Assembly (NCBI GenBank): GCA_040902515.1 | Contig: JBBDXB010000006.1 | Coordinates: 268,280-332,279, forward strand | Direction of reading: 5' to 3' | DNA length: 64,000 nt | From: Patescibacteria group bacterium | GTDB taxonomy: Bacteria; Patescibacteriota; SICC01 | Shown: one piece after another, positions 1 through 64,000 of the stretch | How the letters are laid out: each line of letters begins with the position of its first letter | Numbering within the stretch: the first letter of the stretch is position 1 | Translations under genes and position numbers: made by a program | The notes under the pieces: generated by a model | The model's input: only the letters and a program-made list of their open reading frames with translations | Told to the model about the DNA's origin: nothing | The model's database searches: none

Positions 1-975
1 TCCTCCGGAAGCGGTTCCCGGCCGAGGTCCTGCACCAGGCGGCGCTGGGTCCGGACCAGCTTGTTGATGGTCTCGACCATGTGGACGGGAATCCGGATCG
101 TCCGGGCCTGGTCCGCGATCGCGCGGGTGATCGCCTGACGGATCCACCAGGTGGCATACGTCGAGAACTTGTACCCGCGTTTATAGTCGAACTTGTCTAC
201 GGCACGGAGCAGGCCGGTGTTGCCCTCTTGGATCAGGTCCAGCAGCGGCAGTCCGCGACCGATGTATTTCTTGGCGATCGAGACGACCAGTCGGAGGTTG
301 GCCTCGGCCAAGGCGTCGTGCGCCTTCTTGTCGCCTTTCTCGATCTTCTTCGCCAACTCCACTTCCTGCTCGGCCTTGAGCAGCGGCACCCGGCCGATCT
401 CCCGGAGGTACATCCGGACCGAGTCGTCCTGGATGTCCGTCGTTTCTTCCTCCTCGTCGCCGATATCCTTCTCGGTGTCCTTGGCATCACCCTCTTCCTT
501 GCGTTTCGACACCTGGGGAATCTCCACGTTAAGCTTCTTCAGCGAAGAAATGATTTTCTTTCTGATGTCATCGTCGTCATTGGTCGCCTCCTCGATGTCC
601 TCGGCGGAAACGAACCCTGCGACCTGGCCGCGGCGGAGCAACTTCTTGATCTCCGGTCCGAACTCATGCTTGATCACGACTTCGGCGAAAAGCTCGGAGG
701 GCGACTTCTGCGGTTTCGCTGGCGCTTTGTCCTTGCCGCGGGCAGCCTTCTTCGCCGGCTTCTTGGCTGCCGGTTTCTTTGCCGGTTTCTTCGACGCGGC
801 CTTCGCCTTCGCCGGCGCTTTCTTCGGTGGAGCCTTCTTCGCCGCCGGCTTCTTGGCGCTCGCCTTCTTCACCGGACGTTTCGTTACGGCCTTCTTCGCC
901 GACTTCTTGGCGGCTGGTTTCTTCGACGCGGCCTTCGCCGGAGCTTTCTTCTTGGTGGTGGGAGTCTTAGCCATG
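1..975 (-). CDS. rpoD: RNA polymerase primary sigma factor RpoD (C-terminus runs off the window start). Carries an N-terminal ~85-aa Lys/Ala/Pro-rich tail.
   Basis: Reverse-strand translation from ATG at 975 gives [24 protein letters not shown]... followed by ...[12 protein letters not shown]...[51 protein letters not shown] (sigma-70 regions 1.2-2.4). It lies directly downstream of dnaG in the classic operon order and has no stop codon before position 1. Confidence 0.9.
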
Positions 976-2739
976 AACGGTGTGCTTACTTAAGGATAGG
1001 TATTCTTGCATGAGCCGGTTGCGGCGGTCGGTTTCCCCGGAGGCTTCGGCGCGCTTGATCGCGGCCATCAGCCTGGGCTGGAACCGCCGTACCCAGAGCG
1101 CCTTGAGCCGCGCGTAGAGCCGATCGAATTCCGCGGCGCGTGTGCGCTCGTCCATCGAATCGTATTCGGCAGCTGCCAAGGCACAGACATCAAGAAGCGG
1201 CTTGATCCCCTCGGCGGGATCGCTTCCTGACGTTGTTCCCTTAGTATAGCGAACTTTGAGCGCGTCAGCAGCCTCCCGATAGGGCCCGGAGAAAACCCGG
1301 GTATCCAACGCCGCCAGTTTCTCGCCGATCGCCGGCGTGGTCAAGGCCAACCCTACCATGCGCTCGGAAACGAGGTCCTCGGTAGTCTTCTGCGCCGGTG
1401 CAGGAAGGGAATCTTTCTCTGAGCCATCGCGTTTTGCCGGTCGGCGTACGGATGGTGCGCCGGTGCCGTGAGCGCCGGCCTTCCCAAGCTGCTCCTTGAT
1501 CGATGCCGGCTCCACGCCGAGGGTCATCGCGAGCTGCCCGGCATAGTAGTCCTGGTCCACGCCCGGCCGGTGGCGCAACGCGGGCAGGACGGCATCGAGG
1601 ACGTCGCGGATCGCATCGCGGCCATACGGCGGCTGGTGGCCGGCCAGCGCCCGTGCCATCAGAAAGTCGATCACCGGCTGCGCTTCCGCGACCGCCCGTT
1701 CCCATGCCTTCGGGTCCTGCTTGATCAGCTCGTCGGGATCCTTGGCATCGCCGAGGTCGGTCACGGTGAGCTCGAGGTCGGTCAGGCCGGCCGCGCCGAC
1801 CAGTTCGATCGCACGGAGCATCGCTTTGCGCCCGGCGGCGTCCGCGTCCAACGCGAACACCAGGGTCTTGGCGTAGCGGGCGATCTGCCGGAGCTGCTCT
1901 TCGGTGAGCGCGGTACCGGACACCGCAATCGCCTGTTTCGTCCCCGCCTGGTGGGCCGCCAACACGTCCATCTGCCCTTCGACCAGCACGGCCGCGTCCG
2001 TCCCGATGATCGCCTCTTTGGCCAGGTCGAGCGCGAAGATCAGCCGGCCCTTGTGGTAGATCGCCGTCTCCGGCGTGTTCACGTACTTCGCCTCCTTGGC
2101 GTCGGGGTCCAGCACCCGGCCGGTGAACCCGCGGATCACGCCTTGGCCGTCGGTGATCGGGATCATCACCCGGCCGCGGAACCGCGCGTAGGTGCCACGG
2201 CCCTTTGCGGCGAGACCGGCATCCACCAGCTCCTGCTCGGTGAAATCCTTCTTCTTGAGTGCCGCGACCATGGTGTCGAAGTCGTCCGGCGCGAAACCGA
2301 CGCGGAATTGCTTCAACGTTTCTTCCGTAAGACCACGGTCCTTCAGGTATCCGCGGGCCGCCTTGCCGGTGTCGTGTGCAAGCACCGCCTGGAAGTACCG
2401 CGCGGCCGCCTCGTTCGCCTCGAACAGGCGCTGCTTCTGCTTGTTCGCCTTGGCGTCGAAGCCCTTCAGCTCCACGCCGGCCCGGTTGGCGAGCATCCGA
2501 AGCGCCTCGGTGAAGTCCGCTCGTTCGCGCTTCATCACGAAGTCGAAGAGGTCGCCGCCTTCGTCGCAGCCGAAGCAGTGGAAGCTCTGCCGCTCCGGAT
2601 TGACCATGAAGCTCGGCGTTTTCTCGTTATGGAACGGGCAGAGCCCCTTGAAGTTCCGCCCTGCCTTCTTGAGCGGCACGGATTCGCCAATCACCTGGAC
2701 GATGTCGAGCCGGGTCTTGATGTCGTCGACGTCACTCAT
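967..2739 (-). CDS. dnaG: DNA primase
   Basis: 590-aa ORF with zinc-ribbon [11 protein letters not shown]...HCFGC, a TOPRIM region ([19 protein letters not shown]), and a dnaG-rpoD arrangement. Confidence 0.92.
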
Positions 2740-2790
2740 CGGATGCGGTTTCGGTTGGCCGTGCGGTGGTCATGGTGGAATCGAGAAAAA

Positions 2791-2826
2791 GTGAAGAAAT
2801 AAAAATACCCGTGCGTTTTGGGTATT
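2791..2826 (-). terminator. Rho-independent terminator downstream of the FNR-like gene
   Basis: Hairpin aataccc-gtgcgtttt-gggtatt at 2804-2826, followed on the minus strand by a T-rich run (ttttatttc). Confidence 0.5.
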
Positions 2827-2851
2827 CCTCATAAGTATACGGGACGGGGCC

Positions 2852-3559
2852 TCACATGTGCTCGTCCGCGTACCCGGTGAACTCCTCGGTGCGGACCCGC
2901 TGCTGCGGTACGCCGAGCGCGGTCAGTCCGGCGAGCGTGCGGCGGACCATCTCCGGTGGCCCCGAGACCATCCACCAGGTGTCGGGGTACCGCTCAAACC
3001 AGAACTTGAGCGGTTCCGGTTCGAACAGGCCGTACCGTGACTCGAACGTCCGCGTGTCCGCGACGGTAAGCCCGGCCAGATCATCAAGATAAGGCGCCAG
3101 CCCCCGGTCCCGGTTCCAGCAGAAGAGGCCCAGTATTCGATCCACGTGCCTCGAATCCCCGAGCATCGAACAGTACGGCGCGACCCCGATGCCGCCGGCG
3201 ATCAGGGCAATCGGTGCACCATCGACCGGCACGGCGAACGTGCCGAACGGACCCTGGAGCCGCACCGGTGTGCCCTCCGCGATGTCACGAAGGTGTCGCT
3301 TCACCACGCTGTCCGAGTCCCGGTATGCGATGGTGATCCGTTCCGGTTCCTGCGGCGGAGAGACGATCGAGAACTCACGCATGCGATCGGGGATGTCGAG
3401 ACGCCCGTGGTCCGGCATGATCACACTCAGGTACTGGCCGGACCGGAACGGCAGCGGCCGGGCCGAACAGTCGAACGTAAGCTCGAGCGTATCTTTCGCT
3501 ATTTCCCGGCGGCGCAGCAGGAACGCTTCCACGTCGACGATCTCCGCGATCTCTATCAT
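2852..3559 (-). CDS. FAD/NAD(P)-binding oxidoreductase, ferredoxin-NADP reductase-like
   Basis: Translation from the internal Met (MIEIAEIVDVE...) contains an RxYS-type FAD motif (REFSIVS) and GGIGVAP NAD(P)-binding motif. The track ORF extends upstream to 3757, but its N-terminal stretch is Arg-rich and probably spurious. The stop overlaps the start of the DUF1801 gene (ATGA). Confidence 0.6.
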   Translation of the reverse strand: MIEIAEIVDVEAFLLRRREIAKDTLELTFDCSARPLPFRSGQYLSVIMPDHGRLDIPDRMREFSIVSPPQEPERITIAYRDSDSVVKRHLRDIAEGTPVRLQGPFGTFAVPVDGAPIALIAGGIGVAPYCSMLGDSRHVDRILGLFCWNRDRGLAPYLDDLAGLTVADTRTFESRYGLFEPEPLKFWFERYPDTWWMVSGPPEMVRRTLAGLTALGVPQQRVRTEEFTGYADEHM

Positions 3560-4005
3560 CGTTTTCCCCGTGACGATTCGTACAGCATGATGAATGCATC
3601 CACCGGCATCCGGGCCACCGCTTCGCCAATGACTTCCAACGGCAAATCCTCGAGCTTGCGGAACCGGACGCAGGACTTTCCCATGTCGAGCTTCTTGCCG
3701 GCTTTCTCGAATTCCTTCCGGAACCACGCCTCTTCGCCGGCGTGCCCATAGATGCACATGAGGTACACCGCCATGTGGTTTTTCTGCGGGGCGATCGAAG
3801 CGATCGCCAGCGGCTGGCCGTTATAGGTGTCGGGGTACCGTTCAAGCGGGATGAAAAAGCTGATCATCCCATACTGCATGCCCTCCTCGTATCCTTCCGG
3901 GAGATGTTTTCGGATCACATCCCGGACCGCACCGATCGCCTCCCGCCGGTCCGGCAGTAACCCGGCCAAGTATGCCTCGACCGTCTTGGCATCGCTGCTT
4001 ACCAT
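3556..4005 (-). CDS. DUF1801 (YdhG-like) domain protein
   Basis: AKTVEAYLAGLLPDRREAIGAVRDVIRKHLPEGYEEGMQYGMISF... matches the DUF1801 family pattern. Start is placed at the internal Met. Confidence 0.55.
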   Translation of the reverse strand: MVSSDAKTVEAYLAGLLPDRREAIGAVRDVIRKHLPEGYEEGMQYGMISFFIPLERYPDTYNGQPLAIASIAPQKNHMAVYLMCIYGHAGEEAWFRKEFEKAGKKLDMGKSCVRFRKLEDLPLEVIGEAVARMPVDAFIMLYESSRGKR

Positions 4006-4122
4006 GCGGTCATTGTACCGCGGCGTGGCAAGGTATCCGTCCAATCATCCGACATGAGGGTGGTGGGTCGGGGGAGCAAAGGGCTATAAGCGCTTTGGGT
4101 TCCCCCGACCGGTCCACCATGA

Positions 4123-4545
4123 CTACCTCGGGTTGTACAGCACCGCTGTCTTGCGTGAGCACCGCGGGGGCTGGTTCTCGCCGGGGTGGTGCTCGTTGTT
4201 GAAGAGCGGCAGGGTCGGGACAGGTACGTCTCGTGTTCCGGCCGTCATGGAAGTCGTGCAATTGCCCATCTCGCGAAGTGTCATGCGATTCCTGCGCGAG
4301 GCAAGGGTCACGACCTCCACGCTGGTGCAGTCCCGACTGATCTGGTGGCTGGCCGCGACGGGGCGACCGGTGTGGATCACCAGCTTGCACGCCATCTTGC
4401 GCTTTGCGGGCTGGGCGGGCTGTACGCCGTCGAGCAACGGCGCCGCGGTCCGCTGGTCGTTGGCCGGCTCATCATCGATGGCGGGAGCCAGGACGATAAT
4501 CCAGAGTGCCACGCTAATGGCACCTGCGGCGATGTACTTGAGCAT
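4123..4545 (-). CDS. Small secreted hypothetical protein (signal peptide, 4 Cys)
   Basis: 140-aa ORF with GC3-rich codon usage, N-terminal hydrophobic signal-like segment (MLKYIAAGAISVALWIIVLAPA), and strong SD AAGGAGGGAG 4 nt upstream of the ATG. Confidence 0.5.
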   Translation of the reverse strand: MLKYIAAGAISVALWIIVLAPAIDDEPANDQRTAAPLLDGVQPAQPAKRKMACKLVIHTGRPVAASHQISRDCTSVEVVTLASRRNRMTLREMGNCTTSMTAGTRDVPVPTLPLFNNEHHPGENQPPRCSRKTAVLYNPR

Positions 4546-4689
4546 GTTGCTCCCTCCTTAGGGATTGCCAGGGTAGGTTCATGGTGGGTGGTTGGACGGA
4601 TTGCTAAGGAGCGGACAGGGGCGAATGGTATCATCAAATAATACCTTAGTCAAGGCATTATTTAGCAATTTCTCCAACGATCGGCAGGG

Positions 4690-5430
4690 TCAGAGCCCCA
4701 GCCCCTGCTCGAAGTCGGCGATCGGGTCGTACCAGCCTTGGTCGAGGATGAATGCCTGGAGATCGCGGTCAAGGCCGAGCAACACGCCGATGCCGACGAG
4801 CAGGAATAGCGCGCCGACCACCTTCCTGAACGTGCCGTGCGGGTCGGCCGCCCAGCCGAGCTTCCGTACCGCACCCTGGCCGGCGTAGGCCACGAGCAGC
4901 AACGCCCCGGCCAGACCGATGGCGTACGCGACCAGGTATGTGAATCCTTCCCCGAACGAGACCGGCAGGACCGCGGCGACGATCAGCGCGTAGGTCGGGC
5001 TGCAGCTGTTGAAGACCGGTCCGAGCGAAGCGCCGAGGAGCACGTCGCCGCCCACGCCTCCGCGCTGCTTGGCACCGGCCAGCGCCTGGCCGCTCCGGGC
5101 GGACAGGTTCAGCCGCGTGCTCAGCCGTTCCCACCATGCCGGATACAGGAAGTACGTGCCCAGCGCGATGATGATCATGCCGGACAACACCTGCCGGGCT
5201 TCCTGCGGCACCCCGAGCAGCCCGGTCGTCGCCCGGAGGAGCAATGTGAACACGATCACCGAGACCGCCAGGCTGGCGCTGATCACCAGCGGCCGGCGCC
5301 ATTCGCGCCCGGACCGTTCGTCGGCCCCGCGGACGATCGACCCGCCGACGATCACCGGCAGGAGCGGCAACACGCAAGGCGCCGCCACCGTCAGCACACC
5401 GGCGAGGAACGAAAGGACGAGCAGGGCCAT
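4690..5430 (-). CDS. ccdA: Cytochrome c-type biogenesis / thiol-disulfide transporter CcdA (DsbD family)
   Basis: Polytopic membrane protein with a CVLP motif in TM1 and a second conserved Cys (SCSP), as in the CcdA/DsbD-beta family. It lies 4 nt downstream of a membrane thioredoxin gene. Confidence 0.75.
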   Translation of the reverse strand: MALLVLSFLAGVLTVAAPCVLPLLPVIVGGSIVRGADERSGREWRRPLVISASLAVSVIVFTLLLRATTGLLGVPQEARQVLSGMIIIALGTYFLYPAWWERLSTRLNLSARSGQALAGAKQRGGVGGDVLLGASLGPVFNSCSPTYALIVAAVLPVSFGEGFTYLVAYAIGLAGALLLVAYAGQGAVRKLGWAADPHGTFRKVVGALFLLVGIGVLLGLDRDLQAFILDQGWYDPIADFEQGLGL

Positions 5431-5434
5431 CGCT

Positions 5435-5941
5435 TCAGTCCAGGAAGTTGCGCTTGACCGCCTCGAACGTCGGTTCGTCGTAGGCTACGTACACGTCGCC
5501 CTGCGGATCGCCGCTGCCGTCGACTTTCACGAAACTGGTCTGGATCCTGACCCCGTACTTCCGACGGAGATCCTGATGCGAATCGTAGTCCACCTTGATG
5601 ATCGTGTAACCGTCCGGGACTCCCTCTGACCGGATGCCTCGTTCAATCGAACGGCACTGCGGGCACCAGGGGGCGTGGAAGAAGAGGACGCGCTGGCCGG
5701 CGGCCTCGCCCAGGATTCCCTCACGGTAATCCACGTACGTGCCGGCGACTCTCTGTTCAGCAGACCGGTCCGCCGCTTGGACGGGAGCAGCCGTGGCCGT
5801 CGAAGACGCGCTTGGTGTACCCGTCGGTGTCGGCGAGGGTTCGGTTGCCGTCATGTCAGTATCGCCACGGGTCGCCACGAAGATCCCGGACCCCACCACG
5901 AGGATGGAGAACAGACCGATGATGATTGCCTTGGTGCTCAT
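5435..5941 (-). CDS. Membrane-anchored thioredoxin-like protein (ResA/TlpA-like)
   Basis: N-terminal TM anchor, Thr/Pro/Ser-rich linker, and thioredoxin fold with WCPQC active site. Operonic with ccdA. Confidence 0.75.
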   Translation of the reverse strand: MSTKAIIIGLFSILVVGSGIFVATRGDTDMTATEPSPTPTGTPSASSTATAAPVQAADRSAEQRVAGTYVDYREGILGEAAGQRVLFFHAPWCPQCRSIERGIRSEGVPDGYTIIKVDYDSHQDLRRKYGVRIQTSFVKVDGSGDPQGDVYVAYDEPTFEAVKRNFLD

Positions 5942-6028
5942 GCGCTTACCGCTGCAGGCTGACTATATCACTGCCCGCTACCGTTACGAAGCCTCGGCTG
6001 GCTGCTACAATAACCCGTTACATCGACC

Positions 6029-7069
6029 ATGAGGATACGCAGCGAAATCACGTTGGGCAGCATGGATTGGGCCGGACGGCCGGACCGTCCGGCTGACGAT
6101 GCGGAAATAGCGGCGGCGGATTGTCCGGCGCCCGAACTCAACCGTGACCTGTACAATCCGGAGAATGCCGAGCAGCTCGCCCTGATCCGACAACATTGCA
6201 TGGAACATCCGCAGGGCATCCTGTTGGACGTCTACCAAGCCGTCACCGAACTCGAACTAAAGCACCCGCCGGGAAGCCTGGAGGCCCAGCGACGGCACCT
6301 GAAGGGCCTTCGGGGCGAAGTGAAGGAATTGTCGGACGAACTGATGGAGGCCCTGATGAAACATCCGTACCACGCCATGGGGGAGGAGACGGAAGGTCCG
6401 GCCGATGCCTGGATCATGACCGTCCTCGACTACAACCGCCTTCGGTTCAACGACCTGGACGGCGAGCGGAAGAAACACATCCTCGGCGAGCTGGGCGACG
6501 TGCTGTGGTATACCTCACGCGTTGCCGCCGAGGCAGGCAGCAGCCTCTCGCGTTCGTTCGTGACGTTCCTGCGCGATGTGGAAGCCGGCAGGGTCAGGCA
6601 GAGTTACGATCAGGGCTTTGGTGGGACGATTGAAGAACGAGCCGGAGAAATCCTCGATGTCCGGCTGGTGCAGGATATCGCGTTAAGCCAGAAGAAAGCG
6701 TTCACCGTCCCGACGAACGAGGGAACGCCGGTCGAGACGCTGGCCACCATCGACAATATGCCGCACCGGCTGCTGGAGCGGATCTACGGCGACGAGCTGT
6801 ACGCACGGTCGGGCGGTGACGTCTGGGATGCCGAGCGACCGTACGAACACCTACCCCATACGGAAGCGACCGTCGGCAAGCTGGTTTGGTTCGTCGCCTA
6901 CACGTCGAGCTCGCTCCTGAACGCCGATTTCGCTACCGTCATGCGAACCAACCTGGAAAAGATCACGAAACGCAGCCAGCGCGGGACGATCTTCAGCAAG
7001 GAAGACCGTTCCGATGCCGACGAGGCCGAACTGCGGACAGCCCGCAATACCCGCATACCGATCGAGTAG
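6029..7069 (+). CDS. Tandem MazG-like nucleoside triphosphate pyrophosphohydrolase domain protein
   Basis: Two MazG-type motifs: KKHILGELGDVLWY...AAEAG and ATVGKLVWFVAY...NLEKITKR. The start is uncertain (alternative Met at 6062). Confidence 0.5.
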   Translation: MRIRSEITLGSMDWAGRPDRPADDAEIAAADCPAPELNRDLYNPENAEQLALIRQHCMEHPQGILLDVYQAVTELELKHPPGSLEAQRRHLKGLRGEVKELSDELMEALMKHPYHAMGEETEGPADAWIMTVLDYNRLRFNDLDGERKKHILGELGDVLWYTSRVAAEAGSSLSRSFVTFLRDVEAGRVRQSYDQGFGGTIEERAGEILDVRLVQDIALSQKKAFTVPTNEGTPVETLATIDNMPHRLLERIYGDELYARSGGDVWDAERPYEHLPHTEATVGKLVWFVAYTSSSLLNADFATVMRTNLEKITKRSQRGTIFSKEDRSDADEAELRTARNTRIPIE

Positions 7070-7095
7070 TTCCGGCTTCAACCACTTATTGATGC

Positions 7096-7124
7096 TTGAC
7101 ATTTTGCCTCAATAAAGGTATAAT
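7096..7124 (+). promoter_or_regulatory. Consensus sigma-70-type promoter (TTGACA-17-TATAAT)
   Basis: TTGACA at 7096-7101, 17-nt spacer, TATAAT at 7119-7124, in an AT-rich intergenic patch upstream of the ATG at 7147. Confidence 0.6.
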
Positions 7125-7146
7125 TCTTCAATTAATCCTTTTAGGC

Positions 7147-7965
7147 ATGAAAGCTCCTGACAGTCAGGGCCCCGATACACCCCTCTCGGAAACCGAGCAA
7201 TCTGAGCCATCGGCTATTGAGCGCTGGGAGGAACAATCATGGAGATCCGCCCGAGGAGCGGAGTTTACGGCAGTTGATTCGGGTCCCGGACATGACTTGG
7301 CCCGGAGCCTCGGTAACCACTACCGTGACTTGGCACACCGATTCGGTGCTATCGCGCGAGAAGGTGCCCCCGAAGATCGTGACAGCGCCCAGAATAGTTA
7401 CGAAGAAATATCGGGGGTCTCTCGAAGGTATCTTGCCGCCTCGGAGGCCGACGAGATACCGAGTGATCTGCAGGAAGAAATGGAACAGTATTGTGCGGAC
7501 CTAAACGAGGTACTCGACGGACTGGAGGAAGGAAAGTCCGAACGCTGGGATCGACCGGACAATCCGCGTCGCGAAGAAATGCGAAAATCGCTCATGGAAC
7601 TGGTTAGGATGCGCGACGCAAAGCGGAACGCCGCTCCCGAAAACCGATCCTCTGAGGTACCTGAAGATGAGAAGCGGACTCGCATGGCTGTAGCACATTC
7701 AGCGGATAGGATTAAGCATGACTTAATGCTTCGAATACCGCTCGATAGACTTGACTTACAGGCTGGCGACCCACGCTGGAAAACGCTCGCCGACGGTCTT
7801 GGCGAGATCCAGCGAGATCTTCGGAAGGACAGTCGATTGCCCGACGAGCGGAACCCTCAGTATGCCAAGCGTCTCAAGGAACTCCTGGGCAGTATGGCAC
7901 CGGATCAAGACTCCCGGAATGCTATCGACAAGGAGCTTGAGAGCGGTTCCAGGGGCCGCAAATAA
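7147..7965 (+). CDS. Acidic hypothetical protein (Glu/Asp/Arg-rich, no recognisable domain)
   Basis: The track ORF 7096..7965 overlaps the promoter, so the start is set to the first ATG after the -10 (MKAPDSQGPDT...). Codon usage is consistent with the genome. Confidence 0.5.
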   Translation: MKAPDSQGPDTPLSETEQSEPSAIERWEEQSWRSARGAEFTAVDSGPGHDLARSLGNHYRDLAHRFGAIAREGAPEDRDSAQNSYEEISGVSRRYLAASEADEIPSDLQEEMEQYCADLNEVLDGLEEGKSERWDRPDNPRREEMRKSLMELVRMRDAKRNAAPENRSSEVPEDEKRTRMAVAHSADRIKHDLMLRIPLDRLDLQAGDPRWKTLADGLGEIQRDLRKDSRLPDERNPQYAKRLKELLGSMAPDQDSRNAIDKELESGSRGRK

Positions 7966-8019
7966 TCCAACTAGGGTATCGCCCCTCGGGCATACGGGTC
8001 GCCTGAGCGTTTTATCTTG

Positions 8020-8106
8020 CGGAGAGGGAGGGATTCGAACCCCCGAGACCCTTGCGGGCCTGCCGGTTTTCAAGACCGGTGCCTTCAACCACTCGGCCAC
8101 CTCTCC
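8020..8106 (-). tRNA. tRNA-Ser (anticodon TGA)
   Basis: Minus-strand cloverleaf: acceptor GGAGAGG/CCTCTCC, anticodon stem CCGGT/ACCGG with loop CTTGAAA, 18-nt variable arm, T-loop TTCGAAT. 87 nt, no encoded CCA. Confidence 0.88.
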
Positions 8107-8167
8107 GTTTCTGACTGGTAACGTCCCCGTCCAGCTTAGCAGCCGGGCTGCTCCACTCGTCCAGAAC

Positions 8168-8196
8168 TTGACAGAAGGGTTATTTTGTGCTTTAAT
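8168..8196 (+). promoter_or_regulatory. Putative promoter (TTGACA-17-TTTAAT) for the 8249 membrane-protein gene
   Basis: TTGACA at 8168-8173, 17-nt spacer, TTTAAT at 8191-8196. Confidence 0.4.
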
Positions 8197-8248
8197 AGAG
8201 CGATTATCAACTTTCGCACCCGGCGAAGCAGTATAGTCAGGACAGTAC

Positions 8249-8803
8249 ATGTCAAAGCAGAACGACACTTCGGGTCAGCCCGCTCCGACGCAACAGGCGC
8301 CGGAGGAAACAAAAGATGCGCCCACGACCCAGGCGGACGCCGAACGGCCGCTGCTTGCCTGGCAGACCAGGGAATTCCAGGAGTTCGACCGGAACCGGCG
8401 CTGGTATGTCATCGCGCTGGTATTCGGAGCGGCCCTCGTGGCCGGTGCGCTCGTGCTGCAGCAGTGGCTCGCGGCGGCGGTCTTCGCGCTGGCGACCTAC
8501 GTAGTGGTCCGCCACGCCGACGACAAGCCGCGCCTGCTTTCGGTCGCGATCTCCAAGATCGGCGTGGAAATCGGCGGCACGTTCCATCCATACAGCGAAC
8601 TCAAGACGTTCTGGATCATCTACAAGCCACCGGTGAAGACCCTGACGCTCCAAAGCACCAGCCGGTTCCGCCCGCTGATCAAGGTGAATCTGGAGGACGT
8701 CGACCCGCTGGCTGTACAGGACACGCTCAAGGACCATCTCCCGGAGCAGCAGAAGCAGACCGAAGACTTCATCGACAAGTTCAGCCGGTGGATCCGGCTG
8801 TAG
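8249..8803 (+). CDS. Hypothetical membrane protein (two TM helices)
   Basis: 184-aa ORF with a hydrophilic N-terminus, then two hydrophobic segments (WYVIALVFGAALVAGALVL / WLAAAVFALATYVVV). Confidence 0.5.
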   Translation: MSKQNDTSGQPAPTQQAPEETKDAPTTQADAERPLLAWQTREFQEFDRNRRWYVIALVFGAALVAGALVLQQWLAAAVFALATYVVVRHADDKPRLLSVAISKIGVEIGGTFHPYSELKTFWIIYKPPVKTLTLQSTSRFRPLIKVNLEDVDPLAVQDTLKDHLPEQQKQTEDFIDKFSRWIRL

Positions 8804-8860
8804 TCGGACTACTTGGCCGCCGTGCATCCGGGCAAGGTACAATGGGACGCGTGTGCACAC

Positions 8861-8933
8861 GCGCCTGTAGCTCAGTGGATAGAGCGTCGGCTTGCGGAGC
8901 CGGAAGTCGCAGGTTCGAATCCTGCCAGGCGCG
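8861..8933 (+). tRNA. tRNA-Arg (anticodon read as GCG)
   Basis: 73-nt cloverleaf GCGCCTG...CAGGCGCG. Anticodon stem TCGGC/GCCGG with loop TTGCGGA (U33, then GCG). T-loop TTCGAAT. The backbone is nearly identical to the second Arg tRNA. Confidence 0.85.
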
Positions 8934-8962
8934 CATGAGCATACGCTCGAATACCAAACCGC

Positions 8963-9895
8963 ATGAATGAGATCCTGCTCTGGTCGCTGATCTTCCTCGT
9001 CTCGCTGGCGGTGATGCTCCGCGGCGCGGACTGGCTGCTGGTGAGCGGCGAACGGATCGGACGGGCCAAGGGGCTGTCGCCGTTCGTGATCGGCGTGCTG
9101 ATCGTCGGCATCGGGACGTCCCTCCCGGAACTGATCTCCAGCCTCGCGGCGGTCCTGCAGGGCGCCACCGAGATCGTTCCGGCCAACGCGATCGGATCGA
9201 ACATCACCAACATCCTGCTGGTCGTCGGACTCTCCGCGGTGGTCGCCCGGAAGCTCGAAGTCACCAAGAACCTCGTGGACCTGGAGCTGCCACTCCTCGC
9301 CATCGCCACGGCCATGGCCGCCGGTGCGATGGCGGACCGCTCGGTCAGCCAGGCGGAAGGCGCGTTCCTGGTCCTGGCGTTCGCCGTCTATGTCGCATAC
9401 ACGCTACTGTTCCGGGAGCACCCGAAAGCGACCGAAAAGCGACCGAAGACGAACGGCGGCACCGCGCTTAAGCTGATCGCCGGAGCGATCGCACTCGCAA
9501 TCGGCGCCAATTACATAATCGAGTCCGTGGTCAGGCTCGCGGACCTGTTCAACGTCAGTGCCGGGTTGATCACGCTGGCGGCCGTCGCACTCGGCACCTC
9601 GCTACCGGAGCTGACCGTGTCGTTAAAGGCCGCGTTCCGGGGCGACTCGGCGGTGGCGCTGGGGAACATCTTCGGCTCCAATGCGATCAACGCCCTGCTC
9701 GTGCTAGGCCTTCCGGCGCTCTTCACGGGATTGGCCGTCGACCAACAGACGTTCTCCCTGGCCTTGCCGGTCTTCGTGGTGGTCACGCTGCTGTTCATCC
9801 TGTCGGGACTGTCGCGGCGGATCCACATTTACGACGGCGGCCTCTACGTGCTGATCTACTGCTGGTTCATCGGCCGGCTGTTCGGACTGGTCTAG
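8963..9895 (+). CDS. Ca2+/Na+ antiporter (CaCA / YrbG family)
   Basis: Polytopic membrane protein with two alpha-repeat motifs: GTSLPELISS and GTSLPELTVS plus GSNAINALL. Confidence 0.8.
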   Translation: MNEILLWSLIFLVSLAVMLRGADWLLVSGERIGRAKGLSPFVIGVLIVGIGTSLPELISSLAAVLQGATEIVPANAIGSNITNILLVVGLSAVVARKLEVTKNLVDLELPLLAIATAMAAGAMADRSVSQAEGAFLVLAFAVYVAYTLLFREHPKATEKRPKTNGGTALKLIAGAIALAIGANYIIESVVRLADLFNVSAGLITLAAVALGTSLPELTVSLKAAFRGDSAVALGNIFGSNAINALLVLGLPALFTGLAVDQQTFSLALPVFVVVTLLFILSGLSRRIHIYDGGLYVLIYCWFIGRLFGLV

Positions 9896-9940
9896 GTCTA
9901 GCTGTTCGGACCGGCCCGAGGGCTTAATATAGAGGAGTAC

Positions 9941-10013
9941 GTCCTTGTAGCTCAGTGGATAGAGCGCTTGCCTCCGGAGCAAGAGGTCGCAGGTTCGAAT
10001 CCTGCCAAGGACG
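9941..10013 (+). tRNA. tRNA-Arg (anticodon CCG)
   Basis: 73-nt cloverleaf GTCCTTG...CAAGGACG. Anticodon stem CTTGC/GCAAG with loop CTCCGGA. T-loop TTCGAAT. Confidence 0.88.
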
Positions 10014-10039
10014 CATTGGGGCGACGCGCGGCGGTCCAT

Positions 10040-10059
10040 GGCTACAAGGCACCGTGGGA
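10040..10059. repeat. Copy 1 of a 20-nt direct repeat GGCTACAAGGCACCGTGGGA
   Basis: Exact 20-mer also found at 10730-10749, with an imperfectly similar 5' flank (gcgGCGGtCC / gcaGCGGcCC). It lies 27 nt downstream of tRNA-Arg(CCG). Confidence 0.7.
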
Positions 10060-10078
10060 ATGCTGATAACCGCTTCGG

Positions 10079-10107
10079 TTGACAAACTTACTGTGGTTGG
10101 TAGGATG
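10079..10107 (+). promoter_or_regulatory. Putative promoter TTGACA-16-TAGGAT upstream of a 33-codon ORF
   Basis: TTGACA at 10079-10084 and TAGGAT about 16 nt downstream. The downstream transcript carries SD AAGGAGGA before the ATG at 10200. Confidence 0.4.
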
Positions 10108-10199
10108 CTCTTGTCCTGAGTGACTGCAAGCCGTTTCACGGCTGAAGTACGAGCCGCCTGGCTTGTAGCTCATTCCCATCTCATCCAAGGAGGATCCAG

Positions 10200-10301
10200 A
10201 TGCAGAAGATCACCCGGCTCCGCGGCCACCCGGCCACCGAGCCCACTGAGCCCACCGCGTTCTGCGACCACCACGGCACCGGCGACCTGACGGGCACGTA
10301 G
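10200..10301 (+). CDS. Micro-ORF, 33 aa (MQKITRLRGHPATEPTEPTAFCDHHGTGDLTGT)
   Basis: ATG preceded by AAGGAGGA with 6-nt spacing and a promoter-like element upstream. Below the track's size cutoff. No homology inferable. Confidence 0.3.
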   Translation: MQKITRLRGHPATEPTEPTAFCDHHGTGDLTGT

Positions 10302-10545
10302 CCCGCCGCCGCGCCTCCACGTGTCACGTATGCCCCGAACAATCAGCTGCGTGACAGGATGAGATGAGGAAACTCAAGCAGAGAGTTGCATGACGACCCC
10401 CGTCGCCCACCAACTCTCTGCCTCATCCTGCCTTAAGAACGGGACTTTGTTATCATGCGAACATGATCAGCCGAAGCAATGCGACGTTCTTTTGCTTCGC
10501 TCCGCCCCGCGGTGGCTGATTAGAGGTAGTTACTAAGCACTAATC

Positions 10546-10567
10546 GCCACCGGCCGGTGGCTTTTTT
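10546..10567 (+). terminator. Intrinsic terminator/attenuator hairpin (GCCACCGGCCGGTGGC followed by T6)
   Basis: Perfect 16-nt GC palindrome at 10546-10561 followed by tttttt. An SD (AAAGGAGG) and the ATG at 10583 follow within 16 nt. An upstream segment, ccgcggtggc at about 10507-10516, could pair with the 5' arm as an antiterminator. Confidence 0.55.
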
Positions 10568-10582
10568 GATGAAAGGAGGAAC

Positions 10583-10759
10583 ATGTGTGAGCAAGAAAGG
10601 TCTCTCGAAGAGGTGCTGGGACCCGAGAGCGAATGCAGCTCCGAAAGCGGTGATGAAGAAACCTGCGCGGAAACCAAATCGGCGGAGCTTCCCGTGGAGT
10701 ATCCTGCCGTGCAGCGGCCCCGGACGCCCGGCTACAAGGCACCGTGGGACTATCGGTAG
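10583..10759 (+). CDS. Small acidic Cys-containing ORF, 58 aa (MCEQERSLEEVLGPESECSSESGDEETCAETKSAELPVEYPAVQRPRTPGYKAPWDYR)
   Basis: ATG 7 nt after SD AAAGGAGG. Its 3' end contains copy 2 of the 20-nt repeat. Stop lies 53 nt before tRNA-Ser(CGA). Confidence 0.35.
   Translation: MCEQERSLEEVLGPESECSSESGDEETCAETKSAELPVEYPAVQRPRTPGYKAPWDYR
10730..10749. repeat. Copy 2 of the 20-nt direct repeat GGCTACAAGGCACCGTGGGA
   Basis: Exact match to 10040-10059, 62 nt upstream of tRNA-Ser(CGA). In this copy the repeat encodes ...PGYKAPWD; copy 1 would encode ...HGYKAPWEC*. Confidence 0.7.
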
Positions 10760-10811
10760 CAGGAGGCTGCAGCACTTTGATACCGGCGGATTTACAATAG
10801 ACTGGAGATAC

Positions 10812-10898
10812 GGAGGAGTGCCGGAGCGGTCGAACGGGGCGGTCTCGAAAACCGTTAGGCCCGCAAGGGTCTCGGGGGTTCGAATCCCTCCTCCTCCG
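10812..10898 (+). tRNA. tRNA-Ser (anticodon CGA)
   Basis: 87-nt cloverleaf GGAGGAG...CTCCTCCG. Anticodon stem GCGGT/ACCGT with loop CTCGAAA. Long variable arm. The 3' 35 nt are identical to tRNA-Ser(TGA). Confidence 0.88.
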
Positions 10899-10954
10899 CA
10901 GGATAAAAGCGTCCAGGGCAACCCATGTGCTGTGGGATGGTAGGCTAATAGACC

Positions 10955-11563
10955 ATGAATAAGAAGCCTTCGATCGAAGGGGACCCGGCCACCTTCCCTG
11001 ATTCAACGGAAAGGGTTGATGAAGCAGGCGAATCGGTTACTGCGCTGGTGCCGAGAATCCTGGAAGGTCTGCAAATCACTCGATACCGCCTCAGGCGGTA
11101 TGTTCCGAAAACAGGTGATGAGTTTGATGAAGAAAAGGCGTTTAGCGACGTTTCCGGCTTCCGAGCTAATGTTGGAGCAATCGGACGAAGCCACGACCCT
11201 CGGGCCCTGGTATCTCTTTCGTCCAAGGTGGAGGTCGTGGGAGATACTCGGCATTTACCATTACTGGATTTCTCAAACACACGAATACCTGATTTGGATA
11301 TCTCTGATGTAGAAGAGGTGTTAATAGGGCTTGGTCAAAGGCGGGGTTTCATTCTTCATTCGGGAAGATGCTTCCATTACTACGGCCTTGATCTCCTGCG
11401 TGAGTCTGAATGGAGCGAATTGATGATGCAGTCCGCGGAACAGCCGGCGATAGGAGAACGGTACATTCAGCGTCAATTGTCTCGCGGCGCCTCCTACTTG
11501 CGGCAAAATACCGGCCCCACCAGACCCTGTTTACCTTATGTAGTTAAGGTATTGGAAGGCTGA
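10955..11563 (+). CDS. Hypothetical protein, compositionally atypical (lower GC)
   Basis: 202-aa ORF between two tRNA-Ser genes. GC is visibly lower (about 50%) than the surrounding ~63%, with A/T-ending codons. No recognisable motif. Confidence 0.5.
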   Translation: MNKKPSIEGDPATFPDSTERVDEAGESVTALVPRILEGLQITRYRLRRYVPKTGDEFDEEKAFSDVSGFRANVGAIGRSHDPRALVSLSSKVEVVGDTRHLPLLDFSNTRIPDLDISDVEEVLIGLGQRRGFILHSGRCFHYYGLDLLRESEWSELMMQSAEQPAIGERYIQRQLSRGASYLRQNTGPTRPCLPYVVKVLEG

Positions 11564-11726
11564 TAGGAGGAGCGGGCGGCCAAATTGCGTAATCTATCCA
11601 CCTGTATTCCAGAATCCGACCTCTCAGAAACCCCTTGGAAGCCTTACAATAAAACCCGTCGGGGGTTCCTGACCCGACTGCTCCGCAGGTATCCTTAAGG
11701 TGTTCTCTTTGGAGAACGCTTAACAC

Positions 11727-11816
11727 GGAGGGGTACCCAAGTGGCTTAAGGGGCGGGATTGCTAATCCTGTAGGTCGGCATTAGCCGGCGCGAGAGTTCG
11801 AATCTCTCCCCCTCCG
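11727..11816 (+). tRNA. tRNA-Ser (anticodon GCT)
   Basis: 90-nt cloverleaf GGAGGGG...CCCCTCCG. Anticodon stem CGGGA/TCCTG with loop TTGCTAA. 21-nt variable arm. T-loop TTCGAAT. Confidence 0.88.
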
Positions 11817-11840
11817 CAGTGTCTGGAGCATATGAAGCAA

Positions 11841-11870
11841 GGAACCCGCCGATCGGCGGGTTCCTTCGTT
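11841..11870. terminator. Hairpin terminator between tRNA-Ser(GCT) and the convergent secreted-protein gene
   Basis: ggaacccgcc-gatc-ggcgggttcc perfect stem followed by ttcgtt. Confidence 0.45.
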
Positions 11871-11887
11871 AGGCATCTCTGCGGTTC

Positions 11888-12490
11888 CTAGGTAATATCC
11901 CCGCTGCTGCCATCACTGGCGTTCACCCAGGTGCCGTGTTGGCCACCCCGATAAATCCATCCCCACCAGTCGTAGCTGAATCCGTACCCCGGTTCGAAGT
12001 ACTGGTCGATCCAGTTCACGTTGCCGGGACAGGAGCCGGCGATGGTGCAATCATGGTCGATCACGCCGACGTTGCCGCGAGTCGGCCAGGCGGGAACCGT
12101 AAGCAGGTCACCGCTGATGGTGGCGCGATAACCGCCCTGGAAGGTGCCGCCCTCATCACCGTCGAGCGGCTCGGTATTGCCCGGTGATTGCTGGCCCGCT
12201 TCAGCATCGAACTGACCCTGGTAGCTGACCACGGCGCAGTAAGTGCCGTCACCCTGATCCCACAGTTGGATCTGGCGGTTGTAGTCGATGAAGGCCCAGT
12301 AGCCGCCGAAACCGGAGTCGATCGAATTGACGACCTTGTGTGTGACATTCACGACGGGTTTGCCCTTCGTGTCACACTGTCCGGCACTGGTCTCAGGGCC
12401 CCAATTGAGCGTAGGCGGAGCTGCCAGAGCCGGCGTAGCCAGCAACACGAGCGCGATGACCGATATGAAGGAAATGACTGTTCTTATCAT
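11888..12490 (-). CDS. Secreted Trp/Gly/Tyr-rich hypothetical protein
   Basis: Signal peptide MIRTVISFISVIALVLLATPALA. Mature part rich in W/G/Y/D (GYGFSYDWWGWIYRGGQHGTW) with several Cys. Confidence 0.55.
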   Translation of the reverse strand: MIRTVISFISVIALVLLATPALAAPPTLNWGPETSAGQCDTKGKPVVNVTHKVVNSIDSGFGGYWAFIDYNRQIQLWDQGDGTYCAVVSYQGQFDAEAGQQSPGNTEPLDGDEGGTFQGGYRATISGDLLTVPAWPTRGNVGVIDHDCTIAGSCPGNVNWIDQYFEPGYGFSYDWWGWIYRGGQHGTWVNASDGSSGDIT

Positions 12491-12579
12491 GCGCAGTTCA
12501 CCTCCTTCCCCATGCAGTACGTCATGTAAGGCGGAGTATACCAGAACGTCCGCTGTGCTTGATATGGAACGGGCGAAAC

Positions 12580-12726
12580 TCAGGCTTCTTGCCGCACCTG
12601 ATGCGCCAGCAGGCCGATCAGTTCTTCCTCGGTATGCTCGCGTTCGTTGGCCGGCGTCTCATTGAACCGCCTGAGCTGCTCGATCGCGTCCTCGATCGGA
12701 TCGTACTGTTTCACGTAGAAGTTCAT
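12580..12726 (-). CDS. Small hypothetical protein, 48 aa (MNFYVKQYDPIEDAIEQLRRFNETPANEREHTEEELIGLLAHQVRQEA)
   Basis: Its ATG overlaps the TGA of the upstream 149-aa ORF (ATGA overlap), indicating translational coupling. The N-terminal part of track ORF 12580..12933 is in an Arg/Pro-rich frame and is not taken as real. Confidence 0.35.
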   Translation of the reverse strand: MNFYVKQYDPIEDAIEQLRRFNETPANEREHTEEELIGLLAHQVRQEA

Positions 12727-13172
12727 CGCGTGGCCAATCCGTTGACGATCCGGAAACGGAGCACCCTTGTCAGCGTGTCGTTGAACGCCGTCCGGTCGCG
12801 CACCAGCGTCGACGTCAGCAGGTCCTCCAAGCGGAGGATGTTCCCCGCGGCAGCATCGCGCAACCCGCGGTCGTCCGGCCGCAGGTTGAGCTCCAGGAGC
12901 TGCCGGTACGGTACGTCGGTCAGCTGGCTCCACGCCTCTTCCGACACCAGCGACTGCAGCCGCGGATACGTCTCGTAGACCGCCTGCAGTTCGTCCGTGA
13001 GCCGGAGCAGATCCACCAGGTGGCGCTTCACGAACGCGTCATCGACCCGGAACGGCGGGTCGATCCCGGCCCGGCACCGCTTGGAGCCGGTCTTGGCTCC
13101 ATTCGCCTTGGCTGATTTGGGGGTGATATCTCGCTTCATGGAAAACTCCATAGCTACCGAGAATAGGGACAA
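12723..13172 (-). CDS. Hypothetical protein, 149 aa
   Basis: ORF downstream of the sigma-factor gene on the same strand. No recognisable motif. Confidence 0.4.
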   Translation of the reverse strand: MSLFSVAMEFSMKRDITPKSAKANGAKTGSKRCRAGIDPPFRVDDAFVKRHLVDLLRLTDELQAVYETYPRLQSLVSEEAWSQLTDVPYRQLLELNLRPDDRGLRDAAAGNILRLEDLLTSTLVRDRTAFNDTLTRVLRFRIVNGLATR

Positions 13173-13189
13173 GAAACCCCTTTGTCAAG

Positions 13190-14215
13190 CTAATATTCGA
13201 CCGCTAGCTGTAATTTCCGGCGTGCCCGTTGCATGGCATTATCAACGGCCTTGTGATCGATCCCCAGCACTTCGCCGATTTCCGTATAGTTATGCCCGAC
13301 GTAATGCCCTATGATCACCCCCGACTCCACGTCGGTGAGGCGGGAGCGGGCTGCCCCGAATACATCCCTCACCAAACGCCTCTGTTCGATTATCTCATCC
13401 GGCTCCAGCACCTTCGAATCCGCGAGCACGTCCGACAAGGGTATTTCCTCCCCGTCCGAGTAGGTACCGACGGGTTGGCGGAACGACCTGGCCTCGTTGA
13501 CCGGCAAGTGCTTGTCCCGCGTGGCGGTCTTCACGGCGGTGATGACCTGACGATACATAGCCAGCTCGGCGAATGTCACGAAGCCCGCTTTTCCCGAACG
13601 CCTGTAGTCCCGAACGGCCTTCAACAGCCCGTAGCGGGCCTCCTGAGCGATGTCGTCCTTGCTGAGACCGGGGGCGAAATACGTATGTGCCAACCGGTCG
13701 ACAGATGCCTGCATCCGTTCGGCCAGTGCTTCGAACGCATCCTCGTTTCCTTCGAGCGCCCGCGTTACGAGCATCTCGTTACGCCGGTTGTCCGCAGAAA
13801 ACCCGGCGTCCGGTACGGCCGACTTTCCGGGAGGAGCCTGGGTGGCTTCCTGCCAATGGCGCTCCGCCAAGTCTGCCAGCCTCGACACGTACCCTTCCGC
13901 CGCACCGCTTTCCGCCGCTTCAAGAACCATGTTCGGAGCGGCTTCGAGCACTTCCTGCTTGCTGACCGTCTCCTTTTTCACATGGTAATAGCCGACGATC
14001 AGCGGGACGCCGATCGCCGTGCGTACCAATTCGTTCGCGGCTTCCGGACTGCCCGCCCGGTATTCCCGGAGCGCGGCCTCGATATCCTCGTGTTCCAGCG
14101 CACCGGTCATGGACTTCCTGAGGAAGTCGCCCAGCGCCTTGTCAAAGAACGGCGCTGCCTTCTCGGGAATGAAAACCGGCTCCCCCTGCTCGACTTGGTC
14201 TGCTTGTGCTTTCAT
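13190..14215 (-). CDS. Sigma-70 family RNA polymerase sigma factor (group-3-like) with ~110-aa N-terminal extension
   Basis: Region 2 (DIAQEARYGLLKAVRDYRRSGKAGFVTFAELAMYRQV) and region 4 HTH (YTEIGEVLGIDHKAVDNAMQRARRKLQ). Start set at MKAQADQ (14215). The track ORF extends to 14536 in a low-complexity frame. Confidence 0.65.
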   Translation of the reverse strand: MKAQADQVEQGEPVFIPEKAAPFFDKALGDFLRKSMTGALEHEDIEAALREYRAGSPEAANELVRTAIGVPLIVGYYHVKKETVSKQEVLEAAPNMVLEAAESGAAEGYVSRLADLAERHWQEATQAPPGKSAVPDAGFSADNRRNEMLVTRALEGNEDAFEALAERMQASVDRLAHTYFAPGLSKDDIAQEARYGLLKAVRDYRRSGKAGFVTFAELAMYRQVITAVKTATRDKHLPVNEARSFRQPVGTYSDGEEIPLSDVLADSKVLEPDEIIEQRRLVRDVFGAARSRLTDVESGVIIGHYVGHNYTEIGEVLGIDHKAVDNAMQRARRKLQLAVEY

Positions 14216-14318
14216 GATCCGTAACGGATGACTGGTTATTATGACACACCTTTCCCGGATGTTCAGGCGTGCCGGATCGTGCGCGTTTCGAACCCCTAAG
14301 CGGTACACTGGTAAGGTC

Positions 14319-15647
14319 ATGCGAGCCGAAACAGAGATCTTCCGGGCATACGATATCCGGGGAATCGTCCCGGACCAGCTGGACGAGGCCGGTGCCGAGC
14401 AGGTCGGTCGCGCCTTTGCGGCGTACTTGCAGCCGAAGCAGGTCGTGGTCGGTCGCGACGTCCGCACGACCGGAGCGGCATTCCAAGCGGCGGTCATCAA
14501 AGGCCTGACCGCTTCCGGCGTGGACGTGCTCGACATCGGCCGGGTCTCGACGGACCAGTACTACTTCGCCTGCAGCCGGCACGCCGCTCCCGGCATCATG
14601 GTCACCGCTTCGCACAATCCGCCCGAGTACAACGGCTTCAAGATGGTACGCAAGATGCCGGAACTGGTTCCCGTGAAGGAGTTCCGGTCATGGGTACTCG
14701 AGAAGCGGTACGAGGATGCCGCAAAGCCCGGCGCCGTCACGACCGAGGACACGCTGGACGCCTTCGTGGGCCGAATGCTGGAGCTCATTCCTCCGGCCCG
14801 GCTGAAACCGCTGAAAGTCGTGGTCGACACCTCGAGCGGCTCCCAGGGTGCCGCCTGGGAAAAACTTCGGGAACGTCTGCCGCTTGAGATCGTCCCGCTG
14901 TTCTGGGAGCCGGACGGAACCTTCCCCGGACATCCGAACGACGTGATCCAGCCGGAAGCCAAGGAGCCGCTGCGGAAGAAGGTGCTCGAAGAGAAAGCGG
15001 ACCTCGGCCTGATCTTCGACCCCGACGGCGACCGCTGCCTGGCGGTCGATGACGAAGGCCGGGACATTCCCGGCGACTACCTGACCGCGCTCCTCGCCAA
15101 GACGATGCTCAAGCACGCCCCCGCCAGTACGGTCGTATACGACATCCGAGCCAGCGACGCCGTCCCCGACGCCATCCGGGAAGCCGGCGGCACGCCGCTG
15201 GCCTGGAAGGTCGGGCATACGCACATCAAGCCGAAGATGATGGAACACGACGCCGTCTTCGGCGGCGAAGTCTCCGGTCACTTTTATTTCCGGGACTTCG
15301 GCTACGCCGACTGCGGCATCCTGGCCGGACTGGTCATCCTCGAGTACGTGAGCGGCCTCCCCGGTCCGCTCAGCGACGAACGGAAGCGCCTGGAGTCGAG
15401 CTACTCTCTGAGCGGTGAACTCAACTCGAAGGTCGCCGATGTGCCGGCCGTCCTGGCCCGGATCAAGGAACGGTACGCCGACGGCAAAATCGACGAGCTG
15501 GACGGCATCGCCGTCCGCTACCCCGACTGGCACTTCGTCGTGCGGCCGTCCAATACGGAGCCGGTGATCCGCCTGACGCTCGAAGCGGCATCCCGGAAGC
15601 TCATGGAGCGGAAGCGGGACGAGGTCCTTGCCCTGATCCGGCAATGA
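14319..15647 (+). CDS. Phosphomannomutase/phosphoglucomutase
   Basis: Active-site TASHNPPEYNGFK, Mg-binding FDPDGDR, and characteristic C-terminal domain. Start set at MRAETEIFRAYDIRG. Confidence 0.85.
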   Translation: MRAETEIFRAYDIRGIVPDQLDEAGAEQVGRAFAAYLQPKQVVVGRDVRTTGAAFQAAVIKGLTASGVDVLDIGRVSTDQYYFACSRHAAPGIMVTASHNPPEYNGFKMVRKMPELVPVKEFRSWVLEKRYEDAAKPGAVTTEDTLDAFVGRMLELIPPARLKPLKVVVDTSSGSQGAAWEKLRERLPLEIVPLFWEPDGTFPGHPNDVIQPEAKEPLRKKVLEEKADLGLIFDPDGDRCLAVDDEGRDIPGDYLTALLAKTMLKHAPASTVVYDIRASDAVPDAIREAGGTPLAWKVGHTHIKPKMMEHDAVFGGEVSGHFYFRDFGYADCGILAGLVILEYVSGLPGPLSDERKRLESSYSLSGELNSKVADVPAVLARIKERYADGKIDELDGIAVRYPDWHFVVRPSNTEPVIRLTLEAASRKLMERKRDEVLALIRQ

Positions 15648-15716
15648 ACGCCGGCGGCCTATCCCCGTCCGCACGGTACCTAGAAGCTCCCGCAGCTAAG
15701 CGCTAGGATAGAGTCT

Positions 15717-17597
15717 ATGGTCAAGCCCCAAACCACCGCCGGCATCGATTACGGCATCATCGGCAACTGCGAGACCGCGGCGCTGGTATCCAAGGACGCC
15801 AGCATCGACTGGTTCTGCTTCCCGCGGTTCGATTCGCCGTCCGCGTTCGGGAAGCTCCTCGATGAAAAGCAGGGCGGCTCCTTCTCGCTCCGGCCGGTCG
15901 GCAAGAAGTTCTGGTCCAAACAGGAGTACATGGAGAACACGAACGTCCTGGTGACCACGTTCGTTTCCGACGAGGCCGAGGTCGAGGTGACCGACTTCAT
16001 GCCGATCTTCGCCGAACCGTATCGCACCCGCCCGCTCCAGCGGCTCTGCCGCCGGGTGAAGGTGCTCCGCGGCACGGCGGACGTCGAGATGATCATGGAA
16101 CCGGCCTTCGACTACGCCCGGATCCGGCCGAAGTTCGAGTTCCGGAGCGGCGTCTGGCTCGCCCGCGGCGAGGGACAGACGTTCATCCTGTCCGCCAGCA
16201 CCCCGGTGGTAGACGCCTACGACGAGAAGCGTGACCGCCTGGAAAAGACGTTCAGGCTCAAGGAGGGCGAGCTGGTGGACTTCGTGCTCGGCTACCGCAA
16301 AAACCTCTTCGACGTGACCCAGTTCGACGGCAACGTCGACAACTCCGACGTGCTGGCCAAGACCGTCCACTTCTGGCGGCAGTGGCTCTGGAAGCTGGAA
16401 TACCAGGGGCCGTACCTGGAGACGGTCCGGCGGTCAGCCCTGGCGCTCAAGCTCCTTACCTACGCACCGTCCGGTGCCGTGGTCGCCGCGGTCACGACCT
16501 CACTTCCGGAGGACGTGGGCTCCAACCGCACCTGGGACTACCGGTACTGCTGGCTGCGCGACGCGTCGTTCACCGTGGACGCGCTCTTCAAGGTCGGGCT
16601 GTTTGCCGAGGCGCTCGCGTTCATGCACTTCCTGCGCGAGACCATCTCCCAGAGCGGCCCGGAGATCCAGATCATGTACCGGGTGGACGGCGCCGAGGAG
16701 ATGACCGAGCTCGAGCTCGACCACCTGGCCGGTTACAAGCACAGCCTGCCGGTCCGGGTCGGTAACCGCGCCGCCAACCAGCTCCAGCTGGATGCGTTCG
16801 GCGAGGTGATCGACGTGGCCGCGGTGGTCTTCGAGGAGAAGCACTACCTCTCGCCCGACATGTGGAACACGCTGAGCGAAGTGGTCGAGGTCATCTGCAA
16901 GTTCTGGCGGGAACCCGACAACGGCATCTGGGAATTCCACGACGAGAAGTTCAAGCTCAACTACACCGCCTCGAAGGTGCAGGCCTGGGTCGCGATGGAC
17001 CGCGGCGTGCGGCTGGCCCGGCGGATGAAGGACGAGGAGCGCGCCGCCCGCTGGGTCAAGGTGCGGGACGAGATCAAGGACGACATCCTCACCCACGGTT
17101 GGAATGAGGAGAAGCAGTCGTTCACGATTGCGTACGAACGGGACGAACTGGATGCGGCGATCCTGCACATGCCGCTGTTCGGCTTCATCAGTGCCAAGGA
17201 CCCGAAGATGAAGAAAACGGTGAAGCGGATGCTCAAGGAACTTTCCAGCGGCGACTTCATCCGGCGCTACAACATGATCGACGACCAGGGTGACACCAAG
17301 GCCGCGATGATCATCTGCAACCTCTGGCTAGCACAGGTGCTCGCGATGCAGGGCGAGGTGGACGAGGCCCGCCGGCGCTTCGAGCTGATCCTGGAGCACG
17401 GCAACCATCTCCGGCTGTTCTCGGAGAACATCAATCCGGAGAACGGCGAGCTGACCGGAAACTTCCCGCAGGCCTATACGCACATCGCGATCATCCAAAC
17501 CGCGCTGACGCTCGAGGCGGCAAAGCCGAAGAAGCGGAAGAAGGTCGGCGTCACCGAGACCGGCGAGGGCCGGGCACGTTCGAACCCGGCGGTCTGA
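15717..17597 (+). CDS. Glycoside hydrolase family 15 (glucoamylase/trehalase-like)
   Basis: N-terminus DYGIIGNCETAALVSKDASIDWFCFPRFDSPS and the (alpha/alpha)6 catalytic region (TWDYRYCWLRDASF) are typical of GH15. Confidence 0.8.
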   Translation: MVKPQTTAGIDYGIIGNCETAALVSKDASIDWFCFPRFDSPSAFGKLLDEKQGGSFSLRPVGKKFWSKQEYMENTNVLVTTFVSDEAEVEVTDFMPIFAEPYRTRPLQRLCRRVKVLRGTADVEMIMEPAFDYARIRPKFEFRSGVWLARGEGQTFILSASTPVVDAYDEKRDRLEKTFRLKEGELVDFVLGYRKNLFDVTQFDGNVDNSDVLAKTVHFWRQWLWKLEYQGPYLETVRRSALALKLLTYAPSGAVVAAVTTSLPEDVGSNRTWDYRYCWLRDASFTVDALFKVGLFAEALAFMHFLRETISQSGPEIQIMYRVDGAEEMTELELDHLAGYKHSLPVRVGNRAANQLQLDAFGEVIDVAAVVFEEKHYLSPDMWNTLSEVVEVICKFWREPDNGIWEFHDEKFKLNYTASKVQAWVAMDRGVRLARRMKDEERAARWVKVRDEIKDDILTHGWNEEKQSFTIAYERDELDAAILHMPLFGFISAKDPKMKKTVKRMLKELSSGDFIRRYNMIDDQGDTKAAMIICNLWLAQVLAMQGEVDEARRRFELILEHGNHLRLFSENINPENGELTGNFPQAYTHIAIIQTALTLEAAKPKKRKKVGVTETGEGRARSNPAV

Positions 17598-18368
17598 CTA
17601 CGTGGCGAGGTCGAATTCGAGGATCATCGGGAGATGATCCGAGATTGGCACATCCGGAACTTCGAACGAGCGGACCTGCACGCCCGGGGTTACCAACGTA
17701 TAGTCGGCGAATCGATCCGATCTCTTGTAGAGCGCGCTGCGGGTAGTTTGAATGTCAAAATCAGCGATCAGATTACGGTAGCCCTGTTCAAGCATCCGTA
17801 AGCTTTCGGTACCCGGGTTGAGGTTCAGGTCTCCGCACAGTATCTTCTCGCCGGGCTGTGCATCGAGAAACTCCCGTATCCGGCGCGATTGAATCAGGCG
17901 TTCTTCCGTATCGGTTTTTCCGATGTTGGGCACCCAGAGTCCGTGGAGCGTGGAGATCGTGAGCGGCTTGCCGGACAGAGCCGGCTTCACATTCAGCAGG
18001 TGCTTGGTCTCGTGGTAGGGATGGTCCGAGCTGTCGTTGTTTTCCAGGAGCACCACATGGGAAAATTCCGGCTTCAGCGACGTTTGGGCGAAAATCGCAC
18101 TGCCAAATGAAAGGTCATACGGTACCGGGCTGCGATCGATCGCAAACCCGACCTGCCCGGGAATGTAGTACGGCTCGAATGACGGGAGCGCCTGCTTGAG
18201 CTCATCAAGCAGGTTCAGTCGGAACTCGCCGTCGGAAACCTTGCCGGCGGAATTATTGAACACCTCCTGAAAGCAGAAAAGGTCCGTATAGGGAGCATGG
18301 GTCTTGATGAATTCGAGTAGCGGGTCGAGCTCATGTCCGCCCCACGCGTTCAGACAGACGAGCTTCAC
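17598..18368 (-). CDS. Endonuclease/exonuclease/phosphatase (EEP) family protein
   Basis: 256-aa ORF ending DHLPMILEFD, with an N-terminal ...CLNAWGG... EEP pattern. Confidence 0.6.
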   Translation of the reverse strand: MKLVCLNAWGGHELDPLLEFIKTHAPYTDLFCFQEVFNNSAGKVSDGEFRLNLLDELKQALPSFEPYYIPGQVGFAIDRSPVPYDLSFGSAIFAQTSLKPEFSHVVLLENNDSSDHPYHETKHLLNVKPALSGKPLTISTLHGLWVPNIGKTDTEERLIQSRRIREFLDAQPGEKILCGDLNLNPGTESLRMLEQGYRNLIADFDIQTTRSALYKRSDRFADYTLVTPGVQVRSFEVPDVPISDHLPMILEFDLAT

Positions 18369-19354
18369 AGCAGGCCCATGGCCCGCTTGGCGTCGGCCAA
18401 CGTGGCATCGGCGATCGGGCGGGCCTTTTCCGCGCCCGCGGTCAGGACGGCATCGATCACGCCGGGATCCTTTTCCAGTTCCACGCGTCTTCGCTGGATC
18501 GGATCCAGCGCGGCAACGATCGTTTCCGCCAGCGCTTCCTTGAACTCCTTGTAACCCGTGCCACCGAACTCTTCCTCAAGCTCGGCGATGCTCTTTCCAG
18601 ACAGCGTTCCCATGATCGTCAGCAGGTTCGTGAGGGCAGGCTTGTCCGAACCGCTCACAATCTTGTCCCCCGAATCGGTCACCGCCCGGGAGATCTTCCG
18701 GCGGACGGCGTCGGCATCATCAGCCAGTTCGATCCGGCTGGCTTCGGAGGGGGCACTCTTCGACATCTTCTTGCTCGGATCATCGAGCGCCATCACCCGG
18801 GCGCCCTGTTCCGGAATCAGCGGTTCCGGCACCCGGAACGTCTCACCGAACCGGCCGTTGAACCGTTCCGCGAGGTCGCGGGTCAGTTCGATGTGCTGTT
18901 TCTGGTCCTCGCCGACCGGCACCGCTTCCGGACGATACAGCAGGATGTCGGCAGCCATCAGTACCGGGTAATCGAACAGGCCCGCGCCGATCGAGGCGTC
19001 GGCCTGGCCGCCGGCCTTGTCCTTGTACTGGGTCATCCGTTTCAGCTCACCCATCGTAGCGATCGTGTTCAGCAGCCACCCCAGTTCGGCGTGTGCCGCG
19101 ATCCCGGACTGACGGAACAGCACGGTCTTGTCGGGGTCGATGCCGCAGGCTAGGTACGTCGCGACCGTCTCCCGGATCTGCGCGCGGAGCTCCTCCGGCT
19201 CCTGCGGAACGGTGATCGAATGCAGATCCGCGATGAAGAAGAAACACTCGTAGTGCTCCTGTAGCTCGATGAACCGGCGAAAAGCGCCGACGTAGTTACC
19301 GAGGTGAAGGCTGCCGCTCGACTGGATTCCGGAAACGATGCGTTTTTTACTCAT
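18365..19354 (-). CDS. trpS: Tryptophan--tRNA ligase
   Basis: GIQSSGSLHLGNY (HIGH-type) and KMSKS motifs. 329 aa. Confidence 0.9.
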   Translation of the reverse strand: MSKKRIVSGIQSSGSLHLGNYVGAFRRFIELQEHYECFFFIADLHSITVPQEPEELRAQIRETVATYLACGIDPDKTVLFRQSGIAAHAELGWLLNTIATMGELKRMTQYKDKAGGQADASIGAGLFDYPVLMAADILLYRPEAVPVGEDQKQHIELTRDLAERFNGRFGETFRVPEPLIPEQGARVMALDDPSKKMSKSAPSEASRIELADDADAVRRKISRAVTDSGDKIVSGSDKPALTNLLTIMGTLSGKSIAELEEEFGGTGYKEFKEALAETIVAALDPIQRRRVELEKDPGVIDAVLTAGAEKARPIADATLADAKRAMGLL

Positions 19355-19373
19355 GCGTCCAGTGTAAGCTGAG

Positions 19374-20312
19374 GTGGTGAGCGAACAAAAGCCGCCGATC
19401 GAGTGGTGCGTGGCCGGAACGCTGGCCTGGTTCGGGGTACTGGGCCGCGCCCTGACCGCCGCCGACTTGGAGCGGTTGCTCCTCAGGCGCTCGGCCGATC
19501 ACGCGGAGATCGAAAAGACCCTCGGTCGCCTGGGCACCAAGGTCAGTAAACGGCACGATGCCTACCGCGTCCGAGGGGCATCGATCCGGCAGTCGACCAC
19601 GAAATCCGACCGCGCCTATCGCTTCAAGTGGTGGCGCGTCCGGGTAGCGGCATCGCTCCTCCGCCACGTTCCGTTCATCCGGATGGTGGCCGTCGGCAAC
19701 ACCCTGGCGGACCGGACCGCCAGTCCCGAGAGCGACATCGACCTGTTCATCGTGACGGACCGGCGGCGGCTCTTCACCGCGCGGACGGTCACCACCGCCC
19801 TGCTCCAGGTCTTCGGTCTGCGGCGCCACGGCCGGAAGGTCCGCGACCGGATGTGTCTCTCGTTCTGGGTGACGGAGGAACACCTCGACCTGTCCGACAT
19901 CGCCTTCGCGCCGTATGACATTTACCTGGCTTACTGGATCGCGGAACTCCGGCCGGTACTGGATTCGTCCGGCGAGACGTATCCCGCCTTCCTGGCCGCG
20001 AACCGGTGGGTCCGGGAGTTCGTGCCTCGCTATGACACGGTCCGGTTCGAGGCGTCCGGACTGTCCCGGGTCGCCCGACGGCTCGAACGGCTGCTCGACA
20101 GCGGGGTCGGTGACCGGATCGAGCAGCGGCTGTCCCGCTGGCAGCTGAAGCGGATCGATACCGGCGAGCGGCAGGATGCGCCCGACGTGAAGATCGTCGC
20201 CGACCGGACGATGCTCAAGTTCCACGAGAAGGAGCGCCGGAAGGCCTACCGCGACGAGTGGGAACTGCTGATGCGTTCACTCGACTTCGACCCTAAGCGG
20301 ATCATTAAGTAA
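19374..20312 (+). CDS. Nucleotidyltransferase-fold domain protein (hypothetical)
   Basis: GNTLADRTASPESDIDLFIVTD resembles the GS-x9-DxD Pol-beta-type NTase motif. GTG start. Confidence 0.4.
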   Translation: MVSEQKPPIEWCVAGTLAWFGVLGRALTAADLERLLLRRSADHAEIEKTLGRLGTKVSKRHDAYRVRGASIRQSTTKSDRAYRFKWWRVRVAASLLRHVPFIRMVAVGNTLADRTASPESDIDLFIVTDRRRLFTARTVTTALLQVFGLRRHGRKVRDRMCLSFWVTEEHLDLSDIAFAPYDIYLAYWIAELRPVLDSSGETYPAFLAANRWVREFVPRYDTVRFEASGLSRVARRLERLLDSGVGDRIEQRLSRWQLKRIDTGERQDAPDVKIVADRTMLKFHEKERRKAYRDEWELLMRSLDFDPKRIIK

Positions 20313-20334
20313 GCTTGCCTGATAAAATGGGTGC

Positions 20335-20955
20335 ATGGTGTTCTCTCGACTGGTCGGCATGGTGTTTCCGTCCCGCTGCGTCGGATGCGAGATTCCCGGC
20401 AGCTGGTGGTGTTCCGACTGTGACCGACGGATCGTCCCGGTCGGGATGGTGTCCGTTCCAGGACTGGACGGGTTGATCGCGGCCGGCATCCATCGGGAGC
20501 CCCTGACGCGCTGGGTGAAAGCGCTCAAGTACCGCCACGTGAAAGCGGTGATCCCGACCTTGGTGGAACGCCTTACGGTCCTGTTGGCAGACCTTCGGCG
20601 GCGGCATCGGGACCTCGTGCTCGTGCCCGTGCCGCTCCATCCCCGGCGGCTCCGCAGCCGCGGCCATAACCAATCGGCCCTGCTTGCCGGAGCGTTAGCC
20701 GCGGCCACCGGGCTGCCGGTATCCTCCGGCCTGATCCGCTGCCACCGCACGCGGACCCAGACCGGGCTCGGTCGCGCCGAGCGGAGACGGAACGTCGCGG
20801 GCGCGTTCGCATGGACGGGCCCTCTTCCGGCAAACCGGACGGTCGTCCTGGTCGACGATGTCTATACCACGGGCGCCACGCTGGCCGCCTGTGCCGAAGC
20901 CTGCCGCGAAGCAGGCGCCGCGCAGGTATACGGGCTCGTCGTCGGGAAGCGCTAA
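20335..20955 (+). CDS. comFC: ComF family phosphoribosyltransferase-like protein (ComFC-like)
   Basis: N-terminal Cys-rich zinc-finger-like segment CVGCEIPGSWWCSDCD and C-terminal PRTase motif VVLVDDVYTTGATL. Confidence 0.7.
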   Translation: MVFSRLVGMVFPSRCVGCEIPGSWWCSDCDRRIVPVGMVSVPGLDGLIAAGIHREPLTRWVKALKYRHVKAVIPTLVERLTVLLADLRRRHRDLVLVPVPLHPRRLRSRGHNQSALLAGALAAATGLPVSSGLIRCHRTRTQTGLGRAERRRNVAGAFAWTGPLPANRTVVLVDDVYTTGATLAACAEACREAGAAQVYGLVVGKR

Positions 20956-20969
20956 GCGGCCCGGTCCGA

Positions 20970-22712
20970 TTAGTTCAGGCTGCGCTCGCCCGGCAGTGGG
21001 AAGGCCTTCCGCGGCTTGTAGCTCGAGTAGAAGACACGGTCGATCGGCTGCGGACCGCCATCCACCACGTAGCGGAACGACGCGGTGCCACCGCCTTCTT
21101 CCGTCGCGTTGATGTGCACGATCTCCGTATTCGCCTCCCGTCCGTCCGCGGTGCCGAAGAACTGGTACGTGATGCTCTGTCCCGAAACGCTGGTCTGCAC
21201 CAGGATATGCCCCGGCGTGTTGTTGACGAACCGCATGTCGGGATACGGCGGATAGATCGTCGCATCCATCCCGATCGGCGCGTAGTAATGGACCGCATAG
21301 GAGTGGTTGGTGCGCGCGGTGATCGGCAGCCCCGTGTCCAGCGCGGCCCGGAACATGGTCGTCGAGACCTGGCAGAGACCGCCGCCGTACTGCGGCTCCG
21401 TCCGGTTCTCCAGGATCACCAGTTCCTCGACGTATCCCGTTTCCGGACCGACTTCGCCGAGGGTGCCGTTGAACGAGAATTCCTCGCCGGGTTTGATCAG
21501 CGTGCCGTCGAACTTATCCGCTCCCACGCCGATGTTATACGTCCGGTCGGCCGAGCTGCCTTCGAACGTCGTCGTCGCGCTGCCGATCAGCGTCTCCAGC
21601 CCGAGACGATCCAGGTTCCCCGGACTGATCTGGGCAGGCTCCTCCTTGATCGGCAGCCGGGCGACCTCGTCGGCACGCACCCTGGCCGCGATCACCTCGA
21701 CGGCCTTCGCGCGATCCACGACCACGCCGCCCCGCGGTTCTCCGGAGAACGTGACCTGGCCGCCCTCGAACGCCAGCCGGCCGTTCACCGGTGGACGATC
21801 CACCTGGTCGGCGAGGGTCCGGACGTACGTACCGACCGCGTCGCGGTCGTACGTGGCGGCCACCCGCTTGGCCGGCGCCTGGCCGCCCAGCTCCTCCGGG
21901 CTGATGGACACCAGTGACAGGAATGCCGGCACGACCGTGGCTCCGTCGATGAACGAGTTCTCCGCCCGCGCTTCCTCGGTCCGGAACCCGACCCAGCTCC
22001 GTACCGTATCGACATCCGGTCGGAACGTCCGGCCGCCGGCTTCGATCACCGCGGACCGCCCGGCCAGCATCCGGGCCTCTCCCAGCGTTCCGGACAGCTG
22101 GCTCCGCGTGATCTCCGGCTTCAGCACGGTTTCCTCGAGCACGATCTCCGTCTCGAAGTGCTCGACGGCGTGGTTGGCATCACGTATCGCCTGGTCCAGG
22201 TCCACGCCGAACCCGTCGGCTTCCGGCTCCGTCACGAAGTCGTCCCCGGCCCGTACCACCCGGGCATCCCGGGCGGGGGTCGTCACTCCGCTTACCCGGT
22301 CGAGCAGCTTCTGGCGGAGCGCCGGACGGTTCAACCGGTATCGCAGCGGCGACTCGTACTCCGCCATGCCCAGGACGAACGGGCTGAGCGCGTCGAGCGC
22401 GTCGTCACGGCCCGCCCGCATCGTGGCAGCGGCCGTCGCCTCCACGTCGACCGACAGGCCGACCTCCTTGGCGCCGAACGTATATTCCCGGTCCCGGTAA
22501 CGGAACGTGAGCTCCTTGATGTCCGCCGTCTGTCGGGTCACGAACTCCCGCACGTCGGCTTCCGACATGCCTCCCACGTTGTGCCCGCCGACGGTCACGC
22601 CGGGCAGCGCCCGGTCGGCGTATACGAACTGGCCCGCCGCGACGATCGCCACGACGAATGCCGCCAGGGCCAGCCCGGCACGCAGGAACGGCCTCCCCTT
22701 GCGCTCGTTCAT
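20970..22712 (-). CDS. VanW family protein
   Basis: N-terminal TM, with C-terminal YGGGLCQVSTTMFRAALDTGLPI...HSY characteristic of the VanW domain. Confidence 0.8.
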   Translation of the reverse strand: MNERKGRPFLRAGLALAAFVVAIVAAGQFVYADRALPGVTVGGHNVGGMSEADVREFVTRQTADIKELTFRYRDREYTFGAKEVGLSVDVEATAAATMRAGRDDALDALSPFVLGMAEYESPLRYRLNRPALRQKLLDRVSGVTTPARDARVVRAGDDFVTEPEADGFGVDLDQAIRDANHAVEHFETEIVLEETVLKPEITRSQLSGTLGEARMLAGRSAVIEAGGRTFRPDVDTVRSWVGFRTEEARAENSFIDGATVVPAFLSLVSISPEELGGQAPAKRVAATYDRDAVGTYVRTLADQVDRPPVNGRLAFEGGQVTFSGEPRGGVVVDRAKAVEVIAARVRADEVARLPIKEEPAQISPGNLDRLGLETLIGSATTTFEGSSADRTYNIGVGADKFDGTLIKPGEEFSFNGTLGEVGPETGYVEELVILENRTEPQYGGGLCQVSTTMFRAALDTGLPITARTNHSYAVHYYAPIGMDATIYPPYPDMRFVNNTPGHILVQTSVSGQSITYQFFGTADGREANTEIVHINATEEGGGTASFRYVVDGGPQPIDRVFYSSYKPRKAFPLPGERSLN

Positions 22713-22954
22713 CGGCCTCCGCCGAGCAGCTCCTTGAGCACCGCCCGGGCTTGTTCATGACGGTCGGTGGCAGCCTGTGATTCGGTCATCAGGCGGACGA
22801 TCATCGTGTCACCCTCCGATACCCGGGGCGCGGCCTCCCGCGGCCACTCGAACGTCTTCCCGTCCAACGACAGGACGATGTGGCGATCGGAGACCGATAC
22901 GACGGTGGCTTGGCGATCATGTGCGTTCATTGTAGTACGGGTGCCTGGTGAGGA
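22709..22954 (-). CDS. Small hypothetical protein upstream of and overlapping the VanW gene
   Basis: ORF whose stop overlaps the VanW start (4 nt). TATACT box 7 nt upstream of the ATG at 22954. Start is uncertain (alternatives 22990, 22930). Confidence 0.3.
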   Translation of the reverse strand, partial: SSPGTRTTMNAHDRQATVVSVSDRHIVLSLDGKTFEWPREAAPRVSEGDTMIVRLMTESQAATDRHEQARAVLKELLGGGR

Positions 22955-22996
22955 CATCTCAGTATACAAGCCTCCGTGGGCCATATGCACGTCCGA

Positions 22997-24139
22997 CTAC
23001 CGGAGCGCCGATTCGTAGACCGCCAGCGTCTCCCGGGCGGTCTTCTGCCAGGAGTACCGCTTGACCCTGGCAAGGCCGCGGCGGCGGAGCGTCCGGCGGA
23101 GCGCCGGATCGAACAGCGTCCGTTCGACGACACGCGCTACGTCGGCGGTATTCCGGGGGTTGAAGAACGCCGCGGCGTCGCCGAGGATCTCGGGCATCGG
23201 CGGCGCGTCGGACGCCGCGACCGGCGTGCCGCAGGCCATCGCTTCGAGCGGCGGCAGGCCGAAGCCCTCGGTGAGCGACGGGAACGCGAAGGCATCGGCG
23301 GCGGCATAGTACCGGGGCAGGTCCTCGTCATCCACGAACCCCGTGCAGGTCACCGCCTCGGACAATCCCAACGAACGGATGGTACGGGGGATGATCGGGA
23401 ACGCCGGGTCGCGCTTGCCGACCAGGATCAGCCGCACCGCCGGGTGCTTCCGCCGTAGCAACCGGAACGCCTTGAGCAGCCGGACGAGGTTCTTGTGCTC
23501 CCGCCACTGTCCCGTGTACATCACGAACGGGTCGGCGAGGCCGCGCTCCCGCCGGAACGCCGTGACCTCCGCCCGGGACAGCGGCTTGAACCGCGGCTCC
23601 ACGGCTTCGTAGACCACTTCGATCTTCCCGTCGAACGCCCGGAAATCCCGGGCGATGATCTTCCGCTGGTACTCCGAGATGGTGATGATCTTCCGGCTGT
23701 TGCGGATCCCGGCCCGGACGACCGCCCGCATCGGTCCGTGTTTCAGCTTGGAAAGCCGGCTGCGGCCCGCGTACCGGAGCAGGGTAAGGTCGTGGACCGT
23801 TACCACGAAGGGATCGTGGTAACGGATCGGCAGGTTGAAGTTGGTGAAGTGCATCAGGTCGAGGCGGGCCCGGGACAGCTCACCGGGAAGCAGCATCTGC
23901 TCACGGAATGAGTAGTGCGGCGTCCGGGTGACGACGGTCTCGAACCGCGGCCCGCGGTGCGGGAACGACCGGGCGTCCTCGGGGCGGAGGAACACCACGA
24001 ACGTGTGCGGCGTCCGAACCGCGGCCAGGTGGCTGATCAGCTCGCGGGTGTACCGGGCCAATCCCGCCGAGCCAAGTCCGTGGAACCGGGCGTCGATGCC
24101 GATCCGCTTGCCCGCGGTGGCGGCGCGGCGAGGACTCAC
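22997..24139 (-). CDS. Glycosyltransferase family 4
   Basis: C-terminal GT-B motif FAFPSLTEGFGLPPLEAMACGTPVAASD. Confidence 0.8.
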   Translation of the reverse strand: MSPRRAATAGKRIGIDARFHGLGSAGLARYTRELISHLAAVRTPHTFVVFLRPEDARSFPHRGPRFETVVTRTPHYSFREQMLLPGELSRARLDLMHFTNFNLPIRYHDPFVVTVHDLTLLRYAGRSRLSKLKHGPMRAVVRAGIRNSRKIITISEYQRKIIARDFRAFDGKIEVVYEAVEPRFKPLSRAEVTAFRRERGLADPFVMYTGQWREHKNLVRLLKAFRLLRRKHPAVRLILVGKRDPAFPIIPRTIRSLGLSEAVTCTGFVDDEDLPRYYAAADAFAFPSLTEGFGLPPLEAMACGTPVAASDAPPMPEILGDAAAFFNPRNTADVARVVERTLFDPALRRTLRRRGLARVKRYSWQKTARETLAVYESALR

Positions 24140-25359
24140 GCCGCCCTCCGGCGCGGGAGCGCGGCCAGCACGAACACCAGCATGAATATGATCGCGAGGT
24201 CGTTCTTGAGCACGGGCGTGTCCACCAGCCCGTGGGCGAGGATCGCGGCAGCCATAGCGGCCGCGGACACGGCCCAGCGGTCACGGCGGCGCCAGAGAAC
24301 GGCCGCCAACGTGGTGAGGAGGCCGGCCAAGCCGGCTACCGTCGCGAGCCCCCATTCCGTCCAGGTGACCAGGAAGAGGTTGTGGGCATCCGGCGCGCGC
24401 GGCACGATGAACCGGCGGAGGTCCTCGTCGTCACCGACCCGGGCCCGAACCTCGTCCTGGAAATACTCGGGTCCGGCACCGAGCAGCGGCCGCTCAGCGA
24501 TGACCGCGGCAGCGGTCTTCCACAGCACGGGCCGCGTCGAGAACCGGTCGTCGCGGTCGGCGTTCAGAAGGATTCCGGTGACAAGGAGCGCCCCGATGAC
24601 CATGGCGGCGGTAATCCGCTTCCGCCAAGCCGGGCCGCTGCGCAGGAGGGCCAGCACCAAGCCGCCGGCCGCCAAGGCCAGCAGGCCGCCGCGGGATTGG
24701 CTCCCGGCCAGCAGCGCCAGGCCGAGCACGGCAGGGCCGAACCGGGCCAGCCGGGAAAGGCGGCCCGGCCACCCCAGGACCAGCAGGGTCAGCGGTACCG
24801 TCAGGTGGGCCATGAAATTCGGTGACTGGAACGGCCCGGCCAAGCGGCCGTCGTACGAGAGCGCCGACCCGCCGGCCGCCAGCACGGCTGTCCACGCAGC
24901 GGCCACGCCGATCGCACCGATCGCACCGTAGAGGAGCGGGCGAACCGGCTCGACCTTGAATACGGAGCGGGCAGCCACGAAGAAGACCGCCGGCTCCAGG
25001 AAGAACGCGCGCCAGAGGCCGAGGGCCTGTTTCGGGTCCGGTGCGAGGACCGCGGCCAGAAGCGAGCCCAGCACCCACAACGCCAGCCAGGGGTCGAACG
25101 GCGAGCGGACGGGGCGGTACCGCGGCCACCGGCTCAGCACGCCCAGCACCACCGCTCCCAAGATCAGCTCAAGCAGCGTGGTCGGCACGCCGAGCGAACC
25201 GCGCACCTGGTAGAGCGGCAGGGCGGCCACCACCAGGGCGATCCCCCAGTCCGCACGGCGGCGGGCGAGCAGGAACGCACCGACCGCGGCGGCGGCGATC
25301 GCCAGCCACCCTATCCCCGAAATCATGATCGTTTCCTCCGTGCCGATGAACCCGTTCAT
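24136..25359 (-). CDS. O-antigen ligase/polymerase-like (Wzy_C domain) membrane protein
   Basis: More than 10 TM segments, with GSQSRGGLLALAAGG and AHNLFL motifs of the Wzy_C family. Confidence 0.65.
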   Translation of the reverse strand: MNGFIGTEETIMISGIGWLAIAAAAVGAFLLARRRADWGIALVVAALPLYQVRGSLGVPTTLLELILGAVVLGVLSRWPRYRPVRSPFDPWLALWVLGSLLAAVLAPDPKQALGLWRAFFLEPAVFFVAARSVFKVEPVRPLLYGAIGAIGVAAAWTAVLAAGGSALSYDGRLAGPFQSPNFMAHLTVPLTLLVLGWPGRLSRLARFGPAVLGLALLAGSQSRGGLLALAAGGLVLALLRSGPAWRKRITAAMVIGALLVTGILLNADRDDRFSTRPVLWKTAAAVIAERPLLGAGPEYFQDEVRARVGDDEDLRRFIVPRAPDAHNLFLVTWTEWGLATVAGLAGLLTTLAAVLWRRRDRWAVSAAAMAAAILAHGLVDTPVLKNDLAIIFMLVFVLAALPRRRAA

Positions 25360-26687
25360 CGCCGGCTCCGTCCGGCCGGCAGCGTCACCGCCACCAGCAA
25401 CAGCCAGGGCACCAGCAGGAGCGTGTAGAGCAGTACGTTATTGAAGAAGGAAGCGGCGATAAACGCGAGGGTAAACCACAGCAGTGCGGTCGCGATCCAG
25501 GCGTCCTCGCCTCTGCCGCCCGCCACCCCGAACAGTCCACGGAGGACCTGCACCAGGAATGCCAGCATGAGCCCTAGGCCGACCAACCCGGTCGTCGCCC
25601 AGATGTTCAACAGCGAGATGTCCGAGCCGTGGCTGGAATTGCGCCGTACGATTGTCCTGCCCTGTTCGTCCTGTTCCTCCACCGGGGCGAAGCCATACGC
25701 GTTATACCCCACGCCGATCACCGGATTCTGCAGAGCCAATTCGAAGCCTTCCTGGACGCTGCTGATCCGCGTAGAGCCGGTGGGATCACATTCCCGGTCC
25801 CTCCTTTCATCGCACTCGAAGCCCTCGTCGGAATACCGGGACGTATCGGCCAGCGAAGGTACGGTCTCGAACCGGTCGGACAGCCTGGTGGGAACGAACA
25901 GCGCGGCAACGAATACCGCCGCGATGAGAAAGGCGGCCAAACGGCTACGTTTCCAGGCTATCGCGGGAATCGCGATCAGTCCCGCGACCCAGGCACTGCG
26001 GGAATACGTCAGGTACAGCGCGAGCCAGCCGGCGGCGAACAGCACCAGGTACAGCCTCGCCCTACTCCGGTCCGGCTTGAAGCAGTACTTTGCCAACACG
26101 AAGCCCATTGCCAGGATCGCGAACATACCGAAGAGGTTCGGGTCATAGAAGGTGGAGAGGAGTCTTCCGATGTGGGGATCCCATCCCTCCGATCTCATGA
26201 AACCGAAGTGCGGGTACCGGAGGAGGATCAGGAACCCGAATCCGATCAGGGCAACGGCCGCTGCCGTGAACCATTCGTGCACGGGAACCCGGAATCGCCG
26301 GGCTTCGAATCCGAAACCCCACGCCAGGAAGAACGCGGCCGCCAGGCGCGCAAGGTATCCGGCCGCGATCAAAAGCTCCCGTGTCTCGTGTGCCGCTGCG
26401 TTCACGAGCAACACGAGAGTGGCCCAACCCAGGAACAACGCGCTCCACTTCCATGCCGGGTGACGCCATACGAACGCTCCGAACGCACGGAGCTGTTTCA
26501 AAGCGACCAGACGTATGGCAAATCCCGCCAGCACCAGCACTAGCGCGAGGTCTATCGGAGTGACCGCCAGCTGGGAGCCCGTTACCGGACGGAACTGCAG
26601 CGCCTCGCCGGTGATCAGGGAGCCGAAGATGATTACCGAGGCGATCACGGGCCAGTGTCGGGAAACGAACGTTCGCATGGTTCCCAT
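25356..26687 (-). CDS. O-antigen ligase/polymerase-like (Wzy_C domain) membrane protein
   Basis: Polytopic. LTYSRSAWVAGLIAIP and a large periplasmic loop. Paralog of the neighbouring gene. Confidence 0.65.
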   Translation of the reverse strand: MGTMRTFVSRHWPVIASVIIFGSLITGEALQFRPVTGSQLAVTPIDLALVLVLAGFAIRLVALKQLRAFGAFVWRHPAWKWSALFLGWATLVLLVNAAAHETRELLIAAGYLARLAAAFFLAWGFGFEARRFRVPVHEWFTAAAVALIGFGFLILLRYPHFGFMRSEGWDPHIGRLLSTFYDPNLFGMFAILAMGFVLAKYCFKPDRSRARLYLVLFAAGWLALYLTYSRSAWVAGLIAIPAIAWKRSRLAAFLIAAVFVAALFVPTRLSDRFETVPSLADTSRYSDEGFECDERRDRECDPTGSTRISSVQEGFELALQNPVIGVGYNAYGFAPVEEQDEQGRTIVRRNSSHGSDISLLNIWATTGLVGLGLMLAFLVQVLRGLFGVAGGRGEDAWIATALLWFTLAFIAASFFNNVLLYTLLLVPWLLLVAVTLPAGRSRR

Positions 26688-26696
26688 GATACTGAA

Positions 26697-27788
26697 CTAA
26701 CGGCCCGCTGACCGACGGATCGCCTCGAGCGCCCGGTCCGCGGCAACGTCCCAGGAGAACTTCCGGGCACGGGTACGGCCGCGTTTGGCCAGACTGGCAC
26801 GGCGCGGTGCGTTTCCGAGGAGCGTCTTCAGGCCGCTCCGAATGGAACGGGCGCTGCGCGGCTTGCAGTACAGAGCGGCGTCGCCCGCCAACTCCCGCAG
26901 CGCCGGCGTGTCCGATAGCAGCGCCGGCAGGCCGGACTGCATCGCCTCGAGGGCCGGCAGGCCGAACCCTTCGTAGCGGCTCGGGTAGCAGAACGCGAGA
27001 GCGCCGGCATAGAGTGCCGGAAGCTCGTCATCGCCGACGTCGTCCAGCACCCGGGTCGAAGTCGCCGTGGCACACGCCCGTTCGACCGGGCCGTATCCCC
27101 AGCCCCATCGCCCCACGATGACCAGCTCCGTCTTTCCACGGACCTCCGCCGGCAGCCCTTCGAACGCCTCGATCAGCGCGGCGAAGTTCTTGCGCGGCTC
27201 GATCGTCCCCACGGCAAGAAGGTAGCGCGCCGGCAGGTTCCGTCGCGCCCGGACGGCAGCCTGAGCCTTGGCGGAAACCTTCCGTCCGAACGCCGGACCC
27301 GCGGCCAGCGGCGCGACGGTCACGGGCGGGAGTTTCCGGTACCGCGCCGCCAGGTCGGCCTTGGTCGTCTCGGAGTTCACGATGACCCCGGCGGCCTTGC
27401 GGAGCGCCCGCCGGAGCAGGGCCTGTTCCATCAGCCGTGCCTTCAGGCCCACGCCGCCGGCCTTCGAGAACGCGATCAGGTCATGGACGAACAGCACGAC
27501 GGGCTTCCGTACGAACCGGGACGTCAGGAAGCTGGTCGCGGCGAAGTAGACGTCGCAGGCGCGGTTCGCCGCCGCCGCCGTGCGCCGGTGCCAGAGGGGC
27601 CCTTTGCCGGAGACGATCCGCCAGCGGCAGTTCGCCGGCAGCTCCCAGTCGAAGCGGCGATCGGAGAACAGCAGCCAGGTGTCATCCGGCGAGCGGTCGG
27701 CCAGCCGCGGCACCAGTTCCGCGACCACCCGGCCTTTGCCGGCACGCCGCTCGGGTGCGGCTTCACGTACGTCGACTCCGATTACCAT
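26697..27788 (-). CDS. Glycosyltransferase family 4
   Basis: YPSRYEGFGLPALEAMQSGLPALLSD. Confidence 0.8.
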   Translation of the reverse strand: MVIGVDVREAAPERRAGKGRVVAELVPRLADRSPDDTWLLFSDRRFDWELPANCRWRIVSGKGPLWHRRTAAAANRACDVYFAATSFLTSRFVRKPVVLFVHDLIAFSKAGGVGLKARLMEQALLRRALRKAAGVIVNSETTKADLAARYRKLPPVTVAPLAAGPAFGRKVSAKAQAAVRARRNLPARYLLAVGTIEPRKNFAALIEAFEGLPAEVRGKTELVIVGRWGWGYGPVERACATATSTRVLDDVGDDELPALYAGALAFCYPSRYEGFGLPALEAMQSGLPALLSDTPALRELAGDAALYCKPRSARSIRSGLKTLLGNAPRRASLAKRGRTRARKFSWDVAADRALEAIRRSAGR

Positions 27789-27793
27789 ACGTC

Positions 27794-28978
27794 CTATTCT
27801 ACGGCACCGGCGGGCGGTTCCGGAGTATCCGTCGCGGGCTTCGGTACCCGGACGTTGCCGAGCCCGAGCGCCCGGTAGTACGTGCCGAGCGTCTTCTGCG
27901 CCGTCCGTTCCCAGCTGAACCCCTTCGCCTGTTCATGTCCCGCTTCGACCAAGCGCTCCTGGAGCTTCTCGTCGCCAAGCACCCGTTCGATCGCCAGGCG
28001 CATTCCCTTCTCGTCGTCGGGGTCGAAGTAGAGCGCCGCCGTGCCGCCCACCTCCGGCATCGAGGAGGTATTCGAGGAGAGTACCGGGGTGCCGGAAGCC
28101 ATCGCCTCCAGCAGCGGGATGCCGAACCCCTCGAGGTGGGACGGGAACACGAACGCCTTCGCACCGGCGTAGAGCGACGGAAGCTCCTCGTCGGGAACGT
28201 AGCCGGTAAGGATTACCCGGTCACCCAGGCCAAGCTTCCGGAGCAGCTCCTCGGTCTCGTCGAAGAGCCAACCGTGGCCTCCCACCACCACCAACTGCTC
28301 GCGGACCTTCTTGCGAAGCGCCGCGAACGCCAGCAACAACGTCTTCAGGTTCTTGCGCGGCTCAAGCGTCCCCACGGTAAGGATGTAATCCCGGTCGATG
28401 CCGTGCTTCTTGAGGATCCGGGAAAGGCGGTCTGGCTCCACGGGCTCGTGGAAAGCCGGGCTCGCTGCCAGTGACGTGACAGCGATCTTCGTTTGCGGGA
28501 CCGAGAACGTTTCCACCAATGCCTCGCGAGTCGCTTCGGAAATCGCGATGATATGTGCGGCCCGCGCCAGTGCCTCCGGCACGAACCGTTCCAGATACCG
28601 CAGGTTCTTCGGTTCGACGTATTCCGGGTGCTCGACGAACGCCAGGTCATGGACCGTCACCACGAACGGCTTTCGGGTCGGCGGAGCCACGTAGTTGGTG
28701 AAGTGCCAGAGGTCGCAGGGCGGCCCGGGCAAATCCACCGTCGGCCAGCCGACCGTCTTCCAGACGAGCTGCCAGGCCCGGCGCTGCTTGCCGGTGAACG
28801 GGAAATTGTGCGCGTTCATCCCCGTGCCGGTGAGCGGCGTGCCCCACAGGTGATAGCGGTTGCCCCGGTCGAGCTGCAGCATCGCCCGGACGAGCTCGCG
28901 GATGTAGACGGCGGTCCCGCCCGAAGCCGTCCGCGATTCCAGCCACCGGGTATCGATGCCGAAGGTATAGGCGCTCAC
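27794..28978 (-). CDS. Glycosyltransferase family 4
   Basis: [35 protein letters not shown]. Confidence 0.8.
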   Translation of the reverse strand: MSAYTFGIDTRWLESRTASGGTAVYIRELVRAMLQLDRGNRYHLWGTPLTGTGMNAHNFPFTGKQRRAWQLVWKTVGWPTVDLPGPPCDLWHFTNYVAPPTRKPFVVTVHDLAFVEHPEYVEPKNLRYLERFVPEALARAAHIIAISEATREALVETFSVPQTKIAVTSLAASPAFHEPVEPDRLSRILKKHGIDRDYILTVGTLEPRKNLKTLLLAFAALRKKVREQLVVVGGHGWLFDETEELLRKLGLGDRVILTGYVPDEELPSLYAGAKAFVFPSHLEGFGIPLLEAMASGTPVLSSNTSSMPEVGGTAALYFDPDDEKGMRLAIERVLGDEKLQERLVEAGHEQAKGFSWERTAQKTLGTYYRALGLGNVRVPKPATDTPEPPAGAVE

Positions 28979-28982
28979 GGGA

Positions 28983-29954
28983 TCAACCGCCGGCTATGAG
29001 CTTGCGGTCCGCGTCTACCATCAGGCGGATCAGCTCTTCGAAGCTGGTCTTCGGCTTCCAGCCGAGCTCCTTCTCCGCCTTGGAGTAATCGCCGACCAGC
29101 TGGTCCACCTCCGCCGGCCGTAAGAACTTCTTGTTGAGCTTCACATACTTCTCCCAGTCGAGACCGGCCTGGTCGAACGCCACCTGCACGCACTCCTTCA
29201 CGGAGTGGGTCTCGCCGGTCGCGATCACGAAGTCCTCGGACCGGTCCTGCTGCAGCATCAGCCACATCGCCTCCACGTAGTCCTTGGCGTAGCCCCAGTC
29301 GCGCTCGGCGTCGAGGTTGCCGAGTTCGAGCGAATCGCGGACACCTTCCTTGATCGCGGCCGCGTGCCAGCTGATCTTCCGGGTCACGAACTCCAGGCCG
29401 CGCCGGGGACTCTCGTGGTTGAAGAGGATGCCGCTCGAAGCATGGAGGTCGTAGGACTCGCGATAATTCACGGTGATGAAGTGGCCGTACGCCTTGGCCA
29501 CTCCGTAGGGCGAACGAGGGTAGAACGGCGTCAGCTCGGTCTGCGGTATCTCGCGGACCTTGCCGAACATCTCGCTGGAAGAGGCCTGGTAGAACCGTAC
29601 CTCCGGACAGACCTCGCGGACCGCCTCGAGCAGGCGCGTCACGCCCACGCCGGTGAACTCGGCCGTGAGCACCGGCTGCGTCCAGGACGTGTGCACGAAC
29701 GACATCGCGGCGAGATTGTAGATCTCGTCGGGCTTGGCCTCGCGGAGCGTGTCGCCGAGCGACCGCTGGTCGAGCAAGTCGCCCTGATGCAGGGTGATCT
29801 TGTCCCGCAGGTGCTCGACCCGTTCCAGCTTCTCGGTCGAGGAACGGCGGACCATGCCATGGACCTCGTATCCCTTGTCGAGTAGCAGCTCGGCCAGATA
29901 CGAGCCGTCCTGGCCGGTAATGCCCGTGATTAATGCTCGTTTAGCTTTTGCCAT
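28983..29954 (-). CDS. gmd: GDP-mannose 4,6-dehydratase
   Basis: [33 protein letters not shown]... with the SDR catalytic YxxxK, typical of Gmd. Confidence 0.88.
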
Positions 29955-30885
29955 ACGTGTTCCGTGCGCTTTCCAATAGCTCCTTCAGGGTCTGTTCGAT
30001 CGGTATCGCCGGCTCCCAGCCGAGGGCCCGGAGCTTGGCCGCGTCACCCTCGACTCTCGGGGTGTCCGACGGCCGGAGGCGGTCTTCGTCAACGACGACA
30101 TTTATTGTAGCAGGTGACGTTTCCAGCATGGCTTCGAGCAAGTGCCCGATCGAGTGCGCTTCGCCGGACGCCACGTTGTACGCCTCGCCCGGTACGCCTC
30201 GCTCCATCAGGATCCGGTAGGCGTCCGCGACGTCCCGGACGTCGAGGAAGTCCCGGGCGGCGTCGAGATTGCCGACGCTGATCTCCCCGCTGCCGCGGGC
30301 CTCGATTTCCGCGATCTGCGTGGCGAAGTCGGGGAGCGCGAAGCCGCCGCGTTGGCCCGGCCCGGTGTGGTTGAACGAGCGGGCGATGATCACGGGGAGC
30401 CCCCGTTTGTCCCCGAACCAGCGGGCCAGCTCCTCGCAGCGGGCCTTGCTCTCGCCGTAGGGATCGTTCGGGTTGAGGTGTTCGGTCTCCGCGATCGGCT
30501 GGCGGTCCTCCGGAACGCCCCCGTACACGCCGCCCGAGCTGACCAGGAGGACCCGCGGCTTGGGATCAAGCGCGGCCGCGCCTTCGAGGACCGATCGCGT
30601 CGTCCCCACGTTGCCGGTGACGGCGGCGCCGGGATCTTCCCAGGAGTGGCCCGGAGACACCTCCGGCGCGGCAAGGTGGAAGATGCCTTCCGGTGCCGCG
30701 TCCAGGACCGCTTGCTGCGTCGCCGCTTCGTCGGCCAGGTCGCAGACGACCTCCGCCGCCCCCTCGATGCCGAGCGAGCCGGGCTTCCGCACCAGCCCGG
30801 TCACCTCATGCCCGTCCTTGAGCAGTCCCCGTACCAGGTGTTTCCCGGCGAAGCCGCCGGCACCGGTCACGAGGTACCGGCTCAT
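29941..30885 (-). CDS. NAD-dependent epimerase/dehydratase; probable GDP-4-keto-6-deoxy-D-mannose reductase (Rmd-like)
   Basis: [13 protein letters not shown] Rossmann motif. Overlaps gmd by 14 nt. Functional assignment is by context. Confidence 0.6.
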
Positions 30886-32006
30886 CGGGATCCTCCGAGC
30901 ACGTCACGATAGACGGCCACCGTCTCCTTGGCCGTCCGCCGCCAGGAGAACTTCCGTGCCCGCTGCCGGCCGGCCGCGGCCAGCTCTTTCCGGAGCTTCG
31001 GTTCGTCGGTGATCCGGACCAGAGCCTTGCTAAGCGCCGCCGTATTCTCCGGATCAACCGCCAGCGCAGCATCGCCGTATACCTCCGGCATCGACGAGGT
31101 ATTTGAAGTCACGACCGGCGTACCTGACGCCATCGCTTCCAGGATCGGAATCCCGAATCCCTCGTAGTGCGAAGGGAAGACGAAGGCCTCGGCACCCTGG
31201 TAGAGCGCCGGCAGGTCCGGGTCGGGCACGTAGCCGAGGAACGTGACCCGGTCCGTGATGCCGAGCTCGCCGATCAGCCGTTTGGTCTCGTCGAAGTACC
31301 AGCCCTGGCCGCCCGCGATCGCCAGCCGGAGGTCCAGGCGGTCCTTTTGCGCAGCATACGCCTTGAACAGGGTCGCCAGGTTCTTCCGTGGCTCGAGGTT
31401 GCCGACCGCCAGGAAGTACGGGTCCCGCAGCTTGTAGCGGCGTAGCACCTTCCCCCGGTCGGCCGCGGAAAGGCGCCTCGAGAACCGCTCGTCCGCGGCA
31501 AGGTGGGTGACGACGATCTTGTCTTCCGGCGTGCCGTATTGTTCGATCACCGCCCGTTTCGTGGCCTCGGAGATCGCGAGCACCCGCTCGGCACCGGCGA
31601 TCGTCTCCGGCAGGTACTTCCGGAGCCGCTTCAGCGTTTCGGCCTCCGTGTACTCCGGATACCGCTCGAACGCCAGGTCGTAGACGGTCGTGACGTACGG
31701 CCGGCGGGTCGGCATGGTCGAGTAGTTCGGGAAGTGCCAGAGGTCGGGATCGGGACCGAGCGTCCGCGGGGACGGCCAGCGCAGGAAGTGCCAGTAGTTC
31801 TCCATGCCCCACTGGAAGTAGCCGCTGAACGGGTGGTGGACCGTGCCTTTGATCATCCGCGGCGGCTTGGTGCCAAAGAGGTGGTACGCCAGGCCGGGAT
31901 CGGCCTCCGGCAGCGCGCCGATCAAGCCCACCAGGTACTTGGCCACGCCGCTGTGCAGGCCGGCGAGCCAGCGGGTGTCGATGGCGATCGTGGGCTTGTC
32001 GCTCAT
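30882..32006 (-). CDS. Glycosyltransferase family 4
   Basis: [35 protein letters not shown]. Confidence 0.8.
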
Positions 32007-32827
32007 CGGCGGATTGCACGAATCATTGCCGTACTGCCAAGCATGTTGCTGACCGGCTTCCGCGCGTCCAGCTCATACACGAAGCCGGCCTCGTCGAGAA
32101 TCTGCAATAGCTCGGCAAGGCTGTTTTCTTCCACGTGATGGAACTCCAGTAGGATCGTTCGCACCTGCTTGAGCTTCGCCTTGGCTGCCCGAAGCACCCG
32201 GACTTCGCTACCTTCTATATCTACCTTGAGAATGTCCGCAGGTTGTTTCAAGACCGACGCCAGCGTGGTGGCCGGGATCTGCTGCGAGCGGATCGAACCT
32301 TTCGGCCCCAGCTTCTTGCGAAACGTCCGGTTGATCGACTGGGTGGTGTCGCCTGCGAAGTCCGGGTCGCCGTACAGCGTGACGGTTCCCGCCTTATCGG
32401 AGAGCGCCTTGCGGATAATCGTGGCGTCCTCGAAGCCGTTCGTGCGGAGGTTGTCCTCAAGGTACGTGGCGGTATTGCTGTCAGGTTCGATGCAAACGAT
32501 TGAGGCCTTCGGATTCTGGCGAAGCAGGTACAGTGCGGCCAGACCGATGTTGGCACCCGCATCCACGATCCGTGGCGAGCGACCCTTGGCGCGCGCGCGA
32601 TAATCGTTGGTCAGCAGTACCTCGCTGTACAGATGCCTGAGCAGCCAGAGCGAGGGGTAATACACCCGGAACCCGAACAGCTTGAGTGGTCGCTTGCGGC
32701 GCGGCCATACGGTGAGCCAAAACAGGACTTTCAGATATCCGCGGTAGAGCAGCCATCGGTCCGGGTTGCTACGGTCAGACAAGAAACGGGCGTAGTGCCA
32801 GGTGGTGGTGATTGCTCGATATGCCAT
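32003..32827 (-). CDS. FkbM family methyltransferase
   Basis: IVDAGANIGLAALY SAM-binding motif and overall FkbM-family pattern. Confidence 0.7.
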   Translation of the reverse strand: MAYRAITTTWHYARFLSDRSNPDRWLLYRGYLKVLFWLTVWPRRKRPLKLFGFRVYYPSLWLLRHLYSEVLLTNDYRARAKGRSPRIVDAGANIGLAALYLLRQNPKASIVCIEPDSNTATYLEDNLRTNGFEDATIIRKALSDKAGTVTLYGDPDFAGDTTQSINRTFRKKLGPKGSIRSQQIPATTLASVLKQPADILKVDIEGSEVRVLRAAKAKLKQVRTILLEFHHVEENSLAELLQILDEAGFVYELDARKPVSNMLGSTAMIRAIRR

Positions 32828-32841
32828 TGCTCAAGGATACC

Positions 32842-34281
32842 TTACGTTTTAGACACCCGCTTCCGCAGCATGCCGACGAGCTCTTTCAACGTATCCTTGT
32901 CCACTGCCCGGAACAGAACCAGCCCGCCGAGATACGTCGTCGAGCCAGCCAGGAATGCCAGGAGGGGAAGGTGCATGAGCGGCAGCATCACCGCGACCAT
33001 CACGACGGCCGCCGCCACTGCCCGCAGGGGAATGGCCGGGGACAGGGAGAAGCCGGCCAGCTTCCGCGTGTACCGATAATAGAAGGTGATCAGGAAGACC
33101 TCGGAGATAAGCGTGGCCACGGCGGCTCCGATGAACCCGTAAGGCGGGATCAGGAACAGGTTGAGCACGATGTTCAGCACCAGGCTGTACGTGCTGATCC
33201 GCAGCATCACCTTTTGCTTGCCGAGGGCGAGCAGCAATGAGCCGAGGGCGAGGACGCTGAACGTGAACGGCATGGTCAGCAGCACGACCCGTAGCGCGTC
33301 CGATCCGGCTACGAATTCCTGGCCGCCGACGATCCGCATGACGAAGGGGGCGATGGTCAGCGAGCCAGCCGCGATACCGAGTCCGCCGATGAAAAGGATG
33401 TTGAAGCTCTTCTGGGTGAATGCCCGGGCCTTGGCGGAACTCTCCTTGAGCCGCCGGTTAAGGATCGGGAACGTCGAGTTGTTGAAGAACCCGGAAAAGA
33501 CCATGAGCAGTTCGAATACTTTGAAGACCGCGCCATAGATGCCGACATCCGCATTGGTCTTGAAGAAGGACAGCAGCAGGATGTCGACCCGGAAGTATAG
33601 CTGTACGACCACGAGCGTCAGTCCGTAGGGCAACGCTTCCCTGAGCAATCCTTTCCAGAGGATCAGGTCTTTCATCGGCTTGACCCGGACGTACCTCCGG
33701 ACGAGCCAGGTCGATACCAGGAACGTCACGAAAGCGCCGAGGGACGCGGTCGCGACCACGGCATAAAAACCAAGGCCGAGTGCCGCCACCGCTATGACGG
33801 CGCCCAGCGCGATGGCTCGACCTGCTAAGTCGGCGATCGCGGCATACCCCATTACCAAACGCGACTGGAAGACGGCCATCATCGCCGAGTTGAGCAGGCC
33901 GAAGAGATGCGCACCGCCGGCGATTATGATGCCGATCCGAACATCGGGTTCATACGGCAACAGCCAGGAGACACCTATGGCAATCAGCAACACGATGACA
34001 CCAAGGAGCCCGCGGAGTGCCAGGGTATTGGAAAAGATCTCCTGCGTGCGGCGGAGATTCTTGCTCATTTCACGGATAGAGATCGTGAACAGCCCCATGT
34101 CCGCGGCAATACCGAAAATCGAGAGGTAGACGAGGACTAGCGTAAACTTGCCGTAACCCTCCGCCCCGAGGTACCGGGTCAGGATGGCCACGGACACAAG
34201 GCCCATCACGATCACGAACGTCTTCGCGATCGACTGCACCAACGTGTTCAGTGCTATTTTCTTCGTAGCGCTTTGGTTCAT
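32842..34281 (-). CDS. Polysaccharide/O-antigen flippase (Wzx, MOP superfamily)
   Basis: 479-aa protein with about 12-14 TM segments and an N-terminus (ALNTLVQSIAKTFVIVMGLVSVAILTRYLGAEGYG) typical of Wzx/polysaccharide biosynthesis proteins. Confidence 0.75.
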   Translation of the reverse strand: MNQSATKKIALNTLVQSIAKTFVIVMGLVSVAILTRYLGAEGYGKFTLVLVYLSIFGIAADMGLFTISIREMSKNLRRTQEIFSNTLALRGLLGVIVLLIAIGVSWLLPYEPDVRIGIIIAGGAHLFGLLNSAMMAVFQSRLVMGYAAIADLAGRAIALGAVIAVAALGLGFYAVVATASLGAFVTFLVSTWLVRRYVRVKPMKDLILWKGLLREALPYGLTLVVVQLYFRVDILLLSFFKTNADVGIYGAVFKVFELLMVFSGFFNNSTFPILNRRLKESSAKARAFTQKSFNILFIGGLGIAAGSLTIAPFVMRIVGGQEFVAGSDALRVVLLTMPFTFSVLALGSLLLALGKQKVMLRISTYSLVLNIVLNLFLIPPYGFIGAAVATLISEVFLITFYYRYTRKLAGFSLSPAIPLRAVAAAVVMVAVMLPLMHLPLLAFLAGSTTYLGGLVLFRAVDKDTLKELVGMLRKRVSKT

Positions 34282-34339
34282 GCAGAATTCATTGTATGCA
34301 ATGAAGCAACGAACCGATATCTGCTAGGATAGTTTCGTT

Positions 34340-34552
34340 ATGAGCGATCAGCTGAAAACTCTCACCGGTTCCATCGCCCTCGGCATCCTGGTCGTCCCCT
34401 CGACCGCGCATGCCTACATCGACCCGGGAACGGGCAGCGTGATCATCCAGGCGATCATCGGTGGCGTAGTAGCGGTAGGGTTCTTCCTGAAGACCAACTG
34501 GCTGCGGGTGAAGCAGCTGGTACGGCGCGTATCCGGCGGGAAGAAGAAGTAG
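34340..34552 (+). CDS. Small membrane protein (hypothetical)
   Basis: 70 aa, with a signal/TM segment and a second hydrophobic helix. Ends 8 nt before the sulfatase-like gene. Confidence 0.4.
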   Translation: MSDQLKTLTGSIALGILVVPSTAHAYIDPGTGSVIIQAIIGGVVAVGFFLKTNWLRVKQLVRRVSGGKKK

Positions 34553-34559
34553 CACTTCC

Positions 34560-36169
34560 ATGAATGCCAAGAAGCTCGCAGGAATATCCCGCCGGTTCTT
34601 CGAGGTGCTTTCCTCCGAAGCCATGGTGACATCCGCGGTTCTTGCGAGCTTCTACGCATTGCCGATCATTCTCTTCACTAAGAAGAACATCCATTCCATG
34701 CCGATCTCGGAAGCGGTCGCGCTCTTGGTGGCTTCGTTGCTGTTGGGCCTGGCCGTGGTCGCGGTGTGCTTCCTGCTCTTGCGGAGCTGGATGAAAGCCG
34801 CGATCTTGGCGGCAGTCTTAGCCTTTCCCCTCCTGCAGTATCTCGATCTCAAGGGGTGGGTCACCTCTGCGCTGCCGATCGGGGATGCTGTCGCGGTCGG
34901 CCTTTTGTTCCTAGTTCTACCTGCCGGTGCATTCCTGCTGGTTAAACGGCTGGGATTCGAGCGGACCCGGATGCTGGCAAGCTACTTGGCGATCGTCGGC
35001 CCACTGATCGCAGCGTACTCCCTGGCCCAGATCTCGATTTCCTTGGTCAATAATTCCGGGACGACCGTGACGGTCGATAGCGAAGACCTGCGGAGTACCG
35101 CGGTGAAGCCGCCCGAACGGAAACCGGACATCTACTATCTGGTGTTTGACCGGTACGAAGGGCAGATCGGACTCAAGGAAAGCTTCGACTTCGACAATAG
35201 CGAGTTCCTGGATGAGCTTCGTTCCCTGGGATTCTACGTGGCCGATCAGAGTTTCAGCAATTACCCGACGACCCGACCATCGTTAGCCTCCTCCCTCAAT
35301 GGCGGCGAATTAGTGGTGCATGGTTCGGAGCACATAAAATCAGCCAAGCCGCTCAACCCACTGTTTTACGAACCTGCGGTCGCCGCGTTCCTGAAAGACA
35401 AGCTCGATTACTCGTTCGCTGAGATCGGGTCTTGGGGACCGGACACGCAAACATCCCGGATCGCGGACCGGAATCCGCGGCCGGCCTGGCAGATCGACTT
35501 CTTCGGAGAGCATCACCTTCCGTACTATTCCGGGATCTTTCTGGTAGGCACCGCGCCGGGGAACGCGTACGACCGGTATGGCGGGACTAACTTCTCCCAG
35601 TACCAATCCCACGGCGACATCTTCCTGGACCAATTGGATGCGATCAGACAGCAAGCGAAGCATGACGAACCCACGTTCGTCTTCAGCCATCTCCTGATGC
35701 CGCATCCACCGTTGGTGTTCGACGAGCGGGGAGGCCCGAGCGACTCCGGTCTCCGAATGATCAGCGGTTCCTGAAACAGCTTCAGTTCACTAACAACCAC
35801 ATACTTGCCCTGGTCAGGGACCTGCTCGCCCAGCACAAGGATGATCCCCCTATTATCATCCTCGCGGCAGATGAGGGAGAGTACGAAAAACTCGGAGAGG
35901 ATCAGGATTTATCTAATTTTTCAGCCGGAGCCAGCGACCAGGCGCTCAGGAAGAAAACAAACATCCTGGCAGCGTTCCGTTTTCCCGGAGAGCGACATGA
36001 AGACCTTTATCCGACGATCACGCCAGTCAACTTCTTCCGGGTAACGTTCAACGAATTCTTCGGAACTGACCTGGAGCTCCAGCCGGATCAAATCCGTACG
36101 GTACGGTCGAGCGACATGCCTCTGGGCTGGGTAGATGTCACCGAACGCGTGCGGCAAGACTCAAAGTAA
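34560..36169 (+). pseudogene. LtaS/sulfatase-like (alkaline phosphatase superfamily) membrane protein, frameshifted near 35.73-35.77 kb
   Basis: Frame 1 (34560..35774) gives five TM segments plus PDIYYLVFDRYEG...FVFSHLLMPHPP. The protein then continues only in another frame as NDQRFLKQLQFTNNHILALVRDLLAQHKDDPPIIILAADEGEY...RVRQDSK*, ending at 36169. This indicates an indel. Confidence 0.6.
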
Positions 36170-36182
36170 CTAACCGGATCGG

Positions 36183-37589
36183 CTAAGCGACATGCGCGCG
36201 CCGCGACAGCAACGCGCTCAGCAGCACCGCCCCCAGCAGTAGTCCCGGCACCTGGCTCCAGAAGAAGTGGTCGGCGGCGGCCATCAGCACGAAGGCGCCG
36301 GTGACGGAGAGCAGCATGAATTCGATGGAGCGCTCGCGGCGGTTCCGCGACGAACTGCGGTGGAAGCGCCTACCGAGCCGTGCCGCGAACCATGCCAACA
36401 GTGCCCCGCCGAGCAGGCCGAGCTCCGCGGTCGCGAGCAGCGGCACGTTATGCACGGGCTGGTACTGGTACGCCGGCCGGCCGGCATCGAGCAGGTGTGC
36501 CACCGGGACGAAGTTGCCGATGCCCGCGCCGTGCGGCTGGGTGGTGATCACCAGGGCCGCCTGGCGGTAGCCGACGGCGCGGTTGGTGATGCCGGTCTCG
36601 TCCCGCGACTCGAGGCTGGTGCGCTGCATCAGTGCCGGGGCCAGCACGAGCGCGACCGCGAGCGTCGCGGCGGCGGCGATTCCGGCGGCGGGCGGCAGCC
36701 ACTGCCAGCGCCGCCAGGAAAAGAGCGCGACCAGCACGCCGCCCACCAGCGTGGCGATGATCGCCACCCGGGAGAACGTCACGAGCAGTCCCGCCCCGAG
36801 CAGGGCCAGGAGCAGCGCGAAGCCGAGCTGCCGCAACCGCGACCGTTCGCCGTTCTTCCAGAAGACGACCGTGCCGACCCAGAACGCGGCCAGGGACAGG
36901 TAGGCGGCCAGCACGTTCGGGTGCGGAAGACTGCCGTAGGCGCGGACCAGCGGCCCCTCGATCGTCGCGACCTTGGCGATGCCCGCCTTGTCCGGCGCCA
37001 GGCCGCTCTCGCCGAGCCGCCAAAGGCCGAAGTCATGTTGTGCCGCGTACTGCGCGATGCCCCAGACGGCCTGGAGCGCGGCGGCCGCGGTGAACGTCCA
37101 GAACACCGCCCGCAGGAACGCGCGGTCCCGGAGCTCGTACGCCAGCATGGCCGCCAGGGAGAACGCGACGGCGAGGTGGATGGCCCCTACCCCCGCCAGC
37201 AACGGCTCCGGCGCCCAAAGGATGGAAGCGGCCGCCAGCACTACCAGCCCGAGAAGCGGGGCTAGTAGGGAAGCGTTCTGCCGCAGCACCCTCCGGTGCC
37301 GGGCGTCCCGGAGTCGGAGGGCGCTCCATGCCGCGGCCGTCACCAGCACCAGCCCCTCGATCAGGTAAAAGACCGGCACGGCGAAGCTGTTCCGCGCTCC
37401 CGCGACCGTGGCGTTTGCCTCGGAGATGATCCAGACGCTTCCGACGGGAAGCAGGAAGACGGTGAGCAGCAAGAGCCCGCGGACCCACCGGTCCGACGTG
37501 CGTTCGCCCAAGCGCATCCAAGCAGCCTTCATGAGCCCATTGTAGAGGAGGTGGCGCACTACAGGCTCCCGGCTTCTTGCCAGAAGCAC
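36183..37589 (-). CDS. O-antigen ligase/polymerase-like (Wzy_C domain) membrane protein
   Basis: Polytopic, with TFSRVAIIATLVGGVL and a periplasmic loop. Confidence 0.6.
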   Translation of the reverse strand: MLLARSREPVVRHLLYNGLMKAAWMRLGERTSDRWVRGLLLLTVFLLPVGSVWIISEANATVAGARNSFAVPVFYLIEGLVLVTAAAWSALRLRDARHRRVLRQNASLLAPLLGLVVLAAASILWAPEPLLAGVGAIHLAVAFSLAAMLAYELRDRAFLRAVFWTFTAAAALQAVWGIAQYAAQHDFGLWRLGESGLAPDKAGIAKVATIEGPLVRAYGSLPHPNVLAAYLSLAAFWVGTVVFWKNGERSRLRQLGFALLLALLGAGLLVTFSRVAIIATLVGGVLVALFSWRRWQWLPPAAGIAAAATLAVALVLAPALMQRTSLESRDETGITNRAVGYRQAALVITTQPHGAGIGNFVPVAHLLDAGRPAYQYQPVHNVPLLATAELGLLGGALLAWFAARLGRRFHRSSSRNRRERSIEFMLLSVTGAFVLMAAADHFFWSQVPGLLLGAVLLSALLSRRAHVA

Positions 37590-37665
37590 TATGTGACTGG
37601 GCTCAAGGACATGGTGGGAAGTGGTGTAGCTTTGGGGGTGCTTCGGTAAGAAGTCGGGAGCCTGT

Positions 37666-38121
37666 TTACTGCTCGACCTTCTTGATCATCACCCGCCGGC
37701 CACCGCCTTCGCCGATCGATTCGGTGGTCACCTCGGGATCGTCCCGCAGCTCCACGTGCACCAGCCGCCGCTCGTACGAGGTCATCGGTGAGAGCACGGT
37801 CAGCCGGCCAGTCTGTTTCACCTCTTCCGCCTTCTGCTTGGCGGTCTCCTTGAGCTGCTCCTGCTGGCGGCTGCGGTAGCCGTCCACGTCCACGATCGCG
37901 GTCGGCGAGCCGCCGGCGCGTGCGACCATCACCCGCAGCACGTGCTGGAGCGAACGGATCGCTTCGCCGCGGTGGCCGATCAGCGTCGCCGGATCCTCGA
38001 CGTCGACGATCTCCAGCAGCGGCGGGTCGTCCTCGCGCTGCTCGACCGTGGCATCTATCCCCATCTTCGCCAGGAGTTCGGCGAGCAGCTCACGGGGTTG
38101 GGTGAGGGTCTGCGTCGTCAT
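37666..38121 (-). CDS. jag: Jag/KhpB-like RNA-binding protein (KH plus R3H)
   Basis: 151 aa; lies downstream of yidC and overlaps it by 4 nt. C-terminal R3H-like ERRLVHVEL. Confidence 0.7.
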   Translation of the reverse strand: MTTQTLTQPRELLAELLAKMGIDATVEQREDDPPLLEIVDVEDPATLIGHRGEAIRSLQHVLRVMVARAGGSPTAIVDVDGYRSRQQEQLKETAKQKAEEVKQTGRLTVLSPMTSYERRLVHVELRDDPEVTTESIGEGGGRRVMIKKVEQ

Positions 38122-38981
38122 TTCCGGCCCTTGCCCTTACTGCCCTTGCCGCGCGATCGCACGGTCACCTGAGCGCCTTTCTTGCCTCGCTTTCCCCTGG
38201 CCTGCGTGCCTTTCGTTTTCCGCCCTCCCTTGCCGTTCACGGGGTCGGACGGGTTCGCCTCGTTCCAGTCTTCCACGGCAACGGCCCGTTCCGCCGACAG
38301 CGGATGCCGCCGGATGATGTAGTACTGCTGGAGGATCGTGAAGATGGTGGAGCTGGCCCAGTAGAGCGGCAGGGCGGCCGGCAGGGTGATCGCGAACACC
38401 AGCGTCAGCACCGGGAACAGGAACATCAGTTGCCGGCTCATGCCCGGTATGTTGCCGTCCTTCGGCATCATCATCCGCGCCTGCCAGAACATCACGCCCG
38501 CGGTGACCACGCCGAGGATCATGTTCGAAGGCTGGAAGCCGACCGTCGAAAGGTCGAGGACGCCGAAGAACGCGGTGTCGACCGGGCCGGGGTGCGGCAC
38601 GAACGAATAGAGGTGGTCGAACGCCTTGCCGTCGATCACGTCCTTGATCGCGAAGAAGATCACGATCAGGAACGGGATCTGGACCAGCGTCGGCAGGCAC
38701 GAAGCCGCCGGGTTCACGCCCTCCTTCTGGTAGAAGGCCATCATCTCCTTGGCCAGCGTCTCGCGGTCGTCCTTGTGCTTCTCCTGGAGTTTCTTGAGCT
38801 CCGGCTGCAGCGCCTGCATCCGCCGCTGCGCCTTGAACGCCTTGGCAGAGAACGGCCCCACCGCGAACCGGACCAGCAGCGTGAGGATGATGATCGCGAT
38901 GCCGAAGTCGCCGGTCAGGCCGTACAGCCAGATCAGGGCGTTGAATATCGGGTCGAAAAAGATGGTCGAAAGCAGTTCCAT
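38118..38981 (-). CDS. yidC: Membrane protein insertase YidC/Oxa1
   Basis: GIAIIILTLLVRFAVGPF...QPELKKLQEKHKDD...MMAFYQKEGVNP. Confidence 0.88.
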   Translation of the reverse strand: MELLSTIFFDPIFNALIWLYGLTGDFGIAIIILTLLVRFAVGPFSAKAFKAQRRMQALQPELKKLQEKHKDDRETLAKEMMAFYQKEGVNPAASCLPTLVQIPFLIVIFFAIKDVIDGKAFDHLYSFVPHPGPVDTAFFGVLDLSTVGFQPSNMILGVVTAGVMFWQARMMMPKDGNIPGMSRQLMFLFPVLTLVFAITLPAALPLYWASSTIFTILQQYYIIRRHPLSAERAVAVEDWNEANPSDPVNGKGGRKTKGTQARGKRGKKGAQVTVRSRGKGSKGKGRK

Positions 38982-38990
38982 GGTTCCTCG

Positions 38991-39230
38991 TTATCTCCTT
39001 ACGGGGTCAAATCCGCCGGCGGCGCCGGGGTGGCAGCGGCCGATCCGCTTCATGCCGAGCCAGAGGCCCCGGCGTACCCCGAGCCGCTCCACGGCTTCCT
39101 TGGCGTATTCCGAGCAGGTCGGATGGAACCGGCAGGTGCCGTACGGGCGCCGGCCCTTGAGCCAGCCGTGATCCGGCGAGAGGGTCCGCTGGTACAGGAC
39201 GATCAGGCCGATGACGGCGCGCTTGGTCAT
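38991..39230 (-). CDS. yidD: Membrane protein insertion efficiency factor YidD
   Basis: [11 protein letters not shown] signature. Confidence 0.85.
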
Positions 39231-39592
39231 GTGCGCGCCTCCGACCGTTCCAGCCGCGCGAGCAAGGCGTCGAATTCGTCGGCCAGCGCCGTATGTCCGG
39301 CCGTAGCCGCCGGACGCCTCGCCGAAACGACGACCTCGGCGGTGCCGAGCCGGGGCCGGGCCGTACGCACGATGTCCCGGAGGCGGCGTTTCGTCCGGTT
39401 CCGGACGACGGCCCGTTCGCTGACGGACTTGCCGACCACGAACCCAGCCTTGAATCCGTCCGCCGGACGGAGCCGGACGCTGATCAGCCGGCCGTGCGCG
39501 GCCCGGCCTTCGCTGAATACCCGGTCGAATTCGTCGGGCTTCCTGAGCCGGAACATCCGCGGAATCATCATGATGAGCGGGGCCGCCGTCAC
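39227..39592 (-). CDS. rnpA: Ribonuclease P protein component
   Basis: Basic ~120-aa protein with ...[22 protein letters not shown]... Its start overlaps the rpmH stop. Confidence 0.8.
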
Positions 39593-39732
39593 GCCGTCAC
39601 CGTCAGGCGCTTGCGTCCCTTGGCCCGTCGGCGCGCCAGGATCTGCTGGCCGTCCCGGGTCTGCATGCGTTTGCGGAACCCGTGTTTGCGGGCCCGGCGG
39701 CGCTTCGAGGGCTGGTATGTTCGCTTAACCAC
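39589..39732 (-). CDS. rpmH: 50S ribosomal protein L34
   Basis: [44 protein letters not shown]. The only in-frame start at the canonical position is GTG (complement of 39730-39732). Confidence 0.8.
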
Positions 39733-39865
39733 CCGTCCAGTGTACCGCATTTCGTCGCGCGAGTGACCGTCCCGCCGACCCGTTTCCGACGGGATCTGGG
39801 GATGTTTCTGCCGGAGTTGGGGATGATCGGGTGGGATTGTGTATGCTGTGGATAGCTCTGCTATC
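39733..39865. other. oriC-associated DnaA-box cluster (rpmH-dnaA intergenic region)
   Basis: TGTGGATAG at 39847-39855 (8/9 to TGTGGATAA), plus degenerate boxes TGGGGATGA, TGGGGATGT and TGTGTATGC. Confidence 0.5.
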
Positions 39866-41269
39866 ATGTCGGAGCACAACTTGGAAAACGTATTGATGGA
39901 CCCCAAAAAAATTTGGCAGGCCGTTCTTGGTGAGCTTCAGGTGACGATCTCGCGCCCGAATTTCTCCACATGGCTGAAGCACACGGAGCTCCTGGAGGTC
40001 CAGGGCGACACCGCCCGGATCCTCGTACCGAGCGCGTTCGCCAAGGAATGGCTGAAGCGGAAGTTCAGCGACGATATCCTTTCCGCGGTCACCAAGCACG
40101 CTCCCGAAGTCTCGAAGCTCGAGTACAAGATCGGCCGGCCGGAGGCCGGAGCGCCCGTCGCGAATCCCGACGCGGAAACGTCCGGGTCCGATTCGGACGA
40201 AGCCTCCGAACCCGCCCCGACGGCGCGTCCGTCCCGGAGCGGCAGCAAGCCGGCGGCGCCCCAGGTCCGCTGCACGTTCGAGAACTTCATCGTCTCCGGC
40301 TCCAACCAGCTTGCCCACGCCGCCGCCAAGGCCGTGGCGAAGAATCCCGGCACCACGTACAACCCGCTCTTCATCTACGGGCCGGTGGGGCTCGGCAAGA
40401 CCCACCTGATCCGCGCGATCGGCAGCGAGATCCGCCGCACCAGCGACAAGGAGGTCCTCTACGTCACCGCGGAGAAGTTCACCAACGAGGTGATCTCCTC
40501 GATCCAGGCCAACAAGACCGCCCGGCTCAAGAACAAGTACCGCAAGGTGGACGTGCTGATGATCGACGATATCCAGTTCATGGCCGGCAAGGTCCAGACC
40601 CAGGAGGAGTTCTTCCACACGTTCAACGCGCTCAAGGACGCCGACAAGCAGATCGTCCTCACCTCCGACCGGCCGCCGAAGGCGATCGCGACGCTCGAGG
40701 AGCGGCTGATGAGCCGCCTGACCATGGGCATGATCGCCGACCTCGGGCCGCCCGAGCTCGAGACCCGGATCGCGATCCTCAAGACGAAGGCCCAGGAACG
40801 GCGTTACGACGTGTCCGACGACGTGCTGGAGTTCATCGCCAAGGCGTTCCAGCGGAACATCCGCGAGCTGGAGGGGGCGCTGATCCGCGTGGCCGCCAAT
40901 GCCGAGCTGATCGGTGAGCCGCTGTCGATCGAACTGACCGAACGGGTGCTCGGTTCCATGCTCGCCTCGCGCCAACACCGGAAGATCTCGAGCGACCAGA
41001 TCCTCGAATCGGTCGCGAAGTTCTACGACATCAGCGTCGATGACCTTAAGGGCCCCAAGCGGGTGAAGGAGATCGTCCGGCCGCGGCAGATGGTGATGTA
41101 CCTGCTCCGCCAGGAGTCGAACCTGTCCTACCCGAAGATCGGCCGCGAGCTCGGCAACCGCGACCATACGACGGTGATTCACGCCGTCGATAAGATCGGG
41201 CATGAGACGGAAATCAACGAGCCGCTCCGCCATGAGCTCAACCTGATCAAGGAGCGCTTGTACGGCTAA
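39866..41269 (+). CDS. dnaA: Chromosomal replication initiator protein DnaA
   Basis: AAA+ Walker [11 protein letters not shown], DnaA signature, and C-terminal DNA-binding helix. Start set at MSEHNL (39866) because the track start at 39839 would sit on a DnaA box. The Met at 39896 (MDPKKIWQ) is an equally plausible start. Confidence 0.9.
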
Positions 41270-41570
41270 CTCTCCGCCGTTTGTGCCTACATCTGTGGAC
41301 GAAGTTGTGGAAAACTATGGGTATGTCCTGGGTATGGTCCGGGTGCGGCGGGTTCGTCGCTGTGTATCAATTAGGTGTTTTAGGCGGCCATTACGCGGAA
41401 CGTCCGTGTTCTCTACAGGTGGTCCCCTGGGGCTGGGGACGTAGATTGGTTATGATAAAGACACTTTCTAGACGTTTCCCCGTTTCCCCAGGCCCTACTC
41501 CAACTACCAGTTATCTTTAATTGAAATCTACCCGCATTGTGTATGAACTAATCCCCATGGAATACTCCCG
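41270..41570. other. Probable oriC core (dnaA-dnaN intergenic region): DnaA boxes plus an AT-rich unwinding element
   Basis: TGTGGACGA, TGTGGAAAA, TGTGTATCA, TGTGTATGA and TTATCTTTA boxes, plus an AT-rich stretch (cagttatctttaattgaaatctacc) immediately upstream of dnaN. Confidence 0.55.
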
Positions 41571-42662
41571 ATGAAACTCGTCACTACCCAGGATCAATTA
41601 GCCAAAGCCCTCTCATCCGTCAGCCGGATGATCAATCCGCGGGGAACCCTCTCGGTGCTTGCCAATGTGTTGCTTGAGACTAAGGATGGACGGCTTCGGG
41701 TCTCCGCGACGAACCTCGAACTCGGCATCGATTACTCGATCGGCGCGAAGATCGAGAAAGAGGGGTCACTAACGGTGCCGGCGCGTCTCCTGACCGATTA
41801 CGTGAACAATCTTGGTGAGGAAAAGCTTGAGCTGTCCTCCAAGGAACAGACGTTGGTGATCAAGAGCACCGGCGCCCAGTCGACGATCAACGGTATTCCC
41901 GCGTCAGAATTCCCGGTGATTCCGGAAGTCAGCGAAGGCAAATCGGTGACCGTTTCCGCGGCGGGAATCAAGGACATCATCCAGAAGGTCGCGATCGCGG
42001 CGTCGAACGACGAGACACGGCCGATCCTTTCCGGCGCCCTGTTCCACTTCAAGGATCCGGAGCTCAAGGTGGCGGCTACGGACAGCTACCGGCTCGCGGA
42101 ACTCTCGATGCGATTCGAGAAGTCCGCGCTGGAAGAGCTCAAGGTGGTCGTGCCGGCCAAGGCGCTGGCCGAGCTGGGGCGCATCGTCGAGGCCGAAGAG
42201 GTGACGATCCGCACCGCCGAGAACCAGGTGCAGTTCGAGACCGAGCACGTGCGGCTGGTGAGCCGGCTGCTCGAAGGCGAGTTCCCGAAGTACGACCAGA
42301 TCATTCCCGAAAAGCTCACCACCAAGGCGACGGTAAAGCGCGGCGACCTGATGAACAAGATCCGGATCGCGGCGCTGTTCTCGGAAGATGCCGGATTCGG
42401 CGTGAAGCTGACTTTCGCGGCTCCGGGCAAGCTCGAGATAGCCTCGGAAACCGCCCAAGTGGGAGACTCGCACAGCTCGCTGTCCGGCAAGGTGTCCGGC
42501 CCGGAGAACACCGTCGCGTTCAACGCGCGGTATCTCCTGGACGGCCTGACCGCGGTCGGCGGCGAAGAGGTGACGATCGAGAGCGACGGGAAGCTGAACC
42601 CGTGCGTGATCCGCGGCAAGGCCAAGGATTACCTGTACGTCGTGATGCCGCTGCGGGTGTGA
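41571..42662 (+). CDS. dnaN: DNA polymerase III beta sliding clamp
   Basis: 363 aa with a three-domain beta-clamp pattern (...LLETKDGRLRVSATNLEL...). Follows dnaA. Confidence 0.9.
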   Translation: MKLVTTQDQLAKALSSVSRMINPRGTLSVLANVLLETKDGRLRVSATNLELGIDYSIGAKIEKEGSLTVPARLLTDYVNNLGEEKLELSSKEQTLVIKSTGAQSTINGIPASEFPVIPEVSEGKSVTVSAAGIKDIIQKVAIAASNDETRPILSGALFHFKDPELKVAATDSYRLAELSMRFEKSALEELKVVVPAKALAELGRIVEAEEVTIRTAENQVQFETEHVRLVSRLLEGEFPKYDQIIPEKLTTKATVKRGDLMNKIRIAALFSEDAGFGVKLTFAAPGKLEIASETAQVGDSHSSLSGKVSGPENTVAFNARYLLDGLTAVGGEEVTIESDGKLNPCVIRGKAKDYLYVVMPLRV

Positions 42663-42803
42663 GACGACCCTGTTTGCACCGAAAGCGCCCTCAAAGCATC
42701 GCCATTTGTACGCAACATAACTGAGCCCAGTGACGTTGCGCTTTCTTGGTGCAAACAGGGTTATTCATCCCGGGTTGTTGGCAGTGTGGCGTAGAATGGC
42801 ACC

Positions 42804-43907
42804 GTGACCTTATTGCTGAAGCGGCTGGCCCTGCATGACTTCCGAAGCTATCGGGAGGCGGTATTCGAGTGGGCGCCGCGGACGGTGATCGTCGGGCCGA
42901 ACGCGACCGGTAAGACGAACCTGCTCGAGGCGGCGTTCCTCTTCGCGGCCGGCAAGAGCTTCCGGGCCGGCCGGGAATCGGAGATGGTGCGCTGGGGAGA
43001 GACGGCCGCACGGGTGGAAGCGGCGTTCGAAGGCGAACGGTCTAACCATCGCGCCGCCGTCACGCTGGAATCCGGCGGCCGAATCATCAGGAAGTCGCTC
43101 GAGCTGGACGGCAAGGCGAAGCCGACCAAGGAACTCAGGCGCCGGTTCCCGATGGTGCTGTTCTCGGCGGACGACGTCCGGCTCGTGGACGGATCGCCCG
43201 GCCGCCGCCGCAAGACGCTGGACCTGGCGATCGGGCAGGGGTCGGCGTCCTACCAACAAGCACTGTCCGGATACAACCGCGCCCTGGCATCCCGGAACCG
43301 GCTCCTGGAACAGATCGCGACCCGCGAGGCGACGGAAGCGGAGCTTGACGCGTGGGACGTCCAGCTGGCCGAAACGGGCGCGGCGGTGATCGAAGGGCGC
43401 CAGCGGTTCTTCGCCGAATCGGCGGAGGCGTTGGCCGCGGCGTACGCCGCCCTGACCACGGCATCGGACCATGTGCACGGTAGGCTGGAGGTCGCGCACG
43501 AGCCGGGCGCGCCGGACTTCGCGACGGCGCTCACAGCGCGCCGCACCCAGGACATCGCGGTGGGTACGACGACGGCCGGTCCGCACCGCGACGACTGGAA
43601 GCTTCTGTTGGACGGCCGGGTGCTGGCCTCATTCGGTTCCGGCGGCGAGTTCCGGAGCGCGGCCCTGGCCTGGCGGCTGGCCGAGACGGATTGGCTCGGC
43701 CGGCAGACCGGCGTGCCGCCGATCCTGCTCCTGGACGACGTCTTCTCGGAACTGGACGCCGCGCGGTCGGAGTCGCTCCGGGCGGCGCTGCCGGACGGGC
43801 AGACGGTGATCACCACGCCGGAAGCGGCTGCCGTGCCCGCGGCGCTTCGCACCGAAGCGAAGCTGATCGAGATCCGCCCGAAGGAATCCGAGGAGGCCGG
43901 TGTTTAA
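42804..43907 (+). CDS. recF: DNA replication and repair protein RecF
   Basis: Walker A GPNATGKTN and signature/Walker B LLLDDVFSELD. Confidence 0.9.
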   Translation: MTLLLKRLALHDFRSYREAVFEWAPRTVIVGPNATGKTNLLEAAFLFAAGKSFRAGRESEMVRWGETAARVEAAFEGERSNHRAAVTLESGGRIIRKSLELDGKAKPTKELRRRFPMVLFSADDVRLVDGSPGRRRKTLDLAIGQGSASYQQALSGYNRALASRNRLLEQIATREATEAELDAWDVQLAETGAAVIEGRQRFFAESAEALAAAYAALTTASDHVHGRLEVAHEPGAPDFATALTARRTQDIAVGTTTAGPHRDDWKLLLDGRVLASFGSGGEFRSAALAWRLAETDWLGRQTGVPPILLLDDVFSELDAARSESLRAALPDGQTVITTPEAAAVPAALRTEAKLIEIRPKESEEAGV

Positions 43908-44223
43908 GAACGTCGGCGACCTGCTTCCCGAGCGACTGAACCGGCTGCGCATCCGGCGGCCGGTCGAGGCCAGCGCCGTCTGCCGGGCCTGCGACGCGGC
44001 GCTGGGGGACGTGTTCGACCAAAGCGTCCCGATGCGGGCGGTGTCGTTCCGGAGCGGCATGGTGACGGTCGCGGTGGTGAGCCCCGCCTGGTCCCACGAG
44101 CTGACGGCCTCGGCTGACGAGGTCATCCGGAGCGCCAACCGGAAGATCGGCAAGGACGCAGTCCGGGATCTGAAAGCCCGCGTCGCCCCCGGACTGGCCC
44201 GCGGCGAAGACCAGACTTTCTGA
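43900..44223 (+). CDS. DUF721 (DciA-like) domain protein
   Basis: 107-aa ORF overlapping the recF stop. This family commonly follows recF. Confidence 0.55.
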   Translation: MFKNVGDLLPERLNRLRIRRPVEASAVCRACDAALGDVFDQSVPMRAVSFRSGMVTVAVVSPAWSHELTASADEVIRSANRKIGKDAVRDLKARVAPGLARGEDQTF

Positions 44224-44242
44224 GAAAGTCGGTCCTAGGGCC

Positions 44243-44572
44243 CTAGAGGCGCTTGAACTGGTCCACGTCGAGCACGAAGACGGTCGCACCGCCCACGGTC
44301 ACCTCGACGGGGTCGGCCATGTAGAAGTCGCCCGGCCCGCCCATCGTGGGCGTCGGGGTCAGCGTCTCCTTGTGGCTCTTGGCGCAGGCGCCGATGATCT
44401 TCAGCACGCCGTTCACCTGCTTCGGCTCGGTACCGACCAGGATGATCGCGTTCTTCTCCTTAAGGAACCCGCCGACCGAATCGATCCGCGTGGCCCGGAA
44501 GTCCTTCTTGGTGAGCGAGGAAACCGTCTTCTCCGCGTCATCCTTGCTGACGATGGCGAGCACGAGCTTCAT
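44243..44572 (-). CDS. PII-like signal-transduction protein (DarA/PstA-like, DUF970)
   Basis: MKLVLAIVSKDDAEKTVSSLTKKDFRATRIDSVGGFLKEKNAIILVG, with a ferredoxin-like PII fold pattern. Confidence 0.5.
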   Translation of the reverse strand: MKLVLAIVSKDDAEKTVSSLTKKDFRATRIDSVGGFLKEKNAIILVGTEPKQVNGVLKIIGACAKSHKETLTPTPTMGGPGDFYMADPVEVTVGGATVFVLDVDQFKRL

Positions 44573-44610
44573 GGCCTTAGCGTAGCAAGGAACCTGCGAG
44601 GCGTCGAAGT

Positions 44611-45075
44611 CTAGAGACCCCCGGAGTTTACCATCCGTGTTTCGTAGTCGATGACATACGTCCCGTCGGGCTGCCCGATTTTCCGGAGGTACTCGATGAC
44701 GTACGGTCGTTGCTCGGAGACCTTTTTCGAGGGATCTTCCCCGTCGGCGTAATAGACCGTGGCCAACAGCTTGTACTTGTTGCCCGCGCTACCGTTGAAC
44801 GTCAGTTCCCAATGATCGTTCCCGTATGGAAGCGCCGACAACACCGGATTCCGATCACCCTCTTCCTGATGCTCTTCGAATGCTCCCGCATGCGGATCCT
44901 CATCCAAAGGAAGGGACGGGGAGAGGTCTGGCGTGGGGCTGGCCGGCGTAGTCCCGGGCTCGTCATCGGGCTCACTGCCGAAGAACACTACGGTTATCAG
45001 CGCCACCAGGACCAGCAGGGCAGCCGCGGCGATCAACAGCAGGCGCTTCCGGCTCATGGCGCCTCCCCGTGCCAC
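44611..45075 (-). CDS. Membrane-anchored hypothetical protein (possible VirB8/NTF2-like T4SS component)
   Basis: N-terminal TM, Pro/Thr linker, and ~100-aa beta-rich domain. It is the last gene of the T4SS-like operon. Confidence 0.35.
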   Translation of the reverse strand: MARGGAMSRKRLLLIAAAALLVLVALITVVFFGSEPDDEPGTTPASPTPDLSPSLPLDEDPHAGAFEEHQEEGDRNPVLSALPYGNDHWELTFNGSAGNKYKLLATVYYADGEDPSKKVSEQRPYVIEYLRKIGQPDGTYVIDYETRMVNSGGL

Positions 45076-46118
45076 TCGAAGTGCATCCAGTCCTTGGTGG
45101 TGCGGAAGTTGCCGCCCCAGAAGAAACCGTATTTCTCGAAGATCCGCACCCAGGAGTCGGGAATGTCATGCGTATCGCATTTACAGTACGGGTTCGTGTC
45201 CGGATTGATGTCGACCGCCGCGCCGTACATGTGGAAATAATACAGCGGGTCTCCCGGCCGGGGATGGTAGCCGCCGATCGACCGGACCTTGTAGTTATCC
45301 AGTCCCTTTTGCTTTATTTCCCGCTCGACGGCCTCCAGGCACGGCACGACCTTGCGGTGTGCCTGGATGTCGTGGCCGAAGAACGAGACCGGCTGCTTGG
45401 CCGCCGCACTGTTCGCCTTTCCGAAGACCTTTTCCCGATCTCCCACGTTGGATCCGGGAAGTCCGAAGGCGATCCCGTTCGCCGTACACTCGCCGGCCGG
45501 GCCGGAATCTTCCGGACAATCCTCCCCGGCATCGGCCGGCGCGCCCGTGTTGACGGCGCTGCGGACGATTTGTGCCAACCGCTCGTATCCGGCGGCATTG
45601 GGGTGGATGTTGTCCGCCATATCAATCCCCTTACCCTTGGTCTGGATGACCGTGACGTCTCCGAGGCCCCTGATCGCCTGGTTCTCGTTCGCGTAGTCAC
45701 CCCGGGAGAAGATCTCGACCCAGTATATCGCCGCCGAGTCGTTCTTGTTCCTGATCTTATTCACCATCGTCTGGGCGTCCGCGGCAAAGCCGTTCGACTT
45801 ATTAGTTCCGAGCTCGACGACTACGGCGTCGGCATTCTCTACTTTCGGCGTGTCGCTTTCGAGCGCGCTGATTCCGGCCGGGAGCGCGCGGCCCGTTTCG
45901 GCATTGACCGTATAGCGGTCGCCCAGCTTGTCCCGGATGCCCGTGCCGATGGAGTCGCCGACGAAGTAAACGGGCCCGTCCCCGGGTGCGGCTGCTTCGG
46001 CGACGCAGTCATCATCACCACCGCCGCCGAGCAGCGCCGCTGCCAATGCGATCGGCGCGATGATGACCATCAGCAGCAGGCCGATGATGAGAAGTCCGAT
46101 GCCGAGGTATTTTCCCAT
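45054..46118 (-). CDS. Bifunctional cell-wall hydrolase: SGNH/GDSL hydrolase domain plus peptidase M15 (VanY-like D,D-carboxypeptidase) domain
   Basis: N-terminal TM, then VYFVGDSIGTG / ELGTNKSNG / DNIHPNAAG (SGNH blocks I, III, V). C-terminal YHPRPGDPLYYFHMYGAAVDI...DWMHFEWHG (M15 zinc motifs). Confidence 0.55.
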   Translation of the reverse strand: MGKYLGIGLLIIGLLLMVIIAPIALAAALLGGGGDDDCVAEAAAPGDGPVYFVGDSIGTGIRDKLGDRYTVNAETGRALPAGISALESDTPKVENADAVVVELGTNKSNGFAADAQTMVNKIRNKNDSAAIYWVEIFSRGDYANENQAIRGLGDVTVIQTKGKGIDMADNIHPNAAGYERLAQIVRSAVNTGAPADAGEDCPEDSGPAGECTANGIAFGLPGSNVGDREKVFGKANSAAAKQPVSFFGHDIQAHRKVVPCLEAVEREIKQKGLDNYKVRSIGGYHPRPGDPLYYFHMYGAAVDINPDTNPYCKCDTHDIPDSWVRIFEKYGFFWGGNFRTTKDWMHFEWHGEAP

Positions 46119-46120
46119 GA

Positions 46121-46789
46121 TCAGTCCGTTGCTACGTGTACGTGCTCGTTTCCGTCGGGATTGCTGCCGGTGACTCTGCCGTTATCAAGCACGCAGCCGG
46201 GGTTCGCGATACCGAAGAGCTCGTTGATCTTGTACGGATTGCCCTCCTTGAGCGCCGAATCACAGAGGAACTGGTTGAGTCTGTGGGGATTATCAGTGCC
46301 GACGCTTCCGATATCCAAGGCTTGGCCGGGAGGACAGTGGAACGACCCCGCCTTATGGGATGCGCACGCCGCCGACGAGATGGCCAGGTTTCCCATTCTT
46401 GGCTGCTTTGCTGCTGCCAGAACAGCCCGAAGCACGTTGTCCTTGACGTCACCGCTTCGGATTTCCGTCTTGATGACTTCCTTTTGGTACGTGATGTTCC
46501 GCTGGGCCAGGAAAGCATCGCGCAGCTCCTTGCCGGACAGGCCGATCTCTCCGGCTTCCACGCTCACTTCATCATCTCCATCACCGCCGGATCCGGCGAT
46601 GCCGGCGACGGCGATACCGACGAGGAACACCAGCAGGAAGACTACGGCAAGTACGGCCACGACGACCCAGGTCCAGGGGTTCGCGAGCAGTGCCGCGGCC
46701 CGCGCCGTTTTCGCGGCCTTTGCCGCCTGACCGGCCGCTCCTGCGCCGGTCCGATCCTGCTGATCAGCCATCGTAGCCCTCCCGGTCAT
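46121..46789 (-). CDS. Membrane-anchored peptidase M15-like (VanY-like) protein
   Basis: N-terminal TM, with ASHKAGSFHCPPGQALDIGS (SxHxxGxAxD-like) and NEHVHVA (HxH). Confidence 0.4.
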   Translation of the reverse strand: MTGRATMADQQDRTGAGAAGQAAKAAKTARAAALLANPWTWVVVAVLAVVFLLVFLVGIAVAGIAGSGGDGDDEVSVEAGEIGLSGKELRDAFLAQRNITYQKEVIKTEIRSGDVKDNVLRAVLAAAKQPRMGNLAISSAACASHKAGSFHCPPGQALDIGSVGTDNPHRLNQFLCDSALKEGNPYKINELFGIANPGCVLDNGRVTGSNPDGNEHVHVATD

Positions 46790-47297
46790 AATCGCTGATG
46801 TGGACGTCCGTCGCGCTCCAGCGCGAACCGAACCGCTGCCAGGTGATCTCGATCGTTTGTTCGAACGTTTCCTCGGTCCGGAGCAACGTCGAACGCAGCC
46901 GCACCTCCGCCTGTGCCTCTCCGGCCGCGGAGTCGCCCGTCACGTCAGTCCGCAGCGCCTCGCTCCTGACCGGCTGGAAAAACGGGGCCCGGTCCGCATA
47001 GCGCAGAGTGCTTCGGTAGTCCTCGTAGAATTCCTTCGTCAGGTACGGGCGGATGCTCTCGGCATACGCCGCGTCGGCCCGTGAGAAGGACTGGTACTTT
47101 ACGGCCAACTCGGTTGACAGGCGCGCGAGCAGCTCCCGGTCGGCGGCGAGCGGGTCGGCGGTAGGTGTGGGCGAAGGCGGGGCCGTTGGCTCCGAAGTCG
47201 CTCCGGGAGCGGCGCGCCCGGCGGTCAGTACCAACAGCACTCCGGTTACCAGAATGGCAAAGATGACGAGCATCAGGATCAGCCGTTTTCTGTTCAT
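46764..47297 (-). CDS. Membrane-anchored hypothetical protein (possible VirB8/NTF2-like)
   Basis: N-terminal TM, Pro/Thr-rich linker, and ~120-aa globular domain. Overlaps its neighbours. Confidence 0.35.
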   Translation of the reverse strand: MNRKRLILMLVIFAILVTGVLLVLTAGRAAPGATSEPTAPPSPTPTADPLAADRELLARLSTELAVKYQSFSRADAAYAESIRPYLTKEFYEDYRSTLRYADRAPFFQPVRSEALRTDVTGDSAAGEAQAEVRLRSTLLRTEETFEQTIEITWQRFGSRWSATDVHISDYDREGYDG

Positions 47298-47941
47298 GTG
47301 CCTCCCTCGACATCCTTCGCGAATCGCTGTGCCTGCAAGGTCACCGCGTATACGTACCAGTCTGCATTGTTGTAGGAATAGATGCCATTCCGCCAGTTAC
47401 CGGGAGCGCCCCCGCCCAGGAGGTGATGGGCGGCTGCACAGGCGCCGTTCTCAACCGAATAGGCGGGCCAGGTGCGGGAGCCGGCTTCCCGGCACGGGGG
47501 ATTGTGGTTGATGGCGAAGCCCTGCCAGCTTGGTTCAAGGAACTGCCAGGGGCCGCCCGCACCGGCAAAGTTTACGACCGAATAGCCGGTGTCGGCGAAA
47601 CCGGTCTCGATGCTATGGATCCCCGCCAGGATCGACGGTCCGCAGCCTCCGAGCTTCTTCTTTTCGGAAATCTCGTTATAGATCGGAATGAACTTGGCGG
47701 GAGGTTTGTCGGTCTTGCCGGCGACGTACGCCTTCCCGGCTTCGGCACCGGCGGATGCGTCGCTGAAGATCTTATCGTAATCACATCCGCCCGAAAGGGA
47801 ACCACCGGCGTCTTCACCCCCACCCCCACCGGTCCCGGCCAGGGCCGCGGCCACCAGCAGGATCGGAATCATCGCGAGGCTTGCCAGGAACACCCCGCCT
47901 CCGAGGATCAGCCACGGCGCACCGCTCGACTTCTTGGCCAC
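47294..47941 (-). CDS. Lytic transglycosylase-like (SLT/VirB1-like) membrane-anchored protein
   Basis: N-terminal TM, Gly-rich linker, ...ILAGIHSIETGF... (catalytic E-S/T) and AGAGGPWQF (GLMQ-like). Lies immediately downstream of VirB4. Confidence 0.5.
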   Translation of the reverse strand: MAKKSSGAPWLILGGGVFLASLAMIPILLVAAALAGTGGGGGEDAGGSLSGGCDYDKIFSDASAGAEAGKAYVAGKTDKPPAKFIPIYNEISEKKKLGGCGPSILAGIHSIETGFADTGYSVVNFAGAGGPWQFLEPSWQGFAINHNPPCREAGSRTWPAYSVENGACAAAHHLLGGGAPGNWRNGIYSYNNADWYVYAVTLQAQRFAKDVEGGT

Positions 47942-49872
47942 TACTCCTCCTTCAGCCGGAGGCCGGCGTTCTCCAGCTCCTCAAGCTGCTGCGGGTTGGT
48001 GGTGATGATCTGGTCCTCGGCGTAGCTTGCTAGCACCTTGATCGCCACGTGGTTGAGCCCGGCGAAGAACAGCCCCTCGCCGACCTCGCTCTCCAGCAAG
48101 AGGAGCTTCTCGCCCTCGGTAAGGTTGAACGTGTCGGCCACCAGGTCGATCGATGCCGGCGATTGCCGGAGCAACAGTTGCAGCGAACTGTTCGTCACGA
48201 TCGCCTTGCCGTAGCTGGAATTCAAGAAGTCCTCCACGTCCTGCGTCACCGTGGTCAGGCCGAGATAGTATTTTCGAGCCCGCTTCGCCAGCGAAAACAG
48301 GAACTTCGCCGAGTCTTCGTGCCCCATCATCTGCCAGGCTTCGTCGATTACCATCAGTCGGCGCTTCCGGTCCTTCCGGATCAAATTCCAGATGTGGTTC
48401 AGGATCATGTACATCGCGATCGGCCGGAGCGAATCTTCCAGGTCGCGGATCGAGAAGGTCAGGAAGTGGTTGTCCAGCGAGACGTTGCTCGGCTTGTTGA
48501 GGAGTCCGGAGAACGAACCGGTCACGTACTTCTGGAGCTTCGACGCGACTTCCTCGGCGCCCTGCATGTTGGTCAGCACCTCATGGAAGTCCTGGAGCGT
48601 CGGCGGTGCGTTCTTGTGCGATGCTACGTCGGTGGTGATGTCGCGGAGCGCGTACGTTTCCATCAGGGCCCGGTCGACCAGCGCGTCCTGTTCGGGAGTC
48701 AGCGAACCGCACATCAGGGCGATCAGCCCGTGCAGGTTGGTGATCGCCGAGCGCAGGATCGCCTCGCCGTCCGTTTCGTCGCCGAGCGCCGGTGGCAGGT
48801 CGAACGGGTTGATGTTGTGCTCCGAGTTGAGCGACACGTTCACGAACCGTCCACCGACCGCGGCAGTCAGCGCCTGGTACTCGTTCTCCGGGTCGATCAC
48901 GATCGTCTCGGTGCCGAACATCAGCGAGCGGAGCAGTTCCAGCTTCACGGCGTAACTCTTACCACCACCGGACTTGGCGAAGATCACCATGTTGGCGTTC
49001 TCGAGCGTGAACCGGTCGAAGAGGATCAGCCCGTTGTTGTGGCGGTTCACACCGAAGAGGATGCCGTCGGACTGGGTAAGCTCCGAGCTCGTGAACGGGA
49101 ACGTCGTCGACAGCGAATCCGTGTCCATGTTCCGGGTGACGCGGAGTTCGTCGGTCCCGGTCGGGAGCGAGCTGTTGAAGCCCTGCTCCATCTGCAGGTT
49201 CGCATACTTGGTGAAGACGAGCTTCCCGTTGAGGGTCGCTTCGAGCTGCTTGGTGAGCCGGTCCAGCTCGTCCTTCGACTTCGCGTAGAGCGTGAAGTAG
49301 AGGGCGTACTGGAAGAACTTCTCCTCGCCGCGCTGCAGGCGGTCGCGGAGCTCCTCGGCGTCGCCGAGCGCGGTCTCCAGCTCCGGATCGCGAACCTTGC
49401 CCTTTTCCTTGTTGAGCATCCAGGCCGATTCCATCTGACCGACCTTCTTGCGGAGGTTCTGCATGATCTCCTTGGTCTCGACCGGGTAGATGAACATCGA
49501 GATGTCCATCGTGATGTCGTAGTTGATGACCGGATTCAGCCAGTTCGTGTTGATGTACCGCGGGTAGGTGAAGACGAAGAGCGTCCGCACGAAGTAGTCT
49601 TCGAGCTTGAGGTAGTTGAAAGTGATCTCCATCGCCGCCGGAGCGATCAGGTCCTTGATCGTGGAGATGCCTTCCTCGTAGACGCGCTTGGCCTCCTCGA
49701 ACTGCTGGGCCTCGACCTGTTGCTGGGAGCGCTCCGCCTGGGAAGCCTTCCCCTGCTTCCAGGCGAAGAACCGCTCCAGGAAGCTCGGCTTGTCGGAGCC
49801 GACGGAACGGCCGACGGCTTCGGCCGGTACGTCCGGCACGGGGGGTGCCTGCTGGTCCGGCTGGTCAGCCAT
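47941..49872 (-). CDS. virB4: Type IV secretion system ATPase VirB4/TrbE/PrgJ family
   Basis: N-terminal VirB4 domain (IKDLIAPAAMEITFNYLKLEDYFVRTLFVFTYPRYINTNWL), Walker A FAKSGGGKSY, Walker B MVIDEAW. The ATG at 49872 is preceded by SD GGAAGGAGG. The Arg-rich stretch upstream in the track ORF is not taken as coding. Confidence 0.9.
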   Translation of the reverse strand: MADQPDQQAPPVPDVPAEAVGRSVGSDKPSFLERFFAWKQGKASQAERSQQQVEAQQFEEAKRVYEEGISTIKDLIAPAAMEITFNYLKLEDYFVRTLFVFTYPRYINTNWLNPVINYDITMDISMFIYPVETKEIMQNLRKKVGQMESAWMLNKEKGKVRDPELETALGDAEELRDRLQRGEEKFFQYALYFTLYAKSKDELDRLTKQLEATLNGKLVFTKYANLQMEQGFNSSLPTGTDELRVTRNMDTDSLSTTFPFTSSELTQSDGILFGVNRHNNGLILFDRFTLENANMVIFAKSGGGKSYAVKLELLRSLMFGTETIVIDPENEYQALTAAVGGRFVNVSLNSEHNINPFDLPPALGDETDGEAILRSAITNLHGLIALMCGSLTPEQDALVDRALMETYALRDITTDVASHKNAPPTLQDFHEVLTNMQGAEEVASKLQKYVTGSFSGLLNKPSNVSLDNHFLTFSIRDLEDSLRPIAMYMILNHIWNLIRKDRKRRLMVIDEAWQMMGHEDSAKFLFSLAKRARKYYLGLTTVTQDVEDFLNSSYGKAIVTNSSLQLLLRQSPASIDLVADTFNLTEGEKLLLLESEVGEGLFFAGLNHVAIKVLASYAEDQIITTNPQQLEELENAGLRLKEE

Positions 49873-50755
49873 TGCTGCCTCCTTCCTGGTCAGTCGCCTG
49901 CTGGTCCGGCTGTTGCGGCTGCGCCGGTTGCGGTGGCGCGGACTGGGGCTGCGGTGCATAAGCCGCCGATTCTGTCTGGGGTTCCATGGTGGCCGGACTC
50001 GGCGCGGGTGCCTGTCCGGTCGGTCCGGCAGGCGCTTGTCCGTGGTTCGGCCCCCGGACCGTCGCTGCCGTCAGCTCGTCCACGTTGACCAGGCGCTGCT
50101 TGGTGGCGGTCTGCGGGTTGTAGATGCTGTAGAACAGCTCCACCAGTTCCTCGGAGTTGAGCTGGGCGGCACGGACGCCGAGCGCACCTAGGCCGGACGC
50201 CACCGACTCGGTCCGCTGGAGCAGCTGGCCGCGGTAGTTCTGGAACGTTGCCTCGCGCTTGGCGACCTCCTTGGCCGGCTGGGGATTGGTGGCGAACAGC
50301 TTCCCGAGTCCCTTGGCCGGTTCGGTCGCCGGCGGGAAGTACGGCACGATCACGTAGAACCGCTTGTCCATGATGTTCGTGACCGAGATCAGCCGGGAGA
50401 TGAACTCGCCGTACTCGATGGTCTGGAGCTTCACCAGCTCGATCGGCTGGTCGTCGGCCCGCTTCTTCAGCTTGTCGAGATAGTAGTCGAGGTCGAGCCG
50501 CCGCGAGTGGATCAGGATTTGTATCGGGAAGTTCAGCGAGTTCAGGAACCGCTGGTAGGCGTAGATCATCGCGTCCTGTTCCTCGCCGGACTTGAGCGCG
50601 AAGTTAACGGCGCTGGTCATCAGCACCGCGCGGAGCGAGCCGTCCTTCAGGACGATCACGCCGTCCTTGATCTCGGAGATATTGAGGTACGCCTGCGTGG
50701 AAGCCGCCTCCTGCTTCCGCTGCTGCTGTTGCTGGGTCTTGTCTTGCTTCGCCAT
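49865..50755 (-). CDS. T4SS-associated hypothetical protein with Gln/Pro/Ala-rich C-terminal tail
   Basis: 296 aa from ATG 50755 (SD AAGGAG 7 nt upstream). Conserved-looking N-terminal domain (IKDGVIVLKDGSLRAVLMTSAVNF...FPIQILIHSRRLD), then a low-complexity tail QAPAGPTGQAPAPSP...PQPAQPQQPDQQ. Overlaps the virB4 start by 8 nt. Confidence 0.5.
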   Translation of the reverse strand: MAKQDKTQQQQQRKQEAASTQAYLNISEIKDGVIVLKDGSLRAVLMTSAVNFALKSGEEQDAMIYAYQRFLNSLNFPIQILIHSRRLDLDYYLDKLKKRADDQPIELVKLQTIEYGEFISRLISVTNIMDKRFYVIVPYFPPATEPAKGLGKLFATNPQPAKEVAKREATFQNYRGQLLQRTESVASGLGALGVRAAQLNSEELVELFYSIYNPQTATKQRLVNVDELTAATVRGPNHGQAPAGPTGQAPAPSPATMEPQTESAAYAPQPQSAPPQPAQPQQPDQQATDQEGGSNG

Positions 50756-50756
50756 G

Positions 50757-51422
50757 TCAGGCTCCTTGTCCCGTCGGTTTGGGGGCAACGTCGCGCTGCG
50801 GTGATCGCCGCGCCTGCCTTGCTATCTTCTGGCTCAGTACCTGGCCCAGGTCGGCGCTGGCCCGGTCGGACCCGGCCCCCTCTTCCTCGCGCTCCAGGAT
50901 GTCCTGGGGTTCCTCGGTCTGGGCCATGAAGATGTTGAGCTTGGGCTTGGCTTCCACGTCGCTGGTGATCCGGCCGGTCGTCTCCGCCGCATCCACCTCG
51001 CTCCAGCCACGCGCGTCCACGATGTGGGACAGGCGTGCGAGCTTGGAGCGGACCTCTTCCTCCGACGGCTCTTCCTGCACGACCCTCGGCGGTGCCTGCC
51101 GATCTTCCAGCTTGATCTCGCCGAGACTGGGCATCCGCTTCCAGGCACGTCGCGACGGACGCACGTAGAACGAGAAGAACGAGCTGATGAACTTGGCGAA
51201 CGGCTGGTCGTTCGGACGGATGAAGACGAATGCCCCCGCGATGATCCAGGTGAACGCGGTGACCATAAAGAACGCGGGCGGCGAGGCGGTGTAGAACGCG
51301 CTGAACGACACGAACGTCACCAGTCCGGCTGCCAGCAGGTAGAAGAACTGCTTGAGCGTGAACGGCCCGAGGATCTTGTCCTCAAGCTCGACGTTCTGCG
51401 GGATTTTGTAGCTGCTGGCCAT
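50757..51422 (-). CDS. PrgI/VirB3-like family conjugation/T4SS membrane protein
   Basis: MASSYKIPQNVELEDKILGPFTLKQFFYLLAAGLVTF followed by a second TM, the hallmark N-terminus of the PrgI family. Acidic C-terminal extension. Confidence 0.6.
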   Translation of the reverse strand: MASSYKIPQNVELEDKILGPFTLKQFFYLLAAGLVTFVSFSAFYTASPPAFFMVTAFTWIIAGAFVFIRPNDQPFAKFISSFFSFYVRPSRRAWKRMPSLGEIKLEDRQAPPRVVQEEPSEEEVRSKLARLSHIVDARGWSEVDAAETTGRITSDVEAKPKLNIFMAQTEEPQDILEREEEGAGSDRASADLGQVLSQKIARQARRSPQRDVAPKPTGQGA

Positions 51423-51510
51423 GTTGGTTTTTATGGATACACTGTCCGCGAAAATTAACTAAGATTAACACTTTTTAGCTGAAATGTCAATGGTTTAAGG
51501 CGCCACCGGC

Positions 51511-53871
51511 TCATAGCGTGGGGTGGTCGAACGGAAGGCCGAGCGAGCGGCGGCCGTCCTGGTACTTCTTGACGACCGCGCTTTCGGTGCCCTGCTGCTT
51601 GGCTACCTCGGCCTGGTACTCGGCACCGGTCTTGAAGTCGGCACGGTTCACGCTGGAGCTGAGCAGTCCCTGCCGGGCCACTTCGTACGCCAACCGCTGC
51701 TTTTGGGCGGAGTGGAACTTGTTCCGGGCGGTGGCATCGGAGGCTTCGGACAACCGCACGCCGTCCAGGTTGCGCATGACGCGTAGGTAGCGGCCGTCGC
51801 CGCTCAGTGCACCCTGCAGCACGTTCGTATCCATGCCACGCAGCGTATCGGAGTCCATCAGCTGGGTCTTGATGTCCAGGGAACCGAAGTTGATGCGGTC
51901 GCCGCTGCGCTCGTACGAGGAGATCAGTGGATCGCCCTTGTGCAGCTGCTGGTAACCGGTCCAGGCGAGGTTCTTTGGCCCTTGGAGCATGTGTTCGTCG
52001 ACGTACTCGGCCTGGGCCAGCTCCTTGAAGGCTGCCGCCGAGTTGATGCGGTTCTGGGCCAGCGCGTGCTCGGTGGCGTCCATTTCCATGCGTTGGTTCG
52101 GATCGCCGCTCGAGTGGTTGGCGAAGTATCTCCCGCCCTCCTGGACCGTTCCGTACTTGTAGCCGTGGGCGATCCGGTTCTTGGCAGAGATCGACAGCGG
52201 GATCATTTCTTTCTGTGCCTGGTTCACCATGGACTCAAGCGCTGCGACTTGCTGGCCCTGCGACATGCCAGTGAGCGTGCGGGTGAGTCCCGTGCCGCTG
52301 GGACCGAGCTGGTTGAACGCCTCAGCCATCGCGATCCGGTTGTGAGCGGCTGACAGCATGGCGTCTTGCTCCTGGCTGTCCTTGCGTTGCTTGAAGAAGG
52401 CCTTGGTCTCGCGGCCGCGCTGACCGATCGTCTTGCCGCCGGGGCCCGGAAGCATGCCGACGGCGCCCAGGCCGCCCTTGCCGCCGATGCCCCCGGCACG
52501 TTTGCCCTGGCCGGCGGCCATGCTGGCGACCCGCCCGCCGAGCGCCAGCGGCACGGCCACCGCGGCGATCACGATGCCGGCGAAGAAGAGTGCCTGGATG
52601 ATCGCGGTCGCGCCTGACCGGCCCGTGTCCGCACCGGTCAGGATGGCCTCAAGCATCAGCGACCCGACGAATAACAGCAGGAAGGCGACCGGCGCCATGT
52701 AGACCCAGCGGATGTACGTCTGGAGCAGGTTCCTCGATTCACCGCGGGTGAACGGAAGCACCAGGAACAGGAACAGCGCGGGTGAGAGCACGGCCAGGAC
52801 CCAGATCACTACCACGCGGACGATGAAGAAGAACAGGAGGACCAGGAGGGCAACGAGGATGATGATCGACGCCAACAGGAGGACGACGCCCTCTCCGAAA
52901 CCGTCAGCCAGTCCGCTCGCGAACCCGCTTCCTACGCCCGACCAGGACTGGATCATGTCCTTGGCGTGTTCCGCGAACGGCTGGCTGAGGACGAAAGCCG
53001 TGTTGGCGAGGATGTTCGCGAACAGGAAGCTGAAGTTGACGGCCAATATGGAGAAGACGAGAAGCGGCAGGAGCTGGCGGACGTTATACTTCTGTGGCTC
53101 GATCCGGATGATGGACGAAAGCGCCAGGCCGCTCAGAACGAGGATGAAGATCAGGTTCACGACGTCACGGACGACCTTCCATCCCTCCGCCAGGCCCCGG
53201 TTCTCGTTGAAGTTACCGACGTCCATGGCCCACAGGAGGGCGTCGGTGACGCTGCCGGAAAGACTCGAGACGACCTCCGCCATCTTGGCCAGCGCCTTGG
53301 CGAACGGGTCATCCGAAGCCCGGTCGAGCAAGCTCGTCTGCTCCACGTCGGTCGCGGCGCCCCCTTCTTCCGCCCATGCGATGCCCTCCGCATTGGACCG
53401 GTCCTTGAGGAACTCGCCGATCGGTGTCTTATGGAAGTCGATCAGGTTACAGACCTTGTTGGCAGGCTCCAGGCCCTCGCCGGGCGGGCCGTCGACTACG
53501 TAACCGAAGCCGCCGCCGTTACCCGGGTCGTTCCGGAACAGGAACGTAAGCCCGCCGCTCCCCGTACCGTCCGGCTTGAAGAAGAAGTCCCAGCTGTCGA
53601 GGCCGCCGCCGCGGTCGTGGTGCTTCAGGGCATTGAACGTGAACGTGATATCGCCGACCGTGACGCCCAGGCTTTCGGGGCGGACCTTGTCGGGATCATC
53701 GGGGAAACTGCGCGGTTGGAAGCGGTAGTCCTCGGTCTTGCCGTCAGGGCAGGCAAGGGAATCGGCAGGAGCGGCACTAACCGGCTCCGCCGCCAGGCCC
53801 AACGAGAGCATGACGAACAGGCCTCCGAGGGCCGCCGTGCTGAGCCGTCTGATTCGTTCAGGAAACCGCAT
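51511..53871 (-). CDS. VirB6/TrbL-like polytopic T4SS membrane protein, paralog 1 (signal peptide, ~210-aa extracellular N-domain, 6-7 TM core, Gly-rich segment, ~300-aa cytoplasmic C-domain)
   Basis: Signal peptide LGLAAEPVSA. TM core VVNLIFILVLSGLALSSIIRIEPQKYNVRQLLPLLVFSILAVNFSF... shared with the next gene. GKRAGGIGGKGG linker. Confidence 0.45.
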   Translation of the reverse strand: MRFPERIRRLSTAALGGLFVMLSLGLAAEPVSAAPADSLACPDGKTEDYRFQPRSFPDDPDKVRPESLGVTVGDITFTFNALKHHDRGGGLDSWDFFFKPDGTGSGGLTFLFRNDPGNGGGFGYVVDGPPGEGLEPANKVCNLIDFHKTPIGEFLKDRSNAEGIAWAEEGGAATDVEQTSLLDRASDDPFAKALAKMAEVVSSLSGSVTDALLWAMDVGNFNENRGLAEGWKVVRDVVNLIFILVLSGLALSSIIRIEPQKYNVRQLLPLLVFSILAVNFSFLFANILANTAFVLSQPFAEHAKDMIQSWSGVGSGFASGLADGFGEGVVLLLASIIILVALLVLLFFFIVRVVVIWVLAVLSPALFLFLVLPFTRGESRNLLQTYIRWVYMAPVAFLLLFVGSLMLEAILTGADTGRSGATAIIQALFFAGIVIAAVAVPLALGGRVASMAAGQGKRAGGIGGKGGLGAVGMLPGPGGKTIGQRGRETKAFFKQRKDSQEQDAMLSAAHNRIAMAEAFNQLGPSGTGLTRTLTGMSQGQQVAALESMVNQAQKEMIPLSISAKNRIAHGYKYGTVQEGGRYFANHSSGDPNQRMEMDATEHALAQNRINSAAAFKELAQAEYVDEHMLQGPKNLAWTGYQQLHKGDPLISSYERSGDRINFGSLDIKTQLMDSDTLRGMDTNVLQGALSGDGRYLRVMRNLDGVRLSEASDATARNKFHSAQKQRLAYEVARQGLLSSSVNRADFKTGAEYQAEVAKQQGTESAVVKKYQDGRRSLGLPFDHPTL

Positions 53872-53985
53872 GTGCCGTATTTGGGAAAGACTTCATTGTA
53901 CCGCTCTGGCCTCTTAGGGGAAGCTATGCCGCGTTTCGTGTCCGGCGTGTGTCCGGCGCCTGCAGGCACGGTTTGCTTGCTACCC

Positions 53986-54017
53986 AAAAAGCGCTCAATC
54001 ATGGCATAATTGAGCGC
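53986..54017 (-). terminator. Intrinsic terminator between the two VirB6-like genes
   Basis: Perfect 9-bp inverted repeat GCGCTCAAT-N9-ATTGAGCGC at 53991-54017, followed on the minus strand by TTTTT. Confidence 0.5.
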
Positions 54018-54036
54018 CACGGTCAAGAGGGCCGAA

Positions 54037-56634
54037 TCAGTGGATGGTGGCGTTGGGGTTGTTATGGGAATCCAGAACTGACCGGTTGGCGTTCGCGTCA
54101 TGGAATCCGCCGGCGCCCGCGAACCGTCGCATGAGTTCACGCTGCTGATCCTGCGGCATGGAATTCCGATGGCCTTGGGTCACGGCGTAGGCAGCACGAG
54201 TCTTGTCCAGGCTCCCAAGCGATTCCGCTGCCGTGCGGTGGTAATCCGATGTTTCCCTTCCTTCGGCGTAATCGACCGCGGCTTGCAGGTAGGTACTGTG
54301 GTCCCACTTCTTCATGTCGTCGGGAGAAGCGAACTGCACCTTGGCATCGGCCGTTCCCTGGCGGTACTCACCATTACGGTCGACGGCTGCCTGGGCCGGG
54401 TCGGATACGTTAAGCTGCTGTAGCCCGCTTCCTGCATAGGTCTCCGTGAGGTCGTGGGTCGCCAGGCCGGCCTGGGAAAGTTCCGCGAACGCCGCTTCGG
54501 AGGCCTGGCGCTTGCCCGCGAAGTCCGCCTCGTCCGCGGTGAGCCTGCCGAGAGAGTTGTTTCCGCTATCGAAGACCTCGTCGCCCGCTTTCAAACTAGG
54601 ATTACCATGCGCCCAGGCGATACGGCGTTTGCCAGCTGGGGTAACAGTGGCCATCTCCTTCTGGTACCGTCCGATGGCCCGCTGCTGGGCGATGGTGCGT
54701 TGTCCCGGCGTGGCTCCCGTGAGCTTGCCGACACCCTTGCCTCGTCCGGTCTGCTCCTCAAGGTGGGCCATCGCAGCCTTTTGGCGCAAGTCGCCACGAG
54801 AGCCTTCCGCGTATGACTTCGGCTTCTTCAGGCCGAGACCGTAGCCGGTCGCCCGGGCCCGGGTAGCCAGGGATGTCCCGCCCGGACTGACCCGGCCGAC
54901 CGTCCCGGCAAGCGCGGCCCCGGCACCCTTTCCGCCGTACTTCCCGGCTTTCCCGGCACCTCTTCCGGCCGACTTGACGCCTCGGTATGCTTGCCCGACG
55001 ACCTGGCCCCCGAGTTGGAGCGGGATCATCACCGCCGCCACCGCGGCCAGCAGGAAGAAGGCGACCTTCAGGAGAAAGTCGGGGCCGTTGATGTCTTCAT
55101 TCCCCCGTCCGGCGGTACCGATCAGTTCGGCCGCGATAAACAGCAGGACGAAAGCGATCGGTGCGGCGAAGATCCACTTCAGCGCGTTCTGCCACCACTG
55201 GCCAGCCAGCCCCCTCGTCAGCGGGAGGACCATAAAGAGGAACACGAACGGCGACAGCGCGGCCAGGAACCAGATGATCAGCATGCGCAGGACGAAGAAG
55301 GCGAAGAGGATGATGAACCCGAACAGGATCATCAGCACCAGCAGTAGCGCGATGATGAATTGACCGATCCCCTCGCTCGGATCGATGATGCTTCCGGTCG
55401 CCGGCGGATTGGCCAGCAGGTCGAACGCCTTGCTTGCGAACGGCTGGGAAATGATGTAGGCGACGTTAGTAAGAATCTGTACCAGGATGAAGCTGAAGTT
55501 CACCGCGATGACTCCAAAGATCAGGCGGGGAAGGAGTGCCCGTATGCCGTACCGGTCAGTGTCGATGCGGAGGATGTTGGAGAAGGCGATCGTCACCATG
55601 ACCAATATGAAGATGATGTTGACGAAGTCGCGCATGGTCTTCCAGGCATTGGTGAGTCCGCGGTTGTCGGTGAGGGTGCCGATATTGATCACGTTCAGAA
55701 GGGCGCTCTTGATCCAGTCGAGGACCGCACTGATAGCTTCCTTGATCGATTCCAACGCCTTTTCAATGGCGTCACTGAAGGCGCCGGTCGTCTTGTGACA
55801 GGCGTTGGCAGTGAGGTTGTACTCCTTGATTTTCTTTTCGGTCTCATCGCTTTCCGGATCATTTGGGATGTCTTCGGTTTGGTTGGGGAACTGACCCCGG
55901 TCGCCGTTCGGCACTTCCGCGATGATCGTGTCTTCGTTTTCGCGCACCGTTCCCTGACAGGTACCGGCGTACACGAACCGATCTATGTCCCCGGCATTGA
56001 GCTCATTGCCCTTCCGGGACCAGAGGATGATCGCCAGGTTCCGGTTGTACTCATTACGGAAGATCCAGACCACGCCCTTGGAGTGGCCCACACCGGTAAT
56101 GTCGCTGGTGCGCGTCATCACTTCCGACAGTACGAAGCGCACGGGAATGCCCCCGAACTTTAACTGGGTGTCACCGACTTCATGATCCTTGTTGCTCCAT
56201 ACGAGGAACGGGTTTCCTTCGAACTTGAGGAATTCCCGGGAAGTGTTGCTCCGTGCCCGGAAGTCGCCGCGGTACACATAGTTAAGGTTTCGGTCCTTGA
56301 AGGTGTTTCCTTCGATGCCGAACTCCCGCATGGCTTCAGGGACGGAATTTATTTGCTGTAATTCGGTTTTTTGTTCCGCGCTACGCCGATTGTCGATTTC
56401 TTCTATCGGCACCAACGGGGGGATGTCCGGATCAGACTGAGGAGGATCCCCGATCGGTGCCGCGGGAGCGCCGGGTTCGAATGGATTCTGGTCGCTGAAT
56501 TGCGCCTGGGCTTGTCCGGCGGCGAAAGGTGCGACCAAGGCGGGTACCAGCAACGCGCCCAGCACCATGCTGCTCAGCGTGCGGTGCAGCCAACGACGGA
56601 TTCGAGGGCGGGTGAATGTCTTGGTCGCTTTCAT
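54037..56634 (-). CDS. VirB6/TrbL-like polytopic T4SS membrane protein, paralog 2 (~300-aa extracellular N-domain)
   Basis: Signal peptide ...APFAAGQAQA. TM core DNRGLTNAWKTMRDFVNIIFILVMVTIAFSNILRIDTDRYGIRALLPRLIFGVIAVNFSF... paralogous to 51511..53871. Gly-rich AGRGAGKAGKYGGKGAG linker. Confidence 0.45.
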   Translation of the reverse strand: MKATKTFTRPRIRRWLHRTLSSMVLGALLVPALVAPFAAGQAQAQFSDQNPFEPGAPAAPIGDPPQSDPDIPPLVPIEEIDNRRSAEQKTELQQINSVPEAMREFGIEGNTFKDRNLNYVYRGDFRARSNTSREFLKFEGNPFLVWSNKDHEVGDTQLKFGGIPVRFVLSEVMTRTSDITGVGHSKGVVWIFRNEYNRNLAIILWSRKGNELNAGDIDRFVYAGTCQGTVRENEDTIIAEVPNGDRGQFPNQTEDIPNDPESDETEKKIKEYNLTANACHKTTGAFSDAIEKALESIKEAISAVLDWIKSALLNVINIGTLTDNRGLTNAWKTMRDFVNIIFILVMVTIAFSNILRIDTDRYGIRALLPRLIFGVIAVNFSFILVQILTNVAYIISQPFASKAFDLLANPPATGSIIDPSEGIGQFIIALLLVLMILFGFIILFAFFVLRMLIIWFLAALSPFVFLFMVLPLTRGLAGQWWQNALKWIFAAPIAFVLLFIAAELIGTAGRGNEDINGPDFLLKVAFFLLAAVAAVMIPLQLGGQVVGQAYRGVKSAGRGAGKAGKYGGKGAGAALAGTVGRVSPGGTSLATRARATGYGLGLKKPKSYAEGSRGDLRQKAAMAHLEEQTGRGKGVGKLTGATPGQRTIAQQRAIGRYQKEMATVTPAGKRRIAWAHGNPSLKAGDEVFDSGNNSLGRLTADEADFAGKRQASEAAFAELSQAGLATHDLTETYAGSGLQQLNVSDPAQAAVDRNGEYRQGTADAKVQFASPDDMKKWDHSTYLQAAVDYAEGRETSDYHRTAAESLGSLDKTRAAYAVTQGHRNSMPQDQQRELMRRFAGAGGFHDANANRSVLDSHNNPNATIH

Positions 56635-56653
56635 GGCTCAAGAAAATTGGCTA

Positions 56654-56682
56654 ATCATAGCAAAATCAGTGGGAAATGTCAA
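56654..56682 (-). promoter_or_regulatory. Near-consensus promoter (minus strand TTGACA-17-TATGAT) for VirB6-like paralog 2
   Basis: Minus-strand TTGACA (plus tgtcaa at 56677-56682), 17-nt spacer, TATGAT (plus atcata at 56654-56659). The -35 context TTGACATTTC also recurs upstream of the PrgI-like gene (51485-51490). Confidence 0.55.
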
Positions 56683-56741
56683 CCGTGCCACCTGGCGGTG
56701 GCCGAGGTGCAACCGGAGCCTTCGCGGAACCAGCCCATAAG

Positions 56742-56769
56742 AAAAGAGGCCCGCGCGCGGGCCTCTTTT
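56742..56769. terminator. Bidirectional intrinsic terminator after pilin gene 1
   Basis: aaaa-GAGGCCCGCGCGCGGGCCTC-tttt at 56742-56769. On the minus strand the hairpin is followed by TTTTCTT. Confidence 0.7.
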
Positions 56770-56785
56770 CAGGACAGGGCCGAGG

Positions 56786-57160
56786 TTACTCGGTAACGCG
56801 GAAGCCGCGTTCGACGCCCAGGTACTGCTGGATCAGTCGCGTCAGTACGAACGCGATGAAGATGATGATCAAGCCAAGGATGGCATAGAGGATGGTCTTC
56901 CGGGCTGCGTCGACCTGTTCGGGGTTGCCCGTGGAAACCACGTAGCGGAAACCGCCGATAATCAGGAAGAGCACCGCGACGGCGCCGGCGAAGAGCAGCA
57001 GCGCTTCGATGACGCTGGCGAGCACTTCGCCCAGCGAAGTACCGGACACCGGGTTGTCGATGTTTGGCCGGCGTACCTGCGCGAACGCGGTCTGTACCAT
57101 GCCGAGCGAAAGCGCGAAGCCGGAACCGGTTCGGATGAGAAGTTGTTTCATGCGTATCAC
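56786..57160 (-). CDS. VirB2/TrbC-like pilin, paralog 1
   Basis: Signal peptide ending AFAQ, then hydrophobic helix - GGFRYVVSTGNPEQVDAARKTILYAILG - second hydrophobic helix. 124 aa. Confidence 0.6.
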   Translation of the reverse strand: MIRMKQLLIRTGSGFALSLGMVQTAFAQVRRPNIDNPVSGTSLGEVLASVIEALLLFAGAVAVLFLIIGGFRYVVSTGNPEQVDAARKTILYAILGLIIIFIAFVLTRLIQQYLGVERGFRVTE

Positions 57161-57180
57161 CTCCTTTCTATGTTTGTCGT

Positions 57181-57822
57181 TTACCCACGTGTCGCTTGGA
57201 TAGTCGTCACCACGATAACATAGGAAAGGAACACCACCGCGAGCCCGATGACCGAGTACAGGATGGTCTTTCGGGCCGCCTCGACCTGGTCCTGGTTGCC
57301 CTGCGAGGTGACGTAGCGGTAGCCGCCGAGGATCAGGAACAGTACCGCCGCGGCGCCGCCGAACGCGAGGAATATCTCGAACAGGCGGGCAAGGATGCCG
57401 CTCGCACTGCCGGGTGCTCCCTGGATCGCACCGCCGATGCCGGGGGCGCGGGACACCCTGGTCTGCAAGCTCGCGTCCAAGGTCCGTTGGAGCAACACTA
57501 CGATCGCATACGAACTGACCGTCAGGATGAACCCGGTGATCGACCAGGTCAGCCCCTGCTTGGCCTTTTCCACCTTCTCCGGGTTGCCTGCCGAGAGGAT
57601 GTACTGGTAGCCGTTCACGACGATGAACAGGACGGCGACAGCGGCCGCGAACAGCATCCCGAACCGGATGAACTGCACCAGGATCCGGACGAGGTCGTCG
57701 AGTCCGACGCTGCGCGGCGTCTGCGGGATGTTGAAGAATCCGCCCTGGGCGCTGGCCGTTTCCGGAAGAAGCACGGCAGCGGCGACGGCCGAAAGCAGCG
57801 TGACCGGCAGGTACCGCTTCAT
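57181..57822 (-). CDS. VirB2/TrbC-like pilin, paralog 2 (internally duplicated, two pilin modules)
   Basis: Signal peptide ETASA, then module A (NGYQYILSAGNPEKVEKAKQGLTW) and module B (GGYRYVTSQGNQDQVEAARKTILYSVIG), each between hydrophobic helices. Confidence 0.55.
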   Translation of the reverse strand: MKRYLPVTLLSAVAAAVLLPETASAQGGFFNIPQTPRSVGLDDLVRILVQFIRFGMLFAAAVAVLFIVVNGYQYILSAGNPEKVEKAKQGLTWSITGFILTVSSYAIVVLLQRTLDASLQTRVSRAPGIGGAIQGAPGSASGILARLFEIFLAFGGAAAVLFLILGGYRYVTSQGNQDQVEAARKTILYSVIGLAVVFLSYVIVVTTIQATRG

Positions 57823-58187
57823 ATCCGGAGTCCCGAGTTAAAGCCGAGCGCCCGTGAGATCATGAAGATCACGCCGACCGAGACGATCGCGACGATCAGC
57901 CCATAGACGGCGTACAGCAGACTCTTCTTCGCACGATCCACCAGCTCGGGGTTGCCCTGCGCGACCATGTACCGGTAGCCGGCGATGGCTACGTAGAGGG
58001 CGGCGACGGTGGGGATGAAGAAGATCAGCGCGTTGAAGATGGCGCTGATCGGCTCCCCGAGGTTGTCAAAGCCGGTCTGGCTCTGGATGCGTCGTGGCCG
58101 GTTGCCCGGGTCCGGCAGCTGCGCGGCCGCCTGAGCGGGAACCGTCAGGAGCAGCGCCAGTGCCGAATAGCCGAACCGCCGCATCAT
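57819..58187 (-). CDS. VirB2/TrbC-like pilin, paralog 3
   Basis: Signal peptide ...VPAQAAAQ. AGYRYMVAQGNPELVDRAKKSLLYAVYG between two hydrophobic helices. Start set at the internal Met (MMRRFGY). Confidence 0.55.
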   Translation of the reverse strand: MMRRFGYSALALLLTVPAQAAAQLPDPGNRPRRIQSQTGFDNLGEPISAIFNALIFFIPTVAALYVAIAGYRYMVAQGNPELVDRAKKSLLYAVYGLIVAIVSVGVIFMISRALGFNSGLRI

Positions 58188-58657
58188 CCGCCCGGCCTCG
58201 TGAAGTCGATGTCGCCGCAGCCGCGTTCTCCCGGCCGGCACGGGTCGGTGGTCCGTGGATTGATCGTACTGAGGATCAGCGCCGCCAGGATCAGCAGGGC
58301 TAGGCCGATCAGGGTCTTCTCCACGATGTCCTTGGCGTTCGAGATCTTTTCCGGATCGCCGTAGCTTCCCATGTAGGTGTAGCCCGCGTAGATCAACATG
58401 ATGATCGCGAGGAGCCCCCCGATGAATGCGAACCAGATGTAGGCCGCGTTGATGTACTGCACGACGGACGTCCGCTCGACCTCCTGGCCGCTGACCGGGT
58501 CGATGTTATCGCCGTCCCGGTCGCGGGCTTGTGCCAGCGCCGACCCGTCGGCGGTCGTCCCGGCGGACGGAGCCGCTGATGCGGACGGAGCGGTCGTCAC
58601 TGCAAGTCCGAGCGCGAGCCCGACGGCGAAAATGAGTTGGACGGTTCGTGTAATCAT
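58184..58657 (-). CDS. VirB2/TrbC-like pilin, paralog 4, with Cys-containing C-terminal extension
   Basis: Signal peptide ...PSASA. AGYTYMGSYGDPEKISNAKDIVEKTLIG between hydrophobic helices. C-terminal DPCRPGERGCGDIDF. Confidence 0.5.
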   Translation of the reverse strand: MITRTVQLIFAVGLALGLAVTTAPSASAAPSAGTTADGSALAQARDRDGDNIDPVSGQEVERTSVVQYINAAYIWFAFIGGLLAIIMLIYAGYTYMGSYGDPEKISNAKDIVEKTLIGLALLILAALILSTINPRTTDPCRPGERGCGDIDFTRPGG

Positions 58658-58711
58658 GGGCGATAGGGTAAGGGAGCTATCATAGAGCGGAAAAACGGCT
58701 TCGTAAAGGCG

Positions 58712-60046
58712 CTACTGCGTCGAAGCGTTCAGTTGCCGGAGTATGTCCGTCAGTTCGTTGGCCCCCCGGTCGATCACGTTCTGCGGATTCTCCCCGGCCA
58801 GGACCTGGTCGATCATCCGGGCGAAGATCGCATCGGCCTTGGCCGCGTCGCCCTTGTACCAACTGCGGGCGGTCTCAAGCTGCTCCTGTAATACGTCCAG
58901 CCCGCCGCTGGCCGGGACTTCCTTGCGGGCGGGAACGCTCTCGACCGCCTGGGTGTATTCGCGCATCTGGTCGCGGTTGGTGATGAACCGGAGGAAGTTC
59001 CAAGCCTCCTTTGGATGCTCGCTGCCCTGGGCCACGGTCTCGACCCAGAAGCTGGCATAGTTCACCGGCGAGGTCCCGGCGATCTGCGGCATCGGGGCGA
59101 TCTCGTACTGGAGCTCGGGATTGAGCCGCTCAAGCTCCGGCGCGTGGTATGCATAGCCGAGCATGTACGCGACCTTGCCTTCGGCGAACGCCCGGACCGA
59201 ATCGCCCGACTTGCTGTTCCAGGAATAGTTGCTGCTCCGCGGGTCGGCGAAGCTGGTGTAGAACTCCAGCGCGAGACGGCCGAGCGGCTGCTGCCGACCC
59301 TCCACGTCCTGCGTGAGGTTGAACGTGGCCTGGGTATTGTCATCGTTCGTCATCTGCGTGCGCTGCTGGAGCATCATCAGCGCGAGAATGTCGACGCTTC
59401 GGTTGACGGTGTTGTTGCCGAGCGCGATCGCCGAGCGGACGAACCGGTCACCCTGCCGCTGGTTGAGCTCCCGGAGCAGCCCGGGTCGGTCAGGATTGCC
59501 GGGTTCGCCGACCAAATCCTCCCAGGTCTTGGGTGCCTCGTGGGTTCCCGTCCCCCCCTCGAATTCCGCGTTGAGATAGAGCCCCAGCGAATCGATCGCC
59601 AGCGGGATGCCATAGATGCGGTCGTTCCGGACCGTTTCGAGCGCGGGCGGATAGAATTCATTCCGGTAATCCCGGAGGGCGTACTTCTCTGCCGAGATCG
59701 GTTCGATCTTGTCGAAGTAACGCGGAAGCCAGGTGTTGTGCACGGTGAAGATGTCCGGCCCGCGCCCCCCCGCGAGGGCATCCACCAACGTCCGTTCATA
59801 CTCCTCGTACGTGAGCTTCCGGTACTCGATCTTCACGTCCGGATGGTCCGCCTGATACCGGTCTATCAGCGGTTGGAACTTGTCCTTGTCGTCGAACACC
59901 CGCCAGTACCGGATCGTGACCGGACCGGCATCGCCTTCATCTTCCGCGGATTGCTGCCGTCCCCCCAGGACCACCATGGCGATGATCAGTAACACAAGCA
60001 CCCCGAGGAGCACGCCAACGATGATAGTGATGCGTCGTTTGTCCAT
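58712..60046 (-). CDS. Extracellular solute-binding protein (ABC transporter SBP family 1, sugar-type), orphan
   Basis: N-terminal TM anchor, then a family-1 SBP pattern (IRYWRVFDDKDKFQPLIDRYQADHPDVKIEY...). No permease or ATPase genes adjacent. A weak hairpin plus T5 follows the stop, and a TATGAT box precedes pilin gene 4. Confidence 0.7.
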   Translation of the reverse strand: MDKRRITIIVGVLLGVLVLLIIAMVVLGGRQQSAEDEGDAGPVTIRYWRVFDDKDKFQPLIDRYQADHPDVKIEYRKLTYEEYERTLVDALAGGRGPDIFTVHNTWLPRYFDKIEPISAEKYALRDYRNEFYPPALETVRNDRIYGIPLAIDSLGLYLNAEFEGGTGTHEAPKTWEDLVGEPGNPDRPGLLRELNQRQGDRFVRSAIALGNNTVNRSVDILALMMLQQRTQMTNDDNTQATFNLTQDVEGRQQPLGRLALEFYTSFADPRSSNYSWNSKSGDSVRAFAEGKVAYMLGYAYHAPELERLNPELQYEIAPMPQIAGTSPVNYASFWVETVAQGSEHPKEAWNFLRFITNRDQMREYTQAVESVPARKEVPASGGLDVLQEQLETARSWYKGDAAKADAIFARMIDQVLAGENPQNVIDRGANELTDILRQLNASTQ

Positions 60047-60111
60047 GTTTGTTTCTAGCCAAATTCTACCCTAACCACCTCGATTGTGAAGCACCGTGTA
60101 TACTCGACCTC

Positions 60112-61005
60112 ATGAGTGAACGGATTCGCAAAGCGGTAATCCCGGCGGCCGGGTTCGGTACCCGGTTCCTGCCGGCCACCAAAGCCACACCGAAGGAGAT
60201 GTTCCCGCTGGTGGACAAGCCGCTGGCCCAGTACGTGGTGGAGGAAGCGGCGGCAGCCGGCATCGAGGAGATCATCTTCATCACCGGCCAGGCCAAGCGG
60301 GCGATCGAGGATCACTTCGACCGTAACTTCGAACTCGAGTACCTGCTGCACTCGTCGGGGAAAGACGAATCCCTGGCCGCGGTACGGGATATCTCGGATC
60401 TCGTCTCGTTCGCCTACGTCCGCCAGAAGGAGATGAAAGGGCTCGGCCATGCCGTACTGCAGGCTAAGAAACTGCTTAACCAGGAGCCTTTTGCAGTCAT
60501 CCTGCCGGATAACGTGTTCTCCGGGGCGGGGCCGGCAATCGGCGACGTGATCAAGACATACGACAAGGTCGGCACCACGGTGGTCGGGGTTAAGGAAGTG
60601 CCGGAGGAGCAGACCCGTCTGTACGGGATCGTGAGCGGCGAACCGGCCGGCACGGCGGCCGGCGAAGACGTACTCAAGGTGACGGGCATCGTTGAAAAAC
60701 CGGATCCGGCCGATGCGCCCACGCGCCAGGCCGCGATCGGCCGCTACGTACTCAGTCCGGCGATCTTTGAAGCGCTCGAGAGCCTGAAGCCGGATGACGG
60801 CGGCGAGATCCAGTTGGCGGAAGCCATCCATAACCTGGCCGGGACGGAAGGCGTCCATACGGCGACCGTGTCGGGCGAGTACCACGATGCCGGGGACAAG
60901 CTCGGCTACCTGCAGGCGGTCGTCGAGTACGCGCTAGCACGTGATGACCTCGGGCCGGCCTTCCGGAAGTACCTTGAGGAACGCTTGGGCTCAGGAAACG
61001 ACTGA
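60112..61005 (+). CDS. galU: UTP--glucose-1-phosphate uridylyltransferase
   Basis: AVIPAAGFGTRFLPATKATPKEMFPLVDKPLAQYVVEEA. Start set at MSERIRK. The track TTG start at 60049 would leave no divergent promoter space. Confidence 0.85.
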   Translation: MSERIRKAVIPAAGFGTRFLPATKATPKEMFPLVDKPLAQYVVEEAAAAGIEEIIFITGQAKRAIEDHFDRNFELEYLLHSSGKDESLAAVRDISDLVSFAYVRQKEMKGLGHAVLQAKKLLNQEPFAVILPDNVFSGAGPAIGDVIKTYDKVGTTVVGVKEVPEEQTRLYGIVSGEPAGTAAGEDVLKVTGIVEKPDPADAPTRQAAIGRYVLSPAIFEALESLKPDDGGEIQLAEAIHNLAGTEGVHTATVSGEYHDAGDKLGYLQAVVEYALARDDLGPAFRKYLEERLGSGND

Positions 61006-61806
61006 CGTAACGTCCCAGTGGCCCACCGTCCTGAATGCCACCGGCTTGCCCAGAAGCCGGCTCGCGATCTCGCTGGGTACGGAAGCATCTCCGCTGGTGA
61101 GGTACGACGTATTCCCTTTGCCGGCGGACCTCAGCGCGTCATTGTGAGCAAGGATGTGTTTCACCTGGTGCGCGACGGCGGTTCCGGGCTCAAGCAATTC
61201 GGCTTTTCCGTTGATCGCCGTGCGTAGCAGCTCGGTCAGGAACGGATAGTGCGTGCATCCGAGCACAAGCTGGTCCGCGCCGGCATCCAACGCGCGGCGC
61301 ACCGGCCGCTCGACGGTTTCCGGGGCACGTTCGCCGGATTCGACCATCGTGACCCAGGAGGGGCAAGGAATGTCGATGACCTTCATGTTTTTGGCATGGG
61401 TGCCGCCCTTCAACTCGGCATATGCGGGGCTCCCGAGGGTCGCCTTGGTGGCAAAAACAGCTATGGTACCGGTCTTCGTCCGTTCGGCAGCATCCTTGAC
61501 CATCGGCACGACGGCAACGAACGGCGTATCCGCGAACCTGGCACGAAAGAGGTCGATCGTGGTGAGGGAAGCGCTATTACAAGCTACGACGACGATCTTC
61601 GCGCCTTCGGCGATGAGCGTCGGAATCGCGATTTTCGTGAGTTTGAGGATTTCTTCAGGCGTCTTTTCTCCGTAAGGAACGTTCGCTTGGTCGGCCAAGT
61701 ACAGGATATCTTCAGCCGGCAGGAGATGCCTGACCTGGCGGGCGATAGTGAGTCCGCCAAGCCCCGAGTCGAATATGCCGATCGGTGCCTGGGCGTTGGA
61801 TTTCAT
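60991..61806 (-). CDS. murI: Glutamate racemase
   Basis: IGIFDSGLGGLTIA and VLGCTHYPFL motifs. Confidence 0.88.
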   Translation of the reverse strand: MKSNAQAPIGIFDSGLGGLTIARQVRHLLPAEDILYLADQANVPYGEKTPEEILKLTKIAIPTLIAEGAKIVVVACNSASLTTIDLFRARFADTPFVAVVPMVKDAAERTKTGTIAVFATKATLGSPAYAELKGGTHAKNMKVIDIPCPSWVTMVESGERAPETVERPVRRALDAGADQLVLGCTHYPFLTELLRTAINGKAELLEPGTAVAHQVKHILAHNDALRSAGKGNTSYLTSGDASVPSEIASRLLGKPVAFRTVGHWDVTSVVS

Positions 61807-61861
61807 GCTTCCATCTTACTTGATGGTAATTCCAGGCTGTTCCACGTGAAACAAGGGGCGT

Positions 61862-63148
61862 TTAACCGGACTTCTTTGATTCAGCCTGGTTTCGCTGTTG
61901 GCTGAACCGTTCAAGCGTCTTCTTGATCCGTTCCTCGAATCCGCGCGTGCCGGGCTCATAAAACCGTTTTCCTACCAGCTTTTCGGGTAAATGGGAGTGG
62001 GACACGGCCGCATCGTCCTTGGCGTGGGCGTACTCGTATCCTTTTCCGTAGTCTTCCTGCTTCATCAGCTTGGTTACGGGATTTCGGAGGTGTAACGGTA
62101 CGGGCAAGGCCCCGGAATCCCGCACTTCCGCCCGGGCGCTCTCGATGGCGCGGTAGGTGGCGTTGCTCTTCGGGGCCGAAGCGAGGTACGTTGCCGCCTG
62201 GCTAAGGTTGATCCGTGCCTCCGGCATGCCGATCATGCGCGTAGCCTCGAACGCGGCGATGGCCAGCGGCAGCGCCTCCGGATCCGCGTTGCCGACGTCT
62301 TCCGAGGCGAAAATCACCATACGGCGGGCGATGAAGACCGGATCTTCGCCCGCTTCCAGCATGCGCGCCAGGTAATAGACGGCGGCGTCGGGATCCGAAC
62401 CCCGCATGCTTTTGATGAACGCCGAGATGACGTTGTAATGCTCCTCGCCCTTTTTGTCGTAACCCAGCGCTTTCTTAGTGAGTACCTGCTCCAGGAGCGG
62501 CCGGTCGACGGCCTTTCCGGGTAAGGACCAGGCGGCCTCGACGGTATTCAGCAGCATCCGGGCGTCGCCGTCGGCGATGTCGAGCAGGAACCGCTTGGCA
62601 TCCGGGGCCAGCTTCTTCTTGCCAGCGGCCTTTTCTAACTCAGAAATCGCTCGGTTGAGAATCTTTTCCAGCTCCTGGGGAGAAAGCGCCTCCAAGCGGT
62701 ACACGTGGGCACGGGACAGGAGCGGCCCCACCACCTCGAAGCTCGGATTCTCGGTCGTTGCGCCGATCAGCGTAACCGTGCCCGATTCCACGTGTGGCAG
62801 CAGCGCATCCTGCTGCGCCTTGTTCCAGCGGTGGATTTCATCGATGAACAGGACCGTCTTGCGCCTGAGCCGGACGTTCTGCTCCGCGACGGCGATCGCG
62901 TTCCGGAGATCGGCGATGCCGCTGGTCACGGCTGAGAACGGCATGAATTCCGCGTCCGCCATGCCGGCGATCAGCTTGGCCAGCGTGGTCTTCCCCACGC
63001 CTGGCGGCCCCCAGAGGATGATCGAGGGGAGATGGTCGGCCGCCAGGAACTTGGTCAGCGCCCCGCCGGCCCCGACCAGATGCGGTTGCCCCACGAACGA
63101 CGCGAAGTCCGTGGGCCTGAGCCGGTCAGCGAGGGGTTGGGTACGCAT
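61862..63148 (-). CDS. rarA: Replication-associated recombination protein A (AAA+ ATPase RarA/MgsA)
   Basis: Walker A GPPGVGKTTLA, Walker B VLFIDEIHR, and a MgsA C-terminal domain. Confidence 0.88.
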   Translation of the reverse strand: MRTQPLADRLRPTDFASFVGQPHLVGAGGALTKFLAADHLPSIILWGPPGVGKTTLAKLIAGMADAEFMPFSAVTSGIADLRNAIAVAEQNVRLRRKTVLFIDEIHRWNKAQQDALLPHVESGTVTLIGATTENPSFEVVGPLLSRAHVYRLEALSPQELEKILNRAISELEKAAGKKKLAPDAKRFLLDIADGDARMLLNTVEAAWSLPGKAVDRPLLEQVLTKKALGYDKKGEEHYNVISAFIKSMRGSDPDAAVYYLARMLEAGEDPVFIARRMVIFASEDVGNADPEALPLAIAAFEATRMIGMPEARINLSQAATYLASAPKSNATYRAIESARAEVRDSGALPVPLHLRNPVTKLMKQEDYGKGYEYAHAKDDAAVSHSHLPEKLVGKRFYEPGTRGFEERIKKTLERFSQQRNQAESKKSG

Positions 63149-63195
63149 GATACGTGCAGTGTACGCTTCCTGCGCCCCCTCCGCCGGCCGTGGTA

Positions 63196-63642
63196 CTACT
63201 CGACCGTTTTTACCTTAATCGTGCGCTTTTTGGCTTTACGGGACTTGGGGACTTCCACGGTAAGGACGCCATGCTTGAACGTGGCCTGCGCCTTGTCCAC
63301 CTCGCACGGTACCGGCAGCCCCACGGTCCGCGAGAACCGGCCCCAGTAAATCTCCTGGACGTGGGTGTTCTCGCTCCGTTCCTCGTGTTCGGTCTTCCGC
63401 TCGCCGGAAATCGTGATCGAGTCGTCGTCGGCCGCGATCGTGACGTCTTCCGGGTCGACGCCTGCGATCGGTGACACGATGATGATCGCGTCCCCTGTCT
63501 CGTGCACATCGACGGCGATTTCGCCGCCCGCGGAGGTGTCCTCGTCTTCGTCCGGCGTGTTTTCCGAAGCCGCCGGCGCGTCGGTACGGTCGGTCAGCGT
63601 GCCGAAGAAAGGTGAAGCGGTCTGGTCGTCCGGTGCGGTCAT
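63196..63642 (-). CDS. Hsp20/alpha-crystallin family small heat-shock protein
   Basis: Alpha-crystallin domain with C-terminal ...FKHGVLTVEVPK. Confidence 0.8.
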   Translation of the reverse strand: MTAPDDQTASPFFGTLTDRTDAPAASENTPDEDEDTSAGGEIAVDVHETGDAIIIVSPIAGVDPEDVTIAADDDSITISGERKTEHEERSENTHVQEIYWGRFSRTVGLPVPCEVDKAQATFKHGVLTVEVPKSRKAKKRTIKVKTVE

Positions 63643-63708
63643 GTCTACCCATTCACGCTACTTGGCAGGCAGGAGGCGGTCAAGCGAGCGTGAAAGGGGT
63701 TTGTTCGA

Positions 63709-63740
63709 TTGACGCCCCCGCCCGCTACCGTTACGATAAT
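63709..63740 (+). promoter_or_regulatory. Putative groES promoter (TTGACG -35, with TACGAT/GATAAT -10 region)
   Basis: TTGACG at 63709-63714; -10 candidates at 63732-63740. A CIRCE element lies immediately downstream. Confidence 0.4.
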
Positions 63741-63749
63741 TACCGCAGT

Positions 63750-63776
63750 TTGGCACTCAATATATTAGAGTGCTAA
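63750..63776. promoter_or_regulatory. CIRCE element (HrcA operator) TTGGCACTC-N9-GAGTGCTAA
   Basis: Matches CIRCE consensus TTAGCACTC-N9-GAGTGCTAA at 17 of 18 positions. Lies between divergent hsp20 and groES, 48 nt upstream of the groES ATG. Confidence 0.8.
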
Positions 63777-63823
63777 CGAATTACGAATCAGTAATAATTG
63801 TTAATAACCCCAGGAGGTTCCCC

Positions 63824-64000
63824 ATGGACATCTCACCACTAGGTGACCGCGTAGTCATCGAGGCGATCGAGGAAGACACGACCAGCGCCGCCGGCATCGT
63901 GATCCCTGAGACCGCCGACAAGGATAAGCCGCAAAAGGGCAAAGTGCTCGCCGTAGGGCCGGGCAAGGTCGGCGACGACAACGAGCGCATCGCACCCGAA
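63824..64000 (+). CDS. groES: Co-chaperonin GroES (10 kDa chaperonin), 3' end runs off the window
   Basis: [48 protein letters not shown]... SD AGGAGG sits 7 nt upstream of the ATG. Confidence 0.9.

Follow-up and report, generated by a model that had tools for sequence, protein, structure and literature searches.

Five tRNA genes lie close together in the DNA analyzed here, a stretch of 64 kb (the window) from a tiny soil bacterium of the high-GC Candidatus Saccharibacteria (Patescibacteria), and protein-coding genes of various kinds stand between them. Did the locus arrive as an accessory island, as the first-pass annotation proposed, or is it an old tRNA array that has repeatedly taken up other genes? 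The reading that we favor, with a probability of about 70%, is that an ancestral housekeeping tRNA array, together with the gene of a 184-aa membrane protein (ORF184), sits a few kilobases upstream of a phosphomannomutase (PMM) gene, and that its tRNA junctions act as a recurrent hotspot of insertion and replacement. Such a tRNA hotspot is of a known kind, newly documented in this little-studied group.

Conservation of the tRNA array

ARAGORN and Rfam agree on exactly five tRNA genes, three for Ser and two for Arg, all within 3.8 kb (Rfam scores 52.7-74.3 bits), and neither detects a further one elsewhere in the 64-kb window. They are tRNA-Ser(TGA) on the minus strand (8019-8106) and, on the plus strand, tRNA-Arg(GCG) (8861-8934), tRNA-Arg(CCG) (9941-10014), tRNA-Ser(CGA) (10812-10899), and tRNA-Ser(GCT) (11727-11817). 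This count agrees with the first-pass annotation, and the interleaved membrane gene, antiporter gene, micro-ORFs, repeat pair, and low-GC ORF that it listed could each be located in the sequence. A perfect 28-nt palindrome at 11839-11866, 3' of Ser(GCT), is probably a bidirectional terminator.

A genome scan with PMM as the query placed the window in Candidatus Saccharibacteria (identity of 98% to L001, 88% to L002, and 63% to L055). The five anticodons are clustered together in L001, L002, L055, L165, L167, and L170; L166, L168, L169, and L171 have incomplete or altered sets; and Arg(GCG) was found at 10/10 related loci that carry the cluster. Wherever a relative's contig covers the region, the genes of all five tRNAs and of the 184-aa protein lie near the same PMM gene. 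The tRNA genes are 98-100% identical between relatives, and nearly so where the flanks of the genomes have diverged to ~70-85%: Ser(TGA) is the same in the window, L001, and L002 and conserved in L165, L055, and L167, while Ser(CGA) is identical across the window, L001, L002, and L165. For Ser(GCT), the allele in the window is 98.9% identical to that of L002 but 91.4% to that of the otherwise closer L001, with compensatory changes in the stems.

ORF184, a two-TM protein gene (8249-8803, plus strand), shares this conservation. It has 34 homologs at E ≤ 1e-5, labeled Patescibacteria or "bacterium" where the source is named; wherever their context is available the gene adjoins these tRNAs, as it does in L001, L002, L055, and L165-L171, and it retains ~78% nucleotide identity even with distant relatives. 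The GC content of its region in a sliding profile (~0.63) is typical. Earlier taken for atypical cargo, ORF184 is a clade-specific core gene. Likewise, the view of the whole cluster as an accessory island has to be given up, since the five tRNAs and the 184-aa protein are conserved across this Saccharimonadales clade and, as judged from sequence comparison, seem to form its ancestral array.

The array resembles bacterial tRNA arrays and operons in that five tRNAs, 4/5 of them co-oriented, lie in under 4 kb and that the isoacceptor content is conserved across the clade. The most compact form, that of L165, in which ORF184 and a 450-bp spacer are the sole interruptions of five tRNAs in 1.63 kb, looks like an ordinary tRNA operon. 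Unlike such operons, the array in the window is interrupted by protein-coding genes, and the interruptions vary among relatives.

Variable genes in the tRNA slots

The comparison of gene presence and absence across relatives, as had been proposed, revealed polymorphism. Relative to the closest relative, L001 (90-94% nucleotide identity over 11.9 kb shared), all structural differences fall within 8804-11845, that is, inside the array; farther out, 10 kb of flank is collinear with L055, one gene replacement excepted. The same slots are taken by unrelated one- or two-gene cargos in different relatives. The lineage-specific occupants of the window are a 289-aa protein gene at the Ser-TGA 3' end, a CaCA antiporter gene between the Arg tRNAs, a small acidic-peptide module after Arg-CCG, an archaeo-eukaryotic-primase-type (AEP-like) gene at the Ser-CGA 3' end, and two further genes toward PMM.

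One such slot lies between Arg-GCG and Arg-CCG. The insertion in the window (8935-9940, plus strand) consists of the CaCA (Na_Ca_ex) antiporter gene (8963-9895; Pfam E 4.8e-54), flanked by the two Arg tRNAs exactly as first described, and a promoter-like TAATATAGA motif that immediately precedes Arg-CCG. The slot is empty in five genomes, measuring 1 nt in L002, 14 in L165, 22 in L055, 23 in L168, and 27 in L169, and five others are filled by three unrelated cargos: the antiporter in the window, L001 (96% amino acid identity), and L171 (85%), an MFS transporter and a cupin protein in L167, and an unrelated 489-aa membrane protein with a 104-aa ORF in L170. The empty spacer of L165, ATGAGCATCCGCAC, matches the left junction in the window, ATGAGCATACGC, and no duplication was seen at the antiporter junctions. 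Because its composition is host-like (GC 0.648, GC3 0.887) and it is common to L001 and the more divergent L171, the antiporter is not a recent foreign acquisition.

The spacer after Arg-CCG (10015-10811, plus strand) contains two small-gene modules and has no Rfam family match. In it lie a promoter (10079-10106), the micro-ORF ORF33 (10200-10301), conserved hairpins (10347-10432), and an attenuator-like leader with a terminator (10462-10567) upstream of a second micro-ORF, ORF58 (10583-10759); both micro-ORFs have strong Shine-Dalgarno sites. In L001 and L002, the leader-ORF58 module precedes the promoter-ORF33 module, the reverse of the order in the window, and L165 possesses the promoter/ORF33-type module alone. 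An exact 20-nt repeat occurs at 10040-10059 and 10730-10749, where copy 1 corresponds to the last ~20 nt of ORF58 and copy 2 lies within ORF58 itself. The pair is not an att pair but a trace of the local swap of the two modules, in which the end of ORF58 stayed behind.

The segment abutting the 3' end of Ser(TGA) (7068-8018, listed on the plus strand) carries a perfect sigma-70-type promoter (7096-7124, 12/12 consensus positions) and an acidic, low-GC ORF of 289 aa (7096-7965), whose true start is probably a later ATG and which matched nothing in Pfam, PHROG, or NCBIfam. The segment is present in L001 and absent from L002, in which a MazG-like stop codon abuts Ser(TGA) by 1 nt. The region delimited in the first-pass annotation began downstream of this ORF and so left out a member of the variable set.

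Between Ser-CGA and Ser-GCT, three close relatives have three different cargos: an AEP-like gene in the window, a sigma70_r4-only ORF and an XRE HTH gene in L001, and a PQ-loop gene in L002. The slot of L165 is 32 nt without a gene. In the window it is filled by a low-GC cassette (10902-11688, plus strand) composed of a "GATAAAAGCGTCCAGGGCAACCC" trailer (10902-10924), the gene of a stand-alone 202-aa protein (10955-11563), and a 77-nt decayed tRNA-Ser 3'-like fragment (11612-11688) that ends in GACCCGACTGCTCCGCAG. The 202-aa protein scores well above the threshold of the Pfam AEP-like family PF24387 (E 9.6e-17; 61.5 bits, cut-off 27), and its AF2 model (pLDDT 91) is matched by Foldseek to the AEP domain of S-2L PrimPol (E 1.9e-5) and to the RepB' primase (E 6.4e-5, TM about 0.53), as well as to phage RepB-like and DUF927 primase-helicases. 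S-2L is a cyanophage, and RepB' belongs to plasmid RSF1010. The likeness to these AEP primases lies in the predicted fold (E 1.9e-5 to 1.3e-4, TM about 0.5) and in the conserved motif II, SGRxxH. The protein differs from them in standing alone, without a helicase or zinc-binding partner, and in its motif I, where DxD is reduced to a single Asp; a motif III Asp was looked for and not found, and no solved structure was matched at the sequence level. It is a minimal protein of predicted primase fold.

Against the genes of the window (mean GC 0.634, sd 0.041), only two ORFs are compositionally atypical, namely the AEP-like ORF (GC 0.512, GC3 0.502, z = -3.0, the window minimum) and the 289-aa ORF (GC 0.548, z = -2.1). 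The description of the cargo as compositionally odd is therefore apt for these two and not for the antiporter or the region of the 184-aa ORF.

Scars, routes, and competing explanations

Both foreign-GC cargo genes sit past a tRNA-Ser 3' end followed by a common GATAAAA trailer. The junction TCCGCA[AG]GATAAAA occurs twice in the window, at Ser-TGA as TCCGCAAGATAAAA (8010-8023, minus strand), from which the trailer runs from 8017 down to about 7996, and at Ser-CGA as TCCGCAGGATAAAA (10895-10908), where the AEP-like cassette is joined on its left to the tRNA 3' end CTCCGCAG (10894-10901). Two or more matches were obtained in 0/100 shuffles, and the junction is also found, with homologous trailers, in L001, L168, and L169. 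The Ser-TGA trailer is missing in L002 and L165, both of which also lack the 289-aa insert; despite the trailer, no distal repeat of that insert is recognizable. The 77-nt fragment that ends the AEP-like cassette scores 23 in local alignment with the tRNA-Ser genes of the window, where unrelated windows reach 26-29, and its support comes instead from homology to repeats in L169 (75% over 77 nt, E 5.6e-9). The fragment occurs four times in L169, where two copies with an exact repeat of 23 nt in common enclose different cargo of about 0.9 kb; in L170, 22 nt of the Arg-GCG 3' end are repeated without mismatch 134 nt downstream.

Genomic islands associated with tRNAs are formed by tyrosine-integrase elements that insert at tRNA or tmRNA 3' ends and leave attL/attR repeats. 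The present locus resembles them in that cargo abuts tRNA 3' ends and is polymorphic in presence among close relatives, that two cargos are atypical in GC and one is a replication-type (primase-fold) gene, and that partial tRNA 3'-end repeats, clear in L169 and L170 and decayed in the window, bracket cargo. It differs in that the inserts are very small (about 0.7-1 kb, one gene each), that several tRNAs of one array are used, and that the antiporter shows neither repeats nor foreign composition. The integrase is also absent, as the first-pass annotation had noted: Pfam found no recombinase among the window ORFs at 967-20955, and precomputed Pfam lists contained none within ±9 kb of the locus in six relatives. 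Of the suggested integration hotspot, the slot polymorphism, the foreign GC of two cargos, and the att-like scars hold, whereas the cluster itself is ancestral.

For the route that moved each individual cargo, we infer two candidates. Small elements might have integrated site-specifically at tRNA 3' ends, at the core CTCCGCAG, which would place the GATAAAA trailer 3' of the tRNA and a tRNA-Ser-like remnant at the element's opposite end; given the absence of any integrase or recombinase in the regions searched, this route would lack its enzyme here, the recombinase having been lost or supplied in trans. Alternatively, homologous recombination anchored in the near-invariant tRNA genes might swap inter-tRNA segments between strains, which is plausible because experiments have shown Saccharibacteria to undergo natural transformation with homologous recombination (PMC10633639). 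From Ser-CGA through to the terminator, L001 departs from the window, with a divergent Ser-GCT allele (91%) and an AEP-like gene whose protein is 64% identical, while both flanks are 94-100% identical. In L001 no repeat accompanies this gene, which is found some 10 nt past Ser-GCT, on the opposite side of the tRNA from its counterpart in the window.

In chromosomal hotspots of horizontal gene transfer, conserved core genes flank the variable genes, and turnover occurs by homologous recombination in the flanks. The present array is similar in having different accessory genes per genome in the same anchored intervals, in the replacement of a whole segment, divergent tRNA allele included, between near-identical flanks in L001, and in the transformability of its host group. 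Its anchors, however, are tRNA genes of 74-91 nt rather than protein-coding core genes, and these candidate anchors would provide very short homology arms.

A rather unlikely alternative is that differential loss alone produced the pattern, with a larger, gene-rich ancestor in which the tRNAs were dispersed, gaps that are deletion scars, and no hotspot. Reductive evolution is typical of Patescibacteria, and several observations would suit this explanation: the host-like antiporter is common to the divergent L171, GuaA lies between ORF184 and Arg-GCG in L168-L171 and is absent from the clade of the window, the TAATATAGA motif before Arg-CCG is common to the window and L167 despite different cargo, and the 14-nt spacer of L165 could be a deletion product. 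Loss alone would, however, require an ancestor with three or more unrelated cargos in each of two slots, and it does not sit well with the clearly foreign GC of two cargos, with AEP-like genes only 64% identical on opposite sides of Ser-GCT between flanks of 94-100% identity, or with the duplicated tRNA 3' ends in L169 and L170. In the hotspot reading, whether each event was a gain or a loss is judged by parsimony among about ten genomes, with no species tree.

It is highly improbable that contigs were joined across near-identical tRNAs of co-occurring strains in assembly or binning, mimicking cargo swaps. All compared genomes are metagenome assemblies (MAGs or metagenome contigs), that of L002 is labeled cov_0.9, and the tRNAs are as similar between relatives as described above; yet the arrangement in the window is reproduced independently in L001, another assembly, the order Arg-GCG, antiporter, Arg-CCG recurs in L171 from a third sample, the tRNAs, at 74-91 nt, fall short of the last k-mer size that the "k141" contig names imply, several junctions are found in unique sequence outside tRNAs, and both flanks are collinear with relatives. 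Also very doubtful is a functional operon in which the antiporter, AEP-like protein, and micro-ORFs are co-expressed or functionally coupled with the tRNAs (the AEP-fold protein, for example, might act on tRNA): the antiporter, whose start lies 28 nt past Arg-GCG, shows neither a Shine-Dalgarno site nor its own promoter, suggesting co-transcription, and a few AEP-like homologs adjoin tRNAs (at 31 nt in L116, 256 nt in L087, and 279 nt in L130), but a tRNA lies within 1 kb at only about four of 80 loci of the family, near chance expectation, no neighbor is conserved (at best 7/40 loci), and each cargo is missing in at least one close relative in which the tRNAs are retained.

Variation beyond the array

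Downstream of Ser-GCT, a gene on the minus strand (11888-12490) encodes a variable 200-aa protein with a hydrophobic, signal-peptide-like N terminus. It is present in L001, its position is occupied by a threonine-synthase-like gene and a 196-aa ORF in L002, and L165 has nothing there. Beyond it, between a conserved 149-aa gene (12723-13172) and PMM, a SigH-like gene of the sigma-70 family (13190-14212, minus strand) forms a lineage-specific insertion; its ORF was called up to 14536, and the true start is probably downstream of that call. The product hits NCBIfam SigH with E 6e-41, below the family cut-off, and the sigma70-ECF superfamily with 59.4 bits (cut-off 42.9). Positions 13193-14302 have no match in L002 or L055, and L165 is without a gene there. 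This insertion touches no tRNA, nor does a variable CcdA/thioredoxin pair at 4013-5953, so that gene turnover is not confined to the tRNA junctions.

The tRNA array and its conservation

Exactly five tRNA genes were detected by ARAGORN in the 64-kb window, all of them within 8019-11817, and each is supported by Rfam at 52.7-74.3 bits against a threshold of 29. tRNA-Ser(TGA) (8019-8106) lies on the minus strand and is followed on the plus strand by tRNA-Arg(GCG) (8861-8934), tRNA-Arg(CCG), tRNA-Ser(CGA) (10812-10899) and, as the last of the five, tRNA-Ser(GCT). The cluster of three serine and two arginine tRNAs described in the first-pass annotation is therefore real, and the features interleaved with it are all there: a gene for a 184-aa protein with two transmembrane segments (ORF184, 8249-8803), an antiporter gene (8963-9895) situated exactly between the two arginine tRNAs, two micro-ORFs, a repeat pair, and a low-GC ORF. 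Rfam searches of the whole window at gathering thresholds, and of 7900-12000 in E-value mode, yielded nothing beyond the five tRNAs; sub-threshold matches to sX4 and plastid families were discarded because they merely overlie the tRNAs.

Comparators were collected with the phosphomannomutase gene just beyond the array (PMM, 14241-15647) as the query against one genome per species, and the best matches came from MAGs of Candidatus Saccharibacteria or Patescibacteria (L001, 98% amino acid identity; L002, 88%; L055, 63%; L003, 60%; L004, 57%). Same-clade contigs L165-L171 were reached via homologs of the ORF184 protein and the antiporter, and the comparison set comprised ten related loci. All five anticodons are clustered near ORF184 and PMM in L001, L002, L055, L165, L167, and L170; L168 has the five with Ser-GCT duplicated, L169 has four of them, and the arrays of L166 and L171 are interrupted by contig ends. 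The most compact array is that of L165, where the five tRNAs fall within 1.63 kb and only 14 nt separate Arg-GCG from Arg-CCG. The tRNAs are nearly invariant between genomes, with Ser-CGA identical in four, and ORF184 adjoins tRNAs in every comparator with about 78% nucleotide identity even in distant members, which identifies it as a clade-specific core gene. A shared set of tRNAs that stays clustered in a neighborhood kept across relatives is what defines a housekeeping tRNA array, and such an array is found here. The cluster as a whole is thus not the accessory island that had been proposed, since the same tRNAs and ORF184 are conserved across the clade.

Two features of the tRNAs deserve mention in their own right. 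An inverted repeat of 103 nt with 83% complementarity, formed by Ser-TGA and Ser-CGA, encloses ORF184 and both arginine tRNAs, and the orientation of Ser-TGA is reversed in L055, L166, L167, and L170, which suggests a past inversion between the tRNA-Ser paralogs. In addition, the GCG anticodon of tRNA-Arg also occurs in L001, L002, L055, L165, and L167-L171 and is kept in all ten relatives, while the only three Arg(ACG) genes among the fetched loci (L047, L049, and L058) are not from Patescibacteria. To our knowledge, almost all bacteria use tRNA-Arg with ACG, deaminated by TadA to ICG, rather than GCG. The distribution hints that CGY codons might be decoded without inosine in the lineage of the window.

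Turnover of the slots between tRNAs

What differs among the relatives is the gene content of the slots, i.e., the gaps between neighboring tRNA genes, as the comparison of presence and absence across relatives called for by the first-pass annotation revealed. Support for the idea of an integration hotspot is limited to the slots and does not extend to the entire cluster. Between the window and its closest relative L001, which share 90-94% nucleotide identity, every structural difference in 11.9 kb falls within 8804-11845, and over the following 10 kb even L055 is collinear, save for one gene replacement. The variable genes away from the tRNAs are a SigH-like sigma gene, which is missing from L002, L055, and L165, and a CcdA/thioredoxin pair (4013-5953). 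As annotated, the SigH-like ORF (13190-14536, minus strand) begins about 250 codons before its sigma domains and would run into the start of PMM on the opposite strand; translation probably starts at a more downstream position.

The slot between Arg-GCG and Arg-CCG is 1 nt long in L002, 14 nt in L165, 22 nt in L055, 23 nt in L168, and 27 nt in L169. It is filled by the antiporter in the window, L001 (96% amino acid identity), and L171 (85%), by an MFS transporter and a cupin protein in L167, and by a 489-aa membrane protein and a 104-aa ORF in L170. The empty spacer of L165, ATGAGCATCCGCAC, matches the left antiporter junction of the window, ATGAGCATACGC, and the antiporter segment therefore sits precisely within that spacer. 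In the slot between Ser-CGA and Ser-GCT, the window has a 202-aa primase-fold ORF (AEP-like ORF, 10955-11563), L001 a sigma70-region-4-only ORF with an XRE-type HTH gene, L002 a PQ-loop (SemiSWEET-like) ORF, and L165 no gene but a spacer of about 30-32 nt, whose alignment with the 38-nt flank of the AEP-like cassette in the window is short and highly diverged. L001 has an additional ORF between ORF184 and Arg-GCG. The segment 7068-8017, which carries a low-GC ORF of 289 aa (7096-7965), is missing from L002, where the stop codon of the MazG-like gene touches the tRNA, and in place of the 200-aa ORF downstream of Ser-GCT, L002 has a threonine-synthase-like gene and a 196-aa ORF. In L168, two full-length tRNA-Ser(GCT) genes of different alleles (3460-3550 and 5535-5625; 94.9% and 91.9% identical to that of the window) bracket about 2 kb with three small genes, a stretch that looks like an integrated element bringing its own tRNA copy.

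The cargo had also been described as compositionally odd. Against a mean GC of 0.634 (sd 0.041) for the genes of the window, the AEP-like ORF is the lowest (GC 0.512, GC3 0.502, z = -3.0) and the 289-aa ORF the second lowest (0.548, z = -2.1), while the antiporter (GC 0.648, GC3 0.887) and the ORF184 region (about 0.63) are typical. The atypical composition of a classical tRNA-linked island is therefore confined to two genes, and the description fits these but neither the antiporter nor the ORF184 region.

Junctions at tRNA 3' ends

Both low-GC segments start with a homologous trailer directly after the 3' end of a tRNA-Ser, where the tRNA sequence ...CTCCGCA is continued by AGATAAAACGCTCAGGCGACCC at Ser-TGA and by GGATAAAAGCGTCCAGGGCAACCC at Ser-CGA. 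The junction pattern TCCGCA[AG]GATAAAA has two matches in the window, at least two being found in 0 of 100 shuffles, and it recurs in L001, in L168, and three times in L169, with trailers that align. The Ser-TGA trailer is missing in L002 and L165, both of which have no insert, and no trailer follows Ser-CGA in L001, L002, or L165. The AEP-like cassette is closed by 77 nt (11612-11688) that look like a tRNA-Ser from the anticodon to the 3' end and terminate in CTGCTCCGCAG; this decayed fragment has only CGGGGGTTC and CTCCGCAG in common with Ser-CGA, and its similarity score to the window's own tRNA-Ser genes is not statistically exceptional. It aligns with a repeat of L169 at 75% identity over 77 nt (E 5.6e-9). 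L169 has four copies of the fragment, decayed to different degrees, two of which have 23 exact nt in common and are separated by about 0.9 kb of unrelated cargo, and one of which runs straight into the trailer. This fragment-core-trailer arrangement looks like an attP-like configuration, such as is expected where tandem elements join. In L170, the 3' end of Arg-GCG and its flank are exactly duplicated (22 nt) 134 nt downstream. No repeat was detected at the far end of the 289-aa insert, and a 16-nt pattern derived from the fragment occurs on 23 IMG/VR contigs, which is about the chance level estimated for 16 specified bases in a collection of that size; only two of the 23 matched, over the same 18 nt and no further. 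The cargo between the tRNA-Ser-like repeats of L169 encodes a 65-aa Cys-rich protein (404-601; ...GDCCVFC...) and a 115-aa membrane protein (756-1103), and may be a small metal-handling module.

Read from sequence, these scars resemble the traces that integration at the 3' end of a tRNA classically leaves. As in a classical tRNA-linked island, the 289-aa segment and the AEP-like cassette are inserted right at the 3' ends of Ser-TGA and Ser-CGA, respectively, and presence/absence polymorphism is seen among close relatives; in contrast to such an island, the elements contain no integrase or recombinase. The remark of the first-pass annotation that no integrase remains is borne out by the Pfam matches of the window ORFs in 967-20955, which include no recombinase family, and by the called genes within 9 kb on either side of the locus in six relatives (L165-L170), among which no recombinase was found. 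The mechanism behind the turnover of the slots is in part an inference.

One possibility is homologous replacement. Across the entire stretch from Ser-CGA to the terminator hairpin, L001 has other genes than the window, and its Ser-GCT allele is 91.4% identical to that of the window, with compensatory changes in the stem, while L002, though more distant, has an allele with 98.9% identity. The AEP-like gene of L001 is situated on the opposite side of Ser-GCT, with 69% nucleotide and 64% protein identity to that of the window, and the sequences bordering the replaced stretch are 100% and 94% identical to the window. Because DNA that Saccharibacteria import via the com system is incorporated through homologous recombination (PMC10633639), an exchange anchored in the invariant tRNAs is plausible, although the homology arms would be very short. 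Another possibility, which we regard as unlikely but testable, is that the scars belong to an undescribed family of miniature cassettes without an integrase of their own, whose two ends would consist of the tRNA-Ser-like fragments (about 77 nt) together with the core CTCCGCAG and the "GATAAAA..." trailer. Such cassettes would carry one to three genes each, including cargo such as a stand-alone AEP-fold protein, would be mobilized in trans, and would target tRNA-Ser 3' ends in Saccharimonadales; tandem stacking would be possible, as the contiguous, attP-like fragment-core-trailer junction of L169 may indicate. An integron-type array, with IntI, attI, and attC-bounded cassettes, does not fit, since no integrase was found in 967-20955 of the window or within 9 kb of the locus in L165-L170 and the repeats stem from tRNA 3' ends rather than from attC-like inverted repeats.

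The principle of tRNA-linked hotspots is textbook knowledge, and the gain from this locus, which adds an instance of a well-known phenomenon from a phylum that has been little studied, is therefore descriptive rather than conceptual. Patescibacteria have tiny genomes, are mostly known from metagenomes, and are poorly charted with respect to mobile elements and gene flow; our literature search found no earlier description of tRNA-linked islands in Saccharibacteria. The locus provides a concrete, alignable case of accessory-gene entry into such a genome, and the TCCGCA[AG]GATAAAA junction together with the tRNA-Ser-like fragment can serve as signatures for locating more sites and, ideally, their recombinase. 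The miniature cassette family targeting tRNA-Ser would be a further, hypothetical addition.

Cargo genes and small transcription units

The product of the AEP-like ORF matches Pfam PF24387 at 61.5 bits (cut-off 27), as does its L001 homolog at 55.3 bits. Its AF2 model (pLDDT 91) has the catalytic fold of the AEP superfamily: the best Foldseek matches were the AEP domain of cyanophage S-2L PrimPol (6zp9_A) and RepB' of plasmid RSF1010 (3h20/3h25), with a probability of 1.00 each, and E-values of 1.9e-5 to 1.3e-4 and TM of about 0.5 for these catalytic domains, and the BFVD matches were phage RepB-like and DUF927 primase-helicases, in each case through the N-terminal domain. When PDB sequences were searched with a profile of the family alignment, no match reached significance. 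Across 35 family members, motif II (sGxGxH) is represented by SGRCFHYYG, in which S136 and G137 are conserved and H141 is invariant. Motif I, as assigned from the alignment and secondary structure without structural superposition, differs from the canonical DxD/E with its two acidic residues in that it reads H-x-P-x-x-D-F, where D105 alone is conserved and the +2 position is variable, and no motif III Asp was found in the family alignment. H100, D105, H141, and R183 vary little or not at all. Primase or polymerase activity of the protein is uncertain.

An exhaustive profile-free search yielded 546 cluster representatives of PF24387-type relatives, mostly 180-260 aa in length, with relatives encoded on 223 metagenome stretches. 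A viral family was rejected, as no relative was found in IMG/VR, and so were a general linkage to tRNAs, which lie within 1 kb in about 4 of 80 loci, and a conserved partner, the best neighbor cluster occurring in 7 of 40. Searches of the cargo ORFs against PHROGs and NCBIfam returned nothing, and the host carries an ordinary DnaG primase. We read the AEP-like gene as mobile cargo of replication-gene ancestry and not as a part of the tRNA system. No earlier description of PF24387 was found in the literature. The locus marks a widespread, uncharacterized family of stand-alone primase-fold proteins as mobile cargo.

The antiporter belongs to the CaCA family, with Pfam PF01699 (Na_Ca_ex) matched in two stretches (E 4.8e-54) corresponding to the two Na_Ca_ex repeats. 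It has 4094 homologs at E <= 1e-20, and those named by a source are from Patescibacteria. There is no signal of recent horizontal transfer, as the antiporter and ORF184 have diverged alike from L171 (81.8% and 78.8% nucleotide identity, respectively). The start codon is placed 28 nt past tRNA-Arg(GCG), and neither a Shine-Dalgarno sequence nor a promoter is visible in 8935-8962, which suggests that the antiporter might be co-transcribed with the tRNA and its translation started without a Shine-Dalgarno sequence. The nearby micro-ORFs, by contrast, have textbook AAGGAGG sites.

These micro-ORFs, ORF33 (10200-10301) and ORF58 (10583-10759), both with strong Shine-Dalgarno sequences, lie between Arg-CCG and Ser-CGA, and an exact 20-nt repeat has copies at 10040 and 10730. 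In L001 and L002 the order is Arg-CCG, a leader with a terminator, an acidic ORF with the C terminus GYK[AS]PW[DE]YR, a promoter, ORF33, hairpins, and Ser-CGA. The window has the two modules in swapped order, and the repeat pair exists because the last ~20 nt of the acidic ORF stayed behind at the old place; it is a product of local rearrangement, and its interpretation as an att pair was rejected. L165 has the promoter/ORF33-type module alone, in which the 5' and 3' ends are conserved and the central ORF is not. Within 10079-10440, a unit of about 330 nt is driven by the promoter TTGACA-16-TAGGAT, which is strongly conserved. The window, L001, L002, and L165 all keep the 5' end and the 3' hairpins of this unit; its 33-codon ORF is not conserved in L165. 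A long-range helix between the 5' and 3' ends, with one covarying pair, is predicted by RNAalifold, and no Rfam family matches the unit, which is a candidate for a structured RNA or a small-protein mRNA. Upstream of the acidic 58-aa ORF, 10462-10567 forms an attenuator-like leader, conserved in L001 and L002, with an intrinsic terminator (10546-10561) and U-run, a competing antiterminator helix (GGUGGCUGAUU/AAUCGCCACC), and a fold z-score of -2.6. The small acidic proteins (10583-10759 in the window, 5311-5499 in L001) show little conservation outside the C-terminal motif, which is out of frame in L002, possibly owing to a sequencing error, since that contig is labeled cov_0.9.

Follow-up and report, generated by a model that had tools for sequence, protein, structure and literature searches.

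In genomic islands, the position next to a tRNA gene is usually taken by an integrase gene, and such tRNA/tmRNA islands are the described systems nearest in architecture to the locus reported here. On the side of the protein, the nearest described systems are archaeo-eukaryotic primases (AEPs), namely RepB′ of RSF1010 (3H25) with the PrimPol-PV1 supergroup, and the PrimPol AEPs, such as S-2L PrimPol (6ZP9) and the PrimPols of mobile genetic elements (MGEs), e.g. TthPrimPol. Some AEPs have terminal-transferase activity. The AEPs are recognised by four motifs, i.e. motif I (hhhDhD/E) with two metal-binding acids, motif II (sxH) with a nucleotide-binding His, motif III (hD/E) with the third metal-binding acid, and, in the PrimPol-PV1 supergroup and RepB′-like AEPs, motif IV (Rh) with an Arg in the flange strand; in PolpTN2, mutation of the motif I acids abolishes the activity (PMC5862659).

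The locus is located in a 64,000-nt stretch of DNA from a Patescibacteria genome, which is called the window hereafter. Like the tRNA/tmRNA islands, it adjoins the 3′ end of a tRNA gene, leaves that tRNA intact, and has a direct repeat running from the T-arm to the 3′ end, an atypical composition and a different occupancy in a close relative. It differs in that the insertion in the window is only ~787 bp with one gene, has no integrase and has a repeat of 76% identity, and that the copy in the sister genome is free of repeats. Its protein is a direct member of the Pfam family PF24387 (AEP-like), with no difference at the level of the family. Taking all the evidence together, we consider it probable that the locus is an AEP-fold PF24387 cargo gene in an insertion at tRNA-Ser(CGA), and that its product is non-canonical and conflict-related.

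The gene and its surroundings

The gene is an ATG-initiated ORF of 202 codons (202 amino acids) at positions 10955–11563 on the + strand, which is assigned to PF24387. It is located between two tRNA-Ser genes on the same strand, tRNA-Ser(CGA) (10812–10899; intact, detected by ARAGORN and with 52.7 bits to the Rfam tRNA model) and tRNA-Ser(GCT) (11727–11817; ARAGORN and Rfam), with gaps of 55 nt upstream and 163 nt downstream. The sub-threshold Rfam matches in this region to 'sX4' and to a plastid UTR are merely similarity to tRNA-Ser. The GC content of the ORF, 0.512, is below the 0.632 of the window (z = −3.0 relative to 52 long ORFs), which places it in the lowest 0.2% among all 609-nt stretches of the 64 kb. 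Moreover, with a GC3 of 0.50 it falls short of the mean of 0.765 (z = −2.3), 49.8% of its codons end in A or T, and a CAI-like index, computed with 40 GC3-rich ORFs as the reference set, is 0.382 against 0.701 ± 0.072 (z = −4.4). The original prediction, made from the letters of the DNA, had described a 202-codon low-GC ORF with many A/T-ending codons between two tRNA-Ser genes and had proposed GC3 and codon adaptation as a check; all of this is borne out, as are both tRNAs and the 163-nt gap, and the ORF is a composition outlier, but the upstream gap had been given as 57 nt and is 55 nt. The same prediction had called the product an orphan with no recognisable motif, which is overturned by the match to PF24387 (E = 9.6e-17) and by the AEP fold described below.

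No promoter- or terminator-like site was found by scanning the 55-nt leader between tRNA-Ser(CGA) and the start codon (10900–10954, + strand). Judged by its spacing, the AEP-like gene is probably co-transcribed with tRNA-Ser(CGA), since it begins 55 nt behind the tRNA with no promoter or terminator signal in between, and its message would be freed by the 3′ processing of the tRNA. Downstream of tRNA-Ser(GCT) there is a perfect palindrome of 14+14 nt (AAGGAACCCGCCGA/TCGGCGGGTTCCTT; 11839–11866, unstranded), which is common to a convergent gene for 200 amino acids and is kept in the sister genome (locus L001), where it directly follows the stop codon of the AEP-like gene. It is probably a bidirectional terminator closing the tRNA/AEP transcription unit. 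The other neighbours in the window are tRNAs and genes for a Na/Ca exchanger, a sigma factor and PGM, and no defence gene was found around the AEP-like gene.

Family, fold and active-site motifs

PF24387, whose full name is 'Archaeo-eukaryotic primase 1D-like', is matched by residues 81–186 of the window protein with 61.5 bits, the gathering cut-off of the family being 27 bits. The family comprises 647 representatives at 50% identity, distributed among Patescibacteria, Acidobacteriota, Actinomycetota and others, and all of the retrieved relatives are labelled PF24387 and carry no other domain. The window protein falls into a short (~180–205 aa), Patescibacteria-type subclade with the signature DFSN...SGRCFHYYG...EIGxxY, in which the Asp of the family pattern xDxRY has become Gly. 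Scans against NCBIfam and PHROGs gave zero matches for the window protein, PADLOC-DB v2 gave no family at E ≤ 1 either for it or for one actinobacterial member, and sequence searches of PDB chains, with the single sequence as well as with a 42-sequence profile, returned chance matches only. A scan of viral contigs found no relatives. Relevant literature was not found for PF24387, for AEP-like proteins with defence islands, for Mom with primase or for primase-like proteins with Shosta.

The AlphaFold model of the window protein has a pLDDT of 86.7 and a pTM of 0.83. In the Foldseek search, the top match was RepB′ of RSF1010 (3h25; E = 8.7e-5, TM 0.57/0.60), and the top 10 PDB matches were all AEPs, including RepB′, S-2L PrimPol 6zp9, PriS, human PRIM1, HP0184 and LigD-Pol. 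The viral structures matched in BFVD were likewise all AEP primase domains, including RepB-type and primase-helicase proteins. Thus the window protein is, according to its predicted structure, a small standalone protein with a minimal AEP fold, in which an RRM-like palm is joined by a flanking sheet.

The motifs depart in part from the canonical ones. Motif I reads L-P-L-L-D105-F-S107, with one acid rather than two, and the position two residues after D105 is variable across the family (S/R/N/K/H/A/D/E/T/Q/F), so that only one acid is conserved. Motif II reads S136-G137-R138-C139-F140-H141, and H141 is invariant in alignments of 52, 42 and 43 sequences. The candidate motif III Asp is absent from the subclade of the window protein, where Gly is found instead. 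L182-R183 is invariant, lies on a short strand (181–183) near the C-terminus and fits the Rh pattern of motif IV, so that R183 is a candidate counterpart of R145 in RepB′ and of R231 in PolpTN2. The invariant set of the family is His/Asp/His/Arg/Ser/Tyr, and the window protein retains every one of these residues. Because motif I has a single acid and the subclade is without the candidate motif III Asp, the window protein is, as far as its residues tell, unlikely to be a conventional two-metal primase-polymerase.

With RepB′ and the PrimPol-PV1 supergroup, the window protein shares the fold over ~180 aligned positions, the design of a small catalytic core with a single domain, an invariant Arg with a hydrophobic residue after it, which would correspond to motif IV, and carriage by mobile elements. 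It differs from RepB′ by a sequence identity of just 11% and by one acid instead of two in motif I, and it has neither the helix-bundle or any other DNA-recognition domain nor a replicon context. With the PrimPols it shares the AEP fold, the MGE association and a motif II of the type SG-x-x-x-H with the diagnostic His, but it does not have the canonical DxD/E, there is no fused or adjacent helicase, PriCT or zinc finger, and no relatives were found among viral contigs or PHROGs.

Insertion at tRNA-Ser(CGA) and comparison with the sister genome

The 3′ end of tRNA-Ser(CGA) forms the proximal (attL-like) boundary of an insertion. A 29-nt segment from the T-arm to the 3′ end of this tRNA, CGGGGGTTCGAATCCCTCCTCCTCCGCAG (10873–10901, + strand; repeat search), has a degenerate direct repeat, CGGGGGTTCCTGACCCGACTGCTCCGCAG, at 11660–11688 on the + strand, which matches it at 22 of 29 positions (76%) and represents the distal, attR-like scar. 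None of 20,000 dinucleotide shuffles attained this match, and, outside the tRNA genes, no second site in the 64 kb reaches 20 identical positions of 29; furthermore, the similarity ends abruptly at the 5′ edge of the T-stem. The insertion thus bounded is ~787 bp, the AEP-like ORF is the only gene inside it, and the ORF is followed by a non-coding tail (11564–11659, + strand) with no homologue in L001 by blastn and alignment. Within the 787 bp there is no integrase or other mobility gene. A ~787-bp insertion bounded in this way is what integration into tRNA genes usually leaves behind.

Positions 10786–10900 are 100% identical to L001 by blastn, and the homology ends at 10900. The flanks are 88–94% identical in nucleotide sequence, compared with 69% for the gene itself, whose products share 64% of their amino acids (pN/pS 0.29); pS of the AEP-like pair is 0.77 and thus saturated, against a dS of 0.18–0.29 for eight flanking genes. 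In L001 the AEP-like gene starts 54 nt after tRNA-Ser(GCT), and the site behind Ser(CGA) is occupied by a Sigma70_r4 gene and by an ORF that by eye is a putative XRE-type HTH gene. In the window the site just after tRNA-Ser(GCT) is empty. From 'GCGTCC' (~10909) onward, the leader of the window gene shows homology to that of the L001 copy, which is 54 nt long. The L001 copy looks like a clean indel of ~670 bp within 16 nt of the tRNA, and no direct repeat was found to bound it, nor the copies at loci L065 and L119. A candidate att remnant upstream of Ser(GCT) in L001 was rejected, as its match of ~16/31 is indistinguishable from chance.

Since L001 carries an anciently diverged allele, directly behind the other tRNA-Ser (GCT), the AEP-like gene was acquired or replaced independently in each of the two genomes. 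The ORF at 10955–11563 is a horizontally acquired, foreign cargo gene, as had been proposed from the sequence; the claim gains support from the att-like copy of the tRNA end, from the saturated dS of the sister allele and from the relatives that sit in tRNA-Ser and tmRNA islands. It had been said to fail if the composition lay within the variance of the genome and conserved orthologs occurred in all relatives; the composition is an outlier, and the homologue in the sister genome, the one relative available, lies at a different site and is a xenologue rather than an orthologue. Against this explanation stand the identity of just 76% of the distal repeat, the lack of a mobility gene in the 787 bp and the repeat-free copy in L001. 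Because the insertion is without a recombinase, it would be an island that has been greatly reduced, or else a mini-cassette that was mobilised in trans or recombined by way of the conserved tRNA-Ser sequence. Both alleles probably originated in Patescibacteria of lower GC content and have been partly ameliorated.

Genomic contexts of the relatives

The contexts of 115 loci were compared, 35 from genomes and 80 from metagenomes, the pattern for the genome loci, SGRS[YF]H[YF]YG, leaving out the SGRC subclade of the window protein itself. There is no tRNA within 3–4 kb in ~85% of the 115 loci (31 of 35 in the genomes and ~67 of 80 in the metagenomes). Adjacency to tRNA-Ser as a rule of the whole family is ruled out by this tRNA-free majority, and only the close subclade is tRNA-proximal, with a tRNA no more than 800 nt away in six of its eight loci (P ~ 1e-5) and three of the eight starting at most 55 nt after a tRNA on the same strand. 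The tRNAs beside the members of this subclade are not only those for Ser but also those for Glu, Ala and Thr, and near the other family loci tRNA-Ser makes up 5 of ~19 tRNAs.

The relatives at L031 and L045 are textbook examples of tRNA/tmRNA islands. L031 has a 63-bp repeat, 98% identical, of the 3′ part of tRNA-Ser(GCT), together with a truncated tyrosine integrase and the AEP-like gene, and L045 is a ~5-kb island at the tmRNA gene (ssrA) with genes for a Mom-like protein, a 396-aa protein and the AEP-like protein. In L032 a gene for a large serine recombinase adjoins the AEP-like operon. In case of L119, the gene starts at most 12 nt after tRNA-Glu and a T4SS coupling protein is encoded 1.7 kb downstream; in L065, it starts ~21 nt after tRNA-Ser(GGA) and has a strong SD. 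The AEP-like gene of L120 is located within a housekeeping operon, and a ParE toxin is encoded near that of L122.

Defence-type neighbours recur in two phyla. In 6–7 loci of Actinomycetota, the AEP-like gene is conserved, in several gene orders, beside genes for a ThsA-like SIR2-STALD protein, a ShosA-like DprA and a ShosT-like PRTase, with Nudix neighbours as well, which recalls Thoeris (ThsA) and Shosta/PsyrTA; in 7–8 loci of Acidobacteriota the neighbour is Mom-like. The likeness to Thoeris and Shosta/PsyrTA has its limits, as the AEP-like protein has no PADLOC match, a TIR (ThsB-like) partner was looked for in the actinobacterial loci and none was found, and no such gene is near the window gene. 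Many family loci are without a defence-gene context, and the linkage to the Thoeris and Shosta genes may be functional or may merely reflect a shared island. None of the 115 loci has a helicase, Rep, relaxase, PriCT or zinc-finger partner.

Proposed role and alternative explanations

Since its relatives sit in mobile islands and beside defence genes, our best guess is that the AEP-like protein could be a non-canonical nucleotide-binding or nucleotidyl-transferring enzyme in a conflict with phages or mobile elements. This is the weakest step of the explanation, as it rests on guilt by association in other phyla only, and the window gene itself speaks against it by having no defence neighbours, no PADLOC or PHROGs matches and no relatives found in viral contigs. 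A further, very improbable reading for the wider family would be that the proteins make a nucleotide-derived signal for the accompanying SLOG/SIR2 effectors in Actinomycetota, in place of the missing TIR partner. A signal synthase would be significant if true, as would a self-inserting gene, considered below. The recurrent partners (ThsA-like SIR2-SLOG, Shosta-like DprA with PRTase, and Mom-like proteins) and the tRNA/tmRNA islands make the family a reasonable candidate for experiments on defence and mobile elements. To our knowledge, this is the first context map of PF24387, a widespread family whose members have a minimal AEP fold and a degenerate metal-binding motif. At the locus itself, one cargo gene lies in a ~0.8-kb scar at a tRNA-Ser, and the sister genome holds another allele, of ancient divergence, at the adjacent tRNA-Ser. 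This is a clean, well-bounded gene transfer in the Patescibacteria, a group whose mobile elements and integration sites are poorly charted, and we take it as a neat instance of such transfer and not as a new kind of system.

A different role for the protein would be that of a minimal but working RepB′-like primase, which primes the complementary strand of a transferred or excised element, so that the window copy is the remnant of a larger integrative or mobilisable element. The catalytic domain of RepB′ is indeed the best structural match, the viral matches are of RepB-type and primase-helicase proteins, the motif II His and the invariant Arg fitting motif IV are retained, and the T4SS coupling protein of L119 and the integrase remnant of L031 would suit such an element. 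We regard it as unlikely nevertheless, for the second motif I acid is missing family-wide and the subclade has Gly in place of the candidate motif III Asp, and PolpTN2 is inactive once its motif I acids are mutated (PMC5862659). In addition, the replication and transfer partners listed above are missing from all 115 loci, no relatives were found in viral contigs or PHROGs, and defence-type neighbours are far commoner than those for replication or transfer.

It has also to be weighed whether the AEP-like protein directs its own unit of leader and ORF, ~0.7–0.8 kb, to a position directly downstream of tRNA genes, where it is then expressed from the tRNA promoter, free of any integrase as in a free-standing homing gene; if true, a primase fold would here underlie a new class of tRNA-homing elements, each made of a single gene. 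The insertions in the window and L001 are independent, consist of leader and ORF only and are each no more than 16 nt away from the 3′ end of a tRNA-Ser; the genes of L065 and L119 start 12–21 nt after a tRNA, the subclade is strongly tRNA-proximal, and the gene holds the slot that is typical of an integrase. We know of no AEP described as a recombinase, L031 and L032 have recombinases of the conventional kind, most family loci are tRNA-free, with L120 in a housekeeping operon, and the tRNAs concerned (Ser, Glu, Ala and Thr) differ, so there is no single target sequence. These points leave self-insertion very improbable.

Even less credit can be given to a functional linkage with tRNA genes, in which the protein acts on tRNA-Ser by 3′-end repair, tailing or modification. 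In three independent cases the gene directly follows, and is probably co-transcribed with, a tRNA-Ser, namely Ser(CGA), Ser(GCT) and Ser(GGA); the share of tRNA-Ser among the tRNAs near other family loci and the terminal-transferase activity of some AEPs would fit as well. The tRNA-free ~85% of the family loci and the subclade members beside tRNA-Glu, Ala and Thr tell against it, the att-like repeats and integrase remnants account for the tRNA linkage without a functional tie, and the partners conserved at other loci are genes of the defence type or for DNA modification.

That the gene is a vertically inherited, fast-evolving resident with a low GC content from local constraint, or else a spurious ORF, is hardly credible: the only close relative does have a homologue in the same tRNA cluster, but fast protein evolution cannot explain a saturated pS beside the low dS of its neighbours at the observed pN/pS, the position differs between the two genomes and an att-like scar is present, and a spurious ORF would not come with a Pfam match, 647 relatives and a confident fold. 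The ORF at 10955–11563 is a genuine protein-coding gene, since it shows a pN/pS of 0.29 against the sister homologue and matches PF24387 with its hundreds of representatives.

Position and composition of the AEP-like gene

The gene is a 202-codon ORF with an ATG start on the + strand (10955-11563), precisely where the original prediction had placed it, and its product is annotated as "hypothetical protein" in the Patescibacteria MAG. It lies in a cluster of five tRNA genes identified with ARAGORN and Rfam (Ser(CGA), Ser(GCT), Ser-TGA, Arg-GCG and Arg-CCG), between tRNA-Ser(CGA) (10812-10899, +) and tRNA-Ser(GCT) (11727-11817, +); the predicted downstream spacing of 163 nt is correct, while the upstream one is 55 nt and not 57. 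The low GC content and the many A/T-ending codons noticed by eye hold on calculation. At 0.512, the GC content is below the 0.632 of the window (z = -3.0 relative to 52 long ORFs) and within the lowest 0.2% of the values for every 609-nt stretch there; the GC3 of 0.50 compares with a mean of 0.765, and 49.8% of the codons end in A or T. The codon-adaptation index, for which 40 GC3-rich ORFs served as the reference set, is 0.382 against 0.701 ± 0.072 (z = -4.4).

Protein family, fold and active site

The product had been described as an orphan with no recognisable motif, and neither description stands. Residues 81-186 match Pfam PF24387 (AEP-like, "archaeo-eukaryotic primase 1D-like") with E = 9.6e-17 and a score of 61.5 bits, where the cut-off is 27, and an exhaustive HMMER search gave 647 family representatives at 50% identity, nearly all of 180-260 aa, which have the C-terminal ~120 residues in common and are labelled hypothetical in every source. 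Searches of NCBIfam, PHROGs, PADLOC and PDB sequences with the window protein gave no match, and no family member was found in PHROGs or in the viral contig collection. The conserved core consists of S90, H100-x-P102-x-x-D105-F106, G131, S136-G137-R138-x-x-H141-x-Y143-G144, W153, L182-R183 and P191/P194. The AlphaFold model, made from a 43-sequence alignment, is confident (pLDDT 86.7, pTM 0.83). Its best structural match in the PDB is the RepB' primase domain of RSF1010 (E 8.7e-5, TM 0.57/0.60 over 180 columns), the other top matches being the S-2L PrimPol AEP domain, archaeal and human PriS, HP0184 and LigD-Pol, and its BFVD matches are AEP primase domains at 6-14% identity. Since all of these are AEPs, the predicted AEP fold is solid.

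Scored against the published AEP motif definitions (I, hhhDhD/E; II, sxH; III, hD/E; IV, Rh; PMC5862659), the protein has motif II (C-F-H141) and, in the invariant L182-R183 matching the Rh pattern, a candidate motif IV. Motif I is represented by D105 alone, the position two residues on varying across the family, and the only motif III candidate is the Asp of xDxRY, which is Gly in the short Patescibacteria-type subclade of the window protein. PF24387 is an uncharacterised family with an unusual active site.

Neighbours of the family members

Neighbour clustering of 37 loci gave lineage-specific conserved sets instead of a universal partner gene, of which none was found. At 6-7 Actinomycetota loci from at least five genera (L025, L026, L028, L029, L032, L035 and L036), the AEP-like gene adjoins genes for a ThsA-like SIR2-STALD protein (E 9e-68 to PADLOC ThsA), a ShosA-like DprA of the DprA/SLOG type (E 2e-53), a ShosT-like PRTase, a Nudix hydrolase and an HTH-DUF5919 regulator, in varying order. 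A TIR (ThsB) partner was looked for in these loci and not found, and the cluster may be an undescribed multi-gene defence arrangement. At 7-8 loci of Acidobacteriota and similar (L004, L005, L006, L007, L019, L024, L038 and L045), a same-strand triad encodes a Mom-family protein (PF25680), a protein of ~350-396 aa whose C-terminal part includes a membrane segment and which has no Pfam match, and the AEP-like protein. The remaining loci have housekeeping neighbours, for example rnc and smc in L120. A true minimal primase of a mobile genetic element, with RepB' as the nearest structure, is the strongest of the alternatives to the reading that we prefer; it is nevertheless unlikely, given the single acid in motif I and the Gly in place of the candidate motif III Asp, and no recurrent helicase, Rep or relaxase partner was found among the family loci.

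The tRNA-end scar and islands in relatives

A 29-nt direct repeat occurs at the 3' end of tRNA-Ser(CGA) (10873-10901), at that of tRNA-Ser(GCT), and as a third, non-tRNA copy (11660-11688) in the spacer 3' of the ORF. This copy agrees with the CGA copy at 22/29 positions, a score attained by 0/20,000 dinucleotide shuffles of the spacer; elsewhere in the 64 kb, 20/29 or more is attained by the three true tRNA-Ser genes alone. The similarity breaks off sharply at the 5' edge of the T-stem. The scar delimits a ~787-bp insertion with the AEP-like ORF as its sole gene. The locus combines an AEP-like protein already catalogued by Pfam with a tRNA integration site.

Relatives lie in islands as well. 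In Acidobacterium sp. S8, a 2.3-kb island bounded by a 63-bp, 98% repeat of the tRNA-Ser(GCT) 3' part holds a truncated tyrosine integrase adjoining the tRNA and a truncated AEP-like gene. The tmRNA gene of L045 harbours a ~5-kb island that carries the triad; the boundaries of the island are the tmRNA 3' part and a repeat of it (34 bp at 100% plus 91 bp at 88%), and besides the Mom-like, 396-aa and AEP-like genes it includes two further ORFs. The AEP-like operon of L032 adjoins a large serine recombinase; in L119 the gene begins at most 12 nt after tRNA-Glu, and a gene located 1.7 kb downstream encodes a T4SS coupling protein. That the gene inserts itself, as its solitary place in the window insertion might suggest, is improbable beside these recombinase-associated relatives, and markedly more so than the primase reading.

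Across 84 loci, the GC content of the AEP-like gene is lower than that of its flanks in high-GC hosts and higher in low-GC hosts. The close relatives of the window gene have 34-38% GC, and therefore the 51-55% GC alleles in a 63% GC lineage look like partly ameliorated imports.

Linkage to tRNA genes and transcription

As a family-wide rule tRNA adjacency was rejected, for 31/35 genome loci, and most of the 80 from metagenomes, lack a tRNA within 3-4 kb. In the window's subclade, a tRNA lies within 800 nt at 6/8 loci (background 8-9.5%; P about 1e-5), or at 5/7 with the window and the sister genome L001 (GCA_964476895.1) merged (P about 1e-4), and 3/8 loci begin at most 55 nt after a same-strand tRNA (P about 3e-7). 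A distant member (L065) begins ~21 nt after tRNA-Ser(GGA), with a AGGAGGTGA ribosome-binding site. Since the subclade loci have tRNAs for Ser, Glu, Ala and Thr nearby, the association is with tRNA genes generally and not with serine in particular. A tRNA-directed enzyme, which this proximity might evoke, is a reading we regard as very unlikely, slightly more so than self-insertion. An exception to the pattern is a subclade member in L120 (4001-4546), which begins 19 nt after rnc in an otherwise housekeeping operon (NusB, Nudix, RNase III, AEP-like, SMC, S16, KhpA, TrmD) with no tRNA within 4 kb.

A scan between tRNA-Ser(CGA) and the ORF found no promoter-like or terminator-like sites, and we infer that the two are co-transcribed; the perfect palindrome at 11839-11866 probably terminates the unit.

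Divergence from the sister genome

L001 shares the neighbourhood (DnaG ... Na/Ca exchanger ... tRNA cluster ... 200-aa protein, sigma factor, PGM) and has a homologue of the gene, but a diverged one at another tRNA-Ser. The flanks are 88-94% identical in nucleotide sequence and the AEP-like genes only 69%. By the Nei-Gojobori method the AEP-like pair has pS 0.77 (saturated) and pN 0.225, against dS 0.18-0.29 and dN 0.009-0.048 for eight flanking gene pairs. Therefore, the two alleles diverged long before the genomes split, and the gene is real and under purifying selection. These values contradict a vertically inherited or spurious ORF, the least probable alternative, which can practically be set aside.

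The L001 gene begins 54 nt after tRNA-Ser(GCT), not after Ser(CGA), in an insert of ~670 bp (leader plus ORF) that ends 4 nt past the stop codon; the leaders of both copies are homologous from "GCGTCC" on, and no flanking repeat was found around the L001 copy. The corresponding window site 3' of Ser(GCT) is empty, reading CCGCAGTGTCTGGAGCATATGA and then AGCAAGG.... At the Ser(CGA) site, L001 has ~800 bp (9044-9855) encoding a 95-aa Sigma70_r4-only protein (E 9e-15) and a second ORF resembling an XRE-type HTH by eye, which is a different cargo in the inter-tRNA slot that holds the AEP-like cassette in the window. Moreover, homologous blocks in the Arg(CCG)-Ser(CGA) interval (window 10022-10587, L001 8211-8898) are swapped in order, window 10022-10432 corresponding to L001 8470-8898 and 10464-10587 to 8211-8332; thus the whole tRNA cluster is a rearrangement hotspot.

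Origin and possible role

The horizontal acquisition originally proposed is borne out by the composition, the att-like scar, the divergence and position in the sister genome, and the relatives in islands. The window gene is most likely functional, was acquired by horizontal transfer and encodes a minimal non-canonical AEP-fold protein. No other gene is carried in the ~0.8-kb insertion at the 3' end of tRNA-Ser(CGA). The insertion would be a reduced island, or else a mini-cassette that was moved in trans or recombined through conserved tRNA-Ser sequence, and the gene is probably expressed together with the tRNA. Because the His/Arg nucleotide-binding residues are kept and defence-type neighbours occur in other phyla, our guess is a conflict-related role (defence or mobile-element competition) via nucleotide binding or transfer. 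The uncharacterised family, its unusual active site and the suggestive defence and tRNA associations give the locus moderate interest.

Other features

A second compositional outlier in the window, a 289-aa ORF without Pfam match (7096-7965, +; GC 0.548, GC3 0.545, CAI-like index 0.41), ends 54 nt before the third tRNA-Ser gene, tRNA-Ser(TGA) (8019-8106, -). Unlike the AEP-like gene it is kept in L001 at normal divergence (amino acid identity 0.90, dS 0.24), and may thus have been acquired earlier, at a different tRNA-Ser. The sole other 609-nt stretch of the window with GC ≤ 0.53 (about 41261-41870) begins downstream of ORF 39725-41233, in the intergenic gap, and extends into the next ORF (41571-42662). 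In L039, ~1 kb away from the metagenomic gene most closely related to that of the window, a 40-nt tandem duplication (4578-4657, 93% identity) overlaps the 5' end of tRNA-Thr and may be another integration scar. The sigma-70-like gene is called as 448 aa in the window (13190-14536, -) against 341 aa in L001 (11969-12994), and the N-terminal extension in the window may have arisen because the mechanical ORF call took the wrong start codon.

Follow-up and report, generated by a model that had tools for sequence, protein, structure and literature searches.

A glycan locus adjoining the replication origin of a high-GC Saccharibacteria (CPR) genome on balance appears to encode the main surface-glycan assembly machinery of this monoderm cell, in a pathway resembling the Wzx/Wzy-dependent route in which one of three Wzy_C-domain proteins (B) would act as the polymerase and the other two (A and C) as ligases. 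The product is most likely a strain-variable, methylated D-rhamnose surface polymer. The locus lies within a stretch of 64,000 nucleotides analysed as a whole (hereafter the window; contig JBBDXB010000006.1). The nearest homologs of its proteins are found in Patescibacteria/Saccharibacteria MAGs, with B and C matching proteins encoded on one 638,718-bp contig at 100% identity across 99% and 96% of their sequence, respectively.

The frame of the locus is kept in related genomes, with oriC-yidC-jag on one side and a gene for a VanW-type L,D-transpeptidase on the other, and relatives share the order oriC-yidC-jag-C ... GT4_3-GT4_2-B-A-GT4_1-small gene-VanW-TrpRS. In the window, jag (R3H/KH) and yidC were identified by Pfam at 37666..38981 (minus strand), directly upstream of C and near rnpA and dnaA (39839-41269), and the jag/yidC/C order recurs in loci L004 and L005. 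From 34281 to 20970, overlapping or closely spaced genes on the minus strand form a long operon, which begins with a Wzx-type flippase gene and reaches past position 22997, where the locus delimited by the first-pass annotation started. Here, a 6-nt gap separates GT4_1 from a small gene (22709..22990, minus strand), which in turn overlaps by 4 nt with the last gene of the operon (20970..22712, minus strand). The small gene is kept between GT4_1 and VanW in relatives, and its translation gives a conserved cytoplasmic protein of ~73 amino acids (counted from an internal Met) that had no match in a Pfam scan. The last gene encodes a putative peptidoglycan L,D-transpeptidase with PG_binding_4 (62.7 bits) and VanW (145.7 bits) domains; in C. 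difficile, the VanW domain has been demonstrated to constitute an L,D-transpeptidase family (PMC11348318). A VanW gene is also located 5-7 kb upstream of wzx-B-A in Kerfeldbacteria-type loci. Within this conserved frame, the centre of the locus with its nucleotide-sugar genes, methyltransferase, and extra transferases differs among genomes, and is occupied by rmlABCD, two FkbM genes, and GT2s in L005 and by GT2s, an NTP-transferase, and methyltransferases in L004 and L001.

In the window, the variable centre encodes the enzymes for a 6-deoxyhexose. The GDP-mannose 4,6-dehydratase Gmd (28983..29954, minus strand) scores 442 bits against TIGR01472 (cutoff 415). The neighbouring rmd-like SDR (29941..30885, minus strand) has as its closest solved relatives a GDP-6-deoxy-D-lyxo-4-hexulose reductase (2PK3, E 9e-55) and a GDP-6-deoxy-D-mannose reductase (6X3B, E 3e-44) and reaches only 50 bits against the Fcl model (cutoff 500). 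Its assignment as the GDP-4-keto-6-deoxy-D-mannose reductase Rmd, and thus the prediction of GDP-D-rhamnose, stands on these two relatives. Next to them are the genes for an FkbM-family methyltransferase (32003..32827, minus strand; TIGR01444, 90.7 bits, cutoff 37.7), presumably acting on sugar hydroxyls as an O-methyltransferase, and for the Wzx-type flippase (32842..34281, minus strand; Polysacc_synt, 91 bits), whose matches to MurJ and MatE are weak. The gmd/rmd pair, the methyltransferase, and the flippase had all been recognized in the first-pass annotation, which had also counted five GT4 genes between 22997 and 37589; we find only four, all on the minus strand. The Gmd/Rmd pair leading to GDP-D-rhamnose, the GT4 transferases, and methylation recall the common polysaccharide antigen of Pseudomonas aeruginosa, which is built by the GT4 rhamnosyltransferases WbpX/Y/Z and carries a methyl cap. 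In contrast to this antigen, which is exported by the ABC transporter Wzm/Wzt and does not undergo Wzy polymerization, the locus contains wzx and no ABC transporter.

The four GT4 proteins, assigned by Pfam, differ in their conservation. GT4_2 (26697..27788) and GT4_3 (27794..28978) form a conserved core, with 41-95% identity in relatives for the former and 59-93% identity in all Saccharimonadia relatives, regardless of their sugar cassette, for the latter. GT4_1 (22997..24139) is the most widely kept partner of B. Its homologs (240-310 bits) occur within ~3 kb downstream of B in 14 loci that carry Peregrinibacteria, Gracilibacteria, Peribacteria, Berkelbacteria, or Saccharibacteria labels or are unclassified, directly downstream in L076, and in L048 on the strand opposite to B. 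As these three transferases are kept across relatives, they probably build the conserved part of the repeat unit. GT4_4 (30882..32006; Glycos_transf_1, 141 bits) is tied to the cassette, with 94% identity in the closest relative (L007) and at most 46% in genomes without gmd/rmd. The variable cassette further includes a plus-strand gene (34560..36166) for a membrane-anchored protein of the sulfatase/alkaline phosphatase superfamily, which is absent from L007. Its first ORF (34560-35774) has no Pfam or NCBIfam match of its own and represents the N-terminal three quarters of a ~530-aa protein, while the C-terminal part is found in another frame at 35759-36166 (with P0117 as the tblastn query, frame 2 aligns at 46% identity as far as 35753, and frame 1 takes over at 35759 with 60%), indicating a 1-nt frameshift near 35755. 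Full-length homologs have 510-545 aa and match Pfam Sulfatase at 35-48 bits (cutoff 25). For this gene, labelled "LtaS/sulfatase-like" earlier, a PDB search with the family profile (alignment A5) gave only weak sulfatase matches and no LtaS or EptA entry.

The three Wzy_C proteins reported for this locus were recovered, with all of them exceeding the Pfam gathering score for PF04932: A (24136..25359, 63.7 bits), B (25356..26687, 65.3 bits), and C (36183..37589, 47.4 bits), all on the minus strand. They align over their full length with a mutual identity of only 17-20% (hhalign E 1e-20 to 1e-22) and are deep paralogs with differing catalytic signatures and evolutionary behaviour. A has a 4-nt overlap with B and another with GT4_1. 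The profiles of A and B match the O-antigen ligase WaaL (7TPG; E 2.4e-10 for A), which is also the top PDB fold match of the AF2 models of B (pLDDT 86.3, E 1.2e-8) and C (pLDDT 91.8, E 7.5e-7). This is the only significant fold match for the two models, with no solved Wzy, PglL, or TacL among the matches, so the fold comparison does not discriminate between roles. SEDS proteins (RodA and FtsW for B) rank second; these are polymerases of Und-PP-linked substrates with an essential extracytoplasmic Asp. However, the TM-scores to SEDS proteins are only 0.36-0.52, the FTSW_RODA_SPOVE Pfam model is not matched, and the neighbouring genes belong to glycan assembly and not to a divisome or elongasome.

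A and C carry Arg/Arg/His where E. coli WaaL has R215/R288/H338 and PglL has R224/R298/H349, residues that are common to both enzymes (PMC3643930). In the A family, R276 never varies and all homologs that align at the H326 column (25 of 26) have the His, with Phe or Tyr replacing the first Arg in distant members; an invariant H376-x3-D380-x-P382 motif follows the Wzy_C domain. In C, R274, R337, H380, and E389 are invariant across 35 homologs. B differs in that, in the alignment with 7TPG, D356 takes the place of the HN-motif His; this residue is an Asp in 78 of 80 homologs, and R175, R230, R307, and D356 are invariant CPR-wide. Homologs of B (n = 318 in GTDB species representatives) are almost exclusively found in CPR genomes, most commonly next to GT2, GT4, and Polysacc_synt genes, and an A-type gene adjoins B in 29 of 80 CPR loci, a B-then-A pair that recurs across several CPR classes. 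Such CPR-wide conservation is unusual among Wzy proteins and speaks against B being a polymerase. Homologs of C in distant CPR genomes lie outside glycan loci, away from sugar genes.

The three paralogs also differ in how they vary between strains. Compared to L007, nucleotide identities are 85-95% for GT4_4, rmd, gmd, GT4_3, GT4_2, A, and GT4_1 and 92% for C, and the A and C proteins are 93% and 91% identical, respectively, whereas B reaches only 68.5% overall. Identity drops to 56-70% exactly inside the B ORF and is 88-94% on either side, with sharp edges at the ORF ends. The window allele of B shares more with that of L006 (68%), a more distant locus, than with those of L007 or L008 (57-59%), while A follows the locus phylogeny. 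B differs from L007 together with wzx (78% amino acid and 76% nucleotide identity, compared to nucleotide identities of ~90-95% for genes around it) and with the FkbM slot, which is filled by an unrelated GT4 in L006 and L007. B has thus been swapped as a sharply bounded allele, a pattern that, as far as sequence comparison goes, is typical of a Wzy polymerase; most likely, B behaves like a swappable polymerase, and A and C like conserved ligases. B remains a candidate polymerase by its evolutionary pattern and one residue rather than by family assignment. Allele replacement of this kind could also arise if a surface-exposed ligase were under diversifying selection, but the parallel divergence of wzx and the FkbM/GT4 swap points to a substrate-linked change. 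Together, the deep paralogy, the allele-exchanged His-to-Asp variant B, and the conserved A and C with their ligase-type triad support the earlier suggestion of several polymerase/ligase specificities, and do not correspond to a set of three canonical Wzy polymerases with Wzz or Wza nearby.

Like the Gram-negative O-antigen pathway, the system combines Wzx, glycosyltransferases, and nucleotide-sugar genes in a single locus with conserved flanks and a variable centre, in which the polytopic gene B is allele-swapped along with wzx, and employs WaaL-fold proteins, of which A and C have Arg/Arg/His at the WaaL positions. It differs in that the window yielded no Wzz, Wza, or priming transferase, in having three WaaL-fold paralogs instead of one Wzy and one WaaL, and in recruiting its candidate polymerase from a CPR-wide family with an invariant Asp in place of the ligase His. 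Moreover, the CPR envelope is monoderm and has no lipid A-core, which therefore cannot be the acceptor here. The need for another acceptor would be compatible with general protein O-glycosylation, which had been proposed for this locus and for which we found no specific support; that one or more of the Wzy_C proteins, most plausibly C and/or A, act as PglL/PilO/WsaB-like O-oligosaccharyltransferases and transfer the methylated D-rhamnose glycan as a block to pilins, S-layer, or other surface proteins seems rather unlikely to us. The Wzy_C domain, the triad shared by WaaL and PglL, and the H-x3-D-x-P motif of A would agree with this function, the relaxed glycan specificity of PglL, TfpO (PilO), and WsaB would be consistent with A and C being kept across cassettes, and C, like many PglL genes, is located apart from sugar genes in distant CPR members. 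D-rhamnose with O-methyl caps is found in the S-layer glycans of Aneurinibacillus and Geobacillus, and the closest solved relative of the window Rmd is the Aneurinibacillus enzyme. However, PglL and TfpO signatures are absent from the window Wzy_C proteins as judged by their profiles, since PglL_A (PF15864) and Wzy_C_2 (PF11846) were not matched even at E<=10 in ten family members (A, B, C, and seven others), and the H-x3-D-x-P resemblance of A extends to just three residues. Furthermore, A shares its operon with the peptidoglycan transpeptidase homolog, and none of A, B, and C has a gene for a pilin, an S-layer protein, or another candidate glycoprotein next to it. The multi-pilin operon noted earlier (56786-58657) lies ~19 kb away and does not encode type IV pilins; its four genes match T4SS_pilin (PF18895, VirB2/TrbC-like) and are part of a VirB4/PrgI/VirB6-like cluster. 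VirB2-type T4SS pilins are not known to be O-oligosaccharyltransferase substrates.

A lipid acceptor would be reached if A, and perhaps C, were TacL-like and joined the polymer to a membrane glycolipid in a lipoglycan or teichoic-acid-like pathway, an analogy we regard as doubtful. Also tentative is its extension that a conserved GT4 makes the glycolipid from scavenged diacylglycerol, resulting in an LPS-like, strain-variable structure without an outer membrane. The precedent is pneumococcal teichoic acid assembly, also in a monoderm, with the flippase TacF, a repeat-unit polymerase, and the Wzy_C ligase TacL, which transfers the Und-PP-linked polymer onto Glc-DAG (PMC5727136). The proposed pathway would share the flipping and polymerization of Und-PP-linked repeat units and the transfer of the chain to a membrane glycolipid. 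The combination of a conserved transferase core and a variable outer cassette likewise resembles the core/O-antigen logic of LPS, and GalU and PGM, both encoded in the window, can supply UDP-glucose. GT4_1, kept with B across CPR classes, weakly matches NCBIfam models of glycolipid-anchor synthases (IagA/BgsA, 52.6 bits; monoglucosyl-DAG synthase, 45 bits; GlcNAc-PG synthase, 60 bits), but all these scores are far below the curated cutoffs of 400-480 bits. Nor do A, B, or C match any curated NCBIfam ligase model above its cutoff, and the sole LtaS-like candidate is frameshifted and part of the variable cassette. Unlike the pneumococcal system, the locus lacks phosphocholine, ribitol, and teichoic-acid genes, no LCP gene was seen in the window, and its sugar chemistry is GDP-D-rhamnose with O-methylation. 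Finally, A, B, and C being polymerases of three polysaccharides, or redundant ligases with B diversified by its exposure (e.g. as a phage receptor), is improbable. Pfam is blind to the distinction between polymerases and ligases, with all three matching only the generic Wzy_C, and B is kept CPR-wide, unlike classical Wzy. Yet the window has only one Wzx and one transferase set, A and C are conserved between strains with different cassettes where polymerases normally track the repeat unit, B diverges alongside wzx and the FkbM/GT4 swap, and C is found outside glycan loci in distant genomes.

What the sequence comparisons show directly are the identities of the genes, the folds, the residue patterns, the conserved frame around a variable centre, and the replacement of the B allele; in the pathway that we consider best suited to the locus, we infer the carrier lipid, which proteins act as polymerase and ligases, and the acceptors. 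Among the scanned ORFs of the window, we found no initiating phosphoglycosyl transferase (Bac_transf or WecA/MraY-type), LCP ligase, chain-length regulator, or GDP-mannose pyrophosphorylase, so the carrier and the first step are assumed. Cytoplasmic GT4 enzymes would assemble the lipid-linked repeat unit, to which the variable cassette would contribute D-rhamnose, which Gmd and Rmd would produce from GDP-mannose and GT4_4 presumably attaches, and FkbM would add an O-methyl group. Wzx may then flip the unit across the membrane, where B, with its WaaL/SEDS-like fold and an Asp in place of the ligase His, would polymerize the units, its allele tracking the repeat-unit structure. A, translationally coupled to B, and the orphan C, directly downstream of yidC-jag, would take the completed glycan off the lipid carrier and pass it to the final acceptors. 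As A is co-transcribed with the peptidoglycan L,D-transpeptidase homolog and no gene for an acceptor protein adjoins it, we slightly favour a non-protein envelope component as its acceptor, either a wall component or, as with pneumococcal TacL, a membrane glycolipid, and C could serve a second acceptor, possibly proteins.

The glycan locus is a compact operon on the minus strand. An ORF listing combined with codon-position GC shows its genes to be tightly packed or overlapping from 34281 down to 20970, and their identities were taken from Pfam, NCBIfam, and PDB comparisons. From upstream to downstream, it encodes a Wzx flippase (32842-34281, Pfam), an FkbM methyltransferase (32003-32827, NCBIfam), the glycosyltransferase GT4_4 (30882-32006, Pfam), Rmd (29941-30885), Gmd (28983-29954), GT4_3 (27794-28978) and GT4_2 (26697-27788, both Pfam), the Wzy_C paralogs B (25356-26687) and A (24136-25359, overlapping each neighbour by 4 nt; both Pfam), GT4_1 (22997-24139, Pfam), a small conserved cytoplasmic protein recognized from its translation (22709-22990), and a protein with PG_binding_4 and VanW domains (20970-22712, Pfam). 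The third Wzy_C paralog, C (36183-37589), is found on the same strand directly downstream of yidC-jag. The gene content reported in the first-pass annotation was right in substance, as Wzx, FkbM, Gmd, Rmd, and the three Wzy_C proteins are all identified by Pfam, NCBIfam, or PDB comparison. It had counted five GT4 genes, of which four are present, and the operon runs past the end of the locus it delimited, on to the VanW gene at 20970. A promoter and terminator scan of 20000-39500 yielded fewer sites than shuffled sequence and is given no weight.

The genes rnpA, dnaA, dnaN, recF, and dciA adjoin C, which places this paralog at the replication origin. The origin neighbourhood (39227-44572) comprises small rnpA/yidD-like ORFs, dnaA (39839-41269), dnaN (41571-42662), recF (42804-43907), dciA (43900-44223), and a gene for a cyclic-di-AMP receptor protein (44243-44572), an order that is kept in the relatives L004 and L005.

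The best homologs of A, B, and C all come from Patescibacteria MAGs, with B and C being 100% identical to public MAG proteins over 99% and 96% of their length, respectively, and the closest loci in a GTDB scan are labelled Candidatus Saccharibacteria or Saccharimonadia. These relatives have a common frame, oriC-yidC-jag-C ... GT4_3-GT4_2-B-A-GT4_1-small gene-VanW-two conserved genes-TrpRS, which in three of them (L001-L003) is followed by GH15 and PGM genes. The segment between C and GT4_3 differs among relatives: it consists of gmd, rmd, and GT4_4 in the window and in L006-L008, of rmlABCD with two FkbM genes and GT2s in L005, and of GT2s, an NTP-transferase, methyltransferases, an LPG_synthase_TM protein, and a GT-C-like membrane protein in L004 and L001. 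With constant flanks around a changing middle, the region is organized like a serotype-type glycan locus. The GC content of the locus is 0.57-0.69 and dips only across the wzx/sulfatase segment. Recent horizontal acquisition of the whole locus is ruled out by the conserved synteny in the relatives. Elsewhere in the window, a stretch of lower GC (0.56-0.58) with few convincing ORFs carries five tRNA genes between 8020 and 11816, one on the minus strand (8020-8106) and four on the plus strand (8861-8933, 9941-10013, 10812-10898, and 11727-11816). The two conserved plus-strand genes between TrpRS and VanW (19374-20955) encode proteins of 312 aa and 206 aa with no assigned function and keep their position in all close relatives; the larger protein has only faint matches to the nucleotidyltransferase fold. 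A 313-aa protein with a similar faint match precedes a distant C-family gene in another locus (L087).

Within this frame, B stands apart from A and C in its divergence. Compared with the closest relative (L007), which served as the reference, protein identity is 98% for Gmd, 95% for GT4_2, 94% for Rmd and GT4_4, 93% for GT4_3 and A, 91% for C, and 88% for GT4_1, and it falls to 78% for Wzx and 59% for B. Nucleotide identity is 68.5% for B and 76% for wzx, compared to 85-95% for the other shared operon genes and 92% for C. The relative furthermore has an unrelated GT4 in place of FkbM and lacks the sulfatase-like gene. In a 200-nt sliding window, identity to L007 is 88-94% on either side of B and 56-70% exactly inside the B ORF, and the low-identity island at B is also present against L008. 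The A protein of the window is 93%, 89%, and 76% identical to its counterparts in L007, L008, and L006, respectively; the corresponding values for B are 59%, 57%, and 68%, with 82% between L007 and L008, and the B allele tree is incongruent with the tree of the neighbouring A. The island of low identity and the tree mismatch together indicate that the B allele was replaced by recombination. Sharply bounded replacement of a single polytopic gene, alongside divergence of wzx and exchange of a modifying enzyme, is how wzy is known to vary in O-antigen and capsule loci. B has these Wzy traits, namely an allele divergence of the repeat-unit type that co-varies with wzx, and it shares one operon with wzx, as does A; A (93% aa identity) and C (91%) lack the pattern. 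A and C, being conserved, show the behaviour of ligases, which tolerate different glycans.

All three proteins exceed the gathering score of 31.7 bits for Wzy_C (PF04932; A 63.7, B 65.3, C 47.4), in agreement with the original assignment. They are deep paralogs, whose family profiles align pairwise over the full length (E 6e-20 to 7e-22) at an identity of only 17-20%; each represents a conserved orthologous group in Saccharimonadia, with orthologs that are 45-93% identical. Single-sequence PDB searches with A, B, and C returned nothing useful, and family profiles were needed: those of A (E 2.4e-10) and B (E 6.8e-7) matched WaaL 7TPG, the only solved member of the family, and the C profile matched nothing. 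For the high-confidence AF2 models of B (pLDDT 86.3) and C (pLDDT 91.8), WaaL 7TPG is the best PDB fold match (E 1.2e-8 and 7.5e-7, respectively; TM-scores 0.55-0.63), followed by RodA and FtsW. The models show a predicted WaaL-like fold for both proteins. The Wzy_C and GT4 proteins all stayed below the curated cutoffs of the NCBIfam models, and the WaaL equivalog NF012031 (RfaL, cutoff 277 bits) matched only B, at 20.4 bits, and neither A nor C. Alignments of the three family profiles with E. coli K-12 WaaL (hhalign) were insignificant (E 0.03-0.2) and served only as a consistency check for the residue mapping.

WaaL and PglL have an Arg/Arg/His set in common (R215/R288/H338 in E. coli WaaL, R224/R298/H349 in PglL; Schulz et al., PMC3643930), and thus these residues alone do not define a WaaL. 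The WaaL positions are occupied by R223/R276/H326 in A and by R274/R337/H380 in C; in B, R230 and R307 are followed by an aspartate (D356) where the histidine would be. The statistically significant alignment to 7TPG pairs D356 with the His of the WaaL "HN" motif. Of 80 B homologs, 78 have Asp here, and R230, R307, T365, G367, and N417 show little or no variation among them; invariance of the GWDPH and DPN motifs in B proves nothing, as they were used as search patterns. SEDS polymerases such as RodA and FtsW, second to WaaL in the fold comparison, use an essential extracytoplasmic Asp, and the Asp of B is consistent with a polymerase role without being proof of it. Distant members of the A family have Phe or Tyr in place of the first Arg, and the family retains R276, H326, and a C-terminal H376-x3-D380-x-P382...K-N-D motif. 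Saccharibacteria are ultra-small monoderm episymbionts without LPS, and CPR bacteria in general are regarded as monoderms that lack both an outer membrane and LPS. No Lpx, Lpt, or Waa genes were found among the scanned window ORFs. Since a CPR monoderm lacks a lipid A-core, A and C are not strictly WaaL enzymes.

The sugar pathway proposed for the gmd/rmd pair, GDP-6-deoxyhexose synthesis, is borne out. Gmd scores 442 bits against TIGR01472 (cutoff 415), and the reductase at 29941-30885 is most similar to the solved Rmd enzymes 2PK3 (E 9e-55) and 6X3B, not to Fcl. The pair therefore fits a GDP-D-rhamnose pathway, with a GDP-6-deoxy-D-talose synthase as the alternative on sequence grounds, and the locus encodes the capacity for GDP-D-rhamnose plus methylation. 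Further sugar supply genes outside the locus encode a PGM/PMM (14241-15647), a GH15 glucoamylase/trehalase-like enzyme (15717-17597), and GalU (60049-61005; best PDB match 5J49, E 2e-88). The scanned window ORFs include no GDP-mannose pyrophosphorylase, although Gmd needs GDP-mannose, and no priming transferase.

Between C and wzx lies a plus-strand, 404-aa sulfatase-like ORF that itself matches no family. Its homologs, of which an exhaustive HMMER search recovered thousands, are typically 510-545 aa long, and tblastn with one of them (P0117) traced the absent C-terminal 130 residues to a different frame at 35759-36166. The frame junction is at ~35755, pointing to a single-nucleotide frameshift within 35750-35760. 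Because conservation is high in both halves (46% and 60% identity to P0117), the frameshift is either a very recent inactivation or an assembly error; a public protein record (P0116, 404 aa) has the identical truncation. The N-terminus is hydrophobic and, read by eye from the translation, resembles several transmembrane segments; in homologs, the Sulfatase domain follows, and the full-length homologs exceed the Pfam Sulfatase cutoff. The family profile has only weak sulfatase matches in the PDB and none to LtaS or EptA. Of the "LtaS/sulfatase-like" label, the generic sulfatase part stands, and the LtaS identity finds no support. A 537-aa gene beside C in L004 was considered as a counterpart of the 404-aa ORF, but tblastn detected no similarity and it encodes a GT-C-like membrane protein instead.

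The first-pass annotation had proposed the locus as a candidate protein O-glycosylation system, with several polymerase/ligase specificities as the alternative, and had pointed to a multi-pilin operon in the genome. Such an operon exists: four tandem T4SS_pilin (PF18895, VirB2/TrbC-like) genes at 56786-58657 are the only pilins in the window. They do not belong to the type IV pilins, the known targets of PglL and PilO, and no pilA-like gene was found among the scanned ORFs; as the four genes encode VirB2-like T4SS pilins, the pilin link is rejected. The pilin genes are part of a minus-strand T4SS-like cluster (47941-58657) with a VirB4/TraG-type ATPase (47941-49959), a PrgI-family protein (50757-51422), and large VirB6/TrbL-like membrane proteins (51511-53871 and 54037-56634). 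Several of the ORFs beside it (44611-47941) have no Pfam match, and one at 45054-46118 encodes an M15/GDSL-like hydrolase.

Transfer of the glycan to proteins in a PglL/WsaB-like manner nevertheless remains as a minority hypothesis. A has an H-x3-D-x-P pattern reminiscent of H400/E404/P406 of PglL, a three-residue resemblance. The PglL_A motif (PF15864) separates PglL from WaaL, and PglL-type genes adjoin or are associated with a pilin or acceptor gene in 21/31 cases (PMC3643930). Searches of A, B, C, and seven orthologs at E<=10 gave no match to PglL_A, where HMMER filters may hide very weak ones, and none to Wzy_C_2 (PF11846). No pilin or acceptor gene adjoins A, B, or C, whose neighbours are GT4s, the small protein, VanW, jag, and the sulfatase-like pseudogene. 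Recent work identified the VanW domain as a peptidoglycan L,D-transpeptidase family (PMC11348318), and the PG_binding_4 and VanW gene (20970-22712) is translationally coupled to the glycan genes, so that the operon couples glycan assembly to a wall enzyme. This coupling, the lack of adjacent acceptor genes, and the lack of PglL/TfpO signatures tilt the balance slightly against a protein acceptor for A. We infer that the glycan is built on a polyprenyl-diphosphate carrier, with B as the putative polymerase and A and C as putative ligases. Their acceptors would then be a membrane glycolipid, a wall component, or, in the PglL/WsaB-like manner, proteins. TacL, a monoderm Wzy_C protein that moves an Und-PP-linked chain onto a glycolipid anchor, provides a precedent for a glycolipid acceptor (PMC5727136). 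The Wzy_C domain and monoderm setting found here fit this precedent; the GT4 candidates for an anchor synthase score far below the curated cutoffs.

The B-A pairing extends well beyond the Saccharibacteria. A GTDB scan with the B profile recovered 318 relatives, and the best 80 of these 318 carry the labels Saccharibacteria, Peregrinibacteria, Gracilibacteria, Kerfeldbacteria, Peribacteria, Levybacteria, Berkelbacteria, WWE3, Microgenomates, and "Patescibacteria group". An A-type gene adjoins B in 29/80 loci (27 directly downstream on the same strand, two divergent), many loci have wzx 0-2 kb upstream of B, and 14 other loci encode a GT4_1 ortholog (240-310 bits) within ~3 kb downstream of B. 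In the Kerfeldbacteria-type loci, VanW is found a further 2.5-4.5 kb upstream of wzx and is put at 5-7 kb upstream of wzx-B-A. The pairing of B with A is CPR-wide. Among 149 neighbouring ORFs of 18 diverse CPR loci, GT2 (n = 15), GT4 (n = 12), and Polysacc_synt (n = 11) lead, and Bac_transf, LCP, and Wzz are absent from the top 25 families of this census. Distant C-family members are orphans among housekeeping genes, twice near yidC. Thirteen B-homolog loci are labelled "uncultured Gammaproteobacteria" (TPA; L018, L022, L023, L037, L038, L042, L046, L047, L055, L067, L071, L075, and L083). Six of them (L018, L022, L023, L042, L067, and, except for the A gene, L075) have the gene order of Kerfeldbacteria or other CPR, and hence these labels are probably wrong. 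In the Levybacteria-type loci (L037, L041, L046, L065, L070, L079, and L083), the B homolog is followed by a conserved set of opposite-strand ORFs of ~240, 140, 470, 285, and 505 aa, sizes that may point to an F1 ATP synthase operon.

Wzx/Wzy-type glycan assembly is of a known kind, and it is the setting and the parts that are unusual here: three conserved WaaL-fold paralogs, a CPR-wide His-to-Asp family, and an ancient B-A pair. Full-text searches on CPR or Patescibacteria turned up no account of these Wzy_C families, and what broader searches including Saccharibacteria returned was almost entirely unrelated. We tentatively suggest, while regarding it as rather doubtful in its entirety, that B and A form an ancient CPR-wide module in which a WaaL-fold polymerase with the His-to-Asp change (B) is directly followed by a WaaL-fold ligase (A), in many cases with Wzx and a conserved GT4 close by and a VanW L,D-transpeptidase gene within 5-7 kb. 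The module would assemble an O-antigen-like, strain-variable polymer and place it on a non-LPS wall or membrane acceptor; C, the third conserved paralog, attached to the yidC-jag operon, would act apart from it as a ligase of general scope that may serve proteins; and the exchange of B, wzx, and the cassette would amount to serotype switching in CPR bacteria.

Saccharibacteria and other CPR live attached to host bacteria, and little of their surface chemistry has been described. For the main variable surface glycan of these bacteria, the locus supplies candidates specific enough to test, including a polymerase-like gene (B) exchanged, along with the flippase and a modifying enzyme, among near-identical strains, and two conserved ligase-like enzymes (A and C) whose acceptors must differ from lipid A-core. 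As the His-to-Asp B family and the B-A pair span many CPR classes, results from one cultivable Saccharibacterium would transfer widely; allelic exchange is available for Nanosynbacter and Southlakia. Separating polymerases from ligases is a long-standing annotation problem within the Wzy_C superfamily, and the residue and allele-replacement criteria could help to split them. If the proposed module is real, the exchange of B, wzx, and cassette alleles could govern the phage or host-cell specificity of these episymbionts.
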